NCBI GenBank assembly: GCA_030390025.1
Contig: CM059432.1
Location: 67,644,001-67,708,000, forward strand
Reading direction: 5' to 3'
From: Squalus acanthias
Taxonomy: Eukaryota
Length of the DNA stretch: 64,000 nt
Shown: in pieces, positions 1 to 64,000 of the stretch
How positions within the stretch are numbered: the stretch's first letter is position 1
Layout of the letters: the number at the start of each line of letters is the position of its first letter
Program-made: the position numbers and the translations under genes
The notes under the pieces: generated by a model
What the model saw: only the letters and a program-made list of their open reading frames with translations
The model's database searches: none
Told to the model about the DNA's origin: nothing

Positions 1-480
1 ACTGGGGAAGGGAGAGTAAGCAGATGATAGGGGGAGAAAGAAAGGAGAGGCGAGGGAGAGACAGGGAGGGGAAGAGGGAAAAGAGGGGGAGAGAGAGAGG
101 AATAGCAGGGAGAGGGGAAAGGAGATGAGGGGAACAGAGAGGGAGGAGAGAAGCGAAAGGAGAGGATGGAAAGGATGAGAATGGGGAAGGAGATTGGAAT
201 GGACTGAGAAGGGGAGTAGAGTGTAAGGATGGGGGAAAGGACCGGGGGAAGAGGAGGGGATTGAGAGTAGAGGAAAGGGGAGGAGCAGAGAAGGGGAGAG
301 GAAGGATGGGGAGGAGGACTGGGTGGAGGCCGTGGGGGAGTGGAGAGGACAGGAGAGGAGTGGATGGGGAGCAGAGAGGGGTAGGGAATAAATAAAGGAG
401 AGCATACAGGGAGGGAGGTGGGGAGAGGGTCAGGCCAATGCATGGGGTGAGGGAAGAGGAGAGAAGAGAGGGAAAGTGAT
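1..480. repeat. G/A-rich low-complexity polypurine tract
   Basis: Almost exclusively G and A, degenerate GGAGA/GGGA units. Confidence 0.9.
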
Positions 481-587
481 ATTTATGGTACCTTGCATAT
501 TGTTAATTGAACATTAGATGGCCCGCTGGAGGGAGTAAGCACATTGTAGCAATTACACTCCAAGATCTCTCTTGTATTGCTCTGGTT

Positions 588-735
588 ACATAGATACATA
601 GAAGATAGGAGCAGGAGTAGGCCATCCGGCCCTTCGAGCCTGCTCCGCCATTTAATGAGATCATGGCTGATCCTTCAATTCAGTATCCCGTCCCCGCCTT
701 CTCTCCGTAACCCTTAACCCCTATTCTTTGACGGA
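588..735 (-). mobile_element. CR1 LINE 3' end fragment
   Basis: catagatacatagaagataggagcaggagtaggcc... matches the CR1 tails at 12277, 35975 and 43433. Confidence 0.8.
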
Positions 736-1291
736 ATTTTCTAGAGGGTCTGAAAATAAAAGTAATTAGTTATTATCACATCACTACGAGTGGTTAGTTG
801 GACATAACAAAAATCACTTACAACATAATTGGTACAGAAGCAGGAGGCAGCAGCCATGTTAACACAAACTGTGTGCGGAGCCCACCAGTGATTCACATAA
901 GCAATTTATTTCTTTAAAATAGTTTAGATTCTTTGATTAGCTAAGTAGTGACAGCTAACTGACCAGACAGCCAAGGAAACTGGAATTTATCTTCAGTGAC
1001 CACTTATCAGTCAATAACAGTCACTACCCACTGCTTCAGCGATTAACACACACAAATTTGTACTTGTAACTTGTAACTGTTACTGCAATCCACCTTTCCA
1101 CCCTTCTGCTTCTGTGCCAGCCGCCTTGCAAATGATTCAATTTGGATCAAGCTTCTTTTGGGCCTAGTTCAAATAAGGAGATCCTAGTGATAAGTGGGAC
1201 CTAAACCATCCTTTTTGTTTCATTGATTTGGCCTCCATTTACCGCTACAAACAAGAATGAATAAGCCAGTAGTCAAATATTGCAGTTAAGG

Positions 1292-2963
1292 TGTAAGGGT
1301 TTTTGTGTGTGACAACGCCTGTGGCTCTGTGCTCAGCCTGGGTGCTAGTGCGAGGTTAGGCCTTGTTGCCTGTTTTGGTCTCCAGCCAGTCTGGGAGCAC
1401 TAGACACCTGTGAGTGGTTCGACCCACTCGCCCTTACGGTTCTGACACTGGACTTAGATGCGAGAGCAATAATGGAGAGAAAACTCAGGTAGACCCGGTT
1501 GAATGGTACGAAATGGAAAATCTTTATTGCATATTATTCAAGATTACGAAATACATGTCATAAGCACAGATTAATGACAGGACAATCTTACACGCAGTTA
1601 TGTAACTAATTTTAGGGAAACGAGGAACGAACGACACATCGTAAATGGGGGCACACATTACAGTTATCCTTAAAACTTAAACCCTCCCCTATCAATACCT
1701 GCTCTAAACTAGATTTGTAGGATCGAGACTCATGCTCACCACTCGTGATAACTCGGAGAATTCCGAAAACTCTGCTCGGATGTTTTTAGCGCAGCACCTG
1801 ATCACCCACGTGTTGATCAGGGGTCTCTGTGCCCCACTTGTTTACTCGTTTCTGCTCCGGCTAGCAGGCTGGACCGTCTGCTGTCATGAAGATCTGTGTT
1901 GTCCTCGGAGTTCCGATACGACTCAAAAAATAGTCTTCCTGTGCCCTCGCCCCGATGCGATAAAACTCGAAGAATGGTCTTCCGATGCCAGTTCTGTAAA
2001 ACTCAAAAGATAGTCTTCCTGGGCAAGGAAAGTGTCTATTCGACCTACAGGCGCGGTCGGGGCTTACTGACCGTGGCGATACGTATGGTCGTCTTCTTCT
2101 CTTCTCATCTCATCTCATCTCATCTCATCTCATCTCGGGCCTTCGGTTCCAACACCGTTTACCGACTTCTCGGGATGGTGTGCCCGTTTCAAGGCTTCAC
2201 AGCCCAGTTCCACACAGATCTTCGCGGCAAGCCACGAGGTTGATCCTGGCGGATCAGAAAGTTCAATAGTCTTCTAGCAAGTCGAGCAGCAAGGAGTCAA
2301 GAGACAGCGTCGCAGGCGAAGAGGCAAGAGACAGATGGACGGCTGCACCTTTACAGTTATAGTGCTGCAATTCCTCTTTTCCCCGCCCAATCTTAATGTC
2401 TTTTCTTTTGTTAGGGTTTTGGCGCTCAAACTTCTTGTATAGGGTGATCTCCGTTTAATGGGTTTCGGTGATACTCGTAACTGCCTGAGTACCTGTTAAT
2501 ACTTTTCCCATTGTGTAACCGGTCAGTATTCTCCCTGGAGGGGTTTTGGGGCTTCCAAATGTTTCTGTAACTACCCACAAACGGCTCTCTCATCGTAGAG
2601 TCGTGGGGATTTTGCATATTAATGTCTTTGGATGGGTTATTGATCGTTTGGTACAATAGCCCTTATTCGCACCTGGGAGACCGATTCCAGTATTTCTGTG
2701 TAAAATGCAAACCCATTATGTCTTGTGATTTATCTCAAATGTGCTGAGTCTTGTCCGATCTCGCACAAATGTTTATTGGAACGCCATCTTGTCTGCTTAT
2801 CGAAAAGTCTAGAACGTTCTGCCACGAGGCATGGCGGCCATTTTATAGGCTGCTTGTGTCCACTTTGAAAACCTGACAGCATTCTGCTGAAATAAAGCTG
2901 TTTGAACGAAACTATGTGTTTCCTCCTTATTTATAAAATCGCGATTATATTGCGAATTCTACA
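1292..2963 (-). mobile_element. Solo LTR, family 1 (ERV-like), 1.67 kb
   Basis: TGTA...TACA termini; 4-bp TSD AAGG (1288-1291, 2964-2967); highly similar copies at 33448-35108 and 62111-63777; minus-strand AATAAA at 1523-1528. Confidence 0.9.
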
Positions 2964-3889
2964 AAGGCCTCTAGCTACACGGCAAACTGTGAAATTTTAT
3001 TTTGTGGAATAATGTCAGTGCTCTACTATTCCATGATTCTATGGCCATGGGAAATGCTGCAAAATATCTTCCCCGTTATGGAATTTCTCAATGGCCCGGA
3101 ATTTGGAGTCAGCAGCGAAGCAAAGGTGTTTCCTGAACAGTTTTCCTCATTGTTATTACATTGGAGCCAATAACTGGTGCACAATATCAATACTTGAACC
3201 CGAATGCTGTCAAATGTCACCAATCTTTCAATCCCTATTGATTTGGTAGTTTATTAATACCCAAGCATTTCACACCTTGCACACTCTACCTATAGATGGC
3301 GTGTACATTGTGTAAAATAGGTGAGAAAATGCTGGAAACACACAGCAGGCCAGGCAGTATCAATGGAGAGAACAGAAGTTGATATTTTGGGTATAAACCC
3401 TTCCTTAGAACTGGAAGATATTACAGATGAACAGCATTTAAAAAAGGAACAGACCATAGGGAAAGGAGATAAGAAAGAAAAAAAGCACAGTGACCACATA
3501 CAGGAAAATAAATAGAATGAGCTGTAAAGTGCTTAGGTGGCGAACAAGAGATGGTTAAATGGCAGAAGTGATATCCGCATAACACAAAAGAAGGCATAAT
3601 GAGTGAAATCAAAGACATATACAAAATGCAGTGGGGTAGATTTCCTCCGAGTGGTGTTTGGGTGACCGGCCAGTGGAGGGTGGCAACTACTGTCCGATAA
3701 TCCAGATTGGATGCCTGTCTATTTTAAAGGGCTTGCTTGATTAACATATGGCCAGCGGGCTCTGGGCAGAAAACAAGCTCCCTGGGGAATCCCACCGGCT
3801 TTGGACGGCTGCAATATCGGGTAGCCCACTTGATCTCCAGGCCCCCCCCCTCCCAAGTTGATCGTTCAGGAATTTACTGTATTTATTAT

Positions 3890-4325
3890 CAGTTTAGCCC
3901 AGTAGTAGCACTCTCAGCTCTGAATCACAATGTCATGGATTGAAGTCCCACTGTAGGGACTTGAGCACATCATCTAGGCTGAAACTTCAGTGCAGTACTG
4001 AGGAAGTGCTGGACGGTCATAGGTGCTATCTTTTGGATGAGGCATTAAATAGGGGCCCCATCTGTCTGTTTAGATGGAGGTAAAAGATCCCATGGCACTA
4101 TTCAAAGAAAAGCAGGGGAGTTCTCCCAGTATCCTTGCTAATAGTTATCCCTCAATCAATGCCTCAACAAGCAGATTAGCTGGTCATTTATCTCACTGCT
4201 ATTTGTGGGGACCTAGCTGTGTGAATGCTGGCTGCTACATTTATCTACAAAACAACAGTGAAGTGCTTTCAGCTGTGCTGAGGATGTGAAAGGTGCTATG
4301 TAAATGTACGTACTTTTCTTTCTTC
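3890..4325 (+). mobile_element. DeuSINE (AmnSINE1/SacSINE1-like), degenerate
   Basis: tRNA-like head, then Deu-domain-like gtaaaagatcccatggcactattcaaagaaaagcaggggagttctccc, then L2-type tail (gaggatgtgaaaggtgctatgtaaatg). Confidence 0.75.
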
Positions 4326-4786
4326 ATATCTTACACATTAACCCACTCCTTATAATGCAATTTTAACCCTCTTTCTTTAAGAAACAATATAAAGCTTATT
4401 GTAAGGTATGGAACTGTTTAGCCTACTAGTGTAGAAGGTGCCACTTGTGATACTGAGAATGAAGCCTCATCACAGATTTGTATAGGGAGATCCTGATTGA
4501 AACTAAGCACTCCATATTTCACATACTCATAAACTCAAACTCTAATTGTGTTTAACCACACTAATTTGAAAGCCAGCACCTGGGCTGTTGTACCCATCCT
4601 CTGCCTGTCTAGGAGGGTTGTAACAATAATCTTCTTTTCTATATCATTAACCTCAATCTACTCTACTACATCAGCTGAGATTTCCCGAGGAAGGCTAAAG
4701 TTATGAGGAGGAGGATCCCGAGGCGTCTCAGGCCAATGAGTATCTCCACCCAAACGGGGGTGGGATCAGACAGAATGGCTCCACGT

Positions 4787-6210
4787 CGTAGGGGGTGGTG
4801 GTGTGTGGGTCAGCGTCACCTCTGACTTCTGAGCGGTTCGAATCGCTCCCACTCCCTTGGTTCTAGACCTTGGACTTATTTGGGGGTTGTGACAAAAGTG
4901 CAGCAGACAACTGGTTTTGTTGCAAGAACTTTGATCTTTATTCAAAAGAGAAAATACAACACAACAATCTTAACACTCTAATAAAATGGGGAACACTTCG
5001 ATACACATGAGGGAAATTACATTAGAAAAATACCTCACCCCTCCCAATCCCACTTTACTCGCTAAGTTGGGCTCTAGAGGACCAGGGATAATGCTCACCA
5101 AAATGACTCCTTGACAGTTGAGCTGGTTTGCGGTTTCGGGGTTTGCTGGATGTGTTGGTTGGTGCCTGCCGTACCCCGGACGCGGTAGAGGACTTCAACT
5201 GCATATCTGGTCAGTCTTCGCGAGTCCGCTGATGCGGTAGGGTGCGTATTGGATTTATCGGGTGAGTACCCACTTTTCTTCGGTTAGAGTTAGGGTTTAG
5301 AGTCTTTTGAGTAAAAATCTTACCCAGGGGTAAGTCAGGAATAGATTGCAGAGTGGAAAACTTGCGAGTCTTCGGTTTTCTCCCGAGTTGGTTTTCTTTG
5401 GTTGCGGTGGCCCAATATTACCCCGTTGGTTGGTGGTAATATTCGGTTGGTTGTTTCGTAAGGCCCTTGTTGCCGCGAGGTGTCTGATGGTCACTGGAAC
5501 TGTTGCTCTGGTCTCTTCTTGTGTGTTCACCTGCTTCTAGAACTGTGAACTTCTTCGAACTCGATGAACTTCTGATTGTTGTAACTGCTCAACTCTCCTT
5601 CTTGAGAAAAGCAGGCCTCCAATTGTACTAATTGGGGCCTCCTAATCTGCGCGCCAAATCAGTCCCGGTTTATTGTAAGATTTTGGCGGGCTCGTTAATA
5701 GTAACTTGTTTATGAATGTGTGAAGTGGTTTCGGGATGGTTCCATGAGCTGTTGAGCTCTTTCTTGATTGTAGTCATTGTGCTCAGGTTTCGAGTTTCCT
5801 GACTGGGCCTGAGATTTCTATGGAGTGGGGCTAGGTGATTTGTTTTATGCATGTTTTGGATGGGTCTTGTAATTTGGGTGGGGACTGCTCTTCTGTGGGT
5901 CTATTGTTGGAATGTAAATTGTCTGATGGGGCTGAGTGATGTCAAACAGTTCCCCAGACAGTTTGATTAACTCCAATACTCAAACCGTCTATTACAGAGG
6001 TTGAACCCAACTCCTGTTGCAGCCTTTTCCTTTACAAGCCCAAACATGCCTTTTTTTTAAATACCAAATCTTGGTTTTTGACCTTGAATCTCCCTCTGTT
6101 AGGCCCAATACATTTTATCACCCTGAAGTGGTTAGAAAAGAGTCCAAAGTCCTTTTCTTTAAGATTTTTCTCAGAGTCTTGGGGGATCTATGAATTTTGA
6201 GAATCTTACA
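4787..6210 (-). mobile_element. Solo LTR, family 2 copy A
   Basis: Homologous to 16410-18072 at both ends; (C)GTAGGGGG...CTTACA termini; minus-strand AATAAA at 4937-4942; TSD degenerate. Confidence 0.8.
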
Positions 6211-6454
6211 CGTGCTTGAGTCTCCTTGATACACCTAATCGAGTCAGGGCCAAGCGTGGATATCAGCTCCTGTTTGGCATTAGCGACAGAGCGGCCATAG
6301 CACCAGGACATCCCTCCATCTCTAAATGGATTATCTCAGTATTTTGATATGTTCAGTGATAGCATCTCTATATAGTGCATTGACAGAGACTGAGGAGCAG
6401 GGCTCCAGCATGCCTGAAATCTGCATAGAGCTGTGTTGTTTTTTAAAGAATGAG

Positions 6455-7850
6455 ACATATAACAACATAGAATCATACAGCACAGAAGGAGGCCTTTGGC
6501 CCATCATGCCTGTGCCGGCTCTTTGAAAGAGCTGTCCAATTTAGTCCCACGCACCAGCTTTTCGCTCGTAACCCTGCAAAGTAGCCCCTTCAACTACATG
6601 CCCAATTGTCTTTTGAAATTTCCTATGGAAACTACTTCCACCACCCTTTCAGGTAGTGCATTCCAGGTCTTAACAACTCTCTGCATGAAAAAAATTCTCC
6701 TCATTTCCCCTCTACTTCTTTTTCCAATTATTTAAAATCTATGACCTCTGGTTACCGACCCACTTGCCAGAGGAAACAGTTTCTCCCTACTTGCATTATC
6801 AAAACCCCATATAATTTTGTACAATTCTATTAGGTCTCACCTTAACCTTCTCTGCTCTAAGAAGAGCAATCCCAGCTTCTTCAATCTCTCCACATAACTG
6901 GAGTCCCTCTTCCTGGTATCATCCTGGTAAACCTCCTCTTTATCCTCTCCAAGCCTTGACATCCTTGTAAAATGTTGTGCCCAGAATTCTCACTATTTAG
7001 GGGTCTATATTAAACACCCAGCAATGTAACAGCTCCTTTACTGTTTCTTAACTCTAACCAAATAGATTCAGTCTTTGAACCCTCTAATATATTGGCCCTT
7101 GGTAATATTATCCTTGATCAATACTGCCACCACTCCCCCTTTCTTTTTTCCTTCTCTATCCCTCCTGAATACATTGTAGCTAGGAATTTTTAGTTCCCAT
7201 TCCTGCCCATGTTTAAGCCAGGTCTCCATTATAGCCATTCTATTATAACCCCATGTGGCAACTTGTGCCTGCAGCTCATCAACCTTATTTGTAACATGCC
7301 TTGCATTAAAACACATGCATTCCAAAACCATGTTAGTCTGCTTTTCCTTTTACCTCCATTGAATTCCTGTTATTTCTACACTATTCTTTATTCTGTTGAT
7401 GTTCATCCCTCCTAGTTTTCAATGCAACTTGTCTCTGTTGCTATGTCCTGGTTCCCCTCCCCCTGCCAAATTAGTTTGAACCCTCCCCACAGCACGAGTC
7501 AACCTCAACCTCCCGCAAGGACATTGGTCCCAGCCCTGTTCAGGTGCGACCCGTCGGGCTTGTATAGCTCCCTCCCGTCCCAGAACTGGTCCCAATGCCT
7601 CAGGAATCTGAAGTCCTCCCTCCTGAACCACTTCTCCAGCCACACATTCACCTGCAATATCTTTCTGTTTCTGTACTCACTAGCATGTGGCACTGAGAGT
7701 AATCCAGAGATTACCACCTTTGAGGTCCTGCTCTTTAATCTTTTTCCTAGCTCCTGAAACTCTGCCTGTAGGATCTCAACCCTTTAACTACCTATGTCAT
7801 TGGTTCCAACATGGATCACGACTTCTGATTGTACCCCTTCTCCTGCACCC
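6455..7850 (-). mobile_element. CR1 LINE, internally deleted (ORF1 esterase, endonuclease start and RT 3' end)
   Basis: ORFs 7505-7717 (VISGLLSVPHA...DGSHLN, SGNH esterase-like) and 7068-7331 (MAIMETWL...RRDR, APE start); CR1 tail near 6460. Confidence 0.85.
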
Positions 7851-8118
7851 ATTCAGTGATATGCTAAGTTTTAACTAAAATAAGCCAATCTTTCTTAAAA
7901 TGACGCAGACATGAAAGGTTTGTATATGCATTGTGCATATATGCACTGAGAAGTTGAATTAAGTTCAATGGGGGAAAAAACATAATTGCTTACATAATAT
8001 TCATTAGGTGATCGACATTTACCTGATTTCCTCATATAATGAGATTCATACATCATAAATCTCTTTTTGATTGAGGTATTTAGAAGAATTATTCCAAGCA
8101 CTAATCCACACAGCATTT

Positions 8119-8196
8119 CTAATTTTCTGCTCCAACACTGTGCGTATCAGAAGCCAGTGAATGCGTGTCCTCAGGAGAAAAAAGGATTTGTCTATT
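8119..8196 (-). CDS. Candidate terminal coding exon of an unidentified host gene (NRQILFSPEDTHSLASDTHSVGAEN*)
   Basis: Acceptor ttttacag at 8197; phase 0 fits the candidate exon 14995-15140; no repeat recognised here. Confidence 0.3.
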   Translation of the reverse strand, partial: NRQILFSPEDTHSLASDTHSVGAEN

Positions 8197-9209
8197 CTGT
8201 AAAATGATCCATTATCACTGGCATGTACTAGTGCTTTCTTATATTCAGGATTGGATCTGTCAAGTCAACCACTATAAACACTAATAGCTCCTCTGGTATG
8301 TTTAACTACACTACACATCTCTGCCTTTCTGTAAGTTTCCTCCTATAGTTTCTATAGTTTGGGCAAAGCAATCAAAATGGCAATGAGGCCATTTGGACTT
8401 TGTAGCTAATTTCTAGGTCTGACTTGTTTGCACTTTTACAATAGTTGTATTAGCATGTATTTAATACTGAAGCTTCAATATTCATCATAGCTGTCTTTAA
8501 ACTATTTGTAACTTTGTAAAAACCCATTTGTGTGGTTCACTTACTATTGTTTTCCATTTTAAGAAACTCATTTGGCCTCAGCTTTTCTCCCAAATGCTCA
8601 CCTGCATCAAACTGACAGAGTTAGATTAAGATAATGTATCACACTCCTTGCTGTTTGCCCAAATGAAATCCCAAAGCACCAGGAGAGTGGTGGTGAGACT
8701 AAAGTGAAGAGAGTACCAGTCTGCATATCTTCTGGAGATGCTCATCTCTCCAACTGGTGTTTGCTAAAGGAAATTGAAAAAAAAGAATACTCAACACATT
8801 GCTTCCTGGGACACCAGCTGAGATTTTCCTCCAGCCTAGGTCACTTGCTTTCCATTTGCCTGACTGACCCGCCACTGATCCCAGAAAATTTCCTGGGGTC
8901 AGTCTAATTCAAATCTTTGGAGTGAGCTCCCAGCAGGATTCCTACCTGCGTTTGGGAGCTCACCACTGTGTGCTGGGTGACCAGGGGACGGGGAAATGGC
9001 CAGTGCTACAGGTGTGGTGAAATAGCAAAATCTACCAATGTAGATTTGCCTCTCCACTTGCTGCCAACTTTCACTTATCCTGCCCTTTATTTAATGATTT
9101 GGAGCCATTCTGCCACTCAGAGCAGCCCTAGATGCCTGCTGTATACAGGAATTCTTATGTCCAGCATTGCTAAGAGCATTTATAATGGAAACTATGATAT
9201 ATTGACGGG

Positions 9210-9388
9210 TGGGGAGTAATTTTAACACAACCAACCTGATGGGATCGGATCAGCCACCTATTTTATCCCCTCGGCCAATTTTACTTTCCATGAAATTCAG
9301 TGGAAAGTAAAATTGGGCCAGTTGTTTAACGTGTGGATGATCCGATTCTGTCAGTTTCCCCAAGGGTGGGTGAAGTAAAAATTACCGT
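9210..9388. mobile_element. Small palindromic MITE-like element
   Basis: Inverted ends gtaattttaac/gtaaaaattac and central palindrome ttttactttcca...tggaaagtaaaa. Confidence 0.6.
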
Positions 9389-9399
9389 CATGATGTCAT

Positions 9400-9530
9400 G
9401 AGTTCTGACAAAGGGTTCAACCCGAAACATTGACTCTGTTTCTCTCTCCTCGATGCTGCCTGACCTGCTGAGTGTTTCCAGCTGTTTCTGTTGTTATTTC
9501 AGATTTCCAGCATCCAGAGCATTTTGCTAT
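9400..9530 (+). mobile_element. Short Penelope-type tail with degenerate hammerhead core
   Basis: CTGACAA-AGGGT-TCA-ACCC-GAAA-CAT at 9405-9430, then gatgctgcctgacctgctgag...; related relics near 3330-3420 (-), 18488-18520 and 22040-22130. Confidence 0.6.
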
Positions 9531-9624
9531 TGCATTCATGATGTCACTCTGTCTTTGCCACTTAATTTGAATACACCCACCGATGTTTGGGCCGCCATCA
9601 CTTCCAGCAGAAAATGCGATGTTA

Positions 9625-9900
9625 AAGCAGCAACAACAGGTATTTATATAGCGCCTTTAACTTAGTAAAAGCTTGGTCAAAGAGGTAGGTTTTAGGGTGC
9701 GTCTTAAAGGAGGAAAGAGCGGTAGAGAGGCGGAGAGGTTTAGGGAGAGAATTGCAGAGCTTAGGGCCTCGGCAGCTGAAAGCACGGCCGCCAATGGTGG
9801 AGCGATTAAAATCGGGGATGCTCAAGAGGCCAGAATTGGAGGAGCACAGATATCTCGGATGGTTGTAGGGCTGGAGGGGATTACAGAGATTGGGAGGTGT
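9625..9900 (-). mobile_element. L2 LINE 3' fragment
   Basis: ORF 9622-9924 ...IGGRAFSCRGPKLCNSLP...FKTHPKTYLF, typical L2 ORF2 C-terminus. Confidence 0.8.
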
Positions 9901-10339
9901 AAAGATGAGGAAAATTAACTTCAATAAACCCCAATACAGCCATATGCTTTGGCTTTCTTCTTACTACAGCCAGTATTATATCCCACTGATATAGTGGCAA
10001 GCAGAACATCCTTTCTGCACTCAAACAATGTGGGTGTAGAAAATGGCCCAATCAGAAAAAAGATATGTATTCACCAACGATCAACCAGGAGAAGTTTTTC
10101 AGGATTTGGATTCCATCCCTGGTTTATTGTCAACAATAGATAACCTTACAGGCAAACTCCCAGTTTAAATATAGATACTAAGGTGGAAAGATATATGGCA
10201 AAATATTCAGTCAAAGGAGAGTTACAAAAATATGACAAAAAAAAGGCTCAACAGTTAGAACAAGAATGCCCTAAATCACTTTCCCTGTAAAGGAAACACA
10301 TCAAGCAGTAGCTCCAGCTACCAGAGTAATCTTTCTGGA

Positions 10340-11777
10340 CAACAGCTAGAAGGCCTCACAGCTGGCAATCATGCTGCAGACCTCTCAGCTGGATTTCTGG
10401 CTCCTCACCCGATATTCTGAGCAAAGGCCCCTGGCGGATGGTGGATCTGCACTGGGGGTCTTCCAGTGTCACCTCATTAGAAGAACTTTTTCACCATTGA
10501 CAGATCGCTTCTGTCATCTGTACTTCAACTGCCATCTATTCCATCAACATGGGTGCCATGTATACTGTCTCACCTTGGTCCTCAGAATTGGACCACGATG
10601 AGCCCCAACACCAGCAGCACCAAGCACACCAGCAGCACTAACAACTACACCAACCTTCTCCGCAATCACCTGATGCTGCACAGGACATTAACACCTGAGC
10701 ACACTGCTGCCCGAGAGGCCAGGGATGGCCTCATCATGGCCAGATTTAGTTAACTTTACGTTGTACACCCATATGGCTGCCACATGATGCGCCAGGTTGG
10801 CACCACCTCACACCAACACCATAAAGCATCCCTGCAATGCCCAAGCCATTCCTTTCACACTCATCAGCATTGCGGGGATACCGTTATGTCTCACCATTCA
10901 CTGCAACCCACTAAGCCACTTCCAAAGGTGCACACAAATCTGTCCAAGACTGGAAAGTGTTGAAAATAAAGATTTTTATGTTTGACACCACATTAACAGA
11001 AACTTTACATAAACATTGCATACAAAACACCCAAGTGGCAGTTGGTATGATTGCACTAGGATGAAGGTGAGTGTGAGGGGTGGCTAGTGAGATGGGGAAG
11101 TGATGATGTAGATAGAGAGGGATGGGTGGAGGTGCAAGGTAAGTTGGTGTGAGTAAGGATGTGCAGGAGTAGGGTAGCGAAGGCAGAGTGATGGTGATGT
11201 GATGAGAGGCACAGCAGGATGAGGTTGAGTGTGGCTTTGTACTAACGTTTCCTGATCTAATGAGATCATTGAAACGTTTGTGGCACTGCACCCAGGTCCT
11301 CCTGACCACATCCCTGCTTGTGACCTCCTCTGCAATCTGCAACCAGGCTGTCTTGGTCTCCTGGGGAGGTCTCTTCCACCCATCAGAAGGGAAGAGGACC
11401 TCCCAGCGTGCTCTGACTCCCTCCATAGCATATGGAGGGAGTCATCAGAGAACCAGGGTGCAGCCCTCTGCCTCTGTGCAGTGATTGTCAGTGTTTGTAG
11501 CACTCCAATGCTGTAGTGCACTGACAGCACTATGTTAGATGAAACTTCAAATCCAATGTGGCCCTGGTCCCTTTAAAGATCCCGGCTGAAAACACGTCAT
11601 GAGTGATGTCACCAGACCCGCTCCATCTCATTGGGCTGGGTAACGCGCTGGGCGGGCTTAATAGGCCCCATTAAGGTAAGTTCATTTTCAACAGCGGGAT
11701 GGAGCCAGCAGCGGGGTCGCGACCCAACAAGGCCACCACCCGCACCAGACCCGCCCAGGTAAAGAAAATTCCGGCCC
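10340..11777 (-). mobile_element. PIF/Harbinger relic with Myb/SANT-like gene
   Basis: ORF 10911-11426 (WLQIAEEVTSRDVVRRTWVQCHKRFNDL); TIR-like end aaaattccggccc at 11777. Confidence 0.75.
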
Positions 11778-12276
11778 TTCAGTCTGATTGGTTAAGGAGA
11801 TAGACAGTTGCTTGCTTGTTCACTCATGTCTCAGATGCCCGGTTTTTCTCACTGCACCGTTATCAGCTCATACTTTTAGCAACTTGCCACACAAAAAATG
11901 TAAAAACCTGAACCTGAAAGGACAAACCTAACTAACGGCAGACACCATTACATTCACTCCTACAGCAAATTATGGCTCTATGCATGTCTTTATGTTGGCA
12001 CTGCTGACAGTAGGTAGCATCTCCTCTAATGAGACAACTGAAAGTATAAATGTACTTAAAGCTGATTAATAAGTTGCTATTTCTCCAGGTTTACTCTCAC
12101 TTGATGGGATGTTGGTGTGTCTGTTGCCTCCACTAACAACACAAAAGGGTAATTATAACCATCTGAGAAAACATTGGATGTGAATACATGGTCATCACAG
12201 AGTAAGATGCCTAAATGTATTAAATAGGGCATGTCACACACAATATTTGTAAATCAGTATTACTGTGATTCAATTA

Positions 12277-14935
12277 CATAGAAACATAGAGACAAAGAAA
12301 AATAGGAGCAGGAGTAGGCCATTCGGCCCTTCGAGCCTGCTCCACCATTCAATATGATCATGACTGATCCTCTATCTCAATACCATATTCCCGCTCTCTC
12401 CCCATACCCCTTGATGCCTTTTGTGTCTAGAAATCTATCTATCTCCTTCTTAAATATATTCAGTGACTTGGCCTCCACAGCCTTCTGTGGTAGAGAATTC
12501 CAGAGGTTCACCACCCTTTGAGTGAAGAAATTTCTCCTCATCTCAGTCCTAAATGTCCTACCCCGTATCCTGAGACTGTGACCCCTCGTTCTAGACCCCC
12601 CCAGCCAGGGGAAACATCCTCCCTGCATCCAGTCTGTCTAGCCCTGTCAGAATTTTATACGTTTCAATGAGATCCCCTCTCATTCTTCTAAACTCTAGTA
12701 AATACAGGATTAGTCGACCCAATCTCTCCTCATACGACAGTCCTGCCATCCCAGGAATCAGTCTGGTGAACCTTCGCTGCACTCCCTCCATGGCAAGTAT
12801 ATCCTTTCTTAGGTAATTAGACCAAAACTGCACACAGTACTCCAGGTGTGGTCTCACCAAGGCCCTGTATAACTGTAGTAAGACATCCTTGCTCCTGTAC
12901 TCAAATCCTCATGCAATGAAGGCCAACATACCATTTGCCTTCCTAACTGCTTGCTGCACCAGCATGTTTGCTTTCAGTGGCTGGTGTACAAGGACACCCA
13001 GGTCCCTTTGTGCATCAACATTTCCTAATCTATCACCATTTAAATAATACTCTGCCTTTCTGTTTTTCCTAACGAAGTGGATAACTTCACATTTACCCAC
13101 GTTATACTATGTCTGCCACTCACTCAACTTGTCTAAATCACCTTGAAGCCTCTTTGCATCCTCCTCACAACTCACAACCCCACCTAGTTTCGTGTCGTCA
13201 GCAAACTTGGAAATATTACATTTGGTTCTTTCATCCAAATCATTGATATATATTGTGAATAGCTGGGGCCCAAGCACTGATCCCTGCGGTACCCCACTAG
13301 TCACTGCCTGCCACCCCGAAAAAGACCCATTTATTCCTACTCTCTGTTTCCTGCCTGTTAACCAATTTTCAATTCATGCCAGTATATTACACCCAATCCC
13401 ATGTGCTTTAATTTTGCACACTAACCTCTTATATGGGACTTTATCAAAGGCCTTCTGAAAATCCAAATACAACACATCCACTGGTTCTCCTTTATCTATT
13501 CTACCAGTTACATCCTCAAAAAACTCCAGTAGGTTTTTCAAACACGATTTCCCTTTCATAAATCCATGTTGACTTTGTCTAATCCCGTTGATATTTTCTA
13601 AGTGTCCTGTTATCACATCCTTTATAATAGACTCTAGCATTTTCCCTACTACTGATGTTAGGCTAACTGGTCTGTAGTTCCCTGTTTTCTCTCTCGCTCC
13701 TTTTTTAAATAGTGGGGTTACATTTGCCACCCTCCAATCTGCAGGAACTGTTCCATAATCTATAGAATTTTGGAAGATGACAACCAATGCATCCATTATT
13801 TCCATGGCTACCTCTTTTAGTACTCTGGGATGCAGATTATCAGGCCCTGGGGATTTATTGGCTTTCAGTCCCATTAATTTCTCCAGCACTATTTTTTTAC
13901 AAATACTAATTTCTTTTAATTCCTCCTTTTCACTAGATCCTTGGTTCCCTAGCATTTCTGGGAAGTTATTTGCGTCCTCTTCCGTGATGACAGAACCAAA
14001 GTATTTGTTTAATTGCTCAGCCATTTCCTTGTTCCCCATTATAAATTCTTCTGTTTCTGACTGTAAGGGACCTACATTTGTCTTCACTAATCTTTTTCTT
14101 TTTACATATTTGTAGAAGCTTTTACAGTCCGCTTTTATGTTCCTTGCAAGTTTACTCTCATACTCTATTTTTCCCCTCTTAATGAATCTCTTGGTCCTTT
14201 TTTGCTGAATTCTAAACTGCTCCCAATCCTCAGGCTTGCTTCTTTTTCTGGCAACTTTACATGACTCCTCTTTGGATCTAATACTATCCTTAATTTCTTT
14301 TGTTAGCCATTGTTGGGCCGCTTTTCCTTTTTTGTGTTTTTGCGCCAGAAAGGAATGTATAACTGATGCAATTCATGCATTTGTTCCTTAAATGTTAGCC
14401 ATTGCCGATCCACCGTCATGCCTTTTAATGAAGCTCCCCAATCTATCATAGCCAACTCCCTCCTCATACCTTTGTAGTTTCCTTTGTTTAGATTTAGGAC
14501 CCTAGTTTCGGATTCGACTTCTTCACTTTCTATCTTAATGAAGAATTCCATCATGTTATGGTCACTCTTCCCTAAAGGACCCCGCACAACAAGATTATTA
14601 ATTAACCCCTTCTCATTGCACAATACCCAATCTAGGATAGCCTGTTCCCTAGTTGGCTCCTCAATGTACTAGTCTAAAAAAACATCTCGTACACTCTCCA
14701 GGAATTCATCCTCCACAGTATTATTGCTAATTTGGATTGGCCAGTCTATAAGTAGATTAAAGTCACCCATGATTACTATAGTACCCTTGTTACATGCATC
14801 TCTAATTTCCTGTTTGATGCCATCCCCTACATTACCACTACTGATTGGAGGCCTATAGACAACTCCCACCAAAGTTTTCTGCCCCTTGGTGCTTCTTAGC
14901 TCCACCCAGACTGATTCTACATCTTTATTTTCTGA
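12277..14935 (-). mobile_element. CR1 LINE, 5'-truncated, frameshifted ORF2 (APE + RT)
   Basis: ORFs with [38 protein letters not shown]1 tail at 12277. Confidence 0.95.
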
Positions 14936-14994
14936 GCCAATAACCTTTCTATTACATTTATATATTTGAGCCCAATTTTACAAATCAACACTAC

Positions 14995-15140
14995 CTGCAC
15001 AGAGTTTTGCACACTGGGAACGGATATCAAGAGAGGTTGGGTACTGAGACCAGCAGGCCCTGCATAATGGCTGGAAAATCCTGTGAACTCCACTGAGCTC
15101 TGAACCTGAGTTTTCGATTTTTCTCTAGGTGGGCACAGCT
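14995..15140 (-). CDS. Candidate internal coding exon (LCPPREKSKTQVQ...SVQNSVQ)
   Basis: Acceptor tttcgctcttgttgcag and donor CAG|gtagtg; 146 nt, open, phase 1 to 0. Confidence 0.45.
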
Positions 15141-15944
15141 CTGCAACAAGAGCGAAAATATGTAAAATCTTTTTGTAATTGTATAGAAGCATAAATTGGT
15201 GCAAGATCACCACAATGTAGGAGGTATCAAGGTACTTCTATTAATGTTTATACTGTTGACATTTGCAAAAATTATGTATAGTTTTAATATTAAGTTGACA
15301 ACAGGATACATGTCTTTTAAGGGAGATACCCATTAGGAAGGATATGTGCAGTCTTTATTTTTCATTAGGTTGCTTTAACTGTATCACCTACGTGAGCAGA
15401 GTTTTGTAGCTGTGTATCCTCCATGGCTAAGGCATAGTATTCTTTTCTCAAGTAGGTCCAATGGGATTCAATCCTCTATGATCATTTTGTACAGTAAGCA
15501 GCAGGGGTGCACAATGTTCTTTCAATAACTAAACATGTAGCATTGGGCATTTTATTATCTTTCATTATATTTCAGGATTTTGTGGGGCAATTAGCTGACT
15601 TAATTATATTTTCACTATCTCACAATGGTTATCCATGTAGCCTGTTATCTCTCTCAGACATCCTGGGGCACAGTAAATTAAGACAGAAGAAATTACTCTC
15701 TGAACATTACAGTCGGTCTGCATATTCATGAAATGCAAATCTTTCTTATTCAGATACACAGAGGTATTGTCACTAGATGTTGTACCTCATTATATCTGCA
15801 TTCAATGATACATATTTAGTGGAAAACTAGTTAATACATGAAAGTGTAGTTTAGTAGCTAACTACTGCTCCTCTGCTTTTGCTACAATATGTTTTATGAC
15901 TTCACAATTAGAAATGCATCATTTATTACCTTCTAATAGAATCT

Positions 15945-18470
15945 AATTTCAATCACCATAAATCTGTGTCCTCTGGTTACTGACCTTTCTGTCACTGGAA
16001 ACAGTTTCTCCTTATTTATTCTATCAAAACCGTTCATGATTTTGAACACCTCCATCAAATCTCCTCTTAACCTTCTCTGCTTTATGGGGGAGCAACCCCA
16101 GATTCTCGAGCCTCTCCATGTAACTGAGGTCCCTCATCCCTGGTACCATTCTGGTAAATCTCCCCTGCACCCTCTATAAGGCCTTGACATCCTTCTTAAA
16201 GTGTGGTGCCCAGAATTGAACATAATACTCCAGCTGAGGCCTAACCAGTGTTTTATAAAGGTTTATCTAACTTCCTTGCTTTTGTACTCAATGCCTCTAT
16301 TAATAAACCAAGGATCCCGTATGCTTTTTTAACCGCTTTCTCAGCTTGTCCGGCCACCTTCAAAGTTTTGTGTACATACATCCCCAGGTCTCTCTGTTCA
16401 TGCACCCCCTGTAGGGGGTGGTGGTTTGTGTCAGCTTCACCTCTGACTTCTGAGTGGCTCGAATCGCTCCCACTCCCTTGGTTTAGACCTTGGACTTATT
16501 TGGGGGTTGCGATAAAAGGTGCAGCAGACAACTGAGTTTGATGAAAGAACTTCAATCTTTATTAAAAGGTAAAACACAATGACAACACTCTTAACACTCT
16601 GAAGGTGGGGAACACTTCGGTACAAGCGAGGGAAATGACAGTAGAACAATACTTCACCCCTCCCAACCCCACTTTACTAGCTAAGTTAGGCTTTGAAGGA
16701 CCAGGGATAGTGCTCACCAATCCTTTGACAGTTGGGCTAAATCGCGGTTTTTGGGGTTCGTTGTTTATGTTGGTTAGTGTCTGCCGTACCCCGTACGCGG
16801 TAGAGGACTTCACCTGCGTATCTGGTCAGTCTTCGCGAGTCCGCTGATGTGGTAGGATGTCGGTTTGGATTTATCTGGTGAGTACCCAATTTCTTTTGGT
16901 TAGCAATAGGGTTTAGAGTCTTTGGGAAAATCTTACTCGGGTAAGTCAGGAGTAGATTGTAGAGTGGAAACTTTGCGGTTCTTCGGGTTTTCTTCCCTTG
17001 AGTTGGTCTTTGTTGGTCACGGTGGCCCGCTATTACCCGGTTAGTTGGGGGTAATATGCGGTTATTGGTTTCGTGAGGCCTTTGGTTTCCGCGATGCTTT
17101 TAGGCCTTGTCTAGTGTGTCGGTCGACCTCGTGGAGCCGTCGGTGGCTTTTCGGCTTGTTGCTCCGGGTGACTGTGTTGGGACCGTTGTTGGAGGTCCGT
17201 CGAGGTGGTATCTTCACGAGCTGGACTCAGGTGTGTCTGAGTGGTGAGCGATGCCGACTCGCTTCCAGCTCGACTTGGGTCTGTGATGTTGCTCCTTGTC
17301 TCCACACTCGACTGTGTGTGTGATGCTGATGACCCGCTTGTCTCGACTGTCGAACCGCTTAACAGGCCTTCAATTATACCAAATTGAAGTGGCCTTATCT
17401 GCCCGCCAAATCTGCTCAGTTTATTGTCTGGTTTTGGCGGGCTCGTTAACGGTAACGACTTTACTAGCGTGTTAACTGGTTTTCAACAGGCCTTCAATCT
17501 CACCCATTGAACATGGCCTTATCTGCACGCCAAATCTTGTCTTACTCTTTGTAAGGTTTTGGCGGGCTCGTCACCAGTAACTGCTCTGTAAGTGTGAAAT
17601 GGTTTTTGGGATGACTTGCATCCTGACGATTTCCATGGTTGATCACTGGTGATTGGTTTCGTGTTTGGTTTTCTAGGCTGGACTCGGTCTTTCTATAGAA
17701 TGGGTCTGAGTGGTTTTTATTATGCATGTTTCTGATGGGCCCTGTAATCGGTTTTGATGGGGCCTGTATTTTGGGTGGGACTGTCTTTTCCCTGGGTCTA
17801 TTGTTCAAATGTTAATGTCTGCTGGGGCTTGAGTGAGGTCATCCTGGTTCCCCAGGCAGTGTAATTAACTGCAATAGTCAAACTGCTTTTACAGAGGTCG
17901 AGCCCACCTCCTTGTCCCTTTACAGGTCCAGACATGTTTTTAAAATGCCAAAACTTGGTTTTTGGTCTTAAATTCCTTAGGTTAGGCCCAAATACATTTT
18001 TATCACTCTAAGGTAGTTCCAAAGTCCTTTTTCCTTAGGGTTTGGGGATCTGTAAATTTTGGAAACCTTACACCCCTTCAAATTTGTACCAATTAGTTTA
18101 TATTACCTCTCCTCATTCTTCCTACCAAAATGTATCATTTCACACTTCTATGTGTTAAATTTCATCTGCCATGAGTCTGCCCATTTCACCAGTCTGTCTA
18201 TGTTCTCCTGAAGTTTGTTACTCACCTCCTCATTGTTTACTACATTTCCAAATTTCATATCAACTGCAAACTTTGAAATTATGCCCTGTGTACACAAGTC
18301 CAAGTGATCAATACATATCAAAAAGAGCAGTGGTCCTAATTCCGATCACTGGAGAACACGCTTCCTCCAATCTGAAAAACAACCGTTCACCACTTCTCTC
18401 TGCTTTCTGTCCCTTAGCCAATTCTGTATCCACGCTGCCACTGTCCTTTTAATCCCATGGGCTTCAATTT
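15945..18470 (-). mobile_element. CR1 RT fragment interrupted by LTR 16410-18072
   Basis: CR1 sequence reads continuously across the LTR insertion. Confidence 0.85.
16410..18072 (-). mobile_element. Solo LTR, family 2 copy B, 1.66 kb
   Basis: TGTA...TACA termini; TSD CCCC; minus-strand AATAAA at 16558-16563; internal ~95-bp duplication (about 17360-17455 and 17485-17580). Confidence 0.9.
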
Positions 18471-18524
18471 AATAAAGGGTATCTATCTGAAACATTAGCC
18501 TTTCTTTTCTCTTTTCAGATGTTT

Positions 18525-21500
18525 TTTAATAATTCGTTTATGGGATGTGGGCGTCGCTGGCAAGGCCAGCATTTATTGCCCATCCCTAATTGCCCTTTAG
18601 AAGGTGGTGGTGAGCCGCCTTCTTAAACCGCTGCAGTCCGTGTGGTGAAGGTACTCCCACAGTGCTGTTAGGTAGGGAGTTCCAGGATTTTGACCCAGCG
18701 ACGATGAAGGAATGGCGATATACTTCTAAGTCAGGATGGTGTGTGACTCGGAGGGGAACTTGGAGGTGGTGGTGTTCCCATGCGCCTGCTGCCCTTGTCC
18801 TTCTAGGTGGAAGAGGTCGCGGGTTTGGGAGGTGCTGCCGAAGAAGCCTTGGCGAGTTGCTGCAGTGCATCTTGTAGATGATACACACTGCAGCCACGGT
18901 ACACCGGTGGTGGAGGGAGTGAACGTTTAAGGTGGTAGATGGGGTGCCAATCAAGCGGGCTGCTTTGTCCTGAATAGTGTTGAGTTTCTTGAGTGTTGTT
19001 GGAGCTGCACTCATCCAGGCAAATGGAGAGTATTCCATCACACTCCTTACTTGTGCCTTGTAGATGGTAGAAAGGCTTTGGGGAGTCAGGAGGTGAGACA
19101 CTTGCCGCAGAATACCAAGCCTCTGACCTGCTCTTGTTGCCTCAGTATTTATGTGGCTGGTCCAGTTAAGTTTCTGGTCAATGGTGACCCCCAGGATGTT
19201 GATGGTGGGGGATTCGGCGATGGTAATGCCATTGAATGTCAAGGAACGGTGGTTAGACTCTCGCTTGTTGGAGATAGTCATTGCCTAGCACTTCTGTGGC
19301 GCGAATGTTACCTGCCGCTTATCAGCCGAAGCCTGAACGTCGTCCAGGCCTTGTTACATGCGGGCATGGACTGCTTCATTATCTGAGGAGTTGTAAATGG
19401 CACTGAACACTGTGCAGTCATCAGCGAACATCCCCATTTCCTGCGATATCCTGGGGCTGAGATGATTGAACTTCAACCACCACAACCATCTTCCTTTGTG
19501 TTAGGTATGACTCCAGCAAGTGGAGCGTTTTCCCCCCGATTCCATCGACTTCAGTTTTACTAGGGCTCCTTGATGCCACACTCGGTCAAATGCTGCCTTG
19601 ATGTCAAGAGCAGTCACTCTCACCTCACCTCTGGAATTTAGCTCTTTTGTCCATGTTTGGACCAAGGCTGTAATGAGGTCGGGAGCTGAGTGATCTTGGT
19701 GGAACCCAAACTGGGCATCAGTGAGCAGGTTATTGGTGAGTAAGTGCCGCTTGATAGCACTGTCGATGACACCTTCCATCACTTTGCTGATGATTGAAAG
19801 TAGACTGATGGGGCGGTAATTGGCCGGGTTGGATTTGTCTTGCATTTTGTGGACAGGACATACCTGGGCAGTTTCCACATTGTTGGACAGATGCTAGTGT
19901 TGTAGTTGTACTGGAACAGCTTGGCTAGAGGCGCGGCTAGTTCTGGAGCACAAGTCTTCAGCACGATAGCCGGGATGTTGTCAGGGTCCATAGCCTTTGC
20001 TATATCCAGTGCGCTCAACCATTTCTTGATATCACGTGGAGTGAATGAAATTGGCCGAAGACTGGCTTCTGTGATGGTGGGGACCTCAGGAGGAGGCCGA
20101 TATGGATCATCTAATCGGCACTTCTGGCTAAAGATTGTTGCAAACGCTTCAGCCTTGTCTTTTGCACTCACCTGCTGGGCTCCACCATCATTGAGGATGG
20201 GGATATTCATGGAGCCTCCTCCTCCCATTAGTTGTTTAATGGTCCACCACCATTCACGACTGGATGTGGCAGGACTGCAGAGCTTTGATCTGATCCGTTG
20301 ATTGTGGGATCGCTTAGCCCTGTTTATAGCATGCTGCTTCCGCTTTTAAGCATGCATGTAGTCCTGTGTTGCAGCTTCCCCAGATTGGCACCTCATTTTT
20401 AGGTACGCCTGGTGCTGCTCCTGACATGCTTTTCTACACTGCTTATTGAACCAGAGTTGGTCCCCTGGCTTTTTGGTAATGGTAGAGTGGGCCATGAGGT
20501 TACAGATTGTGGTGGAAAACAATTCTGCTGCTGCTGATGGCCCAGTTTTGAGCTGCTAGATCTGTTCTGAATCTATCCCATTTAGCATGGTAGTAGTGCC
20601 ACACAACATGATGGAGGGAGTCCTCAGTATGAAGACGGGACTTTGTCTCCACTGTGCGGTGGTCACTGCTACCAATGCTGTCATGGACAGATGCATCTGC
20701 GACAGGTAGATTGGTGAGGACGAGGTCAAGTAGGTTTTTTCCTCGTGTTGGTTCTCTCACCGCCTGTCGCAGGCCCAGACTGGCAGCTATGACCTTCAGG
20801 ACTCGGCCAGCTCGGTCAGTAGTGGTGCTACTGAGCCACTCTTGGTGATGGACATTGAAGTCCCCCATCCAGAGTACATTCTGTGCCCTTGCTACTCTCA
20901 GTGCTTTCTTCCAAGTGGTGTTCAACATGGCGGAGTACTGATTCATCAGCTGAGGGAGGGTGGTAAGTGATAATCAACAGGAGGTTTCCTTGCCCATGCT
21001 TGACCTGAAGCCATGAGACTTCATGGGGTCCAGAGCCAATGTTGAGGACTCCCAGGGCCACTCCTTCCTGACCGTATACCACTGTGCCGCCACCCCTGGT
21101 GGGTCTGTCCTACCGGTGGGACAGGACATTCCCAGAGATGGTGATGGAGGAGTTTGGGACATTGGCTTAAAGGTATGATTCTGTGAGTATGACTATGTCA
21201 GGCTGTTGCTTGACTAGTCTGTGGGACAGCTCTCACACTTTTGGCACAAATCCCTAGATGTTAGTAATGAGGACTTTGCAGGGTTGACTGGCCTGGGTGT
21301 GCTGTTGCTGTGTCCATAGCCGGTGCTGAGGTCGATGCGAGGTGGTCCGTCTGGTTTCATTCTTCGTAACGGTTTGTTACAACTGAGTGACTTGCTGGGC
21401 CATTTCAGAGGGCAGTTAAGAGTCAACCACATTGCTGTGGGTCTGGAGTCACATATAGGCCAGACCAGGTAAGGACGGCAGATTTTCTTCCCTAAAGGAC

Positions 21501-21682
21501 ATTAGTGAACCAGATGGGTTTTTACAACAATCCGGTAGTTTCATTGGTACCATTACTGATACTAGCTTTTTATTCCAGATTTATTTAATTAACTGAATTT
21601 AAATTGAACTCACGTCTCTGGATCATTAGTCCAGACTTCTGGATTACTAACCCAGTGACATTACCACTACGCTACCGTTCCC
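18525..21682 (-). mobile_element. CR1-group LINE (APE-RT) with tRNA/SINE-like 5' head, full length
   Basis: ORF pieces with GDFNVHH, SDH, NYRPISLL, ALDIKAAFDRVWH; 5' end GGGAACGGTAGCGTAGTGG (A box); same structure as 36325-39345. Confidence 0.85.
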
Positions 21683-23043
21683 TGCTTTGAACTTCCAGCA
21701 GTTTCTGATTTTATTTCAGAGTTTCTGCATTTGTACTATTTTTTCAAATTATCATCATTCATAATCTCGTGTTTTTCTTCCATTTCAAGCCAATTTTTAA
21801 ATCAGCTCTTTGTCTTTCTTGCCTTTGTCATGTATGTAGTCCTGTATTAGATGAGCTTTGTGTACCGTGGAGCATGCCAGAATTTCAAATTCAGATAATA
21901 GGCTATTAAATCCATCAGCTGTTGTTTTTTGAATGTAGTCAGCAGATTTGATATCTGGATCTTAACTTGCCATTCATTCCTCCTCTCTTTGTTTCCTTGG
22001 ACATGTCCCTGTAAAAGTGGCTTCTTACCCTGACTGTGCCAGTCTGATTAAGGGTTTCCTGAGAAACAGTCCTTTTTTTTCCCGATGCTGACTGCTCTGC
22101 TATATATTTCCAGCATTTTCTGTTTTTCATCATTGACAGTTGTTTATTTTTATTTGGTCCTATTCCATATATTCATTGAATGAAAATAAAACACAGAAAA
22201 TTACTCCTTAATATCATTAGAGGTGTAATCATAATCTGGTGATGATCAATTCTGTTGTCAGCCCTGTGCCTATCAACAAACGGCACCTTCCTCAGCCCAA
22301 GCATCGCCTTGAAGGTGAATTCCTGTTTCCATTCGAGACTCATTGCTTTCTGGCACTGAAGTGGAATATCTGGGCTTGATAGCTGCTCGATTGTGTGAGG
22401 ATTGCTGGTGTTCAGTTAGACCTCGGTTCTACAGCCCTTCTTTCACAGAATGCTGATTTGGAGCTCATTCCAAATATTAAAAGAACTGATCTGAAGCCAA
22501 TAAGAGGGATATTAGGGAAGATTATAGAAAATAAATTAACAGCATCAATCAAAATCATTGCAATAGCAATTACGAGCCTGTCAGTTTGACAATTATAGTG
22601 AGAAAAATATTAGTGCATTCTAAAGTAGAAAGTCATTCAAGAGTATCTAGCAAGAGTAAGATTATTAAATGTAAGCCAGCATAGGCTCATGAAGAATAGG
22701 ACATGCCTCACAAAATTATTTGAATTCTTTCAGAGTGTAAGGATGTGGATATTATGGACCTTGAATTTGAGGAAGCATGTGGCAGTGTTCCTCACAAGCG
22801 ATTTATAGCCAATGTAAAAACTCATGAGGTTGAAAAACAAAGTTATACAATTTTTGTCGTACATGATTAATTGTCCAGATAATGAGGAACAGAGGCTACT
22901 TATCAGTGGTAATATTTGTAATTGGATGCTATGAGCAGCAAAGTTCATCCGGGTTCAGACCACTGATGACTGCTATACTTAACAGTAAAAAAATGAGAAG
23001 TCGCACAACACCAGGTTATAGTCCAAACAGTTTTATTTGAAAT

Positions 23044-23076
23044 TACGAGCCTTCGGAGCTCTGCTCCTTCTTCAGG
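23044..23076 (-). ncRNA. Minimal hammerhead ribozyme motif of Penelope 3' end (GAAA changed to GAAG)
   Basis: Minus strand CUGAAGA-A-GGAGC-AGA-GCUCC-GAAG-GCU. Confidence 0.7.
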
Positions 23077-23300
23077 TACAGGTACAGTGAGGGAATACAA
23101 ATCGATTACACAGTATATAGAGACAGAGAACAATGTGTCTGCAGAGATACAATCCGTCAGGGAGACACATCAAAGATACATCAGAGTACAGCTAAGACAA
23201 TGAGGTGGGTCACAGGGGGTCCAACATGTCAAATGCTGCCGTCTGCAGTTAAGCTTTTAACTTTTTTTTAAAAACTGGAAAAACAGACAACGATGTTGAG

Positions 23301-23967
23301 TCACGTTCTGTAGCGTGACATGAAGCCGAGATCCCGGTTGAGGCCGTCCTCATGGGTGCGGAACTTGGCTATCAGTTTCTGCTCGATGATTTTGCGTTGT
23401 CGTGTGTCTCGAAGGCCGCCTTGGAGAACGCTAACCCACAGATCCGAGGCTGAATGTCCTTGACTGCTGAAGTGTTCCCCGACTGGGAGGTAACAATCCT
23501 GCCTGGCGATTGTTGCGCGGTGTCCGTTCATACGTTGTCTCAGTGTCTGCATGGTCTCGCCGATGTACCATGCCGCGGTGCATTCTTTCCTGCAACGTAT
23601 GAGGTAGACAACGTTGGCCGAGTCACATGAGTATGTACCATGTACCTGGTGGGTAGTGTCCTCACGTGTGATGATGGTATCTGTGTTGATGATCTGGCAT
23701 GTCTTGCAGAGGTTGCCGTGGCAGGGTTGTGTGGTGTCGTGGTCGCTGTTCTCCTGACAGCTGGGTAATTTGCTGCGAACGATGGTACTTTTGAGGTTAG
23801 GCAGCTGCTTGAAGGTGAGTAGTGGAGGCGTGGGGATGGCCTTAGCAAGGTGTTCGTCGTCATCGATGACATGTTGAAGGCTGCGAAGAACATGGCATAG
23901 TTTCTCCGCTCCGGGGAAGTACTGGACGACGTAGGGCACTCTGTTGGTTGTGTCCTGTGTTCGCCTT
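23301..23967 (-). CDS. Penelope GIY-YIG endonuclease, C-terminal part of the ORF
   Basis: CKTC...NVVYLIRC...WYIGET...LRQRMNGHR...VGEHF...E...GLNRD. Confidence 0.9.
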
Positions 23968-24125
23968 CTTAACAGTGACCTTGGATGAAGATCTTGTTTG
24001 GAGAATGCTAATTTTATGGTTGACACCAACTTGAATGGAAAAATTGGATATTCAATTGACAAGAATATTATTCTAAGAATTCTTCATTGAACAAATTAAT
24101 ATAAGACTAAAACATGTAAGATAAT

Positions 24126-24844
24126 GGCCCAGAAATTCGGGTCGGAGGCTTCCCGCGGGTGCAAGCATAGCGGGTGCACTTACATAGCGCGCCTGCCGTT
24201 GTGCTGTGGGCCCGCGTGGGATTCCGATCCTGGGCCTCCTCCAGCTGCCGATGTGCAGTGCTCGCATTTCCCAGCGGCGCAACTAGTTCGCACCGTCCCC
24301 TGTGATCACGTGGTCCATGGGGAGCCAATCGGAGCAGGGAATCTCCATTCATAGATTTGACAGGAAGACCTAAGTAAAACTTGAAATAAATTAAAAAAAA
24401 AAAAATCATATTTTAAAAATAACTATAAATAACATAAATTAACTATTTCAAACAAAAATTTAAATTTTTGAAAAAATGTATTAAAGTTTTTAACGGGGCT
24501 AAAAATAAACTTTCTTTAAAGTATTTAAAAATGATAAGCCTGTGGAAAAAATGTTTCAATTTTACTTAATTCACCTCTTACCTTGTTAAAAGCAGGCCTT
24601 GCGCTTGCTTTTTCCATGCGCAGCTGCTAGGGACTTACCCGCACGGAAAAACCTGTAAAAAAGCGGAAGTTCGATGCGTACGCGCTGCCTCTCCCGCGCA
24701 CGCGGTTGACCCGCGAACCCCTTCCTTCAAGAGACCGGAAGTTCCGGTTTTCCGTGCATGCGCAGTGCATGCGCGAAACCGGCACTTCCGGTGGCCCTAC
24801 GGGTGAGTACAGTACTCACCCGTGGGGACCCGAATTTCTCGGCC
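24126..24844. mobile_element. Harbinger-type MITE, family X copy 1
   Basis: TIRs GGCCCAGAAATTCGGGTC / GACCCGAATTTCTCGGCC; TSD AAT; homologous to 27652-28396. Confidence 0.9.
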
Positions 24845-25315
24845 AATGTATAGCAAAGCTAGAAATAAGAATAAAAAAAACAAAAAAATGAAAACGTTGG
24901 AAATCTGAAACAAAAACTGAAATATACACCTGAAACATAGGGCCATAATTTGCTGTGGCAAGTCATCTAACAGTGTCCGCTATTAGACATGCCCTTGCAC
25001 ATTTAGGTTTTTAAATTTTTGCATGGCAAGTTGCTGAAAGTGCGAGCTGATAACGTCACAGTGAGAAAAACTGGGCATCTGGGACCTCAGTGAACAGGGC
25101 AAGCAAATGTGTATCTCCTTAACCAATCAGATTGAAGGATTGTGAAATTAACAGCGCAAGGACTGAGAAGGAAGTGTAAATTAGAGTGGGTGAATTCAAT
25201 GTCAAATCAGGTACAGAAAGAGAAATAAAAAAAGGGTAAGAAAGATTGGATTAAGAGAGAGAAAAAAATAGACAGAAAAGAAAAGTAAAAAAAAAGTTGT
25301 AATTTTAAATTCTAA

Positions 25316-26198
25316 GGGAGAAAAATTCGGTTGGTTTGTGCCTCCTGTTAGCGCCTTACAAGGGCGCTAATGGGACGCAAAGCAACTAGCGCCCGTGCAC
25401 AGCGATGTTTGCGCCGCTCACGAAATTGACTAGACATTTTGCGGCGGCGCTAAACAATACCACCACGATCTCCTGCGCCCACAGATCGTGACGTCAGTCG
25501 AGCATGCAACGCCCCGGTAGCGCCCCGGACCAGATATTGAGTGGCACCCCTTGTCTTACCACCTGCCGCTAGCAATGACAGGTTGAGGGGAGCGTTTTGC
25601 AGTCGGGAAGGGACTGGGGGAGCGCTATTTAAAGGCGACCGCTTTCTGCCTTTTTATTTTCCGGCAAAACTTTTTCACCACGCTGTCTGAGTGAGAGAGA
25701 GACACTGCAGGAGATATTCAGAGCTCTGTTGAGGAGTTTTGGGTACTGAGCAGCACTTTGCAGGTTCTTTTTTATTTGATCTTCCTTGCATAGATTTAGA
25801 AGAGACTGTGGGGGCTGCACTCTGAGCTCTTTCCCTTGCCTCTCCATTGTTCTTTCCAACAGATTTGATGTACAGGTCTCTCCAGGCCTAGATTCAAAGC
25901 TGCAATGAGCAGGGTGTGGATGGAGAGCAACATCGACCTTCCCCTTTAAGAACTGGCCGGCGCCAGTGTGTCTGTGTTCCATTGCTGACTGACATCACAT
26001 GAGCTTCGCCAGTGCTCTGAGTTAGCGCCTCGCTCCTCGGCCTTTGCGCCTTAAGACAGGTGTGATTTAGCGCTCCAATCACCTCCAGGGGTGATAAAAG
26101 CCAAGTTTGCAGTCTGAGGCGATAATTAGCGCCAGGCGCTAAACTTTGTGCCCGGCCGATAATCGCGCCCCAAACGGGGCGATACTGAATTTCTCCCC
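25316..26198. mobile_element. Harbinger MITE, family Y copy 1
   Basis: TAA TSD on both sides; GGG..AAATTC TIRs; homologous to 60102-60997. Confidence 0.9.
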
Positions 26199-26239
26199 TA
26201 AATTTCTTAAATCTTCAACAACAATTAATACCTGAAGTA

Positions 26240-26715
26240 ATGACACTCAAGAAGCTCGACACCATCCAAGACAAAGCAGCCTGCTTGATTAGGCACCCCA
26301 TCCACCACCTTAAACATTCAGTTCCTCCAGCACCATACCGTGGCTGCAGTGCGTATCATCTACGAGATGCACTGCAGCAACTTACCAAGAGCTCTTCGGC
26401 AGCACCTCCCAAATCCGTGACCTTTTCCAACTATAAGGACTAAGGCAGCAGGCGCATGGGAACACCACCACCTCCAAGTTCCCCTCCAAGTCACACACCA
26501 TCCTGACTTGGAAATATATCGCCGATCCTTCATCGTTGCTGGGTCAAAATCCTGGAACTCCCTCTCTAACAGTACTGTGGGAGTACCTTCACCACACGGA
26601 CCGCAGTGGTTCAAGAAGACGGCTCACCACCACCTTCTCAAGGGCAACTAGGAACGGGCAATAAATGCTGGTCTTGCCAGCGACGCCCACATCCCAGGTA
26701 CTAATAAAAAAAAAT
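26240..26715 (+). mobile_element. 3' fragment of the SINE-headed LINE family
   Basis: TLKKLDTIQDKAA..., tail gccagcgacgcccacatccc followed by poly(A). Confidence 0.85.
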
Positions 26716-27319
26716 GAGACTCCACACTTGTAATAGTTAATTTTCTGTGCCTAAGAGGTTGTTTGGCAGTAATTAACACTTATCACATCGTTAAAAGGGT
26801 GCTTAGACTGGAATAGATGAGTTTAGTTCATATCTACCGTGCATATACAGCAACTTCATGCCATTCAATGCAATTCAATGGTGAAGCAGACAGCGAGTTG
26901 GCATTTTTGCAAAGTTAATGGCGGAGCGGCACAACTCAGACAGCAACTTTCGGATATTTGAGTTTAACCATGCATCTGCCCCTCCCTTGAAGTTGATGTG
27001 CCAATTATGCATAATTAATGGCAAGCGCCTTTAGCCTCACTTAATTTGACAGCATATTATGACCCATTAACTTGTGTGTTCTCTCCACAAATGGTGACTG
27101 TTAATGTTGCTAGAACTAGAAAATTTGATGACACCGTACATTTGTTGCACTGATAGTCTATCAAGTACTAGAGAGATCATTTTTAGCATATGGGGCTGAT
27201 AATACAGTTACAGGGAGCAGGTGCACTGATTTCTGGACTCTTGTGTGCATCTGTGGTGGTATAAAATGTAATTGTGCTTAAATGCAAGGCCAGCTCTTTC
27301 ACATAATATGGCAACATAC

Positions 27320-27430
27320 CTAGTGCACAGTGCATGAAGCAAAGGGGTGTGTTTTCTGATTTGTTGAGATGCACCATTCCCTGCAGGGAGTATTTGATCA
27401 CAGAACCATCCTTTTTTTTATACATTGAAT
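27320..27430 (-). CDS. Candidate internal coding exon (SMYKKKDGSVIKYSLQG...CFMHCAL)
   Basis: Acceptor ttttttctgtatttgctttag and donor G|gtatgt; 111 nt, open only in phase 1. Confidence 0.45.
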
Positions 27431-27651
27431 CTAAAGCAAATACAGAAAAAAGAGGTCTTGAAATTCCACCATGAAATACAAACACTTCACAAGTTCATCT
27501 GTAATTGCTCTTTTTGCTATTTTAACAAGCAAGAGACAAACCAAGAAAGGAAGGAATGTAATGAATGCTGAAACACAGCATAGAATATCCATGAAAATTG
27601 TAGGAGTGCAAAGTTTTCCATTGCTCCCCGCCTCCAAGACAAAAGCATAAT

Positions 27652-28396
27652 GGCCCTGAAATTCGCCTCTCCGGCTTGCCGCGGGGGTAAGGATCGCACG
27701 CGCACTTACCTACCGCGCCTGCCGTTGTGTTTTGGGCCCACGGGAACTTCAGCTCCTGGTCCTGCTCCAAGTGCCGGCGCGCAGTGCTTGCGTGTCCCAG
27801 GGGCGCAGTTAGTGCGATGCGTCCCCTGGGATCACGTGGGCCATGGAGAGCCAATGGCAGCAGACCATCTTTCATTCATAGATTTGACAGGAAGACCTGT
27901 CAAATGTATGAATTGAAATCGGCCCCAAAAGAACAGCTAAACTTAAAATAAATTAAAAACAACCCATCACATTTATAAAATAACCACTTTAAACAAAAAT
28001 TTAAATTTTTGAAAAAATTAAAATACTTTTTAACAGTGCTAAAAATAAACTTACCTTTCTTTAAAGTATCTAAAAAAGATAAACCTGTTGAAAATTTTTT
28101 TAAATTATACTTAATTAACCACTTACCTTGTTGAAAACGGGTCCTGCGCCTCCTTTTTAAAAGCGCAGGTTCTTCAATACTTACCCTCCCGTAGAAACCT
28201 GAAAAAAAACCTAAGTTTGCTGCGTGCGCGCAGCCTCTACCGCGCACGCGGTTCACCTATGAACCACCCCCTTCACCAGACCGGAAGTTCCGGTTTCCCG
28301 CGCATGCGCAGTGCATGCAGGAAACCGACACTTCGGGACGCCTTACGGGTGAGTACACAGTGCGTACTCACCTGGGAAGGGCCGAATTTTTGGCCC
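27652..28396. mobile_element. Harbinger-type MITE, family X copy 2
   Basis: TIRs GGCCCTGAAATTCG / CGAATTTTTGGCCC; TSD AAT/AAC. Confidence 0.88.
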
Positions 28397-29234
28397 AACA
28401 AAACTGAAAATGGTTGGCCAATTTTCAGTTTATTTCTGAATGGCCAAATTTTGCCAAATTGGGATAATTTTGGTTAAGGCAAATTATCTCCATGTTGTTA
28501 CTGTGGCCCCAAAATTCCTGGGCCTGGGAAGATGCTGCAGTGACGTAAGATGGACACTGAGGCCACTGGGTCTATGCCCCTTTTTTAAATAATCAAAGAA
28601 TTCCGATGGAAGTGGGGCTGAGCCCACCTTGCTGTCATTACAAGGGGTGGCGGACTGACATCACTCGCCAAAAATCCTGCCAGTTACATCTCCTCTGCCC
28701 CAGTGTAAAATGCACTTGCAAGATGCATGATGCTAGCATACCATCTTGTTGGAGGTGGGGCCCACAATGTTAATTTCCTAACCACAGCTGATTGCCCTGT
28801 GATTGATTGCTGCTGGGAAAACTACTACTGAAAAATTGATCACTTTTTAAAAAGCATGTTTGATTGGAAATCCTCCCTCCCTCTTTCAGATAGAGGAAGT
28901 CTCTCTTTCCAGTAATTAAATTTATTATTGACCGTTTCATATCTTCGTGCGCAGAATTTCAGCTTATATCAGGGATTTTACTTGTACCACGGGACTTTAA
29001 TTGACGCATGTGATAAAAAAAAATCATGTTAAATTAGTAACAGGTATTCCAGTTACTGATCTGTAGATGAAATGGTTAGGCTTTTCATTTGTAATCCACA
29101 AATCAGAGAATTATTGTTTACTTTTATAGTTTAATATGCTATCATTTATTATTTTACTTCACTTATTATATGAAAATTCCATAGATGTTGGCTGTATGTG
29201 GAACTGTACTCCAACATGGATCAGCACCTAGAGT

Positions 29235-29432
29235 CGTAGAATCATAGAATGGTTACAGCACAGAAGGAGGCCATTCTGCCCGTCGAGCCTGTGCTGGCTC
29301 TCTGCAAGAGCACTTCAGCTAGTCCCACTCCCCCGCCCTTTCCCTGTAGCCCTGCAAAAAAAATTTCCTTCAGGTACTTATCCAATTCCCTTTTGAAAGC
29401 CACGATTGAGTCTGCCTCCACCACCCTTCAGA
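29235..29432 (-). mobile_element. CR1 3' end fragment
   Basis: VEADSIVAFKRELDKYL followed by CR1 tail. Confidence 0.85.
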
Positions 29433-29999
29433 GGAGGAAAGCATAAAATAAATCTGAAAAGGCATTTTTTAAAAGAATTTAAACAAAGAAATAAAGTGGC
29501 TTGTAAATCTGCGGGGGGAAGGGAGGGGGTTGTGGTGGGGGAAGGGGGGTGCACGTGCTGGCGTGAGTGCCAAGATTCAGTCACCTGGCACTTCCACCTC
29601 TGATCCTCCCAAAGTTTGCAGCATTAGAGGAAGATCCCGGGGCTATTTCTGTGTCCCTACTGCCCCATTTGCGCTCAAGAACAGGGCAGTAGTAGGACCA
29701 AAATAATACATGCAACAGAACCGCTGACTTATCACTGTGTTCCCACCTGTGCCAGTTTTTGGGGGGCTCACAATCCAGGCAGCCAGAGCTCTTGGCGAAA
29801 ACAGGTGGGAGCCTCACGAATATATTCTAATTGGGTCAAAGAAAATAGCTACGACCACCAATACCATTTTCTTTGTCTGCCTGTTTACCACCAGTTTGTG
29901 TTCATGCCCATCAAATATGGTCAAGATATCTAGAATCGAATCATCCGCCTGCGGGACCAGTGAAAACAACCCAAATTGCCCTTTCAATATTTGTCCCAC

Positions 30000-31455
30000 A
30001 CCTTACCTTCCCTCTTTTACTGACCATCACAACATCCTCTTGGCCACAATGCTGAAATAAAAGCCACCACAAAGCAAACATTCCAATCCAACTTTATCCA
30101 TATGTGCATCCAATATTACATCAAAAAATCAACAAATCTCACTTGTGCATTCCCTTAGTGATTGTCTTGCACATGCCTTTGCCTATCCTAGTGCTCTTAC
30201 GCAGTGCTACCCTAATGGCTGTAGCACGGCTGGTGGAAGGCTGCTGACTTTCAGTGGGGAAGACTGCAGATGGCCTTGCAGGACGACCTCAAAGAGCTGG
30301 TCGCTGGGAGTGTGAAATCGAGTGACGGCGTTCATTCTTCTTCTTCACTCTCCTCTCCTTCTTCTTGATCACCCATTGACTGGGTAGGCTGGATTTCTTG
30401 GGTGTCTGAAATGAGGAAGGCACAAGGTAGGGTCGTGGTGAGGGGAGTCAGGTAAAGCAAGAGCTGCATGCTTACACCATGTGCAGCTTGTAAATCAGAA
30501 GATATTGTGGGATGAAGGGGAAGTGGGATGTGAGAAGGAGGATAACGTATGAGGATACCAGCACCTTGTATTCTTTCAGCCCCACCGCTGGCCAAGGGCT
30601 CAGCCATGCCCCTGCCAAGAATGGCTAGCACTGTCTTCTCCAAGGGGTGAGGTGATGCTAGGAGTGTGAGGTGTCCCTCGTGTTTGCTAGAGATTGTTGG
30701 TAGGTGAGTGAAATGGGTGGGGTCGTGCTTTGAGCAATGTGTGAGGCTAGTGCTGCAGTTGGTAGAAGACGGCTTTGGAAGATACAATCACTGACCTTGA
30801 CCACTTGTCTAAGGCCATGAAACTTCTTTGGGAACTGTGGCCAGGTCCTGGGGGCAACACTGCTGACAGTGACCGCTTCGGCGATCTGGTCCCACATCCT
30901 TCTTTCTGGAGGGCCTCCTGGCCAATGTTCCATCTTAATTTTTTTTGGGTGCGTGGCACCTTTAAGGGGCTGCATGGCCCATTCACAGTTTCGTGCAAAC
31001 TTTACACTGAAAAAGCTGGTCCCGGGCTGCGCAGCCGTGCATCTTATAGGGAACATTGCTCCTTGGCCCCCTGTAGGTAGTGGACCGCACTTCCAGTGTG
31101 GACCCCCTGCACAAAGCTGAAGTGCTGTGTGCGAGACCCTGGGGGCCCTTTCCCTGGCGGCCCTTTCCCTGGCCAGTTGAGCCATTTGGGTTTGTGCTGA
31201 AGCACTTTTACCATTTTTCATCAGCAGAAGGCGCTCACCTTTAAGAGGTGCAGACTATCTTTAAGAGGTGCTGGCTAGCTTTAAGTAAAGCTAGCCTCGC
31301 TCGAACCTCGGGAACTTCAGCCCCCTGTCAGCAACACGTTCAGTGCTAGGCTGTGCACTACAACCATTATAATTAGCAGGCAGCACGAAGTTGACGTACA
31401 GCCTGCGCATCACGGTGCCCGCGCCTGTTTTTCAGCGGTATGGAATTTTACCCCC
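30000..31455 (-). mobile_element. PIF/Harbinger relic (Myb/SANT gene side)
   Basis: ORF 30658-31221 (ARERAPR...WDQIAEAV...RTWPQFPKKFHGL); TIR-like ggaattttaccccc at 31455. Confidence 0.7.
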
Positions 31456-31577
31456 ATTGTTCGGTGGCTGGTGGACGATTCGAGACTATCCAATCTTTGG
31501 CTGTCTGACATATACTGACTTATATCTTTGACATAAATTGACTTATATGTTGTTCGTTGTGCTCTGCATGACAGTTT

Positions 31578-34500
31578 GGGAGCGATTTTCCCTGGATATT
31601 TTAAGCACTAAAGAGTCGCCAAGATCGCCAAGACAGGGTCTTGATCTGCAAAACCTGGTTAGCACGCCTTTAGCACAAGACACCATCTTGGTAAAGGAGT
31701 TGAAGCGGCACTAGGAACGGCCGCCCCGAGGATCATTAAGGCTCTGTTGCCAATTAAAGTGGCTTCTAATGCTCATTAAAGAGGCTGTGCGCCATTTTGC
31801 TGGCTAACGCTGCAATTAATGACCTCTCCTAACAGTGACCAGCTGAATAGGAGTAAAAGAGTCGTTGCTGAACATTGCAAGCGCGAATTAAAGCCATACT
31901 TAGCTTTCACTGTTCATTTACTGCTGGGGATCGACTGGCCACACTGCGTTTGAAGAGAACTTTTGATACACATCGGGAGACTTTCTGGGGCACTTTGTCA
32001 AGTTCTCTGAGGAATTCACCTAAAGAGAGTGAGTGCTGTGCTACTCTACCTTAGTGGAGACCTTATAAGAGTCACCAGGAGAAAGTGAGAGTTTGGTCAT
32101 GGGGATCTTGATAGAGGTCCCTCTTGGTCTGGAGGAGGAATGGGAGGAGGAATGAGAGGAGGAGATGAGGCCATGCAGAACAGCACCAGCTGCTGAAGGA
32201 GAGAGGGAGAGGAGAGACAGGAGGGTGAAGAGGGCTCCAGATTTGTGGTGACTTGCTGCATGCTCCACAATCTGGCGATCATGAGACCAGCCAATACCAC
32301 CAGCAATTGTGCCAGAGGGTCAAGCTCGGGAACCACAAGAGAAGGAGGAGGAAGAGGAGGAGGTTAAGAAGGAGGAGAAATACAAGGGGGACCAGAGGGA
32401 GCACCAGAGGATTCCAGCAGCCCACACCTAGGAGGGACGCTGGTCGCCATCTAATTGAAGACCGCTTTTAAGAGATGTCCTCCACCAACAGACTTCGGAG
32501 CACTATTGCCACATGCCTTACCTTCCGCAACTGAGGATCCATCAAGAAGTCCACCATCTGCACTCAATCCTTTCAACCCCTTCCCCATGAACAACACAAT
32601 AAAAAAGACCATCAATTCCAGCACTACACAATTACCATAATCAAACTTTATCTAGAGCAAACATAAACAATGAAAACATGACACTGCTAACATCACTTAC
32701 AAATTTTAAACTATTCAACCTGGTGCTTACCCTTAATAACTATCCTATAAGTGCTTTTGCCTACGCTGGTGATTTTACGAAGTGCAACCCAAGTTGCAGC
32801 AGCACGCAAGGTAGATGGCTGCTGAGATTCTGAAGAGGGCAGTTCAGGTGTCCTCCTGAGAAGCCTGAGAGAGGCTGTGGGCTGTGATGGCCCTGCCTCA
32901 GACTGCACCATCTCAGCATGGGTTTGAGCAGTCTGGGGCACCTAGCTGACAGGCAACTGCAAGGGCAATGGTGGAGTGCCGGGGGAGGGCGCAGCAATGC
33001 TGCCATCCAGAGAGAGGCCAGTAGGTTCCTGCTCCATGATTCATACGCTACTACCTCGGGGCGTCTGTTCAGCCCGCCCACTGATCTGCTGGAGGACAGA
33101 TCTCAGCATGCTGGGACACTCTGCAAGGCCCTTTCAACCGAGGAGCCCAGAGCCACCATGGCAGCTGCCTGAGCTTCTATTGCAGCACTTTGCTGTTCCA
33201 TGGATGATGCTGGTAGTGCAATGGAAGCTGTTTGGGCTTCCATTGCAGCACTTTATCGTTCCATGAAAGCTGTTTGGCATTTCCAGGTGCATGCGACTGT
33301 GATGATCTGTGTTCTACCCTAGCATCTAAGTTACCCGTGGTGCCAGTCCTGAGCTGGCGTCTGTTACAGTGGTAGCAATTGACTCAGTGCCTTCTTCCTC
33401 GCTCTCCTCCACCACTTCCTCTGGGGGGCAAGATGGCTCTTCCTCCTTGTAGAATTCGCAAAATTATCGCGATTTTATAAAATAAGAAGGAGACATAAAG
33501 TTTCGTACAAACAGCTTTATTTCAGCAGAATGCTGTCAGGTTTTCAAAGCGGACACAAACAGCCTGTAAAATGGCCGCCACGCCTTGTGGCAGAACGTTC
33601 TATACTTTCAATGAGCAGACAAGATGGCGTTCCAATAAACATTTGTGCAAGATCGTACAGGACTCAGCACATTTGAGATAATTGACAAGACATGATGGGT
33701 TTGCATTTTATACATAAATACTGGAATCGGTCTCCCAGGTGCGAATAAGGGCTATTGTACCGAGCGATCAAGAACCCATCCAAAGACATTAATATGCAAA
33801 ATCCCCACGACTCTACGATGAAAGAGCCGTTTGCGGGTAGTTACAGAAAGCATTTGGAAGCCCCAAAACCCTTCCAGGGAGACTACTAGCCGGTTCCACA
33901 ATGGGAGAAGTATTAACGGGTACTCAGACAGTTACAAGTATCACCGAAACCCATTAAAAACGGAGATCACCCTATACAAGAAGTTTGAGCGCCAAAAACC
34001 TGACAAAAGATAGACATTAAGATTGGGCGGGAAAAGAGGAATTACAGCACTATAACTGTAAGGTACAACCGTCCATCTGTCTCTTGCCTCTCTTGCCTCC
34101 TGCTACTCTTGCTGCTGACTGCTGTCTCTGCTTCTTTTTGCACTTGCTGCTTTGACTCGCTGGAAGACTGTTGAACTTTTATTCTCTTGCCTGACGGCTC
34201 TGGACTCTGATCCGCTAGGATCAACCTCGTGGCTTGCCGCGAAGATCTGTGTAGAACTGGGCTGTGAGGCCTTGAAACGGGCACACCATCCCGAGAAGTC
34301 GGTAAACGGTGTTGGAACCGAAGCCCCGAGATGAGATGAGATGAGATGAGAAGAGAAGAAGACAACAATATGTATCGCCACTGTCAGTAAGCCCCGACCG
34401 CGCCTGTAGGTCGAATAAACACTTTCCTTGCCCAGGAAGACCATTCTTTGAGTTTTACAAACTGGTGAGGGCACAGGAAGACTCTTTTTCGAGTAGTATC

Positions 34501-35750
34501 GGAACTCCGAGGACAACACAGATCTTCATGACAGCAGACGGTCCAGCCTGCTAGCCGGAGCAGAAACGAGTAAACAAGTGGGGTACAGAGACCCCTGATC
34601 AACACGTGGGTAGTCAGGCGCTGCGGTAAAAACATCCGAGCAGAGTTTCGGAATTCTCCGAGTTATCACGAGTGGTGAGCATGAGTCTCGATCCTACAAA
34701 TCTAGTTTAGGACAGGTATTGATAGGGGAGGGTTTAAGTTTTAAGGATAATTGTAATGTGTGCCCCCTTTTACGATGTGTCATGCGCTCCTCGTTTCCCT
34801 AAGATTAGTTACATAACTGTGTGTAAGATTGTACTGTCATTAATCTGTGCTTATGACATGTATCTCGTAATCTTGAATAATATGCAATAAAGATTTTCCA
34901 TTTCGCACTATTCAACCGGGTCTACCTGAGTTTTCTCTGCATTATTGCTCTCGCACCTAAGTCCAGTGTCAGAACCGTAAGGGCGAGTGGGTCGAACCAC
35001 TCACAGGTGTCTAGTGTTACCAGGCTGGCTGGAGACCAGAACAGGCAACAAGGCCTAACCTCGCACTAGCACCCAGGCTAAGCACAGAGCTGCAGGTCAC
35101 CCCTTACATCCGCTTCCAGATCCTCCGGGGGGTGAGGTGGATCTTGCTCCTGGGAGCTTGCAATGATCAAGCTAGATGGGTTAGGGTGCAGGGTGTGTGG
35201 CCACTATAGGACGATGTGTGTGATGAGATCATATGGAGCGTGTGAGTGCGGATAGGTTTGGGGATTAGGGAGCAGGAATGGTTGTGGATATATAAGGAAG
35301 CTGGAGTGGCCACATACCTCGAGGCAATATGTCCCCTGCTCTGCCTGTGGCCATGGTGCATGCTGCTCCCCTCCCGATCTCCGCCAGCACTGCCTCCTCA
35401 AGGGGAGTGATCTCGTGCAGTTTTGCCTCCCCTCCCCCGGTCAGGTCCTGCTGGCACCTGTTATGTGCTACCTTGTCCTGGAAGAGAAAGAGTGGCGATT
35501 GTGAATGAGTGTTGGCATGCGATGCCTCACATGATTTATAGAATCATAGAAATTTACGGCATAGAAGGAGGCCATTCAACCCATCGTGTCTGTGCCGGAA
35601 AGCCAGCTGAAGTGCTGTGAGATGTGTCTGAGGTGTAAGAGGTGCCTGTGAAAGATGCAATAGTGCAGAGTGTGTGAATGTTAGTGTGCAGTTAGATGGT
35701 GGATGAAATGTGTTGAAGTTGTTATGTTGGTGGTGGTGGTGCAGTTATTG
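31578..35750. mobile_element. Degenerate PIF/Harbinger element interrupted by LTR 33448-35108
   Basis: Transposase N-terminal remnant on + (about 32100-32560); convergent Myb-gene remnants on -, similar to 30100-30750 and 59000-59700. Confidence 0.55.
33448..35108 (+). mobile_element. Solo LTR, family 1 copy 2
   Basis: Reverse complement of 1292-2963; TSD TCCT/TCCG; ATTGG/GCGGGAAA at about 34022-34035, TATAA at 34051, AATAAA at 34886. Confidence 0.9.
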
Positions 35751-35974
35751 AGAAGTGTGTTTGTGACATGGTTGCATTTATTTCCAACACCAGATCTCTG
35801 ATTGGTCATCTTGAAGGCAACACCTGATTTCTGATTGGTCCCCTTGGAGGACAAGACACACCCAGCAGTTTATCTGGAAAGTGTTGTTAGATCCTGCCTG
35901 CTTAAGTAATCAATTAGTTTGCAAAGTGTAATTTGAGCCATTCTGACTGCCTTGCCCCAGACAGAACAGAGCTC

Positions 35975-36316
35975 ACATAAGAACATAAGAAATAGGAGCA
36001 GGAGTAGGCCATTCGGCCCCTCGAGCCTGCTCTGCCATTCAATAAGATCATGGCTGATCTGATCTTGGCCTTAACTCCACTTTCCTGCCTGTTCCCCATA
36101 ACCCTTGACTCCCCTGTAGCTCAAATATCTGTCTATCTCCGCCTTGAATTTATTCACTGACTCAGCCTCCACAGCTCTCTGGGGTAGAGAATTCCAAAGA
36201 TTCACGACCCTCTGAGAGAAGAAATTCCTCCTCATCTCCATCTTAAAAGGGCGACCCCTTATCCTGAAACTATGCCCCCTAGTTCTAGATTCCCCCACGA
36301 AGGGAAACATCCTCTC
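35975..36316 (-). mobile_element. CR1 3' fragment
   Basis: RTRGHSFRIRG...FFSQRVVNLWNSLP followed by tail. Confidence 0.9.
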
Positions 36317-36324
36317 GTCCTTAA

Positions 36325-39300
36325 GGGAACAGTAGAGTAGTGGTAATGTCACTGGGCTAGTAATCCAGAGGCCTGGATTAATGATGCAGAGATGTGAGTT
36401 CAATTTAAATTCAGTTAATTAAACAAATCTGGAATAATTACTAGTATCAGGCTCACTAATGTCCTTTAGGAAGGAAATCTGCTGTCCTTACCTGGTCTGG
36501 CCTATATGTGACTCCAAGACCCACAGCAATGTGGTTGACTCTTAACTGCCCTCTGAAATGGCCTAGCAAGCCACTCAGTTGTAACCGGACGGACCACCCA
36601 ACATCGACCTCGGCACGGCACACACGGCCCAGTTGACCCTGCAAAGTCCTCCTCACCAACATCTGGGGACTTGTGCCAAAATTGGGAGAGTTGTCCCACA
36701 GAATCATACCTTTCAGCCAATGTTCCAAAATCCTCCATACAGTCGGGAAGGAGTGGTCCTGGGAGTTCTCAACATTGACTCATTTCTCCAGGGCAAGGAA
36801 ACCTCCTACCACCTATGGCCCGGTGAATCAGTACTCCTCCAGGTTGAACACCACTTGGAAGAAGCACTGAGTGTAGCAAGGGCACAGAATGTACTCTGGG
36901 TGGGGCACTTCAATGTCCATCACCAAGAGTGGCTGGGTAGTGCCACTACTGGCCGAGTCCTGAAGGACATAACTGCCAGTCTGGGCCTGTAATAGGTGGT
37001 GAGAGAACCAACACGAGGGGAAAAACCTACTTGATCTTGTCCTCACCAACCTACCTGTCGCAGATGCATCTGTCCATGACAGTATTGGTAGCAGTGACCA
37101 CCGCACAGTCATTGTGGAGACGAAGTCCCATCTTCAAACTGAGGACACCCCCCATCGTGTTGTGTGGTAGCACCACCGTGCTAAATGGGATAGATTCAGA
37201 ACAGATCTAACAGCTCAAAACTGGAAATCCATGAGGTGCTGTGGGCCATCAGCAGCAGCAGATTTGTATTCCACCACAATCTGTAACGTCATGGCCCGAC
37301 ATATCCCTCACTCTACCATTACCATCAAGCCAGGGGACCAACCCTGGTTCAATAAGGAGTGTAGAAGAGCATGCCAGGAGCAGCACCAGGCATAGCTAAA
37401 AATGAAGTGCCAACCTGGGGAAGCTGCAACACAGGACTACATGCATGGTAAAAAGCGGAAGCAGCATGCTATAGACAGGGCTAAGCGATCCCACAATCAA
37501 CGGATCAGATCAAAGCTCTGCAGTCCTGCCACATCCAGTCGTGAATGGTGGTGGACCATTAAACAACTAACGGGAGGAGGAAGCTCCATGAATATCCCCA
37601 TCTTCAATGATGGTAGAGCCCAGCATGTGAGTGCAAAAGACAAGGTTGAAGTATTTGTATCCATCTTCAGCCAGAAGTGCCGAGTGGATGATCCATATCG
37701 GCCTACTCCTGAGGTCCCCACCATCACAGAAGCCAGTATTCAGCCAATTCGATTCACTCCACATATCAAGAAACGGCTCAGCGCACTGGATACAGCAAAG
37801 GCTATGGGCCACGACAACATCCCAGCAATCGTGCTAAAGACTTCTGCTCCAGAACTAGCCGCGCCTCTGGCCAAGCTGTTCCAGTACAGCTATAACACTG
37901 GCATCTATCCGACAATGTGGAAAACTGCTCAGGTATGTCCTGTCCACAAAAAGCAGGATAAATCCAACCCGGCCAATTACCGCCCCATCAGTCTACTCTC
38001 AATCACTAGCAGAGTGATGGAAGGTGTCATCGACAGTGCTATCAAGTGGCACTTACTCACCAATAACCTGCTCACTGATGCCCAGTTTGGGTTCCGCCAA
38101 GACCACTCGGCTCCTGACCTCATTACAGCCTTGGTCCAAACATGGACAAAGGATCTGAATTCCAGAGGTGAGGTGAGACTGACTGCCCTTGACATCAAGG
38201 CAGCATTTGACCGAGTGTGGCATCAAGGAGCCCTAGTAAAACTGAAGTCAATGGGAATCGGGGGGGGGGTGGGAAATTCACAACTGGCTGGAGTCATACC
38301 TAACACAAAGGAAGATGGTTGTGGTGGTTGGAGATCGATCATCACAGCCCCAGGACATCGCTGCAGGAGTTCCTCAGGGCAGTGTCCTAGGCCCAACCAT
38401 CTTCTGCTGCTTCATCAATGACCTTCCCTCAACATAAGGTAAAAAATGGGGATGTTTGCTGATGACTGCACAGTGTTCAGCACCATTCACAACTCCTCAG
38501 ATAATGAAGCAGTCCATGCCCGCATGCAACAAGACCTGGACGACGTTCAAACTTGGGCTGATAAGTGGCAGGTAACATTTGCGCCACAGAAGTGCCAGGC
38601 AATGACTATCTCCAACAAGCGAGAGTCTGACCACCTCCCCTTGACATTCAACGGCATTACCATCACTGAATCCCCCACCATCAACATCCTGGGGGTCACC
38701 ATTGACCAGAAACTTAACTGGACCAGCCACATAAATACTGTGGCAACAAGAGCAGGTCAGAGGCTAGGTATTCTGCGGCAAGTGTCTCACCTCCTGACTC
38801 CCCAAAGCCTTCCCACCATCTACAAGGCATAAGTAAGGAGTGTGATGGAATACTCTCCACTTGCCTGTTGAGTGCAGCTGCAACAACACTCAAGAAGCTC
38901 GACATCATCCAGGAGAAAGCAGCCCATTTGATTGGCACCCCATCCACCACCTTAAACGTTCACTCCACTACCGGCGTACCGTGGCTGCAGTGTGTACCAT
39001 CTACAAGATGCACTGCAGCAACTCGCCAAGGCTTCTTCGGCAGCACCTCCCAAAACCGCGACCTCTTCCACCGAGAAGGACAAGGTCAGCAGGCGCATGG
39101 GAACACCACCACCTCCAAGTTCCCCTCCAAGTCACACACCATCCTGACTTAGAAGTATATCGCCGATCCTTCATCGTCGCTGTGTCAAAATCCTAGAACT
39201 CCCTCCTTAACAGCACTGTGGGAGTACCTTCACCACACGGACTGCAGCGGTTCAAGAAGGCAGTTCACCACCACCTTCTCAAGGGCAACTAGGGATGGGC

Positions 39301-39345
39301 AACAAATGCTGGCCTTGCCTGCGACGCCCAGATCCCATAAGCAAT
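36325..39345 (+). mobile_element. CR1-group LINE with tRNA/SINE-like 5' head, copy 2
   Basis: Starts GGGAACAGTAGAGTAGTGG; APE and RT ORF pieces at 36633-39196 including FADD; same tail as 18525. Confidence 0.88.
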
Positions 39346-39629
39346 TTTTTTTAAAGTACCGTGTCGTGCCAACGCGCATGATGCTGCGGCACGTAGCACC
39401 GCGATATTGGGCTGGAGCGCCCCAAGAGGGAGGGGGAGCACTTCCAGTAGCACCCCGCCTCCTGCTTGGGGCGCTACCATTGAATTTCGGGCGTGGGGGC
39501 GCTAACTTTTTCGGGGCGCGAAGTTAGCGCCCCAAAGAGAGTGCGACCCAATTTTTGCCCCCATGGGTTTGAGATTAACTATTTTTTCTTTACACCCACC
39601 CCCCAGAAATCAAGAAACAGCTGACTGCA

Positions 39630-40770
39630 AATGCTACAGACCCAACAGCATTCTGTCTGTAGTGCTGAAGACCTGTGCTCCAGAACTAGCCCTGCCTCTA
39701 GCCAAGCTGTTTGAGTACAGTTACAATATTGCCATCTATGCAACAATGTAGTAAATTGTTCATGAATGGTAACATAAAGCTAACCTCACCAATTTCCACT
39801 CTATCAGCCTACTCCCAGCCATCAGCAATGTGATGGAAGGAATCATCAGCTGTGCGATCAGGTTGTACTCACTCATCAATAACCTGCTCATTGATTTTCA
39901 ATTCCACCTTAACCACTCGGCTCCAAACCTCATTAAAAACTTGGATCAAACATGAACACAAGAGCTAAATTCCAGAGGTGAGGTGAGGTGTGAGTGACTG
40001 CTCTTGACATCAAGGCAGCATTCAACCTAGTGTGGCACCAAGGCATCCTAGTAAAACTGAAGTCAATGGGGCTCAGGGGGAAAGCTTTCCAGTTGCTGGA
40101 GTCATACCAGGCACAAAGAAAGATGCTTGTGATTGTTGGAGTCCAATCATCTCAGCCCCAGCACATCACTGCAGGAGTTCCTCAGAGCAGTGTCCTCGGC
40201 CCAACTATCTTCAGCTGCTTCATCAATGACTTTCCCTCCAATATAAGGTCAGAAGTGGGAACGTTCGCTGATGATTGCACAGTGTTCAGTTCCCTTCGCA
40301 ACTCCTCAGATAATGAAGCTGTCCACGCCTGCATGCAGCAAGACCTGGACAACTTCCAGGCTTGGGCTGATAAGTGGCAAGTAAAATTTGTGTCACCCAG
40401 TGCCAGGCAATGACCATCTCCAAAGAAAGAGAGCCTAACCACCTTCTCTTGACATTTAGTGGTATTACCATAGCCAAATGCCCCACCACCAACATCCTAG
40501 GGGTCACCATTCACCAACAACTCAACTTGATGAGCCACATAAATGCCGTGGCTAGTAGATCAGATCAAAGATTGGGTATTTTGTGGTGAGCGGCTCACCT
40601 CCTGACTCCCTGAAGTTTCTCTACCACCTACAAAGCACAAGTCAGGATTGTGATGGAATATACTCCACTTGCCTGAATGGATGCAGCCTCAAGAAGCTCA
40701 ACAACATTGAAAACAAATTAGTCATCTTGATTGGAAATTCATCCACTAGCCTCAATATCCACACCCTGCA
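39630..40770 (+). mobile_element. Older RT fragment of the same LINE family
   Basis: TALDIKAAF...GVPQSSVLGP...FADD. Confidence 0.8.
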
Positions 40771-41029
40771 AAGGCCTGCGAAACCCGACCAGCTAAAGAT
40801 AAATTCAAAATGGAGGTTAAATCAGAGGCTTCCAGCCTCATTATATTTAAATGGCCGACCCGCCTCCTGGGAGTGGGTTGGCTGCCCGCCCCCCCCTCCC
40901 GCCTCCATTAAAACAAGAAGTGGGCAGGTTGGAGGCGGGTTCTGGTCACGGTTCATACTTTTAACACTTTAACTTCCTACACAATCCCAACCCACCTATC
41001 TTTTTAGGTTAAAATTCCTCCCATTGCCT

Positions 41030-41840
41030 TCGGTCTCCGCCAATAATTCCGTTCCCTAGCCACCGACTCCATTCCTCTCCCAGGCAACTATCTGAGGCTC
41101 AACAAGACTGTTCGCAACCCTGGTGTCATATTTGGCCCCAAGATGAGCTTCCGACCACATATCCACAACATCACTAAGACCGCCTACTTCCGCCTCCATA
41201 ACATCGCCCATCCCCGCCCCGCCTCCTGCTGAAACCCTCACCATGCCTTTGTTACCTCGAGACTGGACTATTCCAATGCACTCCTGGCCTTCCACCCTCC
41301 ATAAACTTAAGCTCATTCAAAACTCTGCTGCCCATATCCTAACTCGCACTAAGTCCCGTTCACCCATCACCAATCTTCCATCTAATTTATTTTTTGGGTG
41401 TGGTCTCTTTAAATTCGCTGCGTGGCCATGCATGCGCGGTATCTCTTCCAGCTTGTGAGCTGGTGAGCGGCCTGTGCTGGACCTCCCAATTGCTGCCCGC
41501 CCGCACAGCTTAGGAGGAACATTGTCCATCACCCCTGAGCACGCTGACCGAATGTGGCTCCCCACCGAGCAACGCCTCGATTTTAAAATTCTCATCCTTG
41601 CTTTCAAATCCCTCCACGGCCTCATCCCTCCCTATCTCTGTAACCTTCTCCAGCCCCACAACCCTCTATGATACCTGCATTCTCCAATTCTGGCCTCTTG
41701 TGCATCCCCGATTTTAATCTCACCACCATCGGTGGCCATGCCTTCAGGTGCCAAGGGCCTAATCTCTCGAATTCCCTCCCTAAACCTCTTTCCTCCATTA
41801 AGACACGCCTTAAAACCTACCTCTTTGCCCAAGCTTTTGG
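41030..41840 (+). mobile_element. L2 LINE 3' fragment
   Basis: QNSAAHILT...FKILILAFKSLHG...GGHAFRCQGP...KTYLF. Confidence 0.8.
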
Positions 41841-41849
41841 CTATCAAAG

Positions 41850-42835
41850 GCGTTTGATAAAATGCCTCATAATAGGCTTGCCAGCAAAGTTGAAGCTCAT
41901 AGAATAAAAGGGACAGTGGCAGCATGGATACGAAATTGGTTAAGTGACAGGTAGTGGTGAACAGTTGTTTATCGGACTGGAGGAAGGTACACAGTGGCGT
42001 TCCCCAGGGGTCGGTACTAGGACCACTGCTTTTCTTGATATATATTAATGACACTGGGTGTAGAGGGCACAATTTAAAAATCTGCAAATGACACAAAATT
42101 TGGAAGAATAGTGAACAGTGAGGAGGATACTGATAGACTTCAAGAGGACATAGACAGGCTGGTGGAATGGGCAGATGAAACTTGATGCAGAAAAGTGCAA
42201 AGTGATACATTTTGGTGGGAAGAACGAGGAGAGGCAATATAAATTAAAGGGTACAATTCTAAAGGGGGTGCATAAACAGAGAGACCAGGGGGTATATTTA
42301 CACAAATCGTTGAAGGTGGCAGGGCAGGTTGAGAAAGCGGTTAAAAAAGCATACGGATACTGGGCTTCATAAATAGAGGCTCTGGGCTGGATTTTGAATG
42401 ACCCGTGGAGTCGGGTTTGGAGGCGTGTGGGGGGTTAAAGTTGCGGGGTCGGGGGTCCCGACCCCATCCCGACTCCATCCCGCCTCCACACAATTTTGAC
42501 AAAATCAGTCGCGGGATTCCCGACTCCGTCCCGCCTCCAAGAGGTGGGAGAGGCCATTAAAGCCCTTAACAAGCCCTAAATTGGCTCTGTAATGCCATTT
42601 TGAAACGTTTTAGCTAGTTTAACCCTTTTCCCACGTGAAGCACGCCTGATGTGAAACACGCCAGTGAAACCTGGCGGGAGCACAAGTGGATAGCTGACTA
42701 TCAGCTGCAGGTCCACTATTACAACGGAGATGTGATAAAGATAGTATTAGGTATGAAAGTCGCCTCTGATGCTGCTGCATTGAATGTCTTCAGAGACTGT
42801 ATGGACTTTGATGTGAGAGGACTTGGATGCAAAAA

Positions 42836-42884
<49 letters not shown>

Positions 42885-43432
42885 TCTCTCTCTATTTTGC
42901 ATCCTGGTCCCACAGCAAAAGCCAGGCAGGTCCTCTCTCACCAGCATCCAGTCAGTCTCTGAGACCAGGCAGCAGCAATGATGACATCATCAGAGGCGAC
43001 TTTCAGACTGAAACCACTAATTAGTTCATGGGTTCCCACATGCTAGAACTCAATTGCCCAATTAAGTTAAAATTGCATCATTCATCCACATTAATCTGGA
43101 GTCGGGGGGAACACGAAATGCGGATGACACGACCCCAACCCGACCCCAAGATAAAATCCAGCCCTCAGAGTACAAAAGCAAGGAAGTTATGATGAACCTT
43201 TATAAAACACTAGTTCGGCCTCAACTGGAATATTGTGTCCAATTCTGGGCACCGCACTTTAGGAAGGATGTAAAGGTCTTAGAGAGGGTGCAGAAAAGAT
43301 TTACAAAAATGGTTTCAGGGATGAGGAACTTCAGTTATGTAGATAGACTGGAGAAGCTGGGGTTGTTCACATTAGAGCAGAGAAGGTTGAGAGGAGATTT
43401 GATCGAGGTGTTCAAAATCATGAGGGGTCTAG
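41850..43432 (+). mobile_element. CR1 RT fragment interrupted by a MITE; probable tail at about 46790-46860
   Basis: [29 protein letters not shown]; continuous across 42384-43164. Confidence 0.85.
42384..43164. mobile_element. Harbinger-type MITE containing a (TC)n microsatellite
   Basis: TIRs GGGCTGGATTTT / AAAATCCAGCCC; flanks TCT/TCA; (TC)n at about 42839-42893. Confidence 0.85.
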
Positions 43433-46400
43433 ACATAAGAACATAAGAAATAGGAGCAGGAGTAGACCAATCGGCCCCTCGAGCCTGCTCCGCCATTCAA
43501 TGAGATCATGGCTGATCTGATCCAACCTCAACTCTAAAGAACACAAGAAGTAGGAGCAGGACCAGGCCACTCGGCCCCTGGGCCCGCTCCGCCACCCACA
43601 AGGCCTTGACCGATCCGAACTCAAACTCATGTCCAATTTCCAGCCCGCTCCCCGTAACCCCTGATTCCCTTTACTTCTAGGAAATGGTCTATTTCTGTTT
43701 TAAATTTATTTGATGAAGTAGCTTCCACAGCTTCCTGGGGTAGCAAATTCCACAGACCCACTACCCTCTGAGTGAAAAAGTTTCTCCTCATCTCAGTTTT
43801 GAAAGAGGAGCCCCTTATTCTAAGATTATGTCCCTTAGTTCTAGTTTCACCCATCATTGGGAACATCCTCACCACGTCCACCCGATCAAGCCCCTTCACA
43901 ATCTTGTATGTTTCAATAAGATCGCCTCTCATTCTTCTGAACTCCAATGAGTAGAGTCCCAATCTACTCAACCTCTCCTCGTATGTCCACCCCCTCATCC
44001 CCGGAATTAACCGAGTGAACCTTCTTTGTACTGCCTCGAGAGCAAGTATGTCTTTTCTGAAGTATGGACACCAAAACTGTATGCAGTACTCCAGGTGCGG
44101 TCTCACCAATACCCTATACAACTGCAGCAATACCTCCCTGTTTTTATATTCTATCCCCCTAGTAATAAAAGCCAACATTCCATTGGCTTTCTTGATCACC
44201 TGCTGCACCTGCATACTAACTGTTTGATTTTCTTGCACCAAGACCCCCAGATCCCTTTGTACTGCAGTACTTTCCAGTTTCTCGCCATTAAGATAATAAC
44301 CTGCTCTCTGATTTTTCCTGCCAAAGTGCATAACCTCACATTTTCCAATATTGTATTGCATCTGCCAAATCTCTGCCCACTCACCCAGCCTGTCTATATC
44401 CCCTTGTAGGTTTTTTATGTCCTCCTCACTCTCTACTTTCCCTCCCATCTTTGTATCATCTGCAAACTTTGATATGTTACACTCGGTCCCCTCCTCCAAA
44501 TCGTTAATATAGATTGTAAAGAGTTGGGGACCCAGCACCGACCCCTGCGGAACACCACTGGCTACTGGTTGCCAGTCCAAGAATGAACCATTTATCCCAA
44601 CTCTCTGCTTCCTGTTAGATAACCAATCCTCCACCCATGCCAGAATATTACCCCCAATCCAGTGATTTTTTATCTTGAGTAATAATCTGTTATGTGGCAC
44701 CTTGTCGAATGCCTTCTGGAAGTCTAAATACACTACATCCACTGGTTCCCCTTTATCCACCCTGTACGTTATGTCCTCAAAGAACTCGAGCAAATTTGTC
44801 AGACATGACTTCCCCTTCATAAAGCCATGCTGACTTTGTCCTATTAAATTATGTTTATCTAAATGTTCCGTTACTGTCTCCTTAATAATAGACTCCAAAA
44901 TTTTACCCACCACAGATGTTAGGCTAACTGGTCTATAATTTCCAGCCTTCTGCCTACAACCCTTTTTAAATAAGGGTGTTACATTAGCAGTTTTCCAATC
45001 TGCCGGGACCTTTGCTGAGTTCAGGGAGTTTTGGAAAATTATTACCAAAGCATCCACAATTCCTACTGCCACTTCCCTCAAGACCCTAGGATGTAAGCCA
45101 TCAGGTCCAGGGGATTTATCCGCCTTGAGTCCCATTATTTTACTGAGTACCAATTCCTTAGTGATTTTAATCGTATTTAGCTCCTCCCCCACTAGAGCCC
45201 CCTGTTTGTCCAGTGTTGGGATATTCTTAGTGTCCTCTACCGTAAAGACTGAAACAAAATATTTGTTCAGCATTTTTGCCATCTCCATGTTTCCCACCAT
45301 TAATTTCCCGGTCTCATCCTTTAAGGGACCTACGTTTGCCTTAACCACCCTTTTTCTTTTTATATAACTATAGAAACTCTTGCTATCTGTTTTTATATTT
45401 TTTGCTAATTTATTTTCATAGTCTATTTTCCCTTTCTTAATCAATCCTTTAGTTACTTTTTGTTGTCTTTTGAAGATTTCCCAATCTTCTATCCTCCCAC
45501 TAACTTTGGCTACCTTATATGTCCGTGTTTTTAGTTGGATACTTTCTTTAATTTCTTTACTTAGCCATGGATGGCTGTCATTTCTTTTACACCCTTTTTT
45601 CCTCAGTGGAATATATTTATTTTGAAAGTTGTAAAATAACTCCTTGAATGAACACCACTGCTCATATACCGTCTTACCCTTTAATCTATTTTCCCAGTCC
45701 ACTTTAATCAATTCTGCTCTCATGCCATCATAGTCTCCTTTATTCAAGCTCAGTATGCTTGTTTGAGAACCAACCTTCTCACCCTCTAATTGGATATGGA
45801 ATTCAACCATGTTATGGTCACTCATTCCAAGGGGATCCTTAACTAGGACATTATTAATTAATCCAGACTCATTACACAGTACCAGGTCCAAGGTTGCTTG
45901 CCCCCTTGTAGGATCAGTTACATACTGTTCAAGAAATCCATCCCTAAGACACTCAATAAACTCTTCCTCAAGGCTGCCCTGCCCAATTTGATTTGTCCAG
46001 TTAATATGATAGTTAAAATCCCCCATAATTATAGCTGTTCCCTTATTACATGCCCCAACTATTTCCTGATTAATACTTCTTCCAACAGAGTTGCAACTAT
46101 TAGGAGGCCTATATACTACGCCCACCAGTGTTTTTTCCCCTTATTATTCCTTATCTCTACCCAAACTGTTTCATTATCCTGATCTTTTGACCCAATATCA
46201 TTTCTCTGTATTACAGTGATTCCTTCCTTTATTAACATAGCCACCCCCCCCCCCTCTCCCCTTCCTTCCTGCCTGTCCTTCCTGATTGTTAAATACCCTG
46301 GCATATTTAATTCCCAGACGTTGTCACCCTGCAGCCATGTTTCTGTAATGGCCACAAGATCATACCATACATAGTTATTTGTGCTGTTAACTCGTCAATT

Positions 46401-46790
46401 TTGTTACGAATGCTACGTGCATTCAGATAAAGAACTTACAAATGTGTTTTGCGACACTTACTTCCTGCTTTTTCCTTATTTAACACTTTACCTTTTACTC
46501 CATATCTTCTGTCCCTTCCTGACATGCTTTCCTCTGTCTCCCTGCTCAGGTTCCCAACCCCCTGCCACATTAGTTTAAATCCTCCCCAACAGCACTAGCA
46601 AACACTCCCCCTAGGACAGCGGTCCCGGCCCTGCCCAGGTGCAGACCATCCGGTTTGTACTGGTCCCACCTCCCCCAGAACCGGTTCCAATGTCCCAGGA
46701 ATTTGAATCCCTCCCCCTTGCACCATTCCTCTAGCCACGTATTCATTTGAAATATCCTCCTATTTCTACTCTGACTAGCACGTGGCACTA
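43433..46790 (-). mobile_element. Young CR1 LINE (ORF1 3' part, near-intact ORF2, duplicated tail)
   Basis: ORF1 esterase end at 46570-46821; ORF2 start at 46116-46355 frameshifted into an 832-aa ORF. Confidence 0.95.
43627..46125 (-). CDS. CR1 ORF2 endonuclease-reverse transcriptase (832-aa open segment)
   Basis: [35 protein letters not shown] and C-terminal FFTQRVVGLWN. Confidence 0.95.
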   Translation of the reverse strand: MGVVYRPPNSCNSVGRSINQEIVGACNKGTAIIMGDFNYHINWTNQIGQGSLEEEFIECLRDGFLEQYVTDPTRGQATLDLVLCNESGLINNVLVKDPLGMSDHNMVEFHIQLEGEKVGSQTSILSLNKGDYDGMRAELIKVDWENRLKGKTVYEQWCSFKELFYNFQNKYIPLRKKGCKRNDSHPWLSKEIKESIQLKTRTYKVAKVSGRIEDWEIFKRQQKVTKGLIKKGKIDYENKLAKNIKTDSKSFYSYIKRKRVVKANVGPLKDETGKLMVGNMEMAKMLNKYFVSVFTVEDTKNIPTLDKQGALVGEELNTIKITKELVLSKIMGLKADKSPGPDGLHPRVLREVAVGIVDALVIIFQNSLNSAKVPADWKTANVTPLFKKGCRQKAGNYRPVSLTSVVGKILESIIKETVTEHLDKHNLIGQSQHGFMKGKSCLTNLLEFFEDITYRVDKGEPVDVVYLDFQKAFDKVPHNRLLLKIKNHWIGGNILAWVEDWLSNRKQRVGINGSFLDWQPVASGVPQGSVLGPQLFTIYINDLEEGTECNISKFADDTKMGGKVESEEDIKNLQGDIDRLGEWAEIWQMQYNIGKCEVMHFGRKNQRAGYYLNGEKLESTAVQRDLGVLVQENQTVSMQVQQVIKKANGMLAFITRGIEYKNREVLLQLYRVLVRPHLEYCIQFWCPYFRKDILALEAVQRRFTRLIPGMRGWTYEERLSRLGLYSLEFRRMRGDLIETYKIVKGLDRVDVVRMFPMMGETRTKGHNLRIRGSSFKTEMRRNFFTQRVVGLWNLLPQEAVEATSSNKFKTEIDHFLEVKGIRGYGERAGNWT

Positions 46791-46872
46791 GCAGAGAGCC
46801 ATCATGGGCTCGACAGGCCAAATGGCCCCCTTCTGTGCTGTAACCATTCTATGATTCTATGGGCTAGAAATT

Positions 46873-49800
46873 CATAGAGTCATTACGGCACAGAAGGAGG
46901 CCATTTGGCCCATTGAGTCCGTGCTGGCTCTCTGTAGAGCAATCCAGTCAGTCCCATTCCCTCGTTCTATCCCCGTAACCCTGCAAGTTTATTTCCCTCA
47001 AATGCCGATCCAATTTCCTTTTGAAATCATTGATCGTCTCCGCTTCCACCACCCTCGTTGGCAGCGAGTTCCAGGTCATTACAACTCGCTGCATAAAAAA
47101 GTTCTTCCTCACATCTCCCCTGTATCTCTTGCCCAAAACCTTAAATCTGTGTCCCCTAGTCCTTGTACTCATCAACTAATCGGAACAGCCTTTCTCTGTC
47201 TACCTTATCCAAACCCGTCATAGTCTTGTACACCTCTATCAAATCTCCCCTCAACCTCCTTTGCTCCAAGGAGAACAACCCCAGCTTCTCCAACCTCACC
47301 TTGTAGCTAAAATCCCTCATCCTTGGAACCATTCTGGTAAATCTCCTCTGCACCCACTCAAGGACCTTCACATCCTTCCTAAAGTTTGGCGACCAGAACT
47401 GGATGCAATTCTCTAGTTGTGGTCTCACCAGAGCTTTATAAAGGTTCAGCATAACTTCCCTGCTTTTGTACTCAATACCTCTATTTATGAAGCCCAAGAT
47501 CCCATATGCTTTGCTAACTACTCTCTCAATATGTTCTGCCACCTTCAAAGATCTAAGCACATGAACCTCCAGGTCCCTCTGTCCCTGCACACTCTTTAGA
47601 ACTATACCATTAAGTCTATATTGCCTCTCCCTATCCCTTCTGCCAAAATGCCTCACCTCACACTTCCCTGTATTAAATTCCATCTGCCACTTGTCTGCTC
47701 ATTCTGCTAGCCTATCTATGTCCTGTTGCAGTCGATTGGTATCCTCCTCACTGTTGGCCACACCTCCAAGTTTGAAATTTTACTCTGTATTCCAATATCC
47801 AGGTCATTTTTATATATATATATATATAAAGCAGTGGTCATTACATAGGATTACATTACATAGGATATAGGGCACAGAAACAGGCCATTCGGCCCAACCA
47901 GTTCATGCCGGCGTTTATGCTCCACTCGAGCCTCCTCCCGTCTTTCCTCATCTAAATCTATCAGCGTAACCCTCTATTCCCTTCTCCCTCATATGTTTGT
48001 CCAGCCTCCCCTTAAATGCATCTATATTATTCGCTTCAACCACTCCCTGTGGTAGCGAGTTCCACATTCTCACCAATCTTTGGGTAAAGAAGTTTCTTCT
48101 GAATTCCCGATTGGATTTCTTGGTGACTATCTTATACTGATGGCCTCTAGTTATGCTCTTCCCCACAAGTGGAAACATTCTCTCTGTATCCACTCTATCA
48201 AAACATTTCATAATTTTATAGATCTCTATTAGGTCACCCCTCAGCCTTCTTTTTTCAAGAGAAAAGAGACCCAGCCTGTTCATCCTTTCCTGATCTGTAT
48301 ACCCTCGCATTTCTGGTATCATCCATGCAAATCTTCTCTGCACCCTCTCCAGTGCCTCTATATCCTTTTTATAATATGGCGACCAGAACTGCATGCAGTA
48401 TTCTAAGAGTGGTCTAACCAAGGTTCAATACATGTTTAGCATAACTTCCCTACTTTTCAATTCTATCCTTCTAGAAATAAACCCTAGTGCTTGGTTTGCA
48501 TTTTTAAAGGCCTTGCTAACCTGTGTCGCAACTTTTAGTGATTTGTGTATTTGTACAACGAGATCCCTTTGTTCCTCTACCCCACCTAGATTCCCACCCT
48601 CCAAGTGATAAGTAACCTCCCTATTCTTCCTACCAAAATGTAATACCTCACATTTGTCTGTGTTGAACTTCATTTGCCAATTATATGCCCATTCTGCAAG
48701 TTTATTAATGTCCTCCTGTCATTTGTTGCAGACCTCCTCAGTATTGACTATCCCCCCAATTTGGTATCATCCGCAAATTTAGAAATTGTGTTTTTGATTC
48801 CTAAGTCTAAATCGTTAATGTAAATTGTGAACAGCAGTGGTCCCAGCACTGATCCTTGTGGAACACCACTACCCACCTTCTGCCACTGTGATTAACAACC
48901 CTTTACTCCCACTCTCTGCTTTCTGTCTTGAAGCCAGCTAGCAATCCATTCTCCTACTTGTCCCCTGACTCCGCATTCTCTGACCTTATTCATTAGTCTA
49001 TTATGGGGTACCTTATTGAAGGCTTTTTGAAAATCTAGATAAATTACATCTACCGCATTACCATTCTCTACTCTCTCTGTTACCTCTTCACAAAATTTAA
49101 CAAGGTTGGTCAAGCAAGATTTTCCCTTTTGAAATCCATGCTGACTATTCTTTGTTATACTTTTCGTTTCTAGATGGTCTTCTATTCTCTCCTTTAGTAG
49201 GGATTCCATTATTTTTCCTAACACCGATGTTAAGCTGACTGGTCTATAATTCCCTGGGCATGTTCTATCCCCCTTCTTAAATATAGGTATTACGTTAGCT
49301 ATCCACCTGTCCTCTGGCACTACACCTTTTTCTAACGAATTATTAAATATGCGTAGTAATGCCTCTGCTATCTCTTCCCTAGACTCTTTTAAAATGCATG
49401 GATGCAATCCATCCAGACCAAGGGTTTTATCCTCTTTGAATTTGATTAGTTTATTTAATAAATCCCCTTTATTTTATTTTAAATGTGCTTATCTCATTAC
49501 TAATCTCAGCATCCAATGTCATGTCCATCTGTTCTATTTCCCTGGTAAATACCGAAGCAAAATAATGATTTAATATTTCTGCCATTTCTCTATCGTTACC
49601 TGTGGTATTGTCCTAACCATCCCTTAATGGCCCTATTCCCATCCCAACCTTCCTTTTTTTATTGATGTGTCTGTAAAATATTTTACTATTTTGTTTTATG
49701 TTCCTTGATAATTTAATTTCATAGTTCCTCCTTGCCTTCCTTTTTTTTTTTGACTTCTCTCCTAATCCCTTCATATTCTCTCTTATCATGCACTCTTCTG

Positions 49801-52005
49801 CTGGCTATGTATTTAATGTATGCCTCTTTCCTTACCCTCAATTGTTTCCTTATGTTTTTATTCATCCATGGAGTCTCATTAGTGTTTAGTTTGTTCTTTC
49901 CTTTTAGAAGAATATATTTTTCCTGCATTCTGTTGAACACCGTTTTAAATGTTTCCCGTTGTCATTCTACATCTTCGTTTGCCAATTTTGTTGCCCATTT
50001 TATCTTCCAAAGTTCTATTCTCAGCCCCTCAAAATCAGCTTTTCTCCAATCTATTAACTTGTTTTTTGTCATTCTTATGTCCTTCTCTATTGTCATCTTA
50101 AAGTGTACTTTATTAAGGTCACTATTGCCCATATGTTCCCCTAAATTTACTTATCTTATCTGCTCTGGCTCATTCCCCATAACTAGATCCAATAATGAAT
50201 CCTCCCTTGTTGGGCTTTTTACAAATTGAGTTAGAAAGGAGTCCTGTACACATTGTAGGAACTCCATTCCCTTATCCCCTTTACCTACCTCTTCTGTCCA
50301 ATTAATATCGGGGTAGTTGAAATCCACCATGATTATTCTAAGTTTTTTACTCATTTCTCTAATTTGTCTGTATAGGTCTTCCTCCACCTCCCTTCCACTA
50401 TTAGGTGGTCTGTAGACTACGCCTATTAGTGTGATTGATCCTTTATTATCTTTTATCTCTATCCATATGGATTCTATTTTTGTCTTGCTGATATCTACAT
50501 CCCTTTTTTCTACTGCCATTATGTTATCCCGAATAAGTACAGCTACTCCAACCCCCCTTTTCCCTCTCTATCTTTTCTAAATATGTTATACCCTGCAATG
50601 TTTAACTCCCAATCCTGATGTTTCTGTAGCCATGTCTCCTGATCTCTGCTTCTATGCCAATTTGCACATGGCTCAGGCAATAACCCAGAGATTATTATTT
50701 CCGCGCTCCTGCTTTTTAATTTAGAGCCTATCTCTCGAAACTCTTTCAGCATGACCTCCTCCCTGTTCCTACCTATGTCGTTTGTTCCAATATGGACCAC
50801 GACAACTGGATTTACCCCCTCCCTTTCCAAGTTCCTCTCCAGCTGCCGTGAGATATCCCTTACCCTGGCACTTGGTAGGCAACACACCCTTCGGGATTCT
50901 CGTTCATGGCTGCAGAGGATGCTATCTATCCCCCTAATTATAGAGTCCCCTATCACTACCACATTTCTAATCTGCTCCTCCCCCCCCCTTGGACAGCCTT
51001 CTGAGCCATGGTGCTTTGGTCTGCATTGTGGCTATCCTCCCTGCAGTCTTTCTCCTTTTCCTCACAGGTAGCAAGTACATCGTACCTGTTGGGCAGGACC
51101 AGTGTCTGCGGAACCTCCTTCTCAACCTCTTGTAAATCCCCACTACCCGGCTCCCTAACAGTCACACCCTCCCCTTTCTGAACCTGTGCTTTCCTCTGGG
51201 GTGTGACTGTATTCTGGATAAAACTGTCCAGAAATTCCTCCCCCTCCCTTATGTGTCGGAGTGTCTCCAACTCACACTCCAGCTCAATGACTCTGAGCCG
51301 GAGAGATTCGAGATGCAGACATCTCCTGCAGACGTGTTTGCATGGGACAGTCACACCACCCACCCACAGACTCCCACATACTGCAGTCCAGACGCACAAC
51401 CTGCCCTGCCATATCTTAGCCTTATTTTATTCATTTAATTAGTTAAAGTCTTTATTCAACAAATATTTATAGTTATATTAAATAGTTTATCTAGCTAAGC
51501 TATAAATTTAGTACAGTTATAGTTTCCCGTACCTAGTTTAAACCACTATCCTAGGTTTAAAGCAGTGGCCCCAGCACTGACCCTTGGGGAACACCACTGT
51601 CTACCATCCTCCAGTTGGACTCGCTGTTTCCTGTCCTTAAAAAAAATTCTTATCCAAGCTGACACTGACCCACCTATTCCATGAGCCTCAATTTTGTTAA
51701 CCAGCTTTTTAGGTGGTACTTTGTCAAACACTTTTTTAAAATCCATATCGACAACATCCTCTGCATTCCCTTCATCAACCTTCTCTGTTACTTCATCAAA
51801 AAATTCAATTAGATTAGTCAAACACGATCTGCCTTTTATAAATCCGTGCTGGCTCTCCTTAATTAACTTAAACCTCTCCAAGTGCCTGTTAAATTTTTCC
51901 CTGATTATTGTTTCTAAAACCTTACCCACCACTGATGTTAAACTGACCAGCCTATAGTTACTAGGATTGTCCTTACACCCTTTCTTGAACAAGGGTGTCA
52001 TTTTT
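46873..52005 (-). mobile_element. CR1 fragment split by nested CR1 (parts 46873-47837 and 51558-52005)
   Basis: RT ORFs 46948-47683 and 51546-52031 resume across the insertion. Confidence 0.85.
47838..51557 (-). mobile_element. Near full-length CR1 (ORF1 zinc finger/coiled coil + SGNH esterase; ORF2 frameshifted)
   Basis: TSD TAAAGCAGTGG (47827-47837, 51558-51568); ORF1 VIGDSIIRG...VVHIGTND; ORF2 pieces. Confidence 0.92.
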
Positions 52006-52167
52006 GCTGCAAGTGTGCCTCTCATTAGCACCCCCGGGGGGTGTTAACGGGGCGCAAACGACTTTTTGCCCAGGCGCAGCGCTGCTAACGACTCCCGTTA
52101 AATTCAGCGGGAGTTAAGCGGCAGCGGTAACCATAGCATCCCGCTCTGCTGCGCAGAAGATGACAAC

Positions 52168-52615
52168 GTCATAGAATGGTTACAGCATGGAAGAAGGCCA
52201 TTCGGCCCATCGAGCCCGTACCGACTCTCAGCTAGTCCCACTCCCCCGCCCTTTCCCCATAGCCCTGCAATTTTTTTTCTTCAGATACTTATCCAACTCC
52301 CTTTTGAAAGCCACAATTGAGTCTGCCTCCGCCACCCTTTCAGGCAGTGCATTCCAGATCTTAACCACTCGCTGCGTAAATTTTTTTTTTCTTATGTCGC
52401 CTTTGGTTCTTTTGCCAATCACCTTAAATCTGTGTCCTCTGGTTCTCGACCCTTCTGCCAATGGGAACAGTTTCTCTCTATCTACCCTGTCCAGACCCCT
52501 CATGGTTTTGAACACCTCTATGAAATCTCCTCTCAATCTTCTCTGCTCCAAGGAGAACAACCCCGGCTTCTCCAGTCTATCAACGTAGCTGAAGTCCCTC
52601 ATTCTTGGAATCATT
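52168..52615 (-). mobile_element. 5'-truncated CR1
   Basis: ORF 52228-52614 (RT C-terminus) followed by tail. Confidence 0.9.
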
Positions 52616-52747
52616 TAACAGGTCTGTGGTGCCCTTGGATGTCCGGGGCTGCACGTGCACTACACTGAATGGATCAGTGTGTTTGGTCCACGTCCAACTT
52701 CTTAGAGAGGCAAGTGGCGTATAGCCACACGAGATTGAGTAATGACA
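52616..52747 (+). pseudogene. 18S rRNA fragment, two adjacent segments in swapped order
   Basis: taacaggtctgtggtgcccttggatgtccggggctgcacg...ctacactga precedes tccaacttcttagagaggcaagtggcgtatagccacacgagattgag; native order is the reverse. Confidence 0.88.
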
Positions 52748-53359
52748 TCATCACCGTGTGCAGCGCCCCGCTTTCGTCCCACCTGCAAAATTAGCCCGCG
52801 CCACCTGAATCTGCACCGGGCGATGACAGCAACCGATTCAGGGGGTGGGAATGGAGCAGCAGGAGGCTCGCGGGGTGCTAGCTAAAGGGGAGGTGGCGGG
52901 CGGGGAAAAAAGAGGCCGATTTTTGCGTCTTTGAACGCGGAGTCCGTGCCGCGATCTGGCAGCCTGGCTCTCCTCTTGAGTCCTGGGCTGCTGGCATGGC
53001 ACCCCGTTCCCCGGTGGTCCAGGTAGGGCCCAGCAGAGTTGTGGGCTTGGGCCCTCCCCTTTAATGAAGGGAAGAGCCCTTCCATGCGGCAGCGCTACGT
53101 GGCCCAGTGCGTACCGCTGCAGGAAGCACTGCCCCGATATTATGTGGCTCGGTGTCAAATTTTGCTTGATAACGTTCCTGTGAAGCACCTTGGGACATTT
53201 TATTACATAAAAGGTGCTATATAAATGCAAGGTGTTGTTGTTGTTATGACATTTCTATAGCTACATCCATGAAACAGGATGTTCTGAATGTTCTGAATCC
53301 TACACAACTTCTGCCAAACATCTTCTACTGAATGTCACAGTTGGAGAGCATCTCGGGAA

Positions 53360-53795
53360 TTTTTTTTTATTCGTTCCTGGGATGTGGACGGCGCTGGCAA
53401 GGTCAGAATTTATTACCCATCCCTAATTGCCCTTGAGAAGGTGGTGGTGAGCCGCCTTCTTGAACCGCTGCAGTCTGTGTGGTGAAGGCACTCCCACAGT
53501 GCTGTTAGGGAGGGAGTTCCAGGATTTTGACCCAGCGACAATGAAGGAACGGCGATATATTTCCAAGTCAGGATGGTGTGTGACTTGGAGGGGAACTTGC
53601 AGGTGATGGTATTCCCATGCGCCTGTTGCCCTTGTCCTTCTTGGTGGTAGAGTTCGTGGGTTTGGGAGGTGCTTTCAGAGAAGCCTTGGGGAATTACTGC
53701 AGTGCATCTTGTAGATGGTACACACTGCAGCCATTGTGCGCCGGTGGTGGAGGGAGTGAATGCTTAAGGTGGTGGATGGGGTGCCAATCAAGCAG
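53360..53795 (-). mobile_element. 3' fragment of the SINE-headed LINE family
   Basis: Highly similar to 18530-18960. Confidence 0.9.
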
Positions 53796-53799
53796 GCCA

Positions 53800-56030
53800 A
53801 TCAATAGTGATCATAGTATCATAAGTTTTAGATTAATTATGGAGAAGGGCAAGGAGCAATCTAGAATAAAAATACTTAACTGGAGGAGGGCTCATTTCAG
53901 CGAATTGAGGAGCGATCTTACCCGGGTAAATTGGAGTCAAAGATTGGCAGGCAAAAATGTAATAGAGCAATGGGTGGACTTTAAAGAAGAGATGGCTCGT
54001 GTACAGTCTAGGTACATTCCTAGAACGGGGCAAGGGAGGGCAACCAAAGCCAGAGCTCCCTGGATGATGAAACAATTGGAGAGTAGGATGAAGCACAAAA
54101 AGGGGGCATATGACAGATGTCAACTTGATAATACAAGGGAATATCAGGTTGAATATGGAAAGTACAGTGGTGAACTGAAAAAGGAAACAAGAGGGGCAAA
54201 GAAACAGTACGAGAATAGATTGGCGGCTAACATAAAGGGGAATCCAGGCATATTAACAGTAAAAGGGTTGTCAGAGGAGCGGTGGGGTCGATTAGGGACC
54301 AAAATGGAGAACTATTGGTGGAGGCAGAAGGTATGGCTGAGGTACTAAATGAGTATTTTATATCAGTGTTCACCAAGGAAGAGGACTTTACCAAAGGAAA
54401 AGTAAACAAGGAGATTGCTGGGATACTGGATGAGATAAAAATAGATGAAGAGGAGGTACTAGACAAGCTGGTGGTAATTAAAATGGATAAATCACCCAGT
54501 CCGGATGGGATGCATCCTAGGTTGCTGAGGGAAGTAAAGGTAGAAATTGGGGAGGTCCTGGCCACAATCTTCCAATCCTCCTTAGATACAGGGGTGGTGC
54601 CAAAGGACTGGAGGTTGCAAATGTTACACCCTTGTTCAAAAAAGGGGAGAAGGATAAACCTGGCAATTACAGGCCAGTCAGTTTAACGTTGGTGGGGAAG
54701 CTTTTAGAAACAATAATCCGGGAGAAAATTAACAGCCACTTGGACAATCATGGACTAATAATGGAGAGCCAGCACGGATTGTTAAGGGCAAATCGTGTTT
54801 GACTAACTTGATTGAGCTTTTTGATGAGGTAACAGAGAGGGTAAGTGAGGGCAGTGCAGTTGATGTGGTGTATATGGACTTTCAAAAGGCATTTGATAAA
54901 GTACCACATACTCGGCTTGTTAGCAAAATTGAAGCCCATGGGATAAAAGGGGCAGTAGCAGCACGGATACAAAATTGGCTAAGGGATAGAAAACAGAGTT
55001 TTGTGGTGAATGGCTGTTTTTTGGAATGGAGGGAGGTATACAGTGACGTTCCCCAAGGTTCAGTACTAGGACCACTTGATATATATTAATGGACTTGGGG
55101 GTACCAGACACAATTTTGAAATTTGCAGATGACACAAAACTTGGAAGTGTAGTAAAACATGAGGAAGATAGTAATAGACTTCAAGAGGACATAGACAGGC
55201 TGATGGAATGGGCGTACACATGGCAGATGAAATTCAACGCAGAAAAGTGTGAGGTGATACATTTTGGTAGGAAGAATGAGAAGAGACCATACACACTAAA
55301 TGATACAATTTTAAAGGGGGTGCAAGAAAAGAGAGACCTGGGCTGCTTGTGCACAAATCTTTGAATATGGCAGGAAAGGTGAACAAAGCAGTTAATAAAG
55401 CATATGGGATCCTGGCCTTTATAAATAGAGGCATCGAGTACAAAAGCCAGGAAGTTATGCTAAACTTATATAAAACACTGGTTCGGCCCCAGCTGACACC
55501 ACACTTTAGGAAATACATGAAGGCTGTGGCGAGGATACAGAAGAGATTTACGAGAATGGTTCCAGGGATGAGGGATTACAGTTACATGGATAGACTGGAG
55601 AAGCCAGGATTGTTCTCCTTGGAGCAGAGAAGGCTAAGAGGAAATATGATAGAGGTGTTTAAAATTATGAAGGATTTAGATAGAGTAAATAAAGAGAAAC
55701 TGTTTCCAATGGCTGAAGGGTCGATAACGAGAGGGCAGAGATTTAAGGTGATTGGCAAAAGAACCAGAGGCGACATGAGGAAAAACTTTTTTATGCAGCG
55801 AGTGGTTAGGATTTGGAATGCATTGCCTGATAGGGTGGTGGATACAGATTCAATAGTCGCCTTCAAAAGGGAATTGGATAAATACTTGAAGGAGAAAAAA
55901 TTGCAGGGATATGGGGAAAGAGCAGGGGAGTGGGACTAACTGGATCGCTCTTCGAAAGAGTCGATGCAGACTAGATGGGCCGAATGGTCTCCTTATGAGC
56001 TGTACTATGCTATGATTCTATGATTCTATA
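53800..56030 (+). mobile_element. CR1 LINE, 5'-truncated ORF2
   Basis: SDH, SPDGMHPRLL, DFQKAFDKVPH, FADD and (ATTCTATG)n tail. Confidence 0.92.
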
Positions 56031-56539
56031 CTAGATCAGAAACTCATTCAATTTAATTTCGCCAACAAAAAATGTTCTGTCCTCTAAGTCCTTTAAATCC
56101 TGCAGCAGCATTAAATTTTGCACTCATAAAACAGCAAGCTCCCAGTGACAGGCATTATTCAGGCTGGGAGCTTGCTGATAATAACATAATTAAGCTAACC
56201 CTGTAGCTTGGTGGGGGAAGGAGTGAGGGAGGGATCAGCATACCTGCGCTTTGGTGCATACCATTACTACACCACCTGACTCTGCCCAGTTCATCACTGG
56301 ACATCAAAATCTATGGTACTTTGTACAATGCGTTTGACAAGATCTAAGATCTCAATTTCAACCATGTAGAAAGTGAATTTATTTAAAGTTGCAGCTATTT
56401 TTCACTTTCTAACATGTGCAAGTTTGAAACACAATCAAACAATTCCCACAAATGCACGACGTATCTGAGTGGAGACTTAGGATATGTCAGACCCCGACTT
56501 TTCAGCATTCTGATGATGAGCTCAGTGGTCCTACCATGA

Positions 56540-56950
56540 AAAGGCTAATGATTGCAGACAGTCAGAACTATATGACGGCACTGCATTGATTCTCTGCAGA
56601 TGGTTGGCAAATGGCAGGGATAATGGTGACAGAGTCTAATGCCATCCTTTGCAATACTGTCAAAGAAGGTATCTATAAAATGCAGAGCATCCTGGAGCGA
56701 GTGGCGGCTGCAGGAACTTCTGCATATGTCCAACAGAATACAGAAGCTTTCTGATACATTACTCTGTGGGTATATTGAAGAATGATCTTCTGTGTCTATA
56801 CACTTTGGTGGTTTGGTATCTGTAGAAGGGACTGAATTTCCTGTAATGTAGCCTTATGAGTCTGGTTTCCTTGGTTGCCTGCTGTTCCTCCTCCTTCTCC
56901 TCCCTCAATAAATAATCATTAACAGGGGAATTCCTATGGGGAAACATATT
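56540..56950 (-). mobile_element. Old Harbinger transposase N-terminal relic
   Basis: KVYRHRRSFFNIPTE*CIRKL resembles RVFREHFSYLQLSEEQCIRRL in ORF 57866-58258. Confidence 0.5.
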
Positions 56951-57309
56951 TTGCTGTCATCCCTTCATTTTAGGGAAATTCCCCAAACAAGAAATTGACT
57001 TGAAGGAGACTTCTAAGTGAAGCTTAGAGGCTCAAATATAAAGAGCATTTTTTTTGACAGCAGGCCAATCAAAAGTAATGAATCATTATATAACAGCACA
57101 ATTAAACACAGCAATTAACCTGTAAGATCCCAGCCTTCCTCAGCTACTGTTCTAAGTTATGCCTGTTTTATAGTAGAATAATGGATTATAGGGCATAGCT
57201 TGAAGGATGCAGCAAAATACAACAGATCCTCTCTAAGTCTAAGCTTTTGCTCCACAGTTAAATCTGACATGTTTATGTCCTAGCAAGCCAGTGGCATTTT
57301 AGGGTAATA

Positions 57310-60300
57310 GGGGGAAAAATTCGGTACCTTAGTGCCTCTAGTTTGCACCAGCAGATGGCGCTATTGGGGCGCTAGAGCATTATTGGCGCGGTGAGGTGAA
57401 TCCAATGCTGCACGCCAAATCCTGCACCTCCGCAGCGCCGCTGCTAACAGTTATCGCTGGGAACATCAATGCCAGGTGGATCGAGACCTCAGTGAGTGTG
57501 CAACACTCACTGACCGCCCGATTTGCGAAATTGATTGTCGCCACCTACCTTAGCACCTGGAGGAAACAGCGACAGGGAGAGCTGGCATGAAGCAACAGGA
57601 AGCCGGCTCCAGGGATGTTATTTAAAGGGATCATCAGTAATGAGTCGCAGCTGTAGGTTAGTGGAATTTCAGTGCTTTTTTGTCAGCTTCACATAGTGCA
57701 AAAGTCTCATTCCGTAATTTCAATGTTATTTAGTATCAGGAGTGTTTTGGCAACTAAAAAGTAGCTACATTTATTCTTAAAAAAATCAAACTGCTACACT
57801 TGGTGACATTAATGGGGGCTGTACTGACATTCTGTGACCTCCCGGATGCAACGATGAATGACGAACTACGAGATGTTAGCTATGTCTCCTGTTGCAGACT
57901 GGAAGGATCCGCTTTCAAAGAAATTAAGGGCGACAGTGACCTTGACTGCGACTGAGAGAGCTGTGATCACCCTGATCTGAGGCTGGAGGTCTGGTTGCAG
58001 GAGGTGGCAGAGTTCTGTGACCACCTCCTTGGTGAAGCGGAGCCTTCTAATGCACTGCTCCTCGCTTAATTGGAGGTAGGAGAAGTGCTCTCGGAATACC
58101 CTTGGAGGATAAGGCCTCCTGTTGAAAGCCCTGATGGCCCTCCTCCTCCCTCTGGCCACATGTTCCAGTCTTTCTCGCTGCCTCTGCTGTAGATCTTGGA
58201 GGGTGAGGTTGACTGTCAGTGTAGCCCCCATTAATATCACCAAGTGTAACAGTAACAAGAGGCACTAAGGGATTGCACAAGGGTGAATAGGTAATATTTT
58301 TGTTGTAAATATGTGTTCACTGATTTTTGATAAAATTTATTAATTCAGTTTGGATTCTTTTGTGGCGTCTCTCATTTCAGCTTTGCACTGTGATATGACC
58401 TGCAACAGGGATGGAGTGATGGGGATGTGGTGAGCAACAGGGATCTGTGGTTTAATTTATTGGAATCGCAGTCTGATGAGATGGTCACGGACCGCCCTCC
58501 CAGAAGGCCGATTGAGTGGCTGCCTCCTCCCTCGCTCCTTCTCCTCGTCCTCCTCATCCTCCTCATTGTCATCCTCATCTTTCTCTTCCTCCTCATCCTC
58601 CTCTCCTCCTCTCCCTCTTCCTCCTCCTGAGGTGGTCCTGCAATCCCTGGTGGCAAGGGCTGGACTCTCATGATGGCCAAGTTGTGGAGCATGCAGCAGA
58701 CCACCACGAAATGGGACACCCGCTCACACCCTGCTCAGCCGAGTACTGGAGGGCTCCTCCCGAGCAGTCAAGGCAGCAGAACCATTGCTTCAGCAGGCCG
58801 ATGGTCTGCTCGATGATGTTCCTGGTGGCAGCATGACTGTCATTATATGAGTGCTGGGCAGGAGTGTTGGGGTTGTGGAGGGGAGTCATGAGCCAGGTGG
58901 AGAGCGGATAGCCCTTGTCTCCAACCAGCCAGCTGCCAGCTTGACGTGGTGGCTGTAAGCGTGCTGGCACAGCGGTCTGGCTGCAGCCCACTCATCCCCG
59001 GTGCCTCACCCGGTGCAGATCCCACTACTATACTAGCCTCTAAAGAACGCGTAGTGCCAGTATCTGAGCTGGTGCCTGCAGGTGAGAGATGCAGTGACGC
59101 GGTGTGTTCTTCGTCCTCCTCTTCTCCCGCATCGCCCTCTAAGGTGCCCTCAGGGACAGGCTGCTCAGGTGCTTGCTGATTATCTGAAAGCATAAAGGCA
59201 CAAGAGTCAGGTTAAGGTGAGAGGAGGGGGACAGGAAGAGAGAAATGCATGCATGCAACATGATTAGCTGGAAAGTGCGAAAGGCTTGTGGGGTGAGGGA
59301 GAAGTGGGATGTGAGAAGAAGGAGTAGGGCTGAACATACCGTTGTTGTCCCTAAGGGGGTCAACGTCGCCGGTGGCCACAGTGCCCACCACCTGGCGCCC
59401 AATAATCTGCAGCACTCGATTTTCCAGCACAGACAGTGGTTCGGTGTCAGCTTGTCCACCGCCTGTGCGCTCCTGCTCCCTCCTGTTGTGAGCCACCTTG
59501 GCCTGAAAGAGAAAGGAAAGTGTGTGGAGCAATGTGTTTGGGTGATGTGCCTGCCATAGTTAAATAGCTGTCATTGTGTACAAAATGTGAGATGTGGGTG
59601 TGAGTGTTGGTAGGTAGAGATTGTTGGTGGGTGAGTGCTGGGGGTGTGGTGCTTTGGGCAGTGTATGAAGATTGTGATACAGACGGTGGTATGTAGCATT
59701 TGTTGAAGCATTGACTCACCCTGACCACCCGAATGTGGTTGTTAAATTTCTTCCTGCACTGTGTGTGGGTCCTGGGGACCACAGTGCTGCCCTCCACATG
59801 CTGCACTACCTCCCTCCACATGGTGCGGAAGACTTGCGGTTGGGGCCTCCTGCCACTTGCTGGTTTAAAGCCTGGTACTAATTCTCCAACTTTTCTAATG
59901 ATACCGCCCATTCCTGGGCTATAATGAATTTCCAGCTCATTTTTTATCACAATTCAGTATGTTCGTTTTGCATTCAGAGCAACTTAATGAGGTGTGAACT
60001 AGTGAGTAAGCACAGTTGTTTCTGGCTGAAACAAACGGAGCGCTTCAGACACTATGGAGGAGATATTCGATATAGCCCCGGTGGGGGCGCTAAAACTTTA
60101 AGGGGTAAAAATTCAGTTGGTTGCGCCTCCCGTTAGCGCCTTAAGAGGGCGCTAATGGGGCGCAAAGCCGCTAACGCCCGGGCGCAGTGATGTTTGCGCC
60201 GCTCGGGAACTTAACTTGACATTGTGCGGCGGCGCTAAAACTTACCGCTGCGACCACCTGCGCGCGCAGATTGTGACGTCATTCCATGGTGCAACGCCCT

Positions 60301-61732
60301 TGTGGCGCCCCGGAGCGGAAATTGAGTGGCGCCCCCTGCCTTACCGCCTGGCGCTTCCAACGACCAGAAGACTGGAACGCTATCAATCGCTGTGGGGCTG
60401 GGGGGGGGGGCGCTATTTAAAGGGGGCCTCTTCCTGTCTTTTATTGTTGGTGGCATTTTTGAACTACGCATTCTGAGAGAGAGAGGGAGAGACTTCTGGA
60501 GAGATTCAACGTTGTGTGAAGGAGTTTTGGGTACTGAGCAGCACTTTGCAGGTTCATTTTGATTTGCCATTCCTTGTATCGATTTAGCAGAGACTGTGGG
60601 AGCTGCACTCTGAGCTCTTTGCCTGGTACTCTCCATTGTTCTTTCCAGCACATTTGATGTGCAAGTCTCTCCAGGCCGAGATTCAAGGCTGCAATGAACA
60701 GGATGTGGATGGAAAGCAAGATTAACCATCCCCTTTAAGAACTGGCCCGTGCCATTGTGTGTGTGTTCCATTGCTGACTGACATTACATGAGCTTCGCCA
60801 GCGCTCTGAGTTAGCGCCTCACTGCTCGGCCTTTGCGCCTTAAGACAGGTGTGCAGCGCCTGCTTTAGCGCTCCACTCACCTCCCGGGGCGGTAAAAGTG
60901 AAGTTTCCAGTCAGTGCCGATAATTAGCGCCAGGCGCTAATATTTGCGTCCAGACGATATTTGCGCCCCAAATGGGGCGCGACCTAATTTCTACCCCTAA
61001 AAGTTGAAAAATTTGCACCAGGCGATAATCATTCTCGCTTCCCGTGAAATTCAGTTTTAGTGCTCCAAGAGGGAAGTGGAGCGTTAAATCCAACGCTAAC
61101 CACTTCTCTTGGGGCGCTAAAGTCCGAGAGCGGGGCGGTAGCGGCAGAGTGCTAAACAATTTCGAGCGTATTGTAAACACCACTCTTTCATCACAGAGGC
61201 TGCTTCCCTCACTTAAAGGGAAGGGCCAATGATGCTGCACAAGCTAGTTGTCATCAGTTCTGTTTTGCAAGGCGACCTGGACGACTGCCATTACAGCCCC
61301 AAACACTCTCGAAGTGAAGGGGTTGGACATCTCGCCTCAATGAAACATTAAAAACTTTGCGCAGGCACCAGACTGGTGCAAATAATAAAGGTTGCGCGAG
61401 CTGAAAAACATTCCCTTTAATTACCGCTCCCGAAGCAGCCAGCCGAGTTCACAACGCCTCCTCTTGCTGGCATTGTCGGCGTGAGGTGATAAAGCAAGGG
61501 GCGAGAGTCAATTTTACATCCAGGGAGATAACGGGGCGCTGCGCATTTTATGACGTCACAATCTGCGATGCGCTAAAGGCCCAAGCGCTAAGAGTTAGCA
61601 CCGGCGCTAAACTGGCGCTGAAGTTCGCAGGCATCCCAGGATTCGCCGCGCCCAGCCGCTAACCCCTTAGCGCCTCATTAGCGCCCCTGTCAGGGGCTAA
61701 TGGGTGACACTAACATACCGAATTTCGCGGCC
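57310..61732. mobile_element. Rearranged PIF/Harbinger element (HARBI1-like transposase pieces and Myb/SANT gene)
   Basis: TIR cores AAATTCGGTA / TACCGAATTT; ORFs 57866-58258 (SEEQCIRRLRF...ALNFFESGSFQ), 58668-58991 (LVGDKGYP...IEQTIGLLK), 58372-58719 (CCMLHN), 59447-59950 (QCRKKFN). Confidence 0.8.
60102..60997. mobile_element. Harbinger MITE, family Y copy 2 (nested)
   Basis: Perfect TAA TSD (60099-60101, 60998-61000); GGGGTA.AAATT TIRs. Confidence 0.92.
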
Positions 61733-61879
61733 TATAAGTGGCAACTATGAAATTGACGTTAATGTAAATAGATAATGGTTATCACTTTTTGGCCGATATA
61801 AATGACTGCCCATTTTAAGCATGGACGTTTGAGCAGCAGCTGGCATCACTACAGTGCATCTGTGAGACTGAGAGCTACG

Positions 61880-62110
61880 TGGATAGCACATTTCAAGAGG
61901 TGGTCACCCCGCAGCGTAAGAGGTGTACAGGCAGAAAGGGAATGGGTGACTACCAGACAGACAAGGAGCACCAGGCAGGTAGTGCAGGAGTCCCCTGAGT
62001 GCATCTCACTCTCTAACCAAATGGCACCACAGGTGGCTCAGCTGTACATGGAGGGAGGAGGAAGATCGGGAATGCAATAGTGATAGGGGATTCAATAGTT
62101 AGGGGAACAG
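61880..62110 (+). mobile_element. CR1 ORF1 fragment, target of the proviral insertion
   Basis: gtgataggggattcaatagttagggga encodes VIGDSIVRG esterase motif directly before the LTR. Confidence 0.75.
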
Positions 62111-63777
62111 TGTAAGGGTTTCTGACCCGTGTGGCTCTGTGCTCAGCCTGGGTGCTAGTGCGAGGTTAGGCCTTGTTGCCTGTTCTGGTCTCCAGCCAGT
62201 CTGGGAGCACTAGACACCTGTGAGTGGTTCGACCCACTCGCCCTTACGGTTCTGACACTGGACTTAGGTGCGAGAGCAATAATGGAGAGAAAAACTCAGG
62301 TAGACCCGGTTGAATGGTGCGAAATGGAAAATCTTTATTGCATATTATTCAAGATTATGAACTACATGTCATAAGCACAGATTAATGACAGTACAATCTT
62401 ACACGCAGTTATGTAACTAATTTCAGGGAAACGAGGAACGAACGACACATCGTAAATGGGGGCACACATTACAGTTATCCTTAAAACTTAAACCCTCCCC
62501 TATCAATACCTGCTCTAAACTAGATTTGTAGGATCGAGACTCATGCTCACCACTCGTGATAACTCGGAGAATTCCGAAAACTCTGATCGGATGTTTTCCC
62601 CGCAGCACCTGATCACCCACGTGTTGATCAGGGGTCTCTGTACCCCACTTGTTTACTCGTTTCTGCTCCGGCTAGCAGGCTGGACCGTCTGCTGTCATGA
62701 AGATCTGTGTTGTCCTCGGAGTTCCGACACGACTCGAAAAATAGTCTTCCTGTGCCCTCGCACTGATTCGATAAAACTCAAAGAATAGTCTTCCGATGCC
62801 AGTTCTGTAGAACTCAAAGATGGTCTTCCTGGGCAAGGAAAGTGTCTATTCGACCTACAGGCACGGTCGGGGCTTACTGACCGTGGCGATACGTATGGTC
62901 GTCTTCTTCTCTTCTCATCTCATCTCATCTCATCTCATCTCATCTCGTCTCGGGCCTTCGGTTCCAACACCGTTTACCGACTTCTCGGGATGGTGTGCCC
63001 GTTTCAAAGCTTCACAGCCCAGTTCCACACAGATCTTCGCGGCAAGCCACGAGGCTGATCCTGGCGGATCGTAAAGTTCAACAGTCTTTAAAAGCTGCAA
63101 GAGACAGAGACACGAGGCAAGCGGCAAGGAGTCGAAAGGATAAGAGAAAAATGGACGGTTGCAGCTTACAGTTATAGTGCGAACACTCTTCTTTTTCCCG
63201 CCCAACCTTAATGTCTTTTCTTTTGTTAGGGTTTTGGCGCTCAAATTTCTTGTATAGGGTGATCTCCGTTTAATGGGTTTCGGGGATACTCGTAACTGTC
63301 TGAGTACCTGTTAATACTTTTCCAATGTGTAACCGGTCGGTATTCTCCCTGAGGGGTTTTGGGGCTTCCAAATGTTTTCTGTAACTACCCGCAAACGGCT
63401 CTCTCATCGTAGAGTCGTGGGGATTTTGCATATTAATGTCTTTGGATGGGTTCTTGATCGCTTGGTACAATAGCCCTTATTCGCACCTGGGAGACCGATT
63501 CCAGTATTTATGTGTATACTGCAAACCCATAATGTCTCGTGTATTATCTCAAATGTGCTGAGTCTTGATCGATCTCGCACAAATGTTTATTGGAACGCCA
63601 TCTTGTCTGCTTATCGAAAAGTCTAGAATGTTCTGCCACGAGGCGTGGCGGCCATTTTTACAGGCTGCTTGTGTCCACTTTGAAAACCTGACAGCATTCT
63701 GCTGAAATAAAACTGTTTGAACGAAACTATGTGTTTTCTCCTTATTTATAAAATCGCGATATATTGCGAATTCTACA
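62111..63777 (-). mobile_element. 3' LTR (family 1) of a provirus extending beyond the window
   Basis: Same LTR as 1292-2963; no TSD; preceded on the minus strand by PPT-like CAGGAGGG-AC. Confidence 0.85.
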
Positions 63778-64000
63778 GTCCCTCCTGTTGATGCGAATAA
63801 CTCCGCTTATCGTATCAAAAAATATTGTGGTGAGCAATATTATCTCGATTTCTCCAGATCCAGAAAAATAATCCCCATAACTTAAACTATCTAGGGTCTT
63901 TGCGTCGTCCTTATTTCCCAAAAAATTACATTCTTATAACACCGCAGGCATTATTTGCCTTTAAACTTACACCACTTGTTTTCCTTCCAGGCGTAACCAG
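63778..64000 (-). mobile_element. Proviral internal 3' region with polypurine tract
   Basis: Minus strand ...caacaggagggac|TGTAGAATTC; sequence does not resume the CR1 ORF1 flank. Confidence 0.75.

Follow-up and report, generated by a model that had tools for sequence, protein, structure and literature searches.

Retrovirus-like ends and a putatively long R region in a many-copy LTR family of the shark Squalus acanthias

The described element closest to the one reported here is in our judgement the lineage I endogenous retrovirus (ERV) of the elephant shark (CmiERV, scaffold 2), which is related to snakehead retrovirus (SnRV) according to an excerpt of PMC4422223. The deep SnRV-related branch, clade Huo, has hosts in every major lineage of vertebrates (PMC6001957, in excerpt), and shark ERVs as such are already known. 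Retroviral families can be compared by the length of the target-site duplication (TSD): in the sections of PMC4299795 that list these, 4 bp is the rule for ERV1 (Table 1) and 5 bp for ERV3 and ERV4, the unclassified ERVs outside classes I and II include the 4-bp TSD groups CrocERV37 and CrocERV39 (supplement), and the four rows compared for unclassified deep lineages give TSDs of 4 in two and 5 in two. A further character is the junction at which the polypurine tract (PPT) meets the LTR, which reads GGGTG in every foamy virus and every teleost foamy-like ERV considered in the excerpted text of PMC5210030, where this junction is tied to an integrase that trims one end only.

We compared with these systems a 64,000-nucleotide stretch of S. 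acanthias DNA (contig CM059432.1; hereafter the window), which contains the end of a putative provirus and two solo LTRs of the same family. Such a find is ordinary in a repeat-rich vertebrate window, and the main results are that in one specific test the element does not behave as a foamy virus, and that the R region of the family seems unusually long.

Three LTR copies and their target sites

The three LTR copies are all full-length within the window and together make up 7.8% of it. Copy 1 (1292..2963, minus strand, 1,672 bp) and copy 2 (33448..35108, plus strand, 1,661 bp) are solo LTRs, and copy 3 (62111..63777, minus strand, 1,667 bp) lies near the right edge. All have TG..CA termini (copy 3 reads TGTAA..CTACA on the plus strand), and the pairwise identities are 92.7, 94.5 and 91.5% (91.5–94.5% for copy 3 against the two solo copies), or 93.6, 96.2 and 92.9% outside a hypervariable 100-nt block which is described below. 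An earlier sequence-only reading of this DNA had noted three similar copies in 64 kb, and the measured lengths and identities agree with it.

Copy 1 is flanked by AAGG/AAGG, a perfect 4-bp TSD (4/4) on which k = 3 or 5–8 does not improve, and copy 2 by TCCT/TCCG, which matches imperfectly at 3/4 (k = 7 gives 5/7); the host frames to the left and right of copy 2 are offset in a way that fits a 4-nt (or 7-nt) duplication and not a 5-nt one. The 4-bp TSDs claimed earlier for the family therefore hold in full for copy 1 and in three of four positions for copy 2. This is the TSD length of class I, epsilon-like ERVs (ERV1), and together with the LTR length of 1.66–1.67 kb it is also shared, non-exclusively, with foamy viruses (one perfect and one near-perfect TSD, n = 2 solo copies). 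The 5-bp TSD of ERV3 (ERV-L) and ERV4 was not found, as the 5-mer flanks of the two solo copies match at 2/5 and 1/5.

Copy 3 has no TSD within the window, as had been claimed, with ACAG on the left, GTCC on the right and 0/4 positions matching. The ACAG (62107..62110, plus strand) is the expected half of a 4-bp TSD whose partner would lie beyond the far LTR, outside the window. The DNA to its left is the 5' portion of a CR1-type LINE ORF1 (61831..62110, plus strand), cut where the esterase-like motif begins and recognised by its similarity to a second CR1 ORF1 at ~50543–51426 (tblastx E 7e-10, blastn 74%), which itself has a Pfam Lipase_GDSL_2 match (E 4.6e-7, below the curated cut-off). The proposed insertion into a CR1 ORF1 after ACAG is borne out by this flank.

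The three LTR copies differ by 5.5–8.5% (K2P distances of 0.057–0.091), and at an assumed catshark substitution rate of 0.5e-9 (PMC10699275, in excerpt) this would place their common ancestor 57–91 million years ago on the assumption that every difference arose by neutral drift in the host. It should be noted that this range is an upper bound because part of the divergence is surely viral, and that divergence between separate insertions differs from insertion age. The CpG observed/expected ratio of the copies is 0.75–0.89 vs 0.45 for the window, and this limited depletion suggests that the copies are younger. Recent activity of the family, which had been claimed earlier, is thus plausible and finds agreement in the CpG content, but not in the divergence between copies. 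We also observed that copy 2 carries 69 private substitutions vs 17 in copy 1 and 33 in copy 3. A-to-G hyperediting of copy 2 was considered and rejected, since the 15 A>G changes vs 4 T>C (p 0.04, uncorrected) are accompanied by 16 G>A and are unclustered.

Other repeated elements are common in the window. Copy 2 lies within an acidic frame (33300–33447 and 35109–35600) that belongs to a repeated element whose flank is similar to several other places in the window; we take this frame to be probably a Harbinger-type Myb/SANT gene, and it has no Pfam match at E 0.01. Weak Myb/SANT matches below the curated cut-offs were seen in frames at 10914–11441, 30661–31254 and 59450–59953 (all minus strand), presumably consistent with Harbinger-type DNA transposons. 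A CR1-type LINE at 43630–46140 (minus strand) has an 837-codon stop-free endonuclease and reverse transcriptase (RT) frame (Pfam RVT_1 E 3.9e-30, Exo_endo_phos_2 E 2.1e-10), and a 260-codon frame at 23304–24083 (minus strand) has no Pfam match and what seems to be the GIY-YIG nuclease motif of Penelope-like elements. Finally, two copies of a non-LTR retrotransposon (18523–20489 and 37309–39355) are ~93% identical, in opposite orientation and 17–20 kb apart.

The polypurine tract and internal DNA beside copy 3

On the minus strand copy 3 directly adjoins a PPT, AGGAGGG (63780..63786), the putative plus-strand primer, from which the TG of the LTR is separated by a two-nucleotide AC spacer (63778..63779). 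The junction AGGAGGG-AC-TG is located at 63786–63776, in agreement with the sequence-only reading, and it differs from AGGAGAGGG-TG; RRRRGGG at the same spacing occurs at only 0.25% of window sites. The reverse orientation of copy 3 was rejected because the plus strand lacks a TGG primer site after the LTR.

The 223 bp between copy 3 and the edge of the window, which include the apparently non-coding 3' end of the internal region (63787..64000, minus strand), have 3–5 stops in each minus frame and occur once in the window, and in all four public runs compared they are multi-copy and polymorphic. At position 63945, for example, there are 21 variant contigs in run X1 and 16 in run X3, and two contigs of run X12, which is labelled as a second organism, span 63793–63988 with 5 and 8 gaps. 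Summed depth in X1 is ~3e5 for the LTR and ~3e4 for the internal part, with 8–12 for contigs of the locus-specific flank, and we read these sums only as 'many copies' and not as a copy number. Among the contigs listed, none is shown spanning the LTR/internal junction, and none gives sequence past position 64000.

Searches with the internal 223 bp turned up no relative. Two of the three minus frames had no match when compared with longer proteins, a 63-codon open stretch had 0 matches among 1.84 billion representatives and none in Atlas, the best of the six frames against Pfam reached only E 0.13, and no env tail was recognisable in these protein and Pfam searches; three Rfam matches were all well under the gathering score. 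Exact-pattern scans for relatives of the element found 0 in viral contigs and 0 in genome contigs, and the 2 matches in metagenome contigs had nothing beyond one 21-mer in common. A degenerate form of the junction motif was found in 13 viral contigs, of which 0/13 carry an RT motif of the LTR type or resemble the LTR.

We also folded seven stretches, two of which gave z below -2. A hairpin at ~63814–63849 (minus strand), ~30–65 nt before the PPT, has z -3.2 (1/200 shuffles were as stable), and another at the very start of U3 (63746–63777, minus strand) has z -2.3, while a small hairpin directly before the PPT, taken by itself, does not reach significance (z -1.35).

Because many variant contigs cover the 223 bp in 4/4 runs, we regard this DNA as belonging to the family and not as unique flank. 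Its behaviour is that expected of a non-coding 3' end shared by the many copies of an element, which makes a 3' LTR the best reading of copy 3. The region 62111–64000 is therefore almost certainly, judging from its sequence, the 3' LTR, PPT and last ~220 bp of a putative provirus of a many-copy LTR family that crosses the right edge of the window. This upholds the earlier proposal of a provirus edge with a 1.67-kb LTR.

Class of the element as judged from its ends

The TG..CA termini, short TSDs and a PPT abutting the 3' LTR are those of LTR retroelements (Ortervirales, with a DDE integrase). The primer-binding site (PBS), gag, pol, env and second LTR would lie outside the window and class is therefore judged from the ends of the element alone. 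On this basis we favour, tentatively and at a little short of even chances, an ERV of the deep SnRV-related branch (clade Huo). The 3' end of the SnRV-like CmiERV reads ATCAAGGTGAGG-AC-TGTTAGAATT and that of copy 3 ATCAACAGGAGGG-AC-TGTAGAATT (PMC4422223 supplement, compared by eye); the two share a PPT ending in GG-AC-TG, a non-coding gap before the PPT, the motif TGATAC..ATCAA just upstream of it (also by eye), the U3 start TGT(T)AGAATT and a cartilaginous-fish host. The likeness is short, unscored and seen by eye, and the junction is non-diagnostic, as lokiretrovirus consensuses also read GGGG-AC-TGT in four places (PMC7947760, in excerpt). Against this reading, the CmiERV lineage I LTR is by eye only about half as long as the LTR here, with no further likeness seen; 4-bp TSDs are the ERV1 rule, with ERV3 and ERV4 giving 5 in the excerpted PMC4299795, and just one TSD here is perfect. 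Lineage I also differs in comprising few old copies and not a many-copy family.

If the element is such an ERV, its ends suggest an orthoretrovirus-like mode of integration. A DDE integrase would make host cuts staggered by 4 nt, going by the TSDs of the solo copies, and the junction suggests that plus-strand DNA would be primed at AGGAGGG, leaving AC outside the terminal TG to be trimmed by integrase, so that both ends would be processed and not one end only as in the foamy viruses. The two TSD-flanked single LTRs would then be products of LTR–LTR recombination.

An epsilon-like ERV of class I (clade Mu, ERV1 of Repbase) is an unlikely alternative with several points of agreement, including the 4-bp TSD (the ERV1 rule in Table 1 of PMC4299795, of which we cite an excerpt), the affiliation of two of the three CmiERV lineages with this group in the excerpted PMC4422223, and a two-base spacer after the PPT in the epsilon-like CmiERV as well. 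However, this CmiERV (lineage II) ends in GGGAGG-AG-TGTGG, with AG as the spacer and another U3 start, where the SnRV-like copy matches the element here in spacer, U3 start and upstream motif (PMC4422223 sequence supplement, in which a 3' LTR is present for two of the three elements). The lineage II LTR is also much shorter than ours and its env adjoins the PPT, ending by eye within tens of bases of it, whereas no env tail is recognisable in the 223 bp here.

A Gypsy (Metaviridae) LTR retrotransposon, and thus no retrovirus, appears improbable, and the element is very probably a retrovirus rather than Gypsy. A cassette of GC box and TATA and a length of 1.67 kb are commoner in retroviral LTRs than in those of vertebrate Gypsy elements, which we count against Gypsy, and the junction is like published shark and fish retroviral ends. 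It remains in favour of Gypsy that no env was seen in the window, that the LTRs of animal Metaviridae agree with retroviral ones in their termini and AATAAA motifs (PMC3601003, in excerpt), and that LTR elements give TSDs of 4–6 bp (PMC12440569).

The spuma-like assignment suggested as a possibility by the sequence-only reading is not supported by the PPT:LTR border, where copy 3 reads GGG-AC-TG in place of the foamy GGGTG, and no accessory frame was seen open from the internal region into U3. The element does share with foamy viruses and teleost foamy-like ERVs an LTR well over 1 kb, a 4-nt TSD and a short G-ending PPT, but long LTRs and 4-nt TSDs, which that reading had listed as foamy traits while noting 4-bp TSDs in class I ERVs and Gypsy elements too, are common to foamy viruses 'although not exclusively' (PMC5210030, in the excerpted text). 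LTR length is in any case weak evidence of class, because lamprey ERVs are annotated with LTRs of 1.4–4.2 kb (PMC10699275 supplement, in part) and the solo LTRs of zebrafish BHIKHARI are longer than 1 kb. A foamy-like ERV is accordingly quite improbable, and is not put lower because the GGGTG rule was drawn from foamy viruses and teleost elements and may not reach sharks, in which foamy-like elements are known (PMC5512871, PMC10699275).

We likewise give little credence to a lokiretrovirus or a non-autonomous BHIKHARI-like derivative. The published consensuses contain GGGG-AC-TGT junctions like the one here, one of them with a ~300 nt non-coding gap from env to PPT (PMC7947760 supplement, in part), and BHIKHARI has many solo LTRs of >1 kb, a length implied for Bik-1 by a length filter (PMC12067270, in excerpt). 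Membership nonetheless rests on RT and an F-like env, neither of which is visible here, and the discovery screen gave positives in 0/3 chondrichthyan genomes (PMC7947760 supplement). Finally, that copy 3 is a solo LTR with a replaced or deleted right flank and not a provirus edge can be set aside as very improbable, for although only 223 bp of internal DNA are visible and no listed contig bridges its junction with the LTR, a PPT-like tract lies at the exact position expected (against the 0.25% background) and the 223 bp have multi-copy coverage.

LTR anatomy and the putative R region

Within the LTR, the position of the promoter motifs suggests a putative U3 of ~630 nt (63148..63777, minus strand; 35% A) whose promoter cassette, a GC box TGGGCGGG followed by TATAA, is at 63171..63205 (minus strand) and is found in 3/3 copies at LTR position 575–606, with TATAA at ~601; an inverted CCAAT overlaps the GC box in copies 1 and 2. 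A poly(A) signal, AATAAA, is also conserved in 3/3 copies at LTR position ~1439 (62334..62339 in copy 3, minus strand). Transcription would begin ~30 nt past the GC box/TATA cassette near LTR position 600 and the transcript would end after the AATAAA at 1439, and these motif positions predict a putative R of ~830 nt (62318..63147, minus strand) and a putative U5 of ~200 nt (62111..62317, minus strand). The GC box/TATA pair occurred in 4/5000 shuffles and a looser GGGCGG pair in 51/5000, the pattern having been picked post hoc. It should be noted that this division is not unique, because a second TATAA (position 28) and a second AATAAA (187) are equally conserved in 3/3 copies.

The excerpted PMC3601003 quotes R lengths of 11 nt for MMTV, 21 for RSV, 70 for gammaretroviral ERVs and 150 for lentiviruses, and for class III ERVs a TATA-to-AATAAA distance of 180 nt; it also describes an A-poor stretch from TATA to AATAAA in retroviral LTRs, and warns that the borders of LTR regions require RNA data. 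In copy 3 the 100 nt directly after TATA (63048–63147) are A-poor (14% A) and pyrimidine-rich, and between copies this block is 68–80% identical vs 91–98% elsewhere in the LTR. One reading of this hypervariability is that the block may be a subfamily-specific or recombined leader; few contigs of relatives cover it in the public runs. The putative R also contains a (GAGAT)n array (62908–62951), and its structure does not exceed that of shuffled sequences (z -1.1). We also note that a Met-initiated frame of 41 codons, antisense to U3 (63436–63558, plus strand), is open in 3/3 copies and has no Pfam match; at such divergence its conservation may be due to chance.

We consider an R of ~830 nt, several times the 11–180 nt quoted for studied retroviruses, in a many-copy shark family of a deep branch a serious possibility, though somewhat more apt to be wrong than right on these motif positions. 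At the far end of this reading the element would also be a chondrichthyan lokiretrovirus, which is highly unlikely. A literature search outside Repbase, Dfam and most subscription papers found no description of an ERV from sharks whose LTRs measure 1.67 kb or whose R is ~830 nt long, and the excerpted texts of PMC8672886, PMC5753468, PMC12006353, PMC10435555 and PMC2717909 contain nothing decisive for the class of the LTR family.

Should R be ~830 nt long, the standard retroviral scheme would have two consequences. The minus-strand strong-stop DNA would exceed 1 kb, and the poly(A) site of the 5' LTR would lie at too great a distance from the cap for proximity to silence it, so that active suppression would be needed. 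The family would then be a natural case in which to consider strong-stop copying over more than 1 kb and the silencing of an upstream poly(A) site. Each solo LTR could also make a capped and polyadenylated RNA of ~0.8 kb as a self-contained unit, and the many solo LTRs of the family would thus supply the host genome with a large number of units that combine promoter and terminator.

Follow-up and report, generated by a model that had tools for sequence, protein, structure and literature searches.

Just upstream of its PPT, a provirus in the genome of the shark Squalus acanthias carries an antisense stretch that can pair with the donor-proximal part of R, and this long-range anti-R:R duplex is very probably real and selected. 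The conserved unit is an interrupted duplex of 40-60 nt between the pre-PPT stretch and the R region, and it points to an RNA switch built into the element, by which the viral RNA's identical ends could be made to act differently. That the duplex neutralises the donor-linked signals of the 3' R copy, thereby licensing polyadenylation, is a reading to which we give slightly less than even credence. The initial annotation of the window (the whole 64,000-nt stretch of DNA analysed here) had proposed that a local hairpin with a loop antisense to the splice donor acts as a U1 mimic; what it had found is one end of a structure that is real and larger.

The provirus and its affinities

The provirus reads LTR, PBS, gag, TGA-CTAG, pol, env-like frame, about 450 nt of UTR, PPT and LTR, with two LTRs that are 98.9% identical, a target duplication of 4 nt and, in the window's copy, one in-frame stop each in pol and env (Table 1). 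The PPT, the AATAAA, the PBS and the gag, pol and env frames all lie on the minus strand, which had rightly been taken as the sense strand. Placed from the TATA-like box, the RNA start would precede the donor by about 600 nt. The PBS matches tRNA-Arg(TCG), and in all four copies read gag and pol are in frame across a single TGA-CTAG (L032 ~392 (-)), a read-through context. In families 1 and 2 (L032 ~2200 (-); L109, L111) the start codon of gag overlaps the beginning of the PBS, so that the leader is entirely R-U5; in this copy (L032) it measures about 1040 nt and contains 13 upstream ATGs.

Table 1. Coordinates in the window of the features discussed in the text
Feature	Position	Strand	Remarks
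3' LTR (TG...CA, 1667 nt)	62111..63777	-	part of a ~12.75-kb provirus extending beyond the window
AATAAA	62334..62339	-	211 nt downstream of the donor
GGGAG-containing G-run	62493..62500	-	just downstream of the paired R segment
R partner of the anti-R element	62514..62553	-	starts at the donor, -3 to ~+37
Major splice donor GTG/GTGAGCA	62544..62553	-	GT at 62550-62549
R-internal stretch	63039..63061	-	possible competitor for the donor region in this copy
TATA-like box	63171..63176	-	CTATAA motif, also upstream of the donor in other families
PPT	63780..63789	-	followed by AC and the LTR's TG; assigned from sequence
Second hairpin, directly 5' of the PPT	63790..63816	-	weak in family 1
Local AT-rich hairpin	63814..63849	-	subfamily-specific; competes with helix II
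Anti-R element (3' UTR)	63827..63864	-	helix I (anti-donor) 63836-63827; helix II 63849-63843; helix III 63864-63852
Solo LTR, family 1, with donor	1292..2963	-	
Solo LTR, family 1, with donor	33448..35108	+	
Solo LTR, family 2, with donor core	4788..6210	-	
LTR, family 2, with donor core	16411..17600	-	upstream boundary approximate

Several further features of the elements and their surroundings were observed. The element's primer tRNA, tRNA-Arg(TCG), occurs with tRNA-Ser(GCT) in large tandem arrays with a ~1.62-kb unit (G000:C26, 39.0-42.2 Mb), a pattern with 429 genome matches. Families 1-3 have, near the end of U5 and ahead of the tRNA-Arg PBS, a small hairpin (window 62222-62239) whose loop resembles the tRNA T-loop (GNTCGAA). 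The LTR holds a stop-to-stop frame of 126 codons (window 62930-63310 (-)) with counterparts of 120-165 codons in other family-1 copies. A PPT-like word, CAAAGGGAGG, recurs internally near the pol end in family 1 (L031 ~5950 (-)) and inside env in family 5 (L215 1288, L217 1263, L220 4068), a possible central PPT, and in family 3 (L193, L196, L198, L202) env ends in ~49-nt units repeated in tandem, in varying numbers. Elsewhere in the window lie a LINE endonuclease-RT frame of 837 codons (43627-46140 (-)) and a second RT-bearing repeat family in inverted copies (36824-39349 and 18523-20945).

The element is lokiretrovirus-like, and membership of the lokiretroviruses is likely. In passages of Wang and Han (2021, PMC7947760), lokiretroviruses are described as LTR-gag-pol-env-LTR elements with a degraded and a second RNase H, an F-protein-like Env (RXKR site, fusion-peptide-like stretch, coiled coil and TM) and, as nearest RT relatives, NYNRIN-like proteins of amphibians and coelacanth; none are reported there from three chondrichthyan genomes, and the main text is without the strings 'splic', 'polyadenyl' and 'PBS'. 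The shark element likewise has gag, pol and env between two LTRs, and its Pol comprises RT, a degraded RNase H, a second RNase H and integrase in the domain order PF17919/PF17917, PF00075, PF17921, PF00665, the dual-RNase-H arrangement of lokiretroviruses. Its Env contains an RQRR site followed by a hydrophobic stretch, and a TM; Atlas features place it at 0.93-0.95 to the Fusion_gly/Baculo_F/Gypsy clusters. No Pfam or PDB match was found for Env, the single-sequence model of which has a pLDDT of 35, and the named Env homologues come only from a sawshark and a skate. A weak Ig_3 match (E 0.18) lies in the N-terminal part of Env (L031 4996-5808 (-), P0003 167-243).

The nearest Pol relatives are named NYNRIN-like; NYNRIN is another name for CGIN1, to which the IN of lokiretroviruses is related. 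Lokiretrovirus RTs form a clade that is sister to known retroviruses. An RT tree of 28 rows, with four short rows left out and no named Loki sequence included, places the element outside the retrovirus-like and metavirus clades and in an open fork with NYNRIN-like proteins. A search of metagenome and viral contigs found no relatives. We also considered and rejected a foamy virus: gag and pol are in frame, whereas foamy viruses express pol from an mRNA spliced for it alone; the PBS is that of tRNA-Arg(TCG); and only about 450 nt without a long frame lie between env and the PPT, where foamy viruses have tas/bet before the LTR. Foamy viruses use a tRNA-Lys1,2 primer.

The splice donor and the long-range duplex

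The LTR motif proposed as a donor is a working one, joined to the env acceptor in a single event. At L225/L226, one locus seen twice, a junction probe reveals 130 nt of R that end exactly at the donor and continue into the env acceptor; template switching at a nearby shared ATCAC would give another joint, and we therefore infer that this locus, the one event of spliced retrocopying on which the evidence rests, is a copy of spliced RNA. The family-1 junction probe gave three matches (L224, L225, L226) and the family-2 probe none. L224 was rejected as a plain spliced copy, being a pol-env copy that carries exon-end letters. Its env acceptor (~1500) bears the last letters of the donor exon, as if spliced RNA had recombined with unspliced RNA at a word of 5 nt common to both. 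Four guessed-RNA contig sets compared with L031 have no donor joint among the joints listed; starts and ends are invisible in them, and they are uninformative either way.

The donor lies between the TATA-like box and the AATAAA, in the foamy-like order expected from the initial annotation, and a donor-like site in this interval is found in all six testable families; the donor core is kept in families 1, 2, 3 and 7. The annotation was equally correct that the 9-nt core, TGGTGAGCA, is present in all five LTRs of the window (1733-, 34673+ and 62544- in family 1; 5092- and 16711- in family 2). Stretches of the type ACTTACCTGG, which we take to resemble the U1 5' end in the sense direction, or a perfect donor if the antisense strand is read, occur about 45 nt upstream of the donor in L133, L131 and L130, and at about -165 and -230 in other family-2 LTRs; in L133 this stretch pairs locally with the donor in both folds.

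In the window's copy, TGCTCACCAC (63836-63827) is the exact complement of GTG/GTGAGCA (62553-62544), as the initial annotation had stated; the 10-mer turns up once elsewhere, at 58427, in an unrelated context. Unnoticed in that annotation, the complementarity extends for about 30 nt past this match. By RNAduplex the anti-R element pairs at about -37 to -39 kcal/mol with the donor region, its best-scoring site within the LTR. This pairing falls into three helices in the window's copy: the first covers the donor with 10 bp, the second (7-8 bp) spans +11 to +18, and a looser third one reaches about +40. Within 1.5 kb of LTR, the donor region is the best partner of the pre-PPT stretch in 29/30 family-1 and 28/30 family-2 loci. 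Both parts were present in 98 of 120 loci, all duplex loci being from one genome; of the 77 distinct pairs they yielded, 76 reach z <= -2.1 against 100 shuffles each. Own-family pairing (mean -37.7/-40.4/-47.1) is 4-20 kcal/mol better than cross-family pairing (-27.2 to -33.5), and with subfamily representatives cognate exceeds permuted pairing (61/10000 with eight representatives, 13/10000 with 15).

The pattern of substitutions also follows the pairing. Among single transitions common to at least three rows, 21 give G-U and three give A-C, versus 10 and 13 among rare ones (Fisher p 0.002, a value that, like all p-values here, is too small because the copies are related). This wobble bias is what would be expected if sense-strand pairing were kept in replicating lineages and not after insertion. 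Two-sided changes occur in family 1 (A-U to G-C at donor +14, five rows; U-A to C-G at +17) and in family 2 (C-G/U-A at +27 and +25; A-U/G-C at +21 and +34), and L208 has a 2-nt insertion on both sides of the duplex; three rows with wrong or inserted donor windows (L141, L166, L013) were dropped. A slid-register control on the two-sided pairs gave no discrimination (13 vs 7-12 and 4 vs 0-3 pairs), and a structure-blind MI-APC did not single out the duplex, which provides one of the top 15 pairs in family 1 and two of the top 15 in family 2. In the window's own provirus the pre-PPT stretch only ties for first place among 2070 windows (-38.8), three other sites lying within 1.3 kcal/mol. The GGGAG downstream of the paired segment is present in 9/10 listed copies of families 1, 2, 3 and 7, the family-2 copy L131 being without it, and in 0/5 of families 5 and 6.

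The local hairpin precedes the start of the LTR (63777) by 37-72 nt and was drawn correctly by the initial annotation: the minus-strand 36-mer (63849-63814) folds into 14 bp with one bulged U, two G-U pairs and a 7-nt loop. Alone, it reaches -7.2 kcal/mol on the minus strand (z -4.5, 0/200 shuffles) and -5.6 on the plus strand (z -1.9); when 101 nt of context are folded, z on the minus strand is no better than -0.7. Its conservation was counted by eye with a pattern anchored on both sides of the hairpin, for the 100 of 526 junction matches that were listed (55 of family 1 and 45 of family 2). Among these, the exact inner stem is found in 40/55 family-1 and 0/45 family-2 copies, the 3' arm being altered in 15/55 and absent in 45/45; among fetched loci, the exact stem is kept in 30/44 of family 1 and 0/65 of family 2. 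The hairpin is thus not a conserved unit. Conservation of the loop holds in part, its core GCTCACC being invariant in family 1 (55/55 of the matches listed) but present in only 8/45 of the listed family-2 copies, where 36/45 have other variants, mostly GTCCACC; the family-2 donors read are mostly unchanged despite the mismatched anti-donor. The 30 closest copies, all with the hairpin, were set aside as uninformative, since they are 98-99% identical and the query itself contained it.

Directly before the PPT, a second hairpin is seen in all seven families (also L133, L202, L213, L215, L216, L221), with arms that differ and stay complementary; against shuffles, these hairpins score z -0.1 to -2.6 and are individually not significant.

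Further families, numbered together with the first two as families 1-7 (labels of this analysis), were picked by Env/Pol similarity, blind to the motif. The loci picked by Env were 32 of 123 matches, of which 22 were scored, two of them on a neighbouring element; family 4 (L213, L214), with a truncated LTR, was left out of the duplex test. In family 3 (4/4 copies) and family 7 (one copy), the pre-PPT segment again pairs with R, in unrelated letters, and representatives of families 1, 2, 3 and 7 have no BLAST match at E 0.01 in the UTR end and LTR. Pairing energies are -43 to -54 in family 3, where real value and best shuffle differ little (-52.5 and -51.1), and -68 in family 7 against -40 +/- 4, the null having been scanned with a coarser step that slightly favours the real value. 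In families 1 and 2 the duplex takes in the donor; in families 3 and 7 the paired R segment lies 45-110 nt downstream of the main donor, which it leaves uncovered and which sits within a local hairpin. Masking of the donor, as first proposed, is therefore not supported as a general rule. In families 5 and 6 (Env about 30% identical), whose poly(A) signal follows the donor by about 80 nt, none of the five copies has a duplex that exceeds shuffles.

Folding models do not consistently give the switch and support it in part. Folds of 1-1.7 kb are unreliable; whole-region folds of eight copies form the 3' duplex fully in three, partially in two and hardly in three. Donor accessibility falls from the 5'-like to the 3'-like fold in 2/8 copies and is unchanged or higher in six. 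In family 7 the effect is plain: the ensemble contains 55.6 long-range pairs, and the unpaired probability of the donor goes from 0.67 to 0.28. The window's copy is among those in which the duplex hardly forms; the local hairpin wins in its fold, where it may be a nucleating loop or a neutral competitor, and the change in donor accessibility runs through another partner.

Proposed role and rival explanations

The donor and the downstream leader lie in R, so that every transcript would carry both twice. At the 5' end the donor would be free, and there it splices to env, as the spliced copy attests; it probably also restrains, through U1, the poly(A) signal 150-335 nt downstream. The latter idea draws on the foamy virus, for which passages of Schrom et al. 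(2013, PMC3694450) report that U1 at the R donor suppresses 5' LTR polyadenylation. A donor in R thus poses a foamy-type problem, in that the 3' copy must escape U1 suppression. In the shark elements, the 3' R copy is preceded, 0.5-1.7 kb upstream, by the unique 40-60-nt antisense stretch before the PPT, which would pair in families 1 and 2 with the donor plus the 40 nt that follow it, and in families 3 and 7 with R 45-110 nt beyond the donor. Such pairing would displace the local fold and disable the 3' donor-linked signals, letting 3' end formation proceed, with the donor buried in families 1 and 2 and the segment after it remodelled in families 3 and 7.

Complementarity, covariation, the bias towards the sense strand and the use of the donor are demonstrated. 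The choice of the 3' copy as partner, the suppression by U1 and the effect on polyadenylation are the inferred parts of this scheme; from the layout it follows that the 3' copy is the nearer partner and the sole one in spliced env RNA. Against the scheme speak the uncovered donor in families 3 and 7, the presence of a donor without a duplex in families 5 and 6, the mismatched anti-donor in 36/45 of the listed family-2 copies, the inconsistent folds, the mere tie in the window's provirus, and the slid-register control and MI, which do not single out the duplex. By analogy, a dedicated element may be unneeded, since in the foamy virus any sequence upstream was enough (PMC3694450). The fullest version, in which a lokiretrovirus-like lineage in sharks uses a cis-antisense outside the LTR that crosses U3, invades R, evicts U1 and turns polyadenylation on, rebuilt in at least four families, is tentative, and we lean towards doubting it.

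Reverse transcription keeps the R copies identical, so sequence alone cannot separate a 5' from a 3' partner, and both circularisation and the silencing of another R signal stay live rivals. The pre-PPT element could pair with the 5' R of the unspliced genome, joining its two ends and aiding first-strand transfer or genome selection, as proposed for HIV-1 gag-U3R or Ty1 (a precedent from passages of PMC1976439); we consider this unlikely, though deserving of weight. The partner is almost wholly intronic and hence missing from the 5' end of spliced RNA, it is always at or downstream of the donor, coverage of which would be unnecessary, the element adjoins the PPT, and covariation is blind to which R copy is involved. 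Yet the identical 3' copy is about 10x nearer and present in all RNAs, so that selectivity for unspliced RNA would be lost, and the invariant anti-donor core (55/55 family-1 rows among the matches listed) would go unexplained. Moreover, the 5' partner is copied and degraded in strong-stop synthesis, these being established steps of reverse transcription. Quite unlikely, in our judgement, is that the duplex silences the 3' duplicate of some R signal other than the donor, such as one for packaging, dimerisation or a G-run. The paired segment ends about 10-20 nt before GGGAG in all four duplex families, non-duplex families are without GGGAG, and gag starts inside the PBS, which puts the genome-specific leader in R/U5 and duplicates it at the 3' end; against this, no packaging signal is mapped for these elements, L131 is without GGGAG, and the duplex of families 1 and 2 is centred on the donor.

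The absence of any function is highly unlikely: the complementarity would be inherited by chance or come from templated mutation, or CTCACC would be a branch point or acceptor, or a donor on the antisense strand. The single-copy energy is not unique, the slid-register control and MI are weak, family 2a is acceptor-like at the place of CTCACC, and the kinship of the copies deflates p-values. However, a duplex is kept in one and the same position by four families that have no LTR similarity; the wobble bias depends on the strand and is missing from rare variants; and the ensemble helix of family 7 has 55 bp. Barely credible is the narrow proposal that the local hairpin and its 10-nt loop are the functional unit, the loop being the U1 mimic. 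The hairpin is stable alone and forms in the fold of the window's copy, its loop core is invariant in family 1 among the matches listed, and the loop could nucleate the longer duplex; but the stem is changed in 15/55 family-1 and missing in 45/45 family-2 rows among those matches, and helix II of the covarying duplex requires the 5' arm of the stem. A mimic confined to the loop also fits poorly with covarying pairs 13-39 nt downstream of the donor and with an anti-donor that is imperfect in 36/45 of the listed family-2 copies. By conservation, the narrow proposal is largely refuted. What survives of the initial annotation is the cis-acting antisense strand at the donor region, with pre-PPT complementarity that is kept and covaries, though as a longer duplex and not as a hairpin loop.

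Significance and comparison with known systems

How identical LTRs come to act differently is an old question of retrovirology. A distant lineage now shows the foamy-type layout, with a donor in R, and combines it with a discrete long-range duplex that covaries; we found no description of a pre-PPT:R duplex of this kind in the open-licence PMC and bioRxiv literature. The natural variants (families 1, 2, 3 and 7 vs 5 and 6) and the compensatory pairs make the duplex testable. If true, the proposed licensing of polyadenylation would be one more way in which retroviruses choose between poly(A) sites, deduced from covariation across hundreds of fossil copies. The elements also add evidence for lokiretrovirus-like elements in cartilaginous fishes, and differ from the lokiretroviruses described in an Env with a long N-terminal part that has a weak Ig-like match.

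Like the foamy virus, as described in passages of Schrom et al. (PMC3694450), the shark elements have a donor in R before the poly(A) signal and hence in both LTRs, a layout called unique to foamy viruses there. In the foamy virus, the 3' donor must be neutralised by RNA structure with upstream sequence, and the suppression is relieved by as little as 13 nt of the neighbouring U3, or by upstream sequence unrelated to it. Unlike this local change, the shark elements carry a separate antisense of 40-60 nt, outside the LTR and 0.5-1.7 kb away, that covaries with R. A second likeness is to HIV-1 gag-U3R and Ty1, where, according to passages of Ooms et al. (2007, PMC1976439), long-range pairing near the genome ends, likewise with support from covariation, is proposed to serve strand transfer, packaging or 3' polyadenylation. 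In HIV-1 the unique partner lies in gag and the repeated one in U3R, whereas in the shark elements the unique partner lies before the PPT and the repeated one in the donor-proximal part of R, with pairing possible at either end.
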